From Armatimonadota bacterium (GTDB lineage: Bacteria > Armatimonadota > UBA5829 > DTLH01): 26,186 nucleotides of DNA. Position numbers and translations under genes: made by a program. The notes below the pieces were generated by a model. The model was not told the DNA's origin, searched no databases, and worked only from the letters and a program-made list of their open reading frames with translations. The stretch covers positions 1 to 26,186 of the forward strand of contig JBDKSP010000106.1 in NCBI GenBank assembly GCA_039680575.1. Direction: 5' to 3'. Below are positions 1-26,186 of this stretch, in pieces; the first letter of the stretch is position 1, and every line of letters begins with the position of its first letter.

Positions 1-124
1 TATTGGCTGTTGCCGAAAATCTTCCGGAAGAGTTTCAGGTGTAAGTGTAAAATCAACAGATAAAGCTATATCAGAGAACTGTTTATATAACTGTAAGGCT
101 GTTACTTTATCTCCTGAAACTCTA
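1..124 (+). repeat. Twin-hairpin dispersed element, copy 1 (5'-truncated by window edge)
   Basis: 1-94 matches 26094-26186 with 4 substitutions and 1 indel. AGAGTTTCAGG (29-39) is the exact reverse complement of CCTGAAACTCT (113-123). Central TCTTCCGGAAGA palindrome. Confidence 0.9.
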
Positions 125-781
125 TAGTTCCGGCACAAACACGCTTGTAAGGTGGTCGTATTCGCGGCGGTCAAGCTCATAGAGCGGTAGTTTCATCACT
201 TTAGCATCATCTCCGCCCGCGCCGGAGATTACATACACCTCGAACTCGTCCGGGTAGATCTCCATAAGCGCGAGTTTTACAGACGATGCGACCATCCGGT
301 CGTAGACCTGGTGGATAAGGTTGGGGCAGTCAATGGAAGGGAGGACTTCATCGAGCGCAAGCGCATCGATGATCTTAAGTCCCCTGCCGATGGGCATAGC
401 TAGGGCTTCGAGACATGCATCGATAAAACTGGCGGAACCGATCAGCTCCACCGGAATGTTTTCGTGAGGGGCTGTGTCGAGAATGAGCGCTACGGACCGC
501 TCCGCAACCAGTGGATGGCCAGGGACGGCGTATGCGATGTCTCCAGCCCGCGATTCCTCGATCACACGGGCTGCGATAGTGCTGTAAACTTCGTCGAAGT
601 CGGAAGCGGTCTCATAAATATGATCGAAGGTCTCGAACCGCACGCCGCGCTCTCGAAGATCGAGCGCGGCAGGATGCCTGCCGGTCCTCATATATACTCT
701 TGTCGCCGATTCCAACGTCAAGAGAGCCGAGGCCGATATACCTCCTATGCCTGCGGGTCCGAGACCTACTATCGTTAACAA
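122..781 (-). CDS. Tetrapyrrole-methylase-like protein (YabN/MazG N-terminal domain only)
   Basis: 219 aa. Motifs IVGLGPAG, RTGRHP, FDHIYE, YAVPGHPLVAE, SFID, QVYDRMVASSVKLALM and LTSVFVP match the N-terminal domain of YabN-type MazG fusions. No MazG domain follows. Confidence 0.8.
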   Translation of the reverse strand: MLTIVGLGPAGIGGISASALLTLESATRVYMRTGRHPAALDLRERGVRFETFDHIYETASDFDEVYSTIAARVIEESRAGDIAYAVPGHPLVAERSVALILDTAPHENIPVELIGSASFIDACLEALAMPIGRGLKIIDALALDEVLPSIDCPNLIHQVYDRMVASSVKLALMEIYPDEFEVYVISGAGGDDAKVMKLPLYELDRREYDHLTSVFVPEL

Positions 782-799
782 TTTCTCTTACTCAGCCTG

Positions 800-1732
800 C
801 TACTTTTTCTTCTGTATCTTGGCAAGCTGTTTGTATCGCTCGGGACTGATGATTATCGTAGAAGAGTCCCGCTTCTTTTGTAACAGTTTCGGAATGTCAG
901 TAGTGGTCTGGCCTTTCATCAGCGCTACATCTTCACGGCACTGACTCTTGACTTCATTAAAAGTCCGTACGACCTTCGGCTTGCGATCGGTCGCTTTGAT
1001 AATTACCCACTGAGGAGTCTGTCCTTTAGGAGCAACCAGGAAGGGTTTGCTCACATCACCGACTTTGAGCTTGAATGCCTCTTCGATCAGGTTTGTCGGG
1101 ACACCCGGCTGTCCTCTCCAGACTCGTCCAAGCTTTCCTTGTGTCTGGTTGCTCAGTTTGTCCTCTGACAGCCTCATCGCAACGGTACCGAAGTCGACAC
1201 CCTGCTTGATCTGTGCATCCGCTTTTTCGATTTTTTCTTTCTTTCCACAGATTACAGCTGCAATCTCTACATTCGCGGCTGTCGTATAAAGGCGATCCTT
1301 GATCTGGTTGTAACGGTCATTGACCTCTTTATCCGAGACAGTAACACCCTTGGTAACTATATTGATCATAGCCTGCCGAGGGTAAATTTCACTCTTGAAT
1401 TCGTCGATGGTAAGGCCTCTTTGCTGAAGTACCTGGGTGAGGCTGCCATCTTTCTTCAGATATTCGATTTTTTCGTTTATCTGGGCTTCCGTCGGCAATA
1501 CACCCTTTTCCTTTGCCATCTGGTCGATCAGCTTTTCGTTGATCATCTGGTCAAGGACCAATTCTCCTGCAGGTCTGCCCTGGATAGATGTAAGCTCCAG
1601 CTTCTTGTAAAACTCATCCTTAGAAATCTTCTCGCCGTTCACACTTACAAATGAGCCCTTGCCACAGCCGGATAAAACAAACGCGACCAAGAGACCAGCG
1701 ACGACAAATAATGCCAACCTTCTATCAATCAT
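800..1732 (-). CDS. PrsA/SurA-like foldase lipoprotein (parvulin-type PPIase)
   Basis: Lipobox VLSGC. SurA-N-like VNGEKISKDEF and LDQMINEKLIDQMAKEKGV. Parvulin-like DFGTVAMRLSED...GKLG...AFKLKVGDVSKP. Confidence 0.8.
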   Translation of the reverse strand: MIDRRLALFVVAGLLVAFVLSGCGKGSFVSVNGEKISKDEFYKKLELTSIQGRPAGELVLDQMINEKLIDQMAKEKGVLPTEAQINEKIEYLKKDGSLTQVLQQRGLTIDEFKSEIYPRQAMINIVTKGVTVSDKEVNDRYNQIKDRLYTTAANVEIAAVICGKKEKIEKADAQIKQGVDFGTVAMRLSEDKLSNQTQGKLGRVWRGQPGVPTNLIEEAFKLKVGDVSKPFLVAPKGQTPQWVIIKATDRKPKVVRTFNEVKSQCREDVALMKGQTTTDIPKLLQKKRDSSTIIISPERYKQLAKIQKKK

Positions 1733-1778
1733 AATTGGATAATCTGCTCCTCTCCGGGAAATTATAAATTACAGGCGC

Positions 1779-2549
1779 TCATCGAAACAGCGCGACATCG
1801 CGTTGCAGATAGCCGCGCATGCGAAGCACCGCCTGTGTATGCAACTGGTAAACCCTGGACTCGGAGACCTCCAGGATCTTACCGATCTCCTTAAATGTCA
1901 AACCTTCATAATAATAAAGAGTAATAACCAGGTTCTCCCTGGGCGGAAGCCGGTCGATAGCGGTCCCGAGGACCCGCTTCATCTCTTTTATCTCGACTTC
2001 TCCCAGTGTATTGCTGGAATCATCATGAACTACATCGGCAAGGTGGATCTTCTCATTACCTTCGCTCGAAAGCACGACATCATCCAGCGATAACAGCGAG
2101 GCTCTTCCTGTATCGGCAAGCAGTGTATGAAAATCATCGATCTCCATACCGAGCACTTCAGCTACTTCCTCGTCGTTTGCGGGACGTCCCAACCTGCTCT
2201 CAAGAGCAAGATAGGTGCGTTCCAGGGTCTTTACCCGCTCTCTGATTGAACGAGGAACCCAGTCCTCTTCCCTGAGCATCTCAAGGATTGCTCCACGGAT
2301 GAGAGCTATCGCGTAAGTCTCGAACTTCACCTGCCGTGTAGTATCGAACTGGTCTATAGCTTTTATAAGACCGATTGCCCCGGCGCTCACCAAGTCTTCT
2401 CTATCGACATTTGGCGGCAGGCTAGTGACTACTCTTCCCGCTGTTATCTTTACCAGGTAAGCATAACGGGTGATAAGCGCATCTCTCGCTTTTTGGTCGC
2501 CCCATTCTTTGAAGCGAGACCACGCTTCTGCTAACTGTGCAGAGTCCAT
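1779..2549 (-). CDS. FliA/WhiG-family (sigma-28) RNA polymerase sigma factor
   Basis: EDLVSAGAIGLIKAIDQFD, KFETYA..IRGAILEMLREEDWVPRSIR, LYYYEGLTFKEIGKILEVSESRVYQLH. Confidence 0.92.
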   Translation of the reverse strand: MDSAQLAEAWSRFKEWGDQKARDALITRYAYLVKITAGRVVTSLPPNVDREDLVSAGAIGLIKAIDQFDTTRQVKFETYAIALIRGAILEMLREEDWVPRSIRERVKTLERTYLALESRLGRPANDEEVAEVLGMEIDDFHTLLADTGRASLLSLDDVVLSSEGNEKIHLADVVHDDSSNTLGEVEIKEMKRVLGTAIDRLPPRENLVITLYYYEGLTFKEIGKILEVSESRVYQLHTQAVLRMRGYLQRDVALFR

Positions 2550-2689
2550 CCAATCTCTCCGTCCATTGCTTTGCGGCAGTTGTTATTGACCAGCTAATGC
2601 TTGTTATCCACTCTTCTTGTGAAGCGAATAAGGCCTGCTAATAACCTTTTTCCACAAATCAACGCCGTACTGCCCGTAATTTTACCTGC

Positions 2690-2842
2690 AGAGTTTTAAC
2701 AGTTGATGCAACGAGTAAGCAATATCATCTCAGCCAAAACTCTCCCGGAGGAGTTTTGGGTTTGAGCGTAAAACCAGCAGATGCAATATTAGCATTGACT
2801 GGTTATGTGCCGTAGGATTGTTACATTATTGCCCAAAACTCT
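2690..2842 (+). repeat. Twin-hairpin dispersed element, copy 2
   Basis: Aligns over its full length with 21569-21722. AGAGTTTT (2690-2697) pairs with AAAACTCT (2736-2743). CCGG linker. GAGTTTTGGG (2751-2760) pairs with CCCAAAACTC (2832-2841). Confidence 0.88.
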
Positions 2843-3084
2843 TTAGGCAGTTACTCGAGCATCATGTTATAGGACGAGCACTCAGTTGTCAACCGCGCCG
2901 AAGATCAAAACTTGGCGGGCTACCTGCATCCATAACTTAATACGTAAGCTGATACCGGAAACATTCCCATCAACAATTGAATTTTTATTGGTGCTCTTGA
3001 AAGACTGCTCAAAGCTCTGGTATTATTACATTAGTGGTAACTGGCCACAGTGCGTTCGATGTTGGGAAGGAATGCTGCTTAGGA

Positions 3085-4071
3085 ATGCTTCTTCTTGTTA
3101 TAATTATCCTTTTGGCGCTGGCTTTTGATTTTATCAATGGCTTCCATGATGCCGCAAATTCAATTGCTACTGTAGTTGCCACAAAAGTACTTACTCCGCT
3201 GAGAGCTGTAGCTTGGGCCGCTGCGTTTAATTTTATCGCAGCTCTCTTATTTCCGACTCACGTTGCCGCTACCATAGGCAAAGACGTAATACATACCAAG
3301 GTTATCGATCCACACGTCATCCTGTGTGCATTGATCGGTGCGATCGTATGGGACCTGATCACATGGATCGCAGGGTTGCCGACCAGTTCTTCGCATGCCC
3401 TGGTTGGCGGGTTGGTAGGGGCAGCACTTGGCAGAAAATTGAGTATCAGCGTTCTTTGCACCACCGGAATTCTGAAAATAGTGCTATTTATCTTTTTAGC
3501 GCCGGTTATCGGACTTCTGCTCGGGCTTGTTTTTATGACGATCATTTCGTGGATATTCCGTTCCTGTCCGCCAGGGCGAGTAAATAGATACTTCAGGCGT
3601 GCGCAATTCTTCTCCGCGGGGTCATACAGCCTGGGACACGGACTGAACGACGCACAGAAGACTATGGGTATTATCTGGATGCTTCTTATTGCAACCGGCC
3701 ATGCGTCAGCGGCTACTCTGCCGTTCTGGGTCAAACTGGCTTGCTGTATTGCAATAGCAGCAGGCACGATGTCCGGTGGTTGGCGTATCGTAAAGACTAT
3801 GGGGCTTGGGTTAACAAAGCTCCAGCCACCAGGTGCATTCAGTGCGGAGTTATCTGGTGCCTTAACACTTATCGGTGTATCATGTTTCGGTATTCCTGTG
3901 AGTACTACGCATACCATCACCGGTGCAATTGTCGGCGTCGGCTCAACCAAGAGGCTTTCCGCCGTGCGATGGGGAGTTGCCAGCCGCATAGTGTGGGCGT
4001 GGATACTGACTATTCCTATGGCTGCCCTGATAGGCTGGCTGGCTTATCATTGTATGCACTTATTTATGTAG
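3085..4071 (+). CDS. pit: Inorganic phosphate transporter, PiT family
   Basis: FDFINGFHDAANSIAT, GLPTSSSHAL, GHGLNDAQKTMG, GIPVSTTHTITGAIVGVG. Start placed at ATG 3085 rather than the ORF-track start at 3034. Confidence 0.93.
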   Translation: MLLLVIIILLALAFDFINGFHDAANSIATVVATKVLTPLRAVAWAAAFNFIAALLFPTHVAATIGKDVIHTKVIDPHVILCALIGAIVWDLITWIAGLPTSSSHALVGGLVGAALGRKLSISVLCTTGILKIVLFIFLAPVIGLLLGLVFMTIISWIFRSCPPGRVNRYFRRAQFFSAGSYSLGHGLNDAQKTMGIIWMLLIATGHASAATLPFWVKLACCIAIAAGTMSGGWRIVKTMGLGLTKLQPPGAFSAELSGALTLIGVSCFGIPVSTTHTITGAIVGVGSTKRLSAVRWGVASRIVWAWILTIPMAALIGWLAYHCMHLFM

Positions 4072-4107
4072 CGCGAATTAGTTCACGCATAAGGAAAAGG
4101 CGTTATT

Positions 4108-4737
4108 ATGGGATTTCGACTATTACCCAAAGAAGTAAAGTTCTTCGAGATGTTCTACGAGCAGGCTGAATGTGCGGTCGAAGCCGCCGAGCTGCTTGTT
4201 GAGATCGTCAAAGATTTCAAAGATATCAACCGGAAGCTGTTGAACGTCAATAAAATCGAGCATAAAGCAGATGAGATTGCACACCGTATCGCCGAAAAGC
4301 TGAACCTGACGTTCATCACTCCCATCGACCAGGAGGATATTCACTGTCTGTCCTCAGCGCTCGATGACATTGTGGATTTCATCGATGCAACTGTCGAAAG
4401 ACTGGTGCTCTACAAGGTCAAACACCCGACAGATGATATGGCAGACCTCGCGATGATGCTCCTCCGTGCAACTGAAGAGACCCGTTCAGCCGTCCTCGAA
4501 CTTGGAAACTTCAAGAAGAACCCGAATACCATAAAACAGTGTTGGATCGAGATCCACAGGCTTGAAAACCAGGGTGACAGTGCAAGTCGGGCAGCACTGG
4601 CGAAACTCTTTGAGACGGAGACGAACGCGGTTGAGGTAATCAAGTGGAAAGAGATCTATGAGCACCTCGAAACAGCAATCGACAAGTGTGAAGACGTTGC
4701 TAATGTCCTGGAGCAAATCGTTCTGAAGAACAGCTAA
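4108..4737 (+). CDS. DUF47 / PhoU-like phosphate transport regulator
   Basis: EHKAD, FITPIDQEDI, LDDIVD, LENQGD, IKWKEIYEHLETAIDKCEDVA. Usual partner of pit. Confidence 0.92.
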   Translation: MGFRLLPKEVKFFEMFYEQAECAVEAAELLVEIVKDFKDINRKLLNVNKIEHKADEIAHRIAEKLNLTFITPIDQEDIHCLSSALDDIVDFIDATVERLVLYKVKHPTDDMADLAMMLLRATEETRSAVLELGNFKKNPNTIKQCWIEIHRLENQGDSASRAALAKLFETETNAVEVIKWKEIYEHLETAIDKCEDVANVLEQIVLKNS

Positions 4738-4775
4738 GTGATATTAGGATTTTGGGGAATGGTGGAGATTTCATA

Positions 4776-4805
4776 TGCTTCGGGACCGCAGTTCGTCCCG
4801 AAGCA
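4776..4805 (+). repeat. REP-like palindrome type A (TGCTTCGGGAC-CGCAGTTC-GTCCCGAAGCA)
   Basis: Perfect 11-bp stem. Identical at 10530-10559 and 11753-11782, inverted at 18788-18817. Confidence 0.92.
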
Positions 4806-4911
4806 CGATAATTCGTCTTTTACCGACGTCACCTGGCCTGTGTATACCAATATTTCGGCTGAATACTTATAAGAAATGGCCTGCACTTTGTTAAGTTGCA
4901 TCTGTATTGCC

Positions 4912-4981
4912 ATCACCTGTTCATCAGACAGACTGATGTGATGATGGCGGCTTCGGTGTAAAAATGCGTGTCCCAAAGCAT
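4912..4981 (+). repeat. Repeat E plus degenerate REP type B (copy 1)
   Basis: 4912-4956 matches 5947-5991 at 43/45 positions. Contains CATCAG/CTGATG hairpin followed by GCTTCGG...AAGCAT. Confidence 0.85.
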
Positions 4982-5012
4982 TAAAACGTGTGCTAAAGCA
5001 TATGAATAGTGA

Positions 5013-5681
5013 TTATATCACATCGACCTCTTGGATATAAGCAGCTAAAGTATTAATCTGTTCTTTCGGTAGCAGATTAATAAGCTCTTGCCAGAGTACT
5101 TTTGTATGCCAGCTCCGGAGGATGCCTGGCAGCGTATCACCGATATAACATTCATTCTCAACAAGGTCTTGCAGCCAGGTATCCCATTCTGAAAGATGCT
5201 TTGTCAACAAATAGATCTCCTGCCTAACATTCTGATAATGACTGATGTAATTCCTTATCATCATCCTAATGTGAGTTTGATCCTTGCCGCTAAGGAGAAC
5301 ATCCTGATTAAGTTTACTATTATCCCACTCCCGTGACAGAGTAAGTAATTGCCTGTAGGTTTTATTTGATATAGATTTATTCATATGTCGATATATTTTA
5401 TATTGCCATTCTTCTACATATGCAGCTATATCACTTCCGAGTTCTGATGTTACTCTTTGAAGAAATGTATGTGGTGCGTTGTCAGACATAGCATCAAGAT
5501 AGTACTCCCATTCATCTCCTGTTGCTGCTGATTCCATTATCAACTTCCTGGCAATATCGCGTAAACTGTATGAATAAAACCCATCTGCTCCAAGCTCCAC
5601 AACAAGATATGAAGTCGTGTCAAGACTAAGCATTTCTACAGTATCTACCCAATTCAGATTATCTGTCAGATCATCTGTCAT
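5013..5681 (-). CDS. Hypothetical protein (AT-rich orphan, acidic/aromatic; possibly immunity-type)
   Basis: 222-aa ORF with AGAGGA-like RBS upstream. No motif recognised. Confidence 0.7.
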   Translation of the reverse strand: MTDDLTDNLNWVDTVEMLSLDTTSYLVVELGADGFYSYSLRDIARKLIMESAATGDEWEYYLDAMSDNAPHTFLQRVTSELGSDIAAYVEEWQYKIYRHMNKSISNKTYRQLLTLSREWDNSKLNQDVLLSGKDQTHIRMMIRNYISHYQNVRQEIYLLTKHLSEWDTWLQDLVENECYIGDTLPGILRSWHTKVLWQELINLLPKEQINTLAAYIQEVDVI

Positions 5682-5800
5682 TGGAAAATTGTCCTCTTTA
5701 GTATTAATTCGGTAAGCAACTTGAACATACGAACAATATACCTCATAATATTAACATAGTAAAGTAGCCACAATATATATTTAGAACTGATGAGATACCA

Positions 5801-5837
5801 GATTAGTAGTATGGTGCTTAATACCATACTACTAATC
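5801..5837. repeat. Perfect 15-bp inverted repeat
   Basis: GATTAGTAGTATGGT (5801-5815) / ACCATACTACTAATC (5823-5837), 7-nt loop. Confidence 0.85.
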
Positions 5838-5880
5838 CATATTACGCAGCTCTTCTCAATGGTGGTATTTTATATGCTGT

Positions 5881-5934
5881 GGGAATGGCAGATTTAGGGT
5901 AATTGTGCAATATGCATAGAATCAATTCCCGCAG
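5881..5934 (+). repeat. Repeat D (54 bp, copy 1)
   Basis: 53/54 identical to 6998-7051. Self-complementary ends GGGAAT...ATTCCC. Confidence 0.92.
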
Positions 5935-5946
5935 GTAGCAACGGGA

Positions 5947-6014
5947 ATCACCTGTTCATCAGCCAGACTGATGTGATGATGGCGTCTTCGGAGCAAAAAC
6001 TCGCGCTGAAGCAT
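5947..6014 (+). repeat. Repeat E plus REP type B (copy 2)
   Basis: Matches 4912-4956. CTTCGGAGCAAAAACTCGCGCTGAAGCAT is the reverse-orientation homolog of 12535-12563. Confidence 0.88.
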
Positions 6015-6028
6015 CCCAATAACTTATA

Positions 6029-6964
6029 CTAAACCTTCCGTTCCCGAATACGAAAAGTATTACACTTGCACGCTTCCAATGCTTTCTCAACCCATTCAGA
6101 ATCGAAGTTGTCCTTGAACCGACATAATACAGGACATAAGCTATGATCCGCAAGTTCGTACGCAGCCTCAAGTGTATAATCAGAGATGTTTTCTTGAGCT
6201 AATTGCCAGGATAACTCGTGAATCAGTAGCTCCACAGTTCCTGCTGTGTGTCTGCGCGCTAGTCCTAATAGTGCCTGAGACCTAACTTCAGCGTCCTCAT
6301 CACTTACTCGTTTTAGCAATGCCTCAGTAATCTCTGGCCATTCTACTAATGTCAGGTGCTCTGCCCCAAGCTCAAACACTGCCCAATCCCTCACATTCCT
6401 ATCTTTGTCTGCTGACAGTTTGATTAACGCTTTTACTGCAGACTTATCTTCATGTCCTGGCGTATTCAATAGTGCAGCACCCAGCGCAAGAACAATTACT
6501 GTTCGCACTTCTGCATCTGAATGATCCACAAATGGCAAAATGTGAGGGATAATCGCCGGGTAATTTTTCAAGTAAATCGGTGCGCGTCCGTGAATTTCGA
6601 CATTGCCGATAACACGGAAATCTTCCAAATGTCGTAACGCATCTACTATATAATAGATTACATCACTATCATTCTCCTTGCTTATCATTCGCGTGAGTAT
6701 ATCTGCTGAATCTTTGATGAATGGCCTGTCTGGAAAACCGAGAAAACCCAGGATTTCTGCACCAAGTGCCCTTTCTTGTGGTTCTTCACTGGCACATAGT
6801 TCTTTGGCTGCCAAGAAGACACTTTCACTGTCCTGCTTATTCTGTAACTCGTGAATGATCTGCTCTCGCTTATCCTCCTCATCTTGAGCTAGAGCAGCCA
6901 TTATTAGTTCTCTTATGTTTCTTGAATTACCTAAATCATATGGCGTTTTGTCTTCATTGGACAT
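6029..6964 (-). CDS. HEAT-repeat (PBS lyase-like) protein
   Basis: Repeated motifs ERALGAEILG, DHSDAEVRTVIVLALG, DKDRNVRDWAVFELG, DEDAEVRSQALLGLA. GGAGG RBS. Confidence 0.85.
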   Translation of the reverse strand: MSNEDKTPYDLGNSRNIRELIMAALAQDEEDKREQIIHELQNKQDSESVFLAAKELCASEEPQERALGAEILGFLGFPDRPFIKDSADILTRMISKENDSDVIYYIVDALRHLEDFRVIGNVEIHGRAPIYLKNYPAIIPHILPFVDHSDAEVRTVIVLALGAALLNTPGHEDKSAVKALIKLSADKDRNVRDWAVFELGAEHLTLVEWPEITEALLKRVSDEDAEVRSQALLGLARRHTAGTVELLIHELSWQLAQENISDYTLEAAYELADHSLCPVLCRFKDNFDSEWVEKALEACKCNTFRIRERKV

Positions 6965-6997
6965 GTCATATCCTCCATATAGTAGGGCTTTTTATTC

Positions 6998-7051
6998 GGG
7001 AATGGCAGATTTAGGATAATTGTGCAATATGCATAGAATCAATTCCCGCAG
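6998..7051 (+). repeat. Repeat D (54 bp, copy 2)
   Basis: 53/54 identical to 5881-5934. Confidence 0.92.
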
Positions 7052-7080
7052 TAACGAGAAAATTGGCGAATGTCGTGCTT

Positions 7081-7114
7081 CTCCCCGTGGTCCGGTAGGT
7101 CCACGGGGTGGATG
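7081..7114 (+). repeat. Palindromic repeat type C (CCCCGTGG-N10-CCACGGGG), copy 1
   Basis: 32/34 identical to 16110-16143. Lies just past the glmM stop codon. Confidence 0.85.
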
Positions 7115-7151
7115 AAAAGCGATCCCGAATAACATGGAAACGAAGGGTTAG

Positions 7152-8489
7152 CTACCCCATCAGCTTCTGGATGGACTCTGCGATACCGCCCACGAGTGTT
7201 TCGAGTTCACCCATGTCCGGGCCTTCGGCCATGACACGGATCAATTTCTCCGTTCCGGACGGCCGAACGAGCACTCGTCCTTTCCCAGAAAGCAGTTTCT
7301 CTGCTTCAGTGATGGCGGAGACTATTTCCGGTTTCTTGTCCCATCCGTTGCGGTCTTTTACACGGACATTTACAAGAAGTTGAGGGAACTCTTCCATCTC
7401 AGAAGAGAGTTCGGAGAGCTTTTTGCCGGTTTCAAGCATAATCGAGATGACCTGGAGCGCTGTGACTACGCCGTCTCCGGTGGATGCGAACTTCGAAAGT
7501 ATTATGTGGCCGGATTTTTCCCCTCCCACGATCGCGCCGATGCGCCGCATCTCGTCCGAGACATAACGGTCGCCTACGGGAGTCCTCACGAGTGTCACAT
7601 TCTCTTTAGCGAGAGCGATTTCGAGCCCGATGTTGCTCATTACGGTCCCGACTACAGCATTCCCGGGCAGATTGCCCAGCCTTGCATGTCTCAGTCCGTA
7701 GATAGCCATTACATGATCGCCGTCTACGATCTCGCCCCGTTCGTCGACCATTATGACTCTATCGGCATCGCCGTCGAAAGCGAGCCCCACATCCGCACCG
7801 AGTTTCTTTACCTTCTCTCTCAGTGTATCGGGGTGAAGTGAGCCGCAGCCTACGTTTATATTGATCCCGTTTGGGTTGCTGTTTATAGTCTTGATGTCCG
7901 CGCCGACCTCGGAGAGTATCTGCGGAGCCAGTTCCGATGCCGCTCCGTTGGCGCAGTCGATTACGACTTTGAGTCCATCGAACTTCTTGGTGGCAGCAGT
8001 TTTCAGGTGCTGGGCATACTCCCAGGCCATCTCGTGCTTGCGGAACATCCTGCCGACATCGCCGCCTTTAGGTCGCGGGAGTCGATCGAATGCCGCTGTA
8101 TAATTCTCAATCTCAGATTCGACTGCATCATCGAGCTTGTACCCGTCCGGGCCGAAAAATTTGATTCCATTGTCCTGAACGGGGTTGTGAGACGCGGAAA
8201 TTACTACCCCGGCCGATGCGCCGGTTGCTGCGGTAAGATAGGCGACTCCAGGAGTCGAGATTACTCCGACGAGGAGCGCATCGAGCCCCTGGGAGCAGAC
8301 ACCTGCGACCATAGCGGACTCAAGTATATCCCCGGATATTCTTGGATCACGCCCGATGAGTATTCTGCCTTTGTTCTTTTGCTCAACGATGACGTGAGCT
8401 GCCGCTGTCCCAAGCTGAAGTGCGAGAAGCGGGGTCAGTTCGACGTTCGCGACGCCTCTGACGCCGTCGGTTCCGAATAATTTTCCCAA
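7152..8489 (-). CDS. glmM: Phosphoglucosamine mutase
   Basis: FGTDGVRG, VISASHNP, DGDADR, GGEKSGH, RPSGTE. Follows cdaA-cdaR. TTG start. Confidence 0.96.
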   Translation of the reverse strand: MGKLFGTDGVRGVANVELTPLLALQLGTAAAHVIVEQKNKGRILIGRDPRISGDILESAMVAGVCSQGLDALLVGVISTPGVAYLTAATGASAGVVISASHNPVQDNGIKFFGPDGYKLDDAVESEIENYTAAFDRLPRPKGGDVGRMFRKHEMAWEYAQHLKTAATKKFDGLKVVIDCANGAASELAPQILSEVGADIKTINSNPNGININVGCGSLHPDTLREKVKKLGADVGLAFDGDADRVIMVDERGEIVDGDHVMAIYGLRHARLGNLPGNAVVGTVMSNIGLEIALAKENVTLVRTPVGDRYVSDEMRRIGAIVGGEKSGHIILSKFASTGDGVVTALQVISIMLETGKKLSELSSEMEEFPQLLVNVRVKDRNGWDKKPEIVSAITEAEKLLSGKGRVLVRPSGTEKLIRVMAEGPDMGELETLVGGIAESIQKLMG

Positions 8490-8519
8490 TTAGTTCTCCT
8501 TTATTGACTTGCAAGTTTA

Positions 8520-9473
8520 CTATGGGGTTTGATCGGACACGATTCTTATGGTTACTTTAACCTTGCCTGTGCCCTCGAGTTCTATTCCTGGCGGAACATG
8601 TAGTCCTACATAGCGGATGACATCAGATGTCGCGCCACTTACATCAACATCGTCAGTCAATATAATGCTGGTGCCGGCAAGCCTTTCCGGTTTGCCGTTT
8701 ACCATAATGGAGCTTGGTGTTATGCTGACCTTTGTGACCTTGTATGGGAATTCAGGCTGGCCTATTATGCTTGGGCTTACGAATACTGCTTTGTTCGCCG
8801 GGGCTTCAACCAGCTTCATAGCGATATGAGCATCATCAGGGGCTACATCCACACCATGTACCTCGTTACCGCGAGCATCCAATGCTTTGATGGCTGCATA
8901 TTCGTCTACTGAGGGCTTGAGCGGGGTAGGGTCGACTACAACCACCAGCCGCGCTACGCTGTTTACAAGGCTGCTTCCGCCGGATATCGTCGCGGTAGCG
9001 GGTGAAATATCCGGCTGGCTCGCAGACAGTCCAATGGGCGGTGAGGTCTTTATCCTGACCTGCACCGGCATCGTCCGGGACGAAACAGCATCCACAGTAA
9101 CGAGCATGTGCTGCGGAACAGCCTGAACGGTGACATCTCTGCCCGTAGAATCGGGAATATCGATCTTCACCGGTATGTCGTGATCTCCTGCCTGGCGGCC
9201 TCTGATGTCCACCAGTGCCCTGGCTTCACCTGATTTTACCATTGCAATGACTGCATCTATATCACTTTTGGACCCGCGAAGAGAGACTGTTACTTTGTCC
9301 TGGCGGGGTCTTGCGACATACCCGTCCTGGATATGAACAGCCTGTACCGTCATGTCGAGCGATGCAGTTGTCCATGGATTTCGCTCGCTGTGTACGTATG
9401 AAGACAGAATGATCGCGATACCTAAAGCGAGCAGTTTGTAAGGCCAATTGCTGAGCAGTTTGCGGGCTGACAT
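8520..9473 (-). CDS. cdaR: CdaR/YbbR-domain regulator of diadenylate cyclase
   Basis: N-terminal TM segment NWPYKLLALGIAIIL, repeated beta-rich YbbR-like units, position between cdaA and glmM. Confidence 0.88.
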   Translation of the reverse strand: MSARKLLSNWPYKLLALGIAIILSSYVHSERNPWTTASLDMTVQAVHIQDGYVARPRQDKVTVSLRGSKSDIDAVIAMVKSGEARALVDIRGRQAGDHDIPVKIDIPDSTGRDVTVQAVPQHMLVTVDAVSSRTMPVQVRIKTSPPIGLSASQPDISPATATISGGSSLVNSVARLVVVVDPTPLKPSVDEYAAIKALDARGNEVHGVDVAPDDAHIAMKLVEAPANKAVFVSPSIIGQPEFPYKVTKVSITPSSIMVNGKPERLAGTSIILTDDVDVSGATSDVIRYVGLHVPPGIELEGTGKVKVTIRIVSDQTP

Positions 9474-10327
9474 TATTTATACCTCAAACCGGCTCGCCGC
9501 AGGGTGACATCGACCGTTTTTCTGAATTGTGATCTATCTGAATTGTCGCCATCGCCGAATATCGATTTAAGCCATGTGGAAAGCGTGTCCTGGTTCAACC
9601 CGCTGTGGAGCTTGCCTTCGAGCGCGAGAGATATCGTTCCGGTCTCTTCAGAGACGACAACGACAACTGCATCGCTTTGTTCTGTGACGCCGATTGCGGC
9701 CTTATGCCGCGTGTGGATCATTGTGCCGATATGCACGCTCTCCGAAAGCGGCAGGATGCACCCGGCGGCGACTATTTTGTTTCCCCGGATGATGACCGCT
9801 CCGTCGTGGAGTGCGCTGCCGGGGTGGAATATCGTGGTAAGAAGATGAGCTGATACTGCTCCCTGTATCACCGTTCCGGTTTCTATCAGACTTTCGAGCC
9901 CTACGTCACGTTCCAGCACTATAAGCGCTCCGACACGCTGCGCTGACATTCTAGACGCCGCTTCAGCTATTGTCTGGATGATCGTAGAGATGTCTTCCTG
10001 AGCGAGTCTCGAAAACCCTCGGCTCCAACCAGCCCACTTGCCCATTTCCTCCAGAAGGTGGCGAAGCTCAGGGTAAAAAAGCAGAACGATAGCGACTGGT
10101 CCTAACGGCAGGAATATCTGAAGCAGCCAGTTTATCGTAACCAAGCCGAGCCGTCGGCTGACATATAAAAAGAGGAAGAAAATGACCAGTCCCCATATAA
10201 CCCGCCAGGCTCTGGAACGCTTTGCGAACATCATGAGCGAGTAAATTGCTATGGAGACCAATATGACGTCTATTATGGACGAGAGAAGCCCGACCCACCC
10301 GACCTGGAATAACCTATGCAGCCACAC
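9473..10327 (-). CDS. cdaA: Diadenylate cyclase CdaA
   Basis: Three N-terminal TM segments, PELR, GALIVLER, LHDGAVI, TRHKAA (RHR variant), VVSEETG. Confidence 0.94.
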   Translation of the reverse strand: MWLHRLFQVGWVGLLSSIIDVILVSIAIYSLMMFAKRSRAWRVIWGLVIFFLFLYVSRRLGLVTINWLLQIFLPLGPVAIVLLFYPELRHLLEEMGKWAGWSRGFSRLAQEDISTIIQTIAEAASRMSAQRVGALIVLERDVGLESLIETGTVIQGAVSAHLLTTIFHPGSALHDGAVIIRGNKIVAAGCILPLSESVHIGTMIHTRHKAAIGVTEQSDAVVVVVSEETGTISLALEGKLHSGLNQDTLSTWLKSIFGDGDNSDRSQFRKTVDVTLRRAGLRYK

Positions 10328-10524
10328 GGCTTTTAGTCCTGTATCCTTCTCTTCGTGGATAACGCTTGTTAACGAAGTTTACGCTATTTTGTACACTCAA
10401 TATAATAACACCGAGCTGTACACCCGGTCAACCAAAAATAAGATTTTTGGTGCGCATAGCGAGAGCAGAGTGGAGCCTTTTTGACGCGGATATTACGGAT
10501 GGGATGGGGAATCTATAGAAAGTA

Positions 10525-10614
10525 TGGTATGCTTCGGGACCGCAGTTCGTCCCGAAGCAGGAATCTCCATAAATTTAAAGAGCTGGCTTCGGCGCAAAGC
10601 TCGCGCCGAAGATT
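10525..10614 (+). repeat. 90-bp direct repeat (REP-A + REP-B doublet), copy 1
   Basis: Identical to 11748-11837. Contains hairpins at 10530-10559 and 10587-10611. Confidence 0.95.
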
Positions 10615-10628
10615 TCAAAGCAGGTATA

Positions 10629-11723
10629 TCACTTCAATTTAGAAGTAACATCCTTCCACTTCTGCTGTTTATCATCGATAACTCCGGGAATTGTTATTGC
10701 TTTGATGACCTTACCGTCTCGATTGGCAAAGACAAGCGCATTCAGATAGTTGTCTGCATATACACATTCAATGTCAAACGCCTGTCCAGATTTAAAGATA
10801 CTGTTACCTATGTAGATCAGCCTAAACAAGCGATTTCCTTCCTGCCAAACTGGGGCATATATGTAAAACCACAAGGAGTTTGGCTTTGAATCTTCGGCAT
10901 CTATTAGTACAAAGAAATTGCCATCCATTACCTCCATCATCCTGTAAACCTTATTGGTATCTGCCCACTTGGCAATAGCTGTCACATTCTTCGACTCAAT
11001 CAATAACGATAGTTTCTTACCTCGAATGTTGATTTCAGCAGGTAGGTCAGGATAATAACTCTCCTTATTCTGTTGATCACGATATTCTTTGAGTTCGTTT
11101 TTCTTCACGGATTTATCTGTATTGGTGTCTCCAGAGCCATTGAAATCGCAGTTTTCCACTAGGCTAAGCTCTTTATCAATAGATAATCCTGCGTACGTTT
11201 GCACCCTGCTTCCAAAGACCAGTGAGCGCGACTTGGTATCTACATAGATTGTTTCGATTGTCCGCCAATTAGTAGAGAACACTCCTTCGCCAACATATAC
11301 TAACTTCCATGGCTTGGAATCCTTTTTACTCAATGGGCAATGGGCAAATAGATAAACCCACCTAAGATCACCACCTGATAAACCATTATCGAGAACTACG
11401 ACGAATTTACCTGCGTCGAATGGCACTTCCCACATAAGATTACCGATTCTATTGGCAATGGCCCAAGCCACAATTTCTTGCCTGTCTTTTGCTTGCTGAA
11501 GTAGTTGGTATCTAGTGCCAACTGGCAGATTGATCTCGGTAGGTAAGTTCGGATAATGGTAGTTTCTGCTACTATCGAATGCTGGATCAGAAATTGAGAA
11601 TTGCCTACTCACACATGTGGAACTCCAGTTATCCGCCTCCTTGATTATTGTTTGCCCATCAGCACTAGAGAAAATGAATGTGCAGACCAGCACAATTGTA
11701 AAAAGGAAGCAATTTCTACACAT
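10629..11723 (-). CDS. Secreted hypothetical protein with two tandem homologous domains
   Basis: Signal-peptide-like N-terminus, GGAGG RBS. YPNLPTEIN... / YPDLPAEIN... internal duplication. Confidence 0.8.
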   Translation of the reverse strand: MCRNCFLFTIVLVCTFIFSSADGQTIIKEADNWSSTCVSRQFSISDPAFDSSRNYHYPNLPTEINLPVGTRYQLLQQAKDRQEIVAWAIANRIGNLMWEVPFDAGKFVVVLDNGLSGGDLRWVYLFAHCPLSKKDSKPWKLVYVGEGVFSTNWRTIETIYVDTKSRSLVFGSRVQTYAGLSIDKELSLVENCDFNGSGDTNTDKSVKKNELKEYRDQQNKESYYPDLPAEINIRGKKLSLLIESKNVTAIAKWADTNKVYRMMEVMDGNFFVLIDAEDSKPNSLWFYIYAPVWQEGNRLFRLIYIGNSIFKSGQAFDIECVYADNYLNALVFANRDGKVIKAITIPGVIDDKQQKWKDVTSKLK

Positions 11724-11747
11724 ATTATCCTACCTCCGTTTGTTTTT

Positions 11748-11837
11748 TGGTATGCTTCGGGACCGCAGTTCGTCCCGAAGCAGGAATCTCCATAAATTTA
11801 AAGAGCTGGCTTCGGCGCAAAGCTCGCGCCGAAGATT
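11748..11837 (+). repeat. 90-bp direct repeat (REP-A + REP-B doublet), copy 2
   Basis: Identical to 10525-10614. Confidence 0.95.
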
Positions 11838-11875
11838 CTAATTTACAAATCACCGACCATCAGGTAATCACTATT

Positions 11876-12508
11876 TCACCACCCAGCACGCCCCTTAGGT
11901 AGGCTCTTCCTATAAACATGCTCTATATCTCTATCAAGGTCTCTTACGACCGAACTGTTCTGATCCACACGCTTTATATGTGAACTTTTACGATATTTAG
12001 CTTCCATATCTAATAGATGTGTAGCGATAGCATCGATTTTCTCATATGATTTTTTTGCATCATCTGGTAATTTGGAACGCATCTCTTTCGAGGGCATAGC
12101 AAATACTGATTCTCTGTTTCCAAGAACAAGCTGCAGGTCAGCACCATGATCCATTGGTGGCATCTGTCCAGAGAACCATTTGATATCTGGCTTAAATGTA
12201 AGTAAGTCTTGCTCTGATGACTCAATCGCCTTTCTGAAAGACATCAAGTCTTCTTCAGATAACCTGGCGTTCCATACATTGTAAGACATCTGTCCACCAG
12301 GTCGTATAGAACGGATCGTTCCTTGTGACAGGTCAATAGTCACAAGTCCCCTAAAAGGTACTCTTGTATATAGTGTGATACGTTCCTGCAGGGGTTTCGG
12401 CCTGTTGGTACTCCTGCTTGCATTATTTCGTGCACATCCGGTGATAACGAGTAATGTCAGTATAGCCAGATATACAATATACACATTACGGCTAGAACCC
12501 ACATGCAT
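11876..12508 (-). CDS. Hypothetical lipoprotein
   Basis: ATG 12508 with AAGGAG RBS. Hydrophobic stretch ending in lipobox-like VITGC. 210 aa. Confidence 0.75.
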   Translation of the reverse strand: MHVGSSRNVYIVYLAILTLLVITGCARNNASRSTNRPKPLQERITLYTRVPFRGLVTIDLSQGTIRSIRPGGQMSYNVWNARLSEEDLMSFRKAIESSEQDLLTFKPDIKWFSGQMPPMDHGADLQLVLGNRESVFAMPSKEMRSKLPDDAKKSYEKIDAIATHLLDMEAKYRKSSHIKRVDQNSSVVRDLDRDIEHVYRKSLPKGRAGW

Positions 12509-12532
12509 GCTTAACTCCTTCAGCAATTTTCC

Positions 12533-12563
12533 GTATGCTTCAGCGCGGTTTTTGCGCCGAAGC
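12533..12563 (+). repeat. REP-like palindrome type B (GTAT-GCTTCAGCGCGGTTTTTGCGCCGAAGC)
   Basis: Imperfect hairpin with the same GTATGCTTC foot as type A. Homologs at 14070, 13231, 5986, 4950, 10587, 11810 and 16303. Confidence 0.85.
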
Positions 12564-12657
12564 CCTCATGACCGACATTCACGGCCTGATCGTTCTGTGG
12601 CTACCATCCCGTCTACACTGTCTATCGCCGATGAGCCAGCAACCGTACATCCTTGGT

Positions 12658-13209
12658 CTACCAGTCAATAGTGACACCAGATGCTACTGTCCAGGCTCGT
12701 ACAACTCTGTCATTGCGATCAAATGCGATTTGAAATGTCGAGTTGTTCCAAAGATCATATTTCCAAAAGCTTATTGCTTTCCTTTGACCACCAGTACTAC
12801 GCGGTTTTCCACATAAACTACGAACCTGGTCTTTGGTCATCCCTACCCTCGGTGCACCACCAGGCCAGACTTTCTTTGGAGGGATTTTGACATCATCCGT
12901 CACTACACCTGTGACTCGTCCTGACGGGTCAAAACTTACTATGGCTCCGTGTAGCCAATCTGCATTAGGGTATAACGGATATTCCCAAAGCTCATAGTAG
13001 ATATTCAATCTTTCCCTATCCGGTTTGCCAAGTAATGCAAATGTTTGCTGTTTCGTCATTCCGGGCCTTATTCTATTATATGCAGAGTGCTGAAACCAGA
13101 TGTTGAAAGTTGGCGTATCAATATGATTCATTGACCTGCAAAGATCAAATATTATGCCTATACAAAACATAATCACAATAATTAATATCATAGGCCGTAA
13201 TTTGCCCAT
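12658..13209 (-). CDS. Membrane-anchored protein with two SmpA/OmlA(BamE)-like domains
   Basis: IRPGMTKQQTFALLGKP...WEY and PRVGMTKDQVRSLCGKP...WKY, N-terminal TM. Start placed at ATG 13209 (GAGGGTG RBS). Confidence 0.75.
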   Translation of the reverse strand: MGKLRPMILIIVIMFCIGIIFDLCRSMNHIDTPTFNIWFQHSAYNRIRPGMTKQQTFALLGKPDRERLNIYYELWEYPLYPNADWLHGAIVSFDPSGRVTGVVTDDVKIPPKKVWPGGAPRVGMTKDQVRSLCGKPRSTGGQRKAISFWKYDLWNNSTFQIAFDRNDRVVRAWTVASGVTIDW

Positions 13210-13230
13210 TTTCACCCTCAATATACACGC

Positions 13231-13250
13231 GTATGCGGTTTTTGCGCCGA
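13231..13250 (+). repeat. Degenerate REP type B
   Basis: GTATGCGGTTTTTGCGCCGA equals 12533-12560 with an internal deletion. Confidence 0.7.
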
Positions 13251-13273
13251 CACATCCCAAACTCTGGAAGTCT

Positions 13274-13290
13274 CCCCGGCATAGCCGGGG
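13274..13290. repeat. Short GC hairpin CCCCGGC-ATA-GCCGGGG (IS200-end-like or terminator)
   Basis: Perfect 7-bp stem followed by a T-run on the + strand. Resembles IS200/IS605 subterminal hairpins from memory. Confidence 0.5.
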
Positions 13291-13328
13291 TTTTACCTTT
13301 TTCAATTAGCCTTGGACGTGGTATACAT

Positions 13329-13970
13329 TTAATTGATAATATATTCTCTGTTCGGATCGCGAGGTATCACTCCAAGATCCTGCAGAGCGAGATCCGCAGA
13401 ATCTCTGACTTTGGTGTCCGGATCGTTTATCCATGCATCTTTCAGAGCGTTAATTATGGATGGTGGTATCTTGGGAAAACGTTGAGAGCCAACACCGAAC
13501 AGACTCCATACTGCACCATTACGCATCTCAACATCCATATCAAACAATGAACGGCGATACAATAGAATAAGCAGATTTTCATACTCCGTGTATTCGTCGG
13601 TTATCTCCTCTCGTATCTTCATAAAGATACCTAACGCCATCAATGCCCGCAATCTTAATTCTTTATCTTGAGCAGTCAGCAATTCAGCGATAACCCGAAT
13701 AGCACCGGGGCCAGCTTTTTGTATTTTCTTCTCATTCTCTATTGACAAACTCGGACATACCAGTTTCAGACTAGCGACAGCCTCGCTTACACACTTCTCA
13801 GTTTCCGAGGACAAAGGATACTTGATCCTAAACGCCGTCAGTTTCTCATTTAACTCTTTCAGCAGCTCAGAGGGCATGTTCTCACGAAATACAGGCTGGT
13901 CAGATTGCGCCCCAACGATGCTACTACATACAATTAGCAGTAAAGCGGTTGATAAAACTAGTGTTTTCAT
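13329..13970 (-). CDS. Secreted HEAT-repeat protein
   Basis: Signal peptide. DKELRLRALMALG, DMDVEMRNGAVWSL, DPDTKVRDSADLAL. GAGGAGG RBS. Confidence 0.8.
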   Translation of the reverse strand: MKTLVLSTALLLIVCSSIVGAQSDQPVFRENMPSELLKELNEKLTAFRIKYPLSSETEKCVSEAVASLKLVCPSLSIENEKKIQKAGPGAIRVIAELLTAQDKELRLRALMALGIFMKIREEITDEYTEYENLLILLYRRSLFDMDVEMRNGAVWSLFGVGSQRFPKIPPSIINALKDAWINDPDTKVRDSADLALQDLGVIPRDPNREYIIN

Positions 13971-14069
13971 ATATCTTTCCTCCTCGTAATCTGCATTGTC
14001 AGGCTTTATATTATCTATAGACCATCTGGTGCATCTCGAACTTCAAAAATGTGATTAGGATTATCTTTG

Positions 14070-14100
14070 GTATCCTTCAGCGCGGCTTTTGCGCCGGATA
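14070..14100 (+). repeat. REP type B variant
   Basis: GTATCCTTCAGCGCGGCTTTTGCGCCGGATA aligns with 12533-12563. Confidence 0.8.
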
Positions 14101-14268
14101 TTCAAAACATCGTCTCCGATATATCGGATATAGGGGATTCGTTTGTTAATATAGAGTAATCGGTGCATAGCATAGTTGCTATTATGTCTAAATATATATA
14201 CCACTTGAGGAATATGTCAATGGCTGTTTGCATATATTCCTGATGATGAATCGCGTTTACTCTCCTGC

Positions 14269-14297
14269 TTGAAAAGAAAGCCTCCGAATGGCATAAT
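14269..14297 (+). promoter_or_regulatory. Sigma-70-type promoter for holA
   Basis: TTGAAA-17 nt-CATAAT with extended TG. ATG 12 nt downstream and no obvious SD. Confidence 0.55.
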
Positions 14298-14309
14298 AGA
14301 GCCACTACA

Positions 14310-15407
14310 ATGGCAAGAAAAACCGACAGCGTAAAAAGCTCTGCAATCAGAGCATATCTCTACCACGGAGCGGACGACGCTCAGAAAAAAGCGGCTCTAT
14401 TAAAGCTCGAAGCAGAGATTGTCGACCCTGATTTTCGCGATTTCGACCTCGAACAGCTCTATGGGCCGGATGTGACTGCAGACCGGGTCATGACCGCCGC
14501 AACGATAGCCCCATTTGCCTCGAAACAGCGGTTGGTCATAGTTACTCAGGCGAACGACATATCCACAGCCGAACAGCAGTCTATCGCCTCAAAGCTGGAG
14601 CATGTTCCTGACTTCGTCTGCGTGGTTTTCATCACTCCGGCGCCCAAAATGCAGGACGGAAAGCCCAAGCGCGGGTCTGAGATTCATGCCGATCTGATGA
14701 AAGCGGTCAAAAAGGCCGGCAAATCCGTCGATTTTCCGTTGATGAGGGCCGATGCGGCGGCTCGCTTCGTCCATGATCTCGTAAAACAGCTTGGAAAATC
14801 TATCTCGCCGTCCGCTGCGGCATCGGTTGTCCGCAGATGCGGCACTGACTCAGGGATTTTGGCGACCGAGGTCGAGAAGCTCTTTAATTATGTCGGAGAC
14901 CGCGCGACCGTAACGGACGCGGACGTCCAGCAGGTCATCACAGAGACCGTCGAAGAGAAAATCTTCGCGCTGATGGATGCTATCGGCGCAAAAAAGCCCG
15001 CGCTTGCGATGCACTACCTTCGTCCGCTGCTCCACGGTGGGGGAAGTGAAGTGGCAGGGGAGGCGCTGAGGACACTTGTTATGCTGACGCGCCACTTCAG
15101 GCAGCTTTGGCAGGCGCGGCTTCTGATTGACGCGGGAGGCAGGGCTGGTCGTGTGCCGGAAGACGTAGAGATGGCGCTCCCTGAGAACGGCAGTATCCTC
15201 AAAATGGAGGACTGGAAGCGGAACAAGATCATGGAGCAGGCGAGAAACTTCAGCCTTGGCGATCTGGCGAGGTGCTTCGAGAGGATAGCGGCTGCTGATC
15301 TTGCGATAAAGGGGATAGATGGCGCAGTAAGTGATTCGGCGATGGCGGTAGAGATGCTGACAATGGAACTGAGCAGCCAGCCACAAAGCAAGAAGGGACG
15401 GTTCTAA
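14310..15407 (+). CDS. holA: DNA polymerase III delta subunit
   Basis: YLYHGAD, PFASKQRLVIV, TEVEKL, IFALMDAI, DLAIK. Convergent with rpsT as is common. Confidence 0.92.
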   Translation: MARKTDSVKSSAIRAYLYHGADDAQKKAALLKLEAEIVDPDFRDFDLEQLYGPDVTADRVMTAATIAPFASKQRLVIVTQANDISTAEQQSIASKLEHVPDFVCVVFITPAPKMQDGKPKRGSEIHADLMKAVKKAGKSVDFPLMRADAAARFVHDLVKQLGKSISPSAAASVVRRCGTDSGILATEVEKLFNYVGDRATVTDADVQQVITETVEEKIFALMDAIGAKKPALAMHYLRPLLHGGGSEVAGEALRTLVMLTRHFRQLWQARLLIDAGGRAGRVPEDVEMALPENGSILKMEDWKRNKIMEQARNFSLGDLARCFERIAAADLAIKGIDGAVSDSAMAVEMLTMELSSQPQSKKGRF

Positions 15408-15474
15408 AACCATCCCCTCCAAATCTCATACAGCCCTTGCGGGGTGCATCACCCCGGCTTCACATAACTTTTAG

Positions 15475-15738
15475 TTATGCGCTGGCCTTATTTGCTTTTT
15501 TCATCAGTCTCGACTTGCGGCGAGCGGCGGCATTCTTATGGATGATGCCTTTCTCAGCGGCCTTGTCGATTATGCTAACGGTCTGAGAGACGATCTGAGC
15601 TACCTCACTACTGCCCTCATCGATCATTGACTTGCTCTTTTTTACAAAGGTCTTGATCTTGGACTTGGTAGCAAGATTCCGCAGGTGGTTCTGCCTCGAC
15701 TTCTTAACGTCCTTCATAACCGATTTGATATTCGGCAA
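15475..15738 (-). CDS. rpsT: 30S ribosomal protein S20
   Basis: MPNIKS...IDKAAEKGIIHKNAAARRKSRL. Confidence 0.97.
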   Translation of the reverse strand: MPNIKSVMKDVKKSRQNHLRNLATKSKIKTFVKKSKSMIDEGSSEVAQIVSQTVSIIDKAAEKGIIHKNAAARRKSRLMKKANKASA

Positions 15739-15958
15739 CTACGTGTCACCCCCAGTCTTACAAACTAAGTAAACCTGTAAAGTCTATCAGATTATCGGCA
15801 AAAAGGCAAGCGAATTCAATCTTCAGCGATACTTTTTCGATTCAACATAAATCAAAATAGCTCTCCTTTACAAATTTAGCTTTTTTGAACTGCTTCATAG
15901 TTAGCTACTTGTGTAAGATTCACTGTTGATGAGTATGACATCATGCTGAATTATCACA

Positions 15959-16025
15959 ACGTCATGCTGAGCTTGACTCAGCATCCAGGAAGAAAATGGA
16001 CCCTGAATCAAGTTCAGGGTGACGT
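15959..16025. repeat. Cruciform palindromic element (GTCA-hairpin-TCC...GGA-hairpin-TGAC)
   Basis: TGCTGAG-CTTGA-CTCAGCA and CCCTGAA-TCAAG-TTCAGGG hairpins with complementary loops, closed by ACGTCA/TGACGT. Confidence 0.8.
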
Positions 16026-16109
16026 GCTGGTTGTTCAAGGGTGACGTGCTTTCATCTAAGTAGTCTCCGTTTCTAGTAGCAGCTATGGTAGAGTCCGGTT
16101 CTTGCAGAG

Positions 16110-16143
16110 CTCCCCGTGGTCCGGTGGGTCCACGGGGTAGATG
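16110..16143 (+). repeat. Palindromic repeat type C, copy 2
   Basis: 32/34 identical to 7081-7114. Confidence 0.85.
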
Positions 16144-16167
16144 GCCGGCACGGAGACCGGCCACTAC
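16142..16167 (-). repeat. GTAG-family REP-like element
   Basis: Minus strand reads GTAG-TGGCCGG-TCTCCGTG-CCGGCCA, the classic tetranucleotide plus hairpin layout. Confidence 0.65.
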
Positions 16168-16302
16168 GTCAAGCTGGCCTGCTATTAAGACAGGATGTTA
16201 CTTAGGGTGATGTGTTGGTTGTGCAATTTGATGTAAGATCTCTCATTAGGAGTGAACTGTTATCTACTTGTTGCAATAAGGTCATAATATCTACTAAGAT
16301 GG

Positions 16303-16330
16303 ACTTCAGCGCAGAAGACGGCGCAGAAAG
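16303..16330 (-). repeat. Degenerate REP type B upstream of GNAT gene
   Basis: CTTCAGCGCAGAAGACGGCGCAGAAAG aligns with the reverse complement of 12537-12563. Confidence 0.5.
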
Positions 16331-16344
16331 GCAAGATTTGACTC

Positions 16345-16887
16345 GTGAAATCTGATCATTATCTTCTCATTCAGCTCGTGGAAGAGCATTTTTCCGAGTT
16401 GCACAGGTGGAATGTTGCGGAAAAACATATGGAACTCTATACTTGCCAGCCTGTAACAGTGCGGCTTTCGGAGGATGCGTATATCGACAAAATGAGATGC
16501 AATATCAGGAGCGCCACCAACTCATATTATGTGCTGGTGGCAGCGGATAACCACGCCATGCCTCTGGGAAAGATCAGATCGTTCGATTATAACCCGAGAA
16601 ATCACAGCGCCGAGTTCGGATACTACCTCCCTGCGCAGCACAGAGGATGCGGCTTGGGCAGTATAATGCTCAGGAAGTTCCTGGATGTGTTATTTACGGA
16701 CAGTAGATACGATCTGAACAAGCTCTATGCGACTACATCATCGAACAACATCGCTTCCATCAGGCTTTTGGAGAAATACGGCTTCAAATTGGATGGAAGG
16801 CAGAGGGAACACTACTGGGTCGATGGAAATCATTATGACCAGCTTATTTACTCGATTCTGAGATCGGAGTGGGAATGGCTAAAGTAG
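16345..16887 (+). CDS. GNAT-family N-acetyltransferase (RimJ/RimL-like)
   Basis: SAEFGYYL, HRGCGLGS, NIASIRLLEKYGFKLDGRQREH, YSILRSEW. Confidence 0.9.
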   Translation: MKSDHYLLIQLVEEHFSELHRWNVAEKHMELYTCQPVTVRLSEDAYIDKMRCNIRSATNSYYVLVAADNHAMPLGKIRSFDYNPRNHSAEFGYYLPAQHRGCGLGSIMLRKFLDVLFTDSRYDLNKLYATTSSNNIASIRLLEKYGFKLDGRQREHYWVDGNHYDQLIYSILRSEWEWLK

Positions 16888-17091
16888 AACTTCACACTCG
16901 ATGGAGCAGATAATCCGTATTTGCTCATCCAGTCGAATCGCGAAATGCGCGAAGAAGCACGAAAGACGCGAAAAGAGACTCGCCACCTACGGTGTCGGCT
17001 TCGGTGGCAAGCAAACCGAAGCAAAAAGGGTAAACACAGTAAATCTCCACCTTCCGCGGTTCAAAGACGAAAAGCAGACAGCTGCTCTCGC

Positions 17092-17120
17092 TTGCAACTT
17101 TCGCGTTTTCCTGCTATTCT
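17092..17120 (+). promoter_or_regulatory. Sigma-70-type promoter for archease-lexA
   Basis: TTGCAA-17 nt-TATTCT with extended TG. ATG at 17131, no SD. Confidence 0.5.
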
Positions 17121-17130
17121 CTTAATTGAA

Positions 17131-17553
17131 ATGACCGAACGCATATTCGAGACACTTGAGCATACGGCTGACAAAGGGATCGCCGCCTACGGGAAGACGA
17201 TGGCTGAAGCGTTCGAAACGGCAGCCTTCGGGATGTTTTCCCTCTTTGTCGACCCCGGCGCCTACCAGGCCGAGTCGCACCAGGAACTGGCAGTAAAGGC
17301 AGACGACAAGGAACAGCTTCTCTGGACGTGGCTCTCCGAGCTTCAGTTCAAATTCGAAGTCGAACATGTCCTGCCGGTAGAGTTCAAAATAACCGAAATC
17401 AATGATACAAGCCTTACCGCGGATGTTTCGGTGCGGCCGGTGCGAGATGACATCGAGTGGCTCGGGTCTCCGGTCAAGGCAATCACGTTCCACCAGCTTA
17501 TAGTCGAAGAGACGGACAAAGGCTGGCACATTCAGGTCTATGTTGACGTTTGA
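17131..17553 (+). CDS. Archease
   Basis: LEHTADKGIAAYG, WLSEL, VKAITFHQL, VYVDV C-terminus. True start is 17131; the upstream ORF extension is repeat-derived. Confidence 0.92.
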   Translation: MTERIFETLEHTADKGIAAYGKTMAEAFETAAFGMFSLFVDPGAYQAESHQELAVKADDKEQLLWTWLSELQFKFEVEHVLPVEFKITEINDTSLTADVSVRPVRDDIEWLGSPVKAITFHQLIVEETDKGWHIQVYVDV

Positions 17554-17595
17554 TTCGCTTATAGCAATGCGGACCGGCACGAGAGGTGATACCAG

Positions 17596-18213
17596 GTGCA
17601 GAGAGAATTATCGCCCAGACAGAGGCAGATACTCGATTATATAGTGCAGCATATTGAGATGCACGGATACCCGCCGACGGTGCGGGAGATCGGTGAGGCG
17701 GTGAACCTGTCATCGAGCTCCACCGTCCACGCCCATCTTCGAAACCTCGAAGAAGCGGGGTTGATTCGGCGCGATGCTGTGCTCACGCGGGCGATCCAGA
17801 TAGTTGCGGGCACGACGACCAGTTTCAAGCCGAAAAAAGTCGTATCGCTCCCGGTGGTCGGGCAGGTCGCTGCCGGCAAGCCGATGCTCGCCGTCGAAGA
17901 TATAATCGATACCTATCCAGTCCCACAGGAGTTTCTTTCTGGGACAGATGGGTTTATGCTGAAAGTCCGGGGCGAGAGCATGATCGAGGACGGCATAAAC
18001 GACGGCGACTATGTTGTAGTCCGCAGGCAGCAGACCGCTGACAACGGCGAAACGGTCGTCGCGCTTGTCGACAACGAAGCGACAGTCAAAAGGTTTTATC
18101 TCGAAGATGGCCGGATCCGGCTTCAACCGGCTAACTCGACCATGGAGCCGATGTATTTCCCGCACGTCGATATAGTTGGAAAAGTCGTCGGGCTCGTCCG
18201 CCGGATGGGCTAG
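17596..18213 (+). CDS. lexA: SOS repressor LexA
   Basis: GYPPTVREIG, SSSTVHAHL, VAAG cleavage site, GESM catalytic Ser, ATVKRF catalytic Lys. Confidence 0.97.
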   Translation: MQRELSPRQRQILDYIVQHIEMHGYPPTVREIGEAVNLSSSSTVHAHLRNLEEAGLIRRDAVLTRAIQIVAGTTTSFKPKKVVSLPVVGQVAAGKPMLAVEDIIDTYPVPQEFLSGTDGFMLKVRGESMIEDGINDGDYVVVRRQQTADNGETVVALVDNEATVKRFYLEDGRIRLQPANSTMEPMYFPHVDIVGKVVGLVRRMG

Positions 18214-18246
18214 TTTTATTATTGTGATATACTGTATCGTTCATTA

Positions 18247-18276
18247 ACCCGCGAGGTAGGCTTGCGGGGTGTTTTT
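18247..18276 (+). terminator. Probable intrinsic terminator after lexA
   Basis: CCCGCGAG/CTTGCGGG stem followed by TGTTTTT. Confidence 0.55.
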
Positions 18277-18298
18277 CTGTACGGAGGTAATCAGGCTA

Positions 18299-18751
18299 AT
18301 GCCGAGAGTTGAGAGTTCCATAACCATCAATGGCCCGCTGGACAGGGTGTACGAGTGCGCGAAGGACATAGAACGGTTTCCTGAGTTCATGCCGGATGTT
18401 AAGGATGTTAAGATCACCGAAAGGGACGGAAACCGCATAATAAGCGAGTGGGCTGCCTTTATACCGGACTTCAAAATGACAGTCAAGTGGGTAGAAGAAG
18501 ACCTTTGGAACGATGAAGTCAGAACCTGCGACTTCAAGCTCGTGAAAGGTGATTACGCTGCCTATTCGGGCAAGTGGACCTTTACTGAAGCCGACGGCAT
18601 TGCCAAATTCGACTCTGTCGTGGACTATGAATACGACATTCCGCTGATCGGCGCACTCATTCAGGGTCTCGTGAAACGTAAAGTCCAGGAAAATGTGGAT
18701 CAGATACTTCAGTCAGTGAAGAAGAAAGTAGAAGAAGAATATAGGATATAG
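18299..18751 (+). CDS. SRPBCC/polyketide cyclase-like (Coq10/RatA-like) protein
   Basis: VESSITINGP, DIERFPEFMPDV, GKWTF. GGAGGT RBS before ATG 18299. Confidence 0.85.
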   Translation: MPRVESSITINGPLDRVYECAKDIERFPEFMPDVKDVKITERDGNRIISEWAAFIPDFKMTVKWVEEDLWNDEVRTCDFKLVKGDYAAYSGKWTFTEADGIAKFDSVVDYEYDIPLIGALIQGLVKRKVQENVDQILQSVKKKVEEEYRI

Positions 18752-18787
18752 GATTGAGGAATTAAGGATGAGTCTGGTGGAAATTCG

Positions 18788-18817
18788 TGCTTCGGGACGA
18801 ACTGCGGTCCCGAAGCA
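18788..18817 (-). repeat. REP type A, inverted copy
   Basis: Exact reverse complement of 4776-4805, with shared flanks TCATA/CGA. Confidence 0.92.
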
Positions 18818-18874
18818 TATGAACCGTACATATCCCCCCTAAATCCTTCCATCCCTTAGTTGAGACCTTTGACT

Positions 18875-20215
18875 ATGAAATATGATGTAATTATAATCGG
18901 CGCTGGGCCGGCGGGGATATTTGCCGCGCTCGAACTTGCCAAAACGCCGGACATCAAAATAGCGATAATCGATAAAGGACAGGACATCACCGAGAGGACC
19001 CGGCAGAAGTCACTCCTCTCGGGTTGGGGAGGCGCTGGAGCGTTTTCGGACGGTAAACTGACGCTTTCGACCCATGTGGGCGGCTGGCTGGACAAGTTTA
19101 TGCTGGACCACGAACTCCAGGAGCTTGTGGATCAGGTCGATCAGACATGGATCAACTTTGGCGCACCCGAGCGGACCTACGGCACGAACCAGGACGATAT
19201 AGCAGAGCTTCAGCGGAAAGCTGCTCTGGCGGAACTGAGGTTAGTACCGTCCGAGATCAGGCACATCGGCACGGAAGTCTGTCCGGTCGTGCTGAAAGCC
19301 ATGCGGGATGAGCTCAGCAGCCGTGTGGACATCATGACCGACACCGCAATATCGTCGCTCGTAACTGCAGACAGCCGGATAACAGGGGTCGAGACTATCG
19401 ACGGGCGGGTGATCGATGCGGATTACGTCATCGCCGCGCCGGGCCGCGAGGGTGCGGACTGGCTGGCATCGGAGGCCCGAAGGCTTGGTTTGAGGACGAT
19501 CACGAACCCGGTAGACATCGGTGTCCGTGTGGAGGTTCCGGCGCCGGTCCTGGCGGAGCTTACGGATGTCGTATACGAGCCTAAGCTGGTCTATTACACC
19601 CAGTTCTTTGACGACCAGGTGAGATCCTTCTGCGTCTGTCCGATGGGAGAGGTCGCTATGGAGGAGAGTGACGGAGTTCGGACTGTAAACGGCCATTCTT
19701 ACGCTCATACAAAGACGGAAAACACCAACTTCGCGCTTTTGGTATCGACCTCGTTTACGGAGCCGTTCCGCGAGCCTATTACTTACGGGCGCTATATCGC
19801 CACACTCTCGAACCTGCTTTCCGGCGGGGTGATCGTACAGCGGCTCGGCGACCTGCAGGCGGGCCGAAGGTCGACGGAGGCAAGGATCGCGCGCGGGCTG
19901 GTCAAACCTACGCTTGAGACGGCTGTTCCGGGAGACCTGTCGTTTGTCCTGCCGTACAGATACCTGGCCGGGATAAGTGAGATGCTGAGAGCAATGGACA
20001 AGCTCTCTCCGGGAGTCGGGTCACGACATACACTGCTCTATGGAGTCGAGGTGAAGTTCTATTCGTCCAGGCTTGAGATCTCACCTAAGCTTGAGGCAGA
20101 GATACGCAACCTCTTTACGGTAGGCGATGGCGCGGGAGTAACCCGTGGATTAGTCCAGGCGTCGGCGTCGGGACTTGTGGCCGCAAGAGAGATAGCAAGA
20201 AGAGTAGCGGGATAG
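18875..20215 (+). CDS. NAD(P)/FAD-dependent oxidoreductase (uncharacterised FAD-dependent dehydrogenase family)
   Basis: IIGAGPAG, GGAGAFSDGKL, DIGVRVE, VNGHS, GDGAGVTRG. Confidence 0.88.
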   Translation: MKYDVIIIGAGPAGIFAALELAKTPDIKIAIIDKGQDITERTRQKSLLSGWGGAGAFSDGKLTLSTHVGGWLDKFMLDHELQELVDQVDQTWINFGAPERTYGTNQDDIAELQRKAALAELRLVPSEIRHIGTEVCPVVLKAMRDELSSRVDIMTDTAISSLVTADSRITGVETIDGRVIDADYVIAAPGREGADWLASEARRLGLRTITNPVDIGVRVEVPAPVLAELTDVVYEPKLVYYTQFFDDQVRSFCVCPMGEVAMEESDGVRTVNGHSYAHTKTENTNFALLVSTSFTEPFREPITYGRYIATLSNLLSGGVIVQRLGDLQAGRRSTEARIARGLVKPTLETAVPGDLSFVLPYRYLAGISEMLRAMDKLSPGVGSRHTLLYGVEVKFYSSRLEISPKLEAEIRNLFTVGDGAGVTRGLVQASASGLVAAREIARRVAG

Positions 20216-20232
20216 TTTCGGAATTTAATAAG

Positions 20233-20263
20233 GCCCGGTGCAGTTTTGCACCGGGCTGCTTTT
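20233..20263 (+). terminator. Intrinsic terminator between convergent genes
   Basis: GCCCGGTGCA/TGCACCGGGC 10-bp stem followed by a T-rich tail. Confidence 0.75.
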
Positions 20264-20324
20264 AATATAATATTTTCCTAACTTATAAGTATCTTTGGTA
20301 TCTTTCGGCTGTTGTCTGTATTCA

Positions 20325-21293
20325 TTACGCCGTCGGGCTGGAATATATTGATAACATTTTTTGCGCGTTCTCATCGATCAGTTTACGTAGATCATCCGGC
20401 TCGATAACTTCGGCATTGCTGCCCCAACTGAGTATCCAGAAGCTGATTTCTTCGATTCCTGATACCTTTACCGAGAAGATTACCCCGCCATCAGGCGTAT
20501 CCTGCAGTTCCTGGCTCGGATGGCGCTTAGTCTCTTTGATAATCCGCGCAACCCTCGGTGAAAACTTCACCCGTACCAACCGCTCTTCATCGCCGGTCCA
20601 CATTTCCCAGCTCTTTGCATAAAAACTATCGACAGAGAAGTCATGCGGCAACTGGAAGTTCTCGCCGGTCTTTTCGGCTTTGACTATCCGAATAAGCTTG
20701 AGCTGGATAATGCGTCCGTGAGAATGAGAAAACGCGATCAGATACCAGTTGTGTCGCCTGAACACCAGTGCATACGGATCTATGAACAGCGATTTGGTCT
20801 CACCGCTCCGCTGCGAACAATAGATAACGGATATGCGCTTGCTGCGTTCGATGGAATCCGCAAGGCAGTCCACCACCTCTGATGATGCTTTTGTTTGTGA
20901 ACACTGAGAAGCATATATCGAGCGATCCGTTATAGAGGACTGTACTTCCTTAAGGCTGTCTCCAGTAAGAGCGAGTTCTATTTTTTTCCATGCCGTGACA
21001 GCGTAGTCCGAGAACGGAGCGCCTTTACCAAGCGCATTGGAAGTAAGCGCAAGCCGGACGGCAAGGACTTCCTTGGGAGAAAGGTCCAACTGGCTCGAAA
21101 CCGGACGCTCTGCCAGATAATATCCGCCCTGCTCGCAGTAGATCCCCACATGGAGCTCGTCAGATAACGATTCCAGATATCTGTAGATCGTGCGCTCAGA
21201 GCGTCCGAGAATAGCAGCCAGCTTATCGATGCTGAGCCCCGGCCTTTCACGCAACAGATCTATCATTTGAAGTAGTAAAATCGACTTTGGCAT
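20325..21293 (-). CDS. HTH-WYL-WCX transcriptional regulator (YafY/PafBC-like)
   Basis: LGRSERTIYRYL HTH, IDPYALV...WYLIAF, WILSWGSNAEVIEPDDLR. Confidence 0.93.
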   Translation of the reverse strand: MPKSILLLQMIDLLRERPGLSIDKLAAILGRSERTIYRYLESLSDELHVGIYCEQGGYYLAERPVSSQLDLSPKEVLAVRLALTSNALGKGAPFSDYAVTAWKKIELALTGDSLKEVQSSITDRSIYASQCSQTKASSEVVDCLADSIERSKRISVIYCSQRSGETKSLFIDPYALVFRRHNWYLIAFSHSHGRIIQLKLIRIVKAEKTGENFQLPHDFSVDSFYAKSWEMWTGDEERLVRVKFSPRVARIIKETKRHPSQELQDTPDGGVIFSVKVSGIEEISFWILSWGSNAEVIEPDDLRKLIDENAQKMLSIYSSPTA

Positions 21294-21568
21294 AACAACC
21301 CCCCACATTCAGTGGCCCGTTTATCTTCTTAACAATGCGACCTCTAAATTCCTCCTGTCATTTTCTGAATTTCACCGTCTTCGAACAAACTTCACCTGTC
21401 TTCCCCGCAATTAAAGGCAACTCCGGCAAAGGATGGTTTACTGCCGGGAGAATTACGACAGCATTATAGCTGAAAATTCGCAGGTGTTTGTTATTATTGG
21501 TAAAAACCCGTAGGATGGACAGTTGGGAATAGAGTGAACAGAAGGTAAACGTGGATGAAAGGAATTAC

Positions 21569-21722
21569 AGAGTATTGGCGGTTGATGTAACGAGTAATAA
21601 ATATCGTTTCAGCCAAAACTCTTCCGGGAAAGCTTCTGGTGTAAGCATAAAAACCAACAGATGCAGCATTATCAGTGACTGGTTATGTGCCCGTAGGAGT
21701 GCTTCATAGTTACCCAGAACTC
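21569..21722 (+). repeat. Twin-hairpin dispersed element, copy 3
   Basis: AGAGTATTGGC (21569-21579) pairs with GCCAAAACTCT (21612-21622). CCGG linker. TTCTGG (21634-21639) pairs with CCAGAA (21714-21719). Colinear with 2690-2842. Confidence 0.88.
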
Positions 21723-21735
21723 AATAGATATATCG

Positions 21736-21775
21736 AAAAGGGCTCATCCGGTCTAGTCAACCGGATGAGCCCTTT
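21736..21775 (-). terminator. Intrinsic (likely bidirectional) terminator after PEP-CTERM gene
   Basis: Perfect 16-bp stem AAAGGGCTCATCCGGT/ACCGGATGAGCCCTTT. Confidence 0.8.
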
Positions 21776-21799
21776 ATACTAACCGTGCTTATAGAGAGA

Positions 21800-22423
21800 C
21801 TACTTTCGCCTTCGGGTGGTAATTCCTACGACTCCTAGGAGCCCGGATGTAAGAGCGAGTAAGCTGCCTGGTTCCGGAACAGGTGTAACACGTTCATGCC
21901 AGGTCGGAGAACCGATGCTCGCCGGAGTGACGGATGTCCACTTTACTTTATCGTTCCCGGGTGTAGTCGAGTCAACAGCAGCGACATGGCACACAAATCC
22001 CGGTGATCCGTCTGAAGGGCCCCCTTTGTTAGCCGATGTTGTCGAATTTGACGTAAACTTAAATGTGTAAGACAGTCCAGGCGCCAGCGCAGGCGGAGTG
22101 AGGTAATTGCTGTTACTATCCTCGATCTCGAACGCATTGAAACCTCCCTCTATCCACTCCCATCCATTAGGTATAGAGATGATAGTCTCGGGCGCAGGGA
22201 TATTGAATGGTTCGAGAGACCAAACCAGAACATCATAACTGTCCGGAGTCGGGTCGCCTGCTATACCAGTCAGATTGTGTAGTACAATGGTATACTCATT
22301 GCCAACTTTGCTGTAATCAGCACTTACTACACCCGTACTTATTGCTGAATTCCAAGACTGCGCGAAAGCGCATCCGCATATAAGGACTGCAAAAAGCACG
22401 GATAATATAATTCTCTTTATCAT
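21800..22423 (-). CDS. PEP-CTERM sorting-domain protein
   Basis: Signal peptide (...CAFAQ). C-terminal VPEPGSLLAL-TM-RRRK. GGAGG RBS before ATG 22423. Confidence 0.92.
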   Translation of the reverse strand: MIKRIILSVLFAVLICGCAFAQSWNSAISTGVVSADYSKVGNEYTIVLHNLTGIAGDPTPDSYDVLVWSLEPFNIPAPETIISIPNGWEWIEGGFNAFEIEDSNSNYLTPPALAPGLSYTFKFTSNSTTSANKGGPSDGSPGFVCHVAAVDSTTPGNDKVKWTSVTPASIGSPTWHERVTPVPEPGSLLALTSGLLGVVGITTRRRK

Positions 22424-22514
22424 ACAGCCTCCTTCCAGCCGTTTTTCGGCCATTGTGTTGTGGCGGCTAGCCATTAAATGCAAAATCGTTATTCCCAATA
22501 TTACCATGAAATAT

Positions 22515-22531
22515 AGCATCGCGCATGCCAA
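22515..22531 (-). promoter_or_regulatory. Sigma-54 (-24/-12) promoter candidate for the PEP-CTERM gene
   Basis: Minus strand TTGGCATGCGCGATGCT has correct GG-N10-GC spacing. Confidence 0.6.
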
Positions 22532-22664
22532 TTAGGCATAAAAAAGCAAAACTAGTAATAATACCAGCTAAGGAAAGGACTCATTAGACGAATAGAGTTA
22601 CATAATTTACAGAATATGTAAATGATATGGTATAAAAACGTATTGTAGATATGTGCATTTTTCG

Positions 22665-22693
22665 TTGACATCTTCACGCTGCCATGTTATGTT
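22665..22693 (+). promoter_or_regulatory. Sigma-70 promoter for HTH-peptidase pair
   Basis: TTGACA-17 nt-TATGTT with extended TG. Confidence 0.65.
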
Positions 22694-22721
22694 AAATAGT
22701 GGTGAACGGAGGCGAGTAGTT

Positions 22722-23078
22722 ATGAGCAGAGTCTCACCTGAGTTCGGTAAGATAATAAAAGACCTTTTGGCGAGTCAGAGCCTGACCTTCAGAGGTGCGG
22801 GGTTCAAATCGAACATCAGCGCGGCTTACTGGAAGGACATGTCCGATGGGCGTGTGCCTTCGGAAGAGATAATCGAGAAGATCGCTGAGTCGTTCGAGGG
22901 TGTCGACGAAAACGAAATGCGCGCTGCTGCAGGTTATGCCCCTGTATATGGCCGGGCCGATGCCGTCAAGGCGGTCGAGTTCGCGCTTCGCGGTCAGGAG
23001 ACCATTCCAGAAGAAGGCAAGAAGCAGATACTGGAGTTCGTCAAGAAGATCGAGCAGAACTACCGGAAAAAGGACTGA
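22722..23078 (+). CDS. XRE-like helix-turn-helix protein
   Basis: FGKIIKDL...LTFR...ISAAYWKDMSDGRVPSEEIIEKIA...AAGY. GGAGG RBS. Paired with ImmA/IrrE. Confidence 0.75.
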   Translation: MSRVSPEFGKIIKDLLASQSLTFRGAGFKSNISAAYWKDMSDGRVPSEEIIEKIAESFEGVDENEMRAAAGYAPVYGRADAVKAVEFALRGQETIPEEGKKQILEFVKKIEQNYRKKD

Positions 23079-23081
23079 TAC

Positions 23082-23627
23082 GTGACCAGGCTATACTTTC
23101 TTGATGATGCCGAGCGCTTCGCCCACCAGGCCTGGGACGCACTTAAACTCGAACCGCCAGTTGAAGTGGAAAAAGTTGCTAAACGGCTCGGAATCGACCT
23201 CTACCGGGAGCAGTTTGTCGAGCAGATAGACGGGCTTTATCTCAGAATGCCCGATGCTCCTCCTGTCATCGCTATAAACTCCAGTTATCTGAAGCCACCA
23301 GGCAGGCAGCGCTTCACAGCGGCACACGAAGTCGGCCACCACCTCCTCTGCAGGCGAGCCGTCAGCAAAACAAGACTTTTTTATCTGGACAGCGTCGAAA
23401 CTCGAAAGAACAAGTTGGAGCGGATGTGCGACAGGTTCGCAGCGCTCCTCCTTATGCCTGAACAGATTGTGAAGCAATGGTTCGAAGAGCTTTCCGCGAA
23501 TACCGAAAACCGGGTTTCCATCATGTCCGAACGGTTCGGGGTCTCTGCATGGGCTATGCGGGTGCGTCTCCGCGAGTTGGGACTTCCATACAGCAAGTGG
23601 CAAAAGCGCAAGTTGGGGGATAAATAG
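23082..23627 (+). CDS. ImmA/IrrE-family metallo-endopeptidase
   Basis: RQRFTAAHEVGHH (HExxH), E..CDRFAALLLMP, RFGVS. Confidence 0.92.
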   Translation: MTRLYFLDDAERFAHQAWDALKLEPPVEVEKVAKRLGIDLYREQFVEQIDGLYLRMPDAPPVIAINSSYLKPPGRQRFTAAHEVGHHLLCRRAVSKTRLFYLDSVETRKNKLERMCDRFAALLLMPEQIVKQWFEELSANTENRVSIMSERFGVSAWAMRVRLRELGLPYSKWQKRKLGDK

Positions 23628-23766
23628 CTGGAGCCCAAGCGCTCACAGTCTGCTCACGGGATCGCCAATATTTGTGCGTGTCAGCGTCAATTATGTGTAT
23701 TCAGAAATTGGTAAGCCAGGCAGGCTGTACGGGGCGTGCTCACGCTTCAGGATCGAGTGCGCAAGC

Positions 23767-23795
23767 TTGACCAGGGGTATGCGTTATGCTATAAT
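23767..23795 (+). promoter_or_regulatory. Strong sigma-70 promoter for gyrB
   Basis: TTGACC-17 nt-TATAAT with extended TG. Confidence 0.75.
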
Positions 23796-23975
23796 GACAC
23801 TGTCCAAATGCAGGCTTTGGTTTTGGGAAATTGTCACAAAAGATGGCATATTATTGGCTTTATATATAACCTGTAGTCGCGGTTAATTCCTCTCAAATTG
23901 AGGCGCTGCTGCGACTTCACTTGTGTACAAGAGGGATAAGCCCCATTGCCGGCGGCTGCGAGACAGGAGCAATAG

Positions 23976-26003
<2,028 letters not shown>

Positions 26004-26020
26004 GTTAATCAATAAATAAT

Positions 26021-26056
26021 AGTGCTTCGGGGCGAGCCAAAACGCCTCGAAGCACT
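26021..26056. repeat. REP-A-like hairpin after gyrB
   Basis: AGTGCTTCGGGGCG/CGCCTCGAAGCACT stem sharing the TGCTTCGG...GAAGCA foot. Confidence 0.75.
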
Positions 26057-26186
26057 TAGAGATTTTCGGCTGATTAATTAACGGCCAATCATATATTGTC
26101 TGTTGCCGAAAATCTTCCGGAAGAGTTTCAGGTATAAGTGTAAAATCAACAGATAAAGCTACATCAGAGAACTTTTATATAGCTGT
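26057..26186 (+). repeat. Twin-hairpin dispersed element, copy 4 (3'-truncated by window edge)
   Basis: AGATTTTCGGC (26060-26070) is the exact reverse complement of GCCGAAAATCT (26105-26115). Then TCCGGA and AGAGTTTCAGG (26122-26132). Confidence 0.9.

Follow-up and report, generated by a model that had tools for sequence, protein, structure and literature searches.

Can a bacterial genome assemble and exchange single foreign genes at one site without an integron integrase? The question is raised by four short genes lying in a 26,186-nt stretch (the window) of an Armatimonadota genome (G000; contig JBDKSP010000106.1), each headed by a footed hairpin. The source assembly is 96.8% complete in 122 contigs, and a simple ORF caller gave a set of 2622 genes. 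The genes (10629–11723, 11876–12508, 12658–13209 and 13329–13970) are all on the minus strand, between the diadenylate cyclase gene cdaA (9473–10327, minus strand; Pfam DAC and CdaA_N) and holA (14310–15407, plus strand; Pfam DNA_pol3_delta). Both flanking genes are conserved, with 96% identity in G001, another species of the same genus. As originally noted, the four co-oriented genes are AT-richer than their flanking genes (GC 0.41–0.43 versus 0.53–0.56; genome median 0.52), and all four have a hydrophobic N-terminus. Their 12-residue Kyte-Doolittle peaks reach 2.9–3.5; for comparison, 2.3 is attained by 25% of the full gene set and by 44% of its low-GC members. Where a signal peptide, lipobox or anchor is named below, the label is a putative assignment made by eye.

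Gene 1 (364 aa, hydrophobic N-terminus) is an orphan: it has no Pfam, NCBIfam or PADLOC family, its sole match among 1500 candidates was itself, and an Atlas search gave no feature match and structure matches with TM scores of 0.26–0.38 (by query). Gene 2 (210 aa, lipobox-like N-terminus) is likewise without a Pfam, NCBIfam or PADLOC family, and shares 25% identity with a gene in another hairpin array, at C57 of G001 (E 5e-12, pairwise). Gene 3 (183 aa) has an N-terminal membrane segment and two BamE/SmpA-like stretches (Pfam BamE, E 9e-10) and found no match among 300 other genomes of the phylum. Gene 4 (213 aa) combines a signal-peptide-like N-terminus with HEAT-like repeats (Pfam HEAT_2, E 4e-5, under the cut-off); 22–31% matches were found in 3 of 52 other genomes of the class, as was one 26% paralogue within the source genome. 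A defence island was rejected as an explanation (PADLOC matched none of the four genes), as was an RNA family (no Rfam match in the window). A sigma-70-like site on the minus strand (14220–14191; 11 of 12 consensus matches) points into the array and is a candidate common promoter. It is the best of 14 such sites, with 10.7 expected by chance, and both of its hexamers are identical in G001.

GTAT is present at all five hairpins (10527, 11750, 12533, 13231 and 14070), the last four lying ahead of the start codons by 26, 24, 21 and 99 nt, in agreement with the predicted positions and distances. A related hairpin does head the gene at every junction, but the hairpins belong to two families, A (10527, 11750) and C (12533, 13231, 14070), and the genes are bracketed rather than merely headed. 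Opposite-strand C hairpins also face the 3′ ends of the genes (feet at 10614 and 11838; eroded feet at ~12652 and ~13257). The unit is a feet-out doublet, with a gene between two doublets. For example, gene 1 is located between two copies of a 90-nt direct repeat that are 100% identical. The first (10525–10614) pairs a family A hairpin (foot 10527, plus strand) with a family C left-end hairpin (foot ~10614, minus strand), the latter 14 nt from the gene 1 stop. The feet of the second (11748–11837) are 26 nt before the gene 1 start and ~38 nt after the gene 2 stop.

The remaining junctions are eroded. The element at 12533–12655 (minus strand) is an eroded mini-REPtron consisting of a right-end C hairpin, a right-end spacer of ~90 nt in which the final RAYT codons occupy ~12601–12630, and a decayed left end whose foot is 3–6 nt from the gene 3 stop; it shares 89% identity across 91 nt with a 250-nt element at C11. 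A collapsed, double-footed C hairpin follows at 13231–13257. It scored 10.7 bits on the C-family profile, under the 13-bit cut and close to the best score on the reversed-genome control (10.1 bits). Next to it is the solo left end of an IS200 element (13258–13310, minus strand), cut exactly at the hairpin foot. This end is single-copy in the source genome and has seven near-identical copies at contig ends in G001, where the inner sequence opens a frame that we take, from its N-terminal motif, to be an IS200-type TnpA. On the holA side of the array stands an eroded, double-footed C hairpin (14070–14103, plus strand) that is common to G001 and scored 26.9 bits. DNA folding z-scores were −5.5, −5.8 and −2.6 for the first three hairpins; those of 13231 (−1.8) and 14070 (−0.4) are within chance on folding alone. 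Elsewhere, a 250-nt doublet has cleanly collapsed into one double-footed hairpin (C93 of G000 compared with C10 of G001).

The origin of the hairpins is recorded in coding remnants. Four 250-nt C+C doublets in G000 and G001 encode the N-terminus of a RAYT fused to its C-terminus (tblastn E 7e-8, 2e-11 and 3e-11 with proteins of G036, G006 and G018, respectively). These scraps identify the hairpins, at the level of sequence, as both termini of a RAYT (TnpA-REP, Y1-HUH) element that has lost its interior. An intact RAYT in the relative G018 retains the catalytic residues (HUH His62/His64 and Tyr146, invariant in the alignment) and scored 75.3 bits on NF047646, just under the cut-off of 80; it matched no solved structure. 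On either side of the gene stands a feet-out hairpin, and the alignment of these hairpins with family A has 22 invariant columns. G018 carries 23 such A-type hairpins, and the seven inspected are mostly beside ordinary-GC DNA. The prediction that the hairpins were REP-type rather than attC sites held, with scraps in the doublets, the bracketed G018 gene and no attC cores. The predicted RAYT flanked by the same hairpins was found in a relative, next to near-identical hairpins, but not in the source genome: neither the G000 nor the G001 assembly contains an intact RAYT of the cognate clade (no match at E 1e-20), although a repeated gene of this kind could be unassembled. The two intact RAYTs of G000 were rejected as cognate enzymes (24–26% identity to the G018 protein, flanked by other hairpins). 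A Y2 transposase (PF04986) had no match in G000, and 14 control genomes were equally blank.

Comparison with relatives suggests that genes come and go at these feet. The cdaA–holA interval of G001 holds three unrelated genes (one orphan and two ankyrin proteins), each behind a C foot. Synteny resumes at the holA-side foot, with alignment from 14067 and ungapped identity stopping 4 nt past the foot of the 14070 anchor. In G004, of the same family, the interval is ~300 nt and has no gene. The sequence ends near cdaA in G002 and G005, and cdaA has another neighbor in G003. A metagenome search with cdaA returned eight loci, none of this genus; in two, holA adjoins cdaA without an insert, one of them matching G004. 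Assembled contigs from two sequencing runs of one study (X2 and X3), representing another strain, also have breaks at the feet. Contig 14 of X2 covers 12533–13287 with 33 differences and continues past foot 12533 with 224 unlike letters; contig 19 of X3 breaks at the same base. Contig 13 of X2 matches 9412–10611 and then runs on for 489 letters, which may map elsewhere in the array. Read depth in X2 was 0–0.02 over 10878–11745 with flanks at ~9, the uncovered part not being counted as absence. A loose end of X3 at 13258 was rejected as a cassette breakpoint, as it is the inside of an IS200 copy located elsewhere. Among the joints listed (15 of 24, from contigs only), none was an excision or circle joint. 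From these alignments, gene content at the locus changes with breakpoints at feet, as had been predicted of cassette gain and loss.

The same pattern extends beyond this interval. A second site in the window, between a phoU-like gene and glmM (4774–7134, minus strand), has two low-GC genes (5013–5681 and 6029–6964) whose stops are 31 and 14 nt from C feet and which have hairpins of a sister family (G) upstream; G001 has one different 160-aa gene there, and the break is 4 nt from the foot. In six of the eight C-hairpin rows common to G000 and G001, the foot-side sequences are unrelated and identity is lost within 4 nt (5 of 7 after one mispaired row was dropped, versus 1 of 15 for family A). 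On its own, a sharp break is non-specific because, in many A copies whose flanks are related, identity likewise stops a few bases past the foot. Furthermore, a 3404-nt block running from left-end to right-end hairpin and carrying an MFS-domain gene is 99.3% identical between C93 of G000 and C10 of G001. The median over 334 blocks of at least 1 kb is 88.2%, and only one other reaches 96%; by this alignment, DNA running foot to foot has been transferred between the species. In no case did a cassette gene turn up bracketed at more than one locus.

The two families differ in their surroundings. Enrichment of hairpins beside orphan genes had been put forward as a check; in terms of low-GC or lineage-specific DNA on the foot side, family C shows enrichment. 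Low-GC DNA was on the foot side of 18 of 47 C copies versus 160 of 2319 control edges (p 2e-9), and of 13 of 41 without the window's contig. In G001, the foot-side DNA of 22 of 38 C copies is absent from G000 versus 107 of 498 control edges (p 3e-6), a fraction biased by the comparison of 1.56 of ~3.1 Mb, partly picked around hairpin matches. Family A is an ordinary genome-wide REP, whose 83–93 copies adjoin ordinary genes (low-GC neighbor in 4 of 77); the distribution regardless of gene class that would speak against a cassette role is thus what this family displays. G000 has 51 C copies and 12 feet-out doublets spanning 86–253 nt. Nor is GTAT the conserved foot, as had been proposed: it occurs in 17 of 85 C copies, NNAT occurs in 72 of 85, and only the AT is conserved. 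Right ends tend to face gene starts and left ends gene stops (5:0 versus 5:10, strict motifs, p 0.03), a rule that is not significant outside the array locus (p 0.2). A looser end classification (9:0 versus 6:14, plus two ambiguous) was set aside for misassigning the 14070 copies. Mosaics of repeats are indel hotspots throughout the genome. A phage source was rejected, the C pattern having no match in viral contigs; one distant RAYT-like locus (31%) came up.

We give an even chance to a model of REP-end-delimited cassette capture and exchange, in which the hairpins are the joints where single foreign genes enter and are swapped. Passages of PMC3333891 and PMC8266576 describe TnpA-REP cutting 5′ or 3′ of the hairpin and transferring strands in vitro. 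A cognate or cross-reacting RAYT could bind the folded single-strand hairpin, cut 5′ of the foot and stay phosphotyrosine-linked to the hairpin-bearing strand until the 3′-OH of another single strand resolves the intermediate. Cuts at two feet facing a gap, one per strand, would set a fragment between the feet. Cuts at two equivalent ends would free a gene-plus-doublet unit able to re-enter at another doublet, and such re-entry would account for the perfect 90-nt repeat on either side of gene 1. The truncation of an IS200 end at foot 13258 would fit the joining of arbitrary DNA at a foot. Part of the subsequent swapping, duplication and loss is probably the work of RecA-type recombination between repeats. 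Short RBS-only genes would be retained when facing away from the promoter-like site at 14220, and the array would thereby supply a changing set of surface or exported proteins. We propose that the system is eroding at this locus or that its enzyme is unassembled. Either the enzyme or homologous recombination between repeats may move the genes. Overall, the original observation is confirmed and its interpretation partly supported.

The main rival, possible although we doubt it, holds that mini-REPtrons are passengers: RAYT-driven jumps took them into AT-rich gaps next to genes that had come in some other way, and homologous recombination then deleted, duplicated and swapped the DNA between them, with no capture at the foot. 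An AT-rich target bias is conceivable because 23 of 77 C copies have TTG before the foot (1.6% background) and the following bases are T-rich. Passengers would also account for the far side of C copies, which is often low-GC (12 of 47) or lineage-specific (16 of 38), and for the indel-prone mosaics. The tandem paralogues between repeats (C47, C9) and the collapsed doublet (C93) resemble recombination products. Of 90 lineage-specific inserts that carry genes, only 7 show a C foot facing inward, leaving 83 with none, and four of the seven are the window's two sites (about half of G001 was covered and contig-end loci were left out). Yet different genes start 99 nt (G000) and ~10 nt (G001) from the same anchor foot at 14070, and four more loci are of this kind, when colonization would be expected to leave the gene-side spacer in common. 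Furthermore, gene 3 is retained in the strain-level allele, where the change falls on the first foot base.

Insertion of gene circles at REP-derived hairpins by another recombinase (IS110-family, IS200 TnpA or an unrecognized tyrosine recombinase) is improbable. A single IS110 transposase is encoded in G000, inserted among repeats at a site where G001 lacks it, along with ten tyrosine recombinases; sections of PMC3333891 and PMC8450116 describe REPs as insertion-sequence targets, and a second IS200 copy abuts an A foot (G001 C45), as the one at 13258 abuts its foot. But no recombinase gene is in or beside the array, and the ten catalytic stretches are best classified as Xer-like. On the integron-integrase model TIGR02249 they scored at most 120 bits, with the five best split in two stretches; these are catalytic stretches only, to which the whole-protein cut-off of 265 is not directly applicable. 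The breakpoints are also outside the foot rather than within the stem, where a nested H repeat inserts. Very improbable is a simple hotspot of insertion whose content is exchanged by homologous recombination from flank to flank, with hairpins kept as terminators or mRNA stabilizers of short foreign genes: the flanks are indeed conserved (88–93% identity), the hairpin at 11810–11834 is terminator-like on the plus strand and parts of PMC3333891 describe such roles for REPs, but the junction terminator-like matches are on the strand opposite the genes, the RAYT scraps, perfect repeat and breaks at feet are left unexplained, and X2 already suggests alleles with novel joints at feet inside the array.

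The cassette model would matter because RAYT-REP systems are long-persisting and, in the portions of bioRxiv 10.1101/2021.07.10.451892 that we draw on, argued to need a host benefit; an HUH-based cassette system could be that benefit. The repeats may serve as gene-cassette joints without an integron enzyme. If an enzyme joins foreign DNA at the feet, they represent another way of building cassette arrays and a compact tool for joining single strands; otherwise, they still act as portable recombination joints for orphan genes. For testing, the left and right ends are defined, a cognate-type enzyme is intact in G018, one site is represented by three alleles, and a block has recently been shared between species. 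Full-text searches, with subscription papers and preprint supplements outside their reach, returned no REP-end-delimited multi-gene arrays with mapped breakpoints.

Integron arrays and CALINs (attC clusters without an integrase) are tandem runs of short co-oriented genes that carry hardly more than an RBS, meet at folded single-strand sites and include many coding for orphan exported proteins. The array described here has similar near-RBS-only genes, orphan products of putative exported type, folded joints, a candidate upstream promoter and turnover between close relatives. Unlike integrons, it has no attC cores (RYYYAAC on the gene strand at 0 of 5 junctions, GTTRRRY at 1 of 5) and no integron integrase, which rules out an integron; its joints are ends of a transposase element, so placed that a foot faces the gene from either side, and its alleles changed at the promoter-distal end. 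Tentatively, the RAYT clade and its mini-elements could be an HUH-based counterpart that joins foreign ssDNA at feet, moves gene-plus-doublet units, and builds polarized surface-protein arrays behind a fixed promoter that pass between species.

Non-autonomous IS200/IS605 derivatives and elements of the types IS91, ISCR and Helitron have single-strand hairpin ends, internally deleted mini-elements and the capacity to capture neighboring DNA, features that, with an HUH enzyme, are paralleled here. The enzyme scraps match RAYT rather than IS200 TnpA or Y2 enzymes, and most cargo is outside the feet, between elements, with two genes inside feet-out pairs (G000 C47 and G001 C57). Rolling-circle capture by these elements is named in passages of PMC3333891 (2011), which also proposes that a REP unit may sequester flanking genes.

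A close likeness is to the REPtrons, BIMEs and REPINs of E. coli, Pseudomonas, Stenotrophomonas and Marinomonas, described in parts of PMC3333891, PMC8266576, PMC6006769 and PMC3733652: footed hairpins in inverted pairs, intergenic copies numbering in the tens, mosaics built from several classes of repeat and a Y1-HUH gene bracketed by the same hairpins (here in G018). The foot is NNAT here (often TTG-NN-AT) and GT(A/G)G in canonical REPs, and a section of PMC6006769 reports atypical hairpins for RAYT subclass 2.6. Unlike known REPtrons, the doublets are internal deletions of a RAYT element that keep coding scraps, the assembly is without an intact cognate enzyme, and there are arrays in which one family encloses single lineage-specific genes and breakpoints fall on the feet. 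Prochlorosin clusters, as presented in portions of bioRxiv 10.1101/2020.03.09.984088, similarly have RAYT genes and truncated RAYT fragments among strain-variable small genes, and diversifying recombination is proposed there, the causal claim having been withdrawn in the authors' note. Judging from those portions, a single gene family expanded in the prochlorosin clusters, whereas the genes here are unrelated and bracketed by defined ends with mapped breakpoints.

The interval between cdaA (9473-10327) and holA (14310-15407) contains four co-oriented genes on the minus strand (genes 1 to 4; 364, 210, 183 and 213 aa), all encoding a hydrophobic N-terminus. Their GC content is 0.41-0.43, compared to 0.53-0.56 for the flanks. 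Gene 1 matched nothing but its own sequence among 1500 candidates, and gene 3 had no match across 300 other genomes of the phylum (Armatimonadota). The single match of gene 2 (25%) is located in another hairpin array of a genome of the same genus (G001), and gene 4 has matches of 22-31% in only 3 of 52 genomes of the class, together with one paralogue. By sequence comparison, the four genes are best described as near-orphans. A conserved promoter-like site, a candidate recognized by sequence match, is directed into the array. The cumulative GC skew of the window stops falling and begins to rise at the array (near 14000), where gene orientation also flips.

The original prediction placed a GTAT-footed hairpin ahead of each gene, and GTAT at the five positions and the distances to the start codons were all as claimed. 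A hairpin does head every gene, but minus-strand feet at the stop codons had been missed, and each gene lies between two inward feet (short motifs at the hairpin base). Nor do the junctions share one set of related hairpins; they carry two repeat families, A (10527 and 11750) and C (12533, 13231, 14070 and the minus-strand feet). Three regions folded better than shuffled sequences, whereas the hairpins at 13231 and 14070 folded no better. GTAT is not a conserved foot, being present in 17 of 85 family C copies; what is conserved is AT (72 of 85), and TTG often precedes the foot (23 of 77).

The two families differed in the DNA on their foot side. Family A, with 75 copies in the source genome (G000) by BLAST and 83-93 by pattern, adjoins ordinary genes and has low-GC DNA on the foot side in 4 of 77 copies versus 160 of 2319 controls. 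Family C (51 copies of at least 13 bits; best control match, 10.1) is, by contrast, strongly tied to low-GC foot-side DNA (18 of 47 copies; 13 of 41 excluding the window's contig, C106). Foot-side DNA of family C in G001 is absent from G000 at 22 of 38 copies, against 107 of 498 for the control and 4 of 41 for family A. A similar but less pronounced bias is seen on the far side (12 of 47 low-GC; 16 of 38 absent from G000). The exact family C pattern matched zero viral contigs and occurs in 6 of 53 genomes of the class, each with a single copy except G000, G001 and a genome of the same family (G004).

Gene gain and loss in the cdaA-holA interval with breakpoints at the hairpins, as had been anticipated, was observed by comparison with G001, G004 and two sequencing runs from one study (X2 and X3). 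The core DNA of G001 is ~88% identical to that of G000; the three genes in its cdaA-holA interval, an orphan and two that encode ankyrin-repeat proteins, are unrelated to those of the array. All three stand behind a C foot, and the alignment starts again at 14067. In G004, cdaA and holA are ~300 nt apart. Run X2 represents a strain with few core-gene differences. One of its contigs, with gene 3 and a mini-element, matches from exactly 12533 and then has 224 further letters, and another, with cdaA and the first doublet, matches to 10611 before 489 further letters; the break at 12533 recurs in X3.

The same behavior was found at a second hairpin-bracketed site in the window, between a phoU-like gene and glmM (4774-7134). 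G000 has two genes there, an orphan (222 aa) and one with HEAT repeats (311 aa), both covered by X2 contigs, and G001 has one different 160-aa gene. Turnover like that of the array was also found between G001 C57 and G000 C54 and at further loci. At C hairpins common to both genomes (8 rows, one mispaired row removed), unrelated DNA begins within 4 nt of the foot at 5 of 7 loci, compared to 1 of 15 for A. Short identity extensions also occur at A copies with related flanks, so the signal is the unrelated gene rather than the sharpness of the break. A 3404-nt foot-to-foot block with a left-end hairpin on one side and a right-end hairpin on the other (G000 C93:22082-25483, L213; G001 C10:21041-24444) is 99.3% identical between the two genomes, the top of 334 blocks. 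This identity points to recent transfer of the bracketed gene, which has an MFS domain and encodes 1093 aa in G001; a one-base gap breaks the G000 copy into 440 and 626 aa. Two pairs of tandem paralogues in G000 have end remnants between them (C47:40468-44150, L212, 648 and 624 aa; C9:13000-13805, L211, two of 76 aa), and we read both as duplications with the repeat as joint. At 13258-13310 lies a solo IS200 left end, truncated at a hairpin foot; G001 has multiple, unassembled copies of this element (7 contig ends), one of which abuts an A foot.

Over the 1.56 Mb compared, an inward C foot was present at 7 of 90 gene-bearing lineage-specific inserts, 4 of them at the window's two sites, and thus represents a minor channel of gene gain. 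A polarity rule (right end before the start, left end after the stop) held 5:0 versus 5:10 (p 0.03) and was not significant outside the array locus. No gene was found in brackets of this kind at two loci, and the joints listed (15 of 24, contigs only) included no circle joint.

By ancestry, as read from their sequences, the repeats belong to REPtron/BIME/REPIN systems. In the 250-nt C+C doublets of G000 (C11, C47 and C93) and G001 (C10), 25-30 N-terminal codons of a RAYT (TnpA-REP, a Y1-HUH enzyme) are fused to its last dozen codons. Feet-out doublets (A+C or C+C) number 12. An eroded mini-element at 12533-12655 retains the last RAYT codons, collapsed double-footed C forms lie at 13231-13257 and 14070-14103, and a 90-nt unit joins a C left end to an A end. 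The matching RAYT clade was detected in 16 of 351 phylum genomes at E 1e-20, neighboring clades counted in, and was not found in the G000 or G001 assemblies at that threshold. A RAYT bracketed by hairpins of this kind, as predicted, is the clade member of another phylum genome (G018; locus L218, 299-856, minus strand), whose feet-out ends are nearly identical to family A. This RAYT is intact, with the HUH and tyrosine columns, and scores 75.3 bits on NF047646 (cut-off 80). Its genome has 23 family A-like copies, and the 7 sampled lie mostly beside ordinary-GC DNA. The clade members of G021, G006 and G036 bear similar ends; those of a sister RAYT clade are matched by another family (G), located at 5873 and 6998 in the window. 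G000 does encode two intact RAYTs that score above the family cut-off; these were rejected as cognate enzymes, their ends differing from the array hairpins.

Other repeats are plentiful. G000 has 528 repeat islands (68 kb), built of nested modules that come from at least six RAYT end families, and a further repeat (H) interrupts family A on its loop side in ~26 copies. An abundant repeat occupies 1-127, 2689-2846, 21568-21727 and 26094-26186 (commonest 14-mer up to 76 copies, both strands counted). A 365-nt mosaic of several repeat families (15893-16259), among them the GTAG-footed REP that belongs to the RAYT at C71, is cleanly skipped by X2 and X3 contigs. A 6.8-kb block (15819-22665) is absent from G001 at the corresponding position, with a single 637-nt piece matched in the half of that genome compared. 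It contains GNAT and PEP-CTERM genes and others that we take, by reading, to be archease-like, lexA and a WYL-type regulator. At G001 C28:73063-73993 (L058), a RAYT has its own directly repeated ends and the G000 counterpart has other repeats only; RAYT genes themselves are thus gained and lost between both species. RAYT genes are described as single-copy, and the 59 RAYT-family matches in G033 (L132; 68% complete), many in tandem with 570-1000 nt spacing, are unusual.

TnpA-REP binds the folded REP and cuts ssDNA 5' or 3' of it, with the foot contributing to cut-site selection, to form a 5'-phosphotyrosine that a 3'-OH resolves (PMC8266576; PMC3333891). On either strand, a gene between right and left ends lies 5' of a foot. 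Cutting and joining close to the foot would thus insert or replace DNA exactly at the breakpoints. Release of a gene-plus-doublet unit and its re-entry elsewhere would, in turn, account for the perfect repeat around gene 1. We infer these steps and give RAYT-type cutting and joining with unit re-entry an even chance. Under its main rival, mini-elements insert next to AT-rich newcomers, and homologous recombination follows. This reading would account for the duplications as well as the GC bias. It leaves unexplained how different genes start at one shared foot, and we consider it possible but rather unlikely. Another recombinase fits worse and is improbable, and a plain hotspot with regulatory hairpins, also a worse fit, is very improbable.

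The array and its hairpins are real, and a full-text literature search found no description of such arrays. Sequestration of flanking genes was suggested earlier (PMC3333891), and a preprint connected TnpA-REP with prochlorosin clusters, a claim that its authors later softened (bioRxiv 10.1101/2020.03.09.984088). The array departs from REPtron/BIME/REPIN systems in having hairpins without the canonical foot and a genome without an assembled cognate enzyme. As originally proposed, the hairpins are not attC sites, and an integron was rejected: none of the 5 junctions has attC cores, and no integron integrase was recognized among the catalytic stretches of the 10 tyrosine recombinases of G000. 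In layout, however, the array is like an integron, down to the conserved promoter-like site pointing inward.
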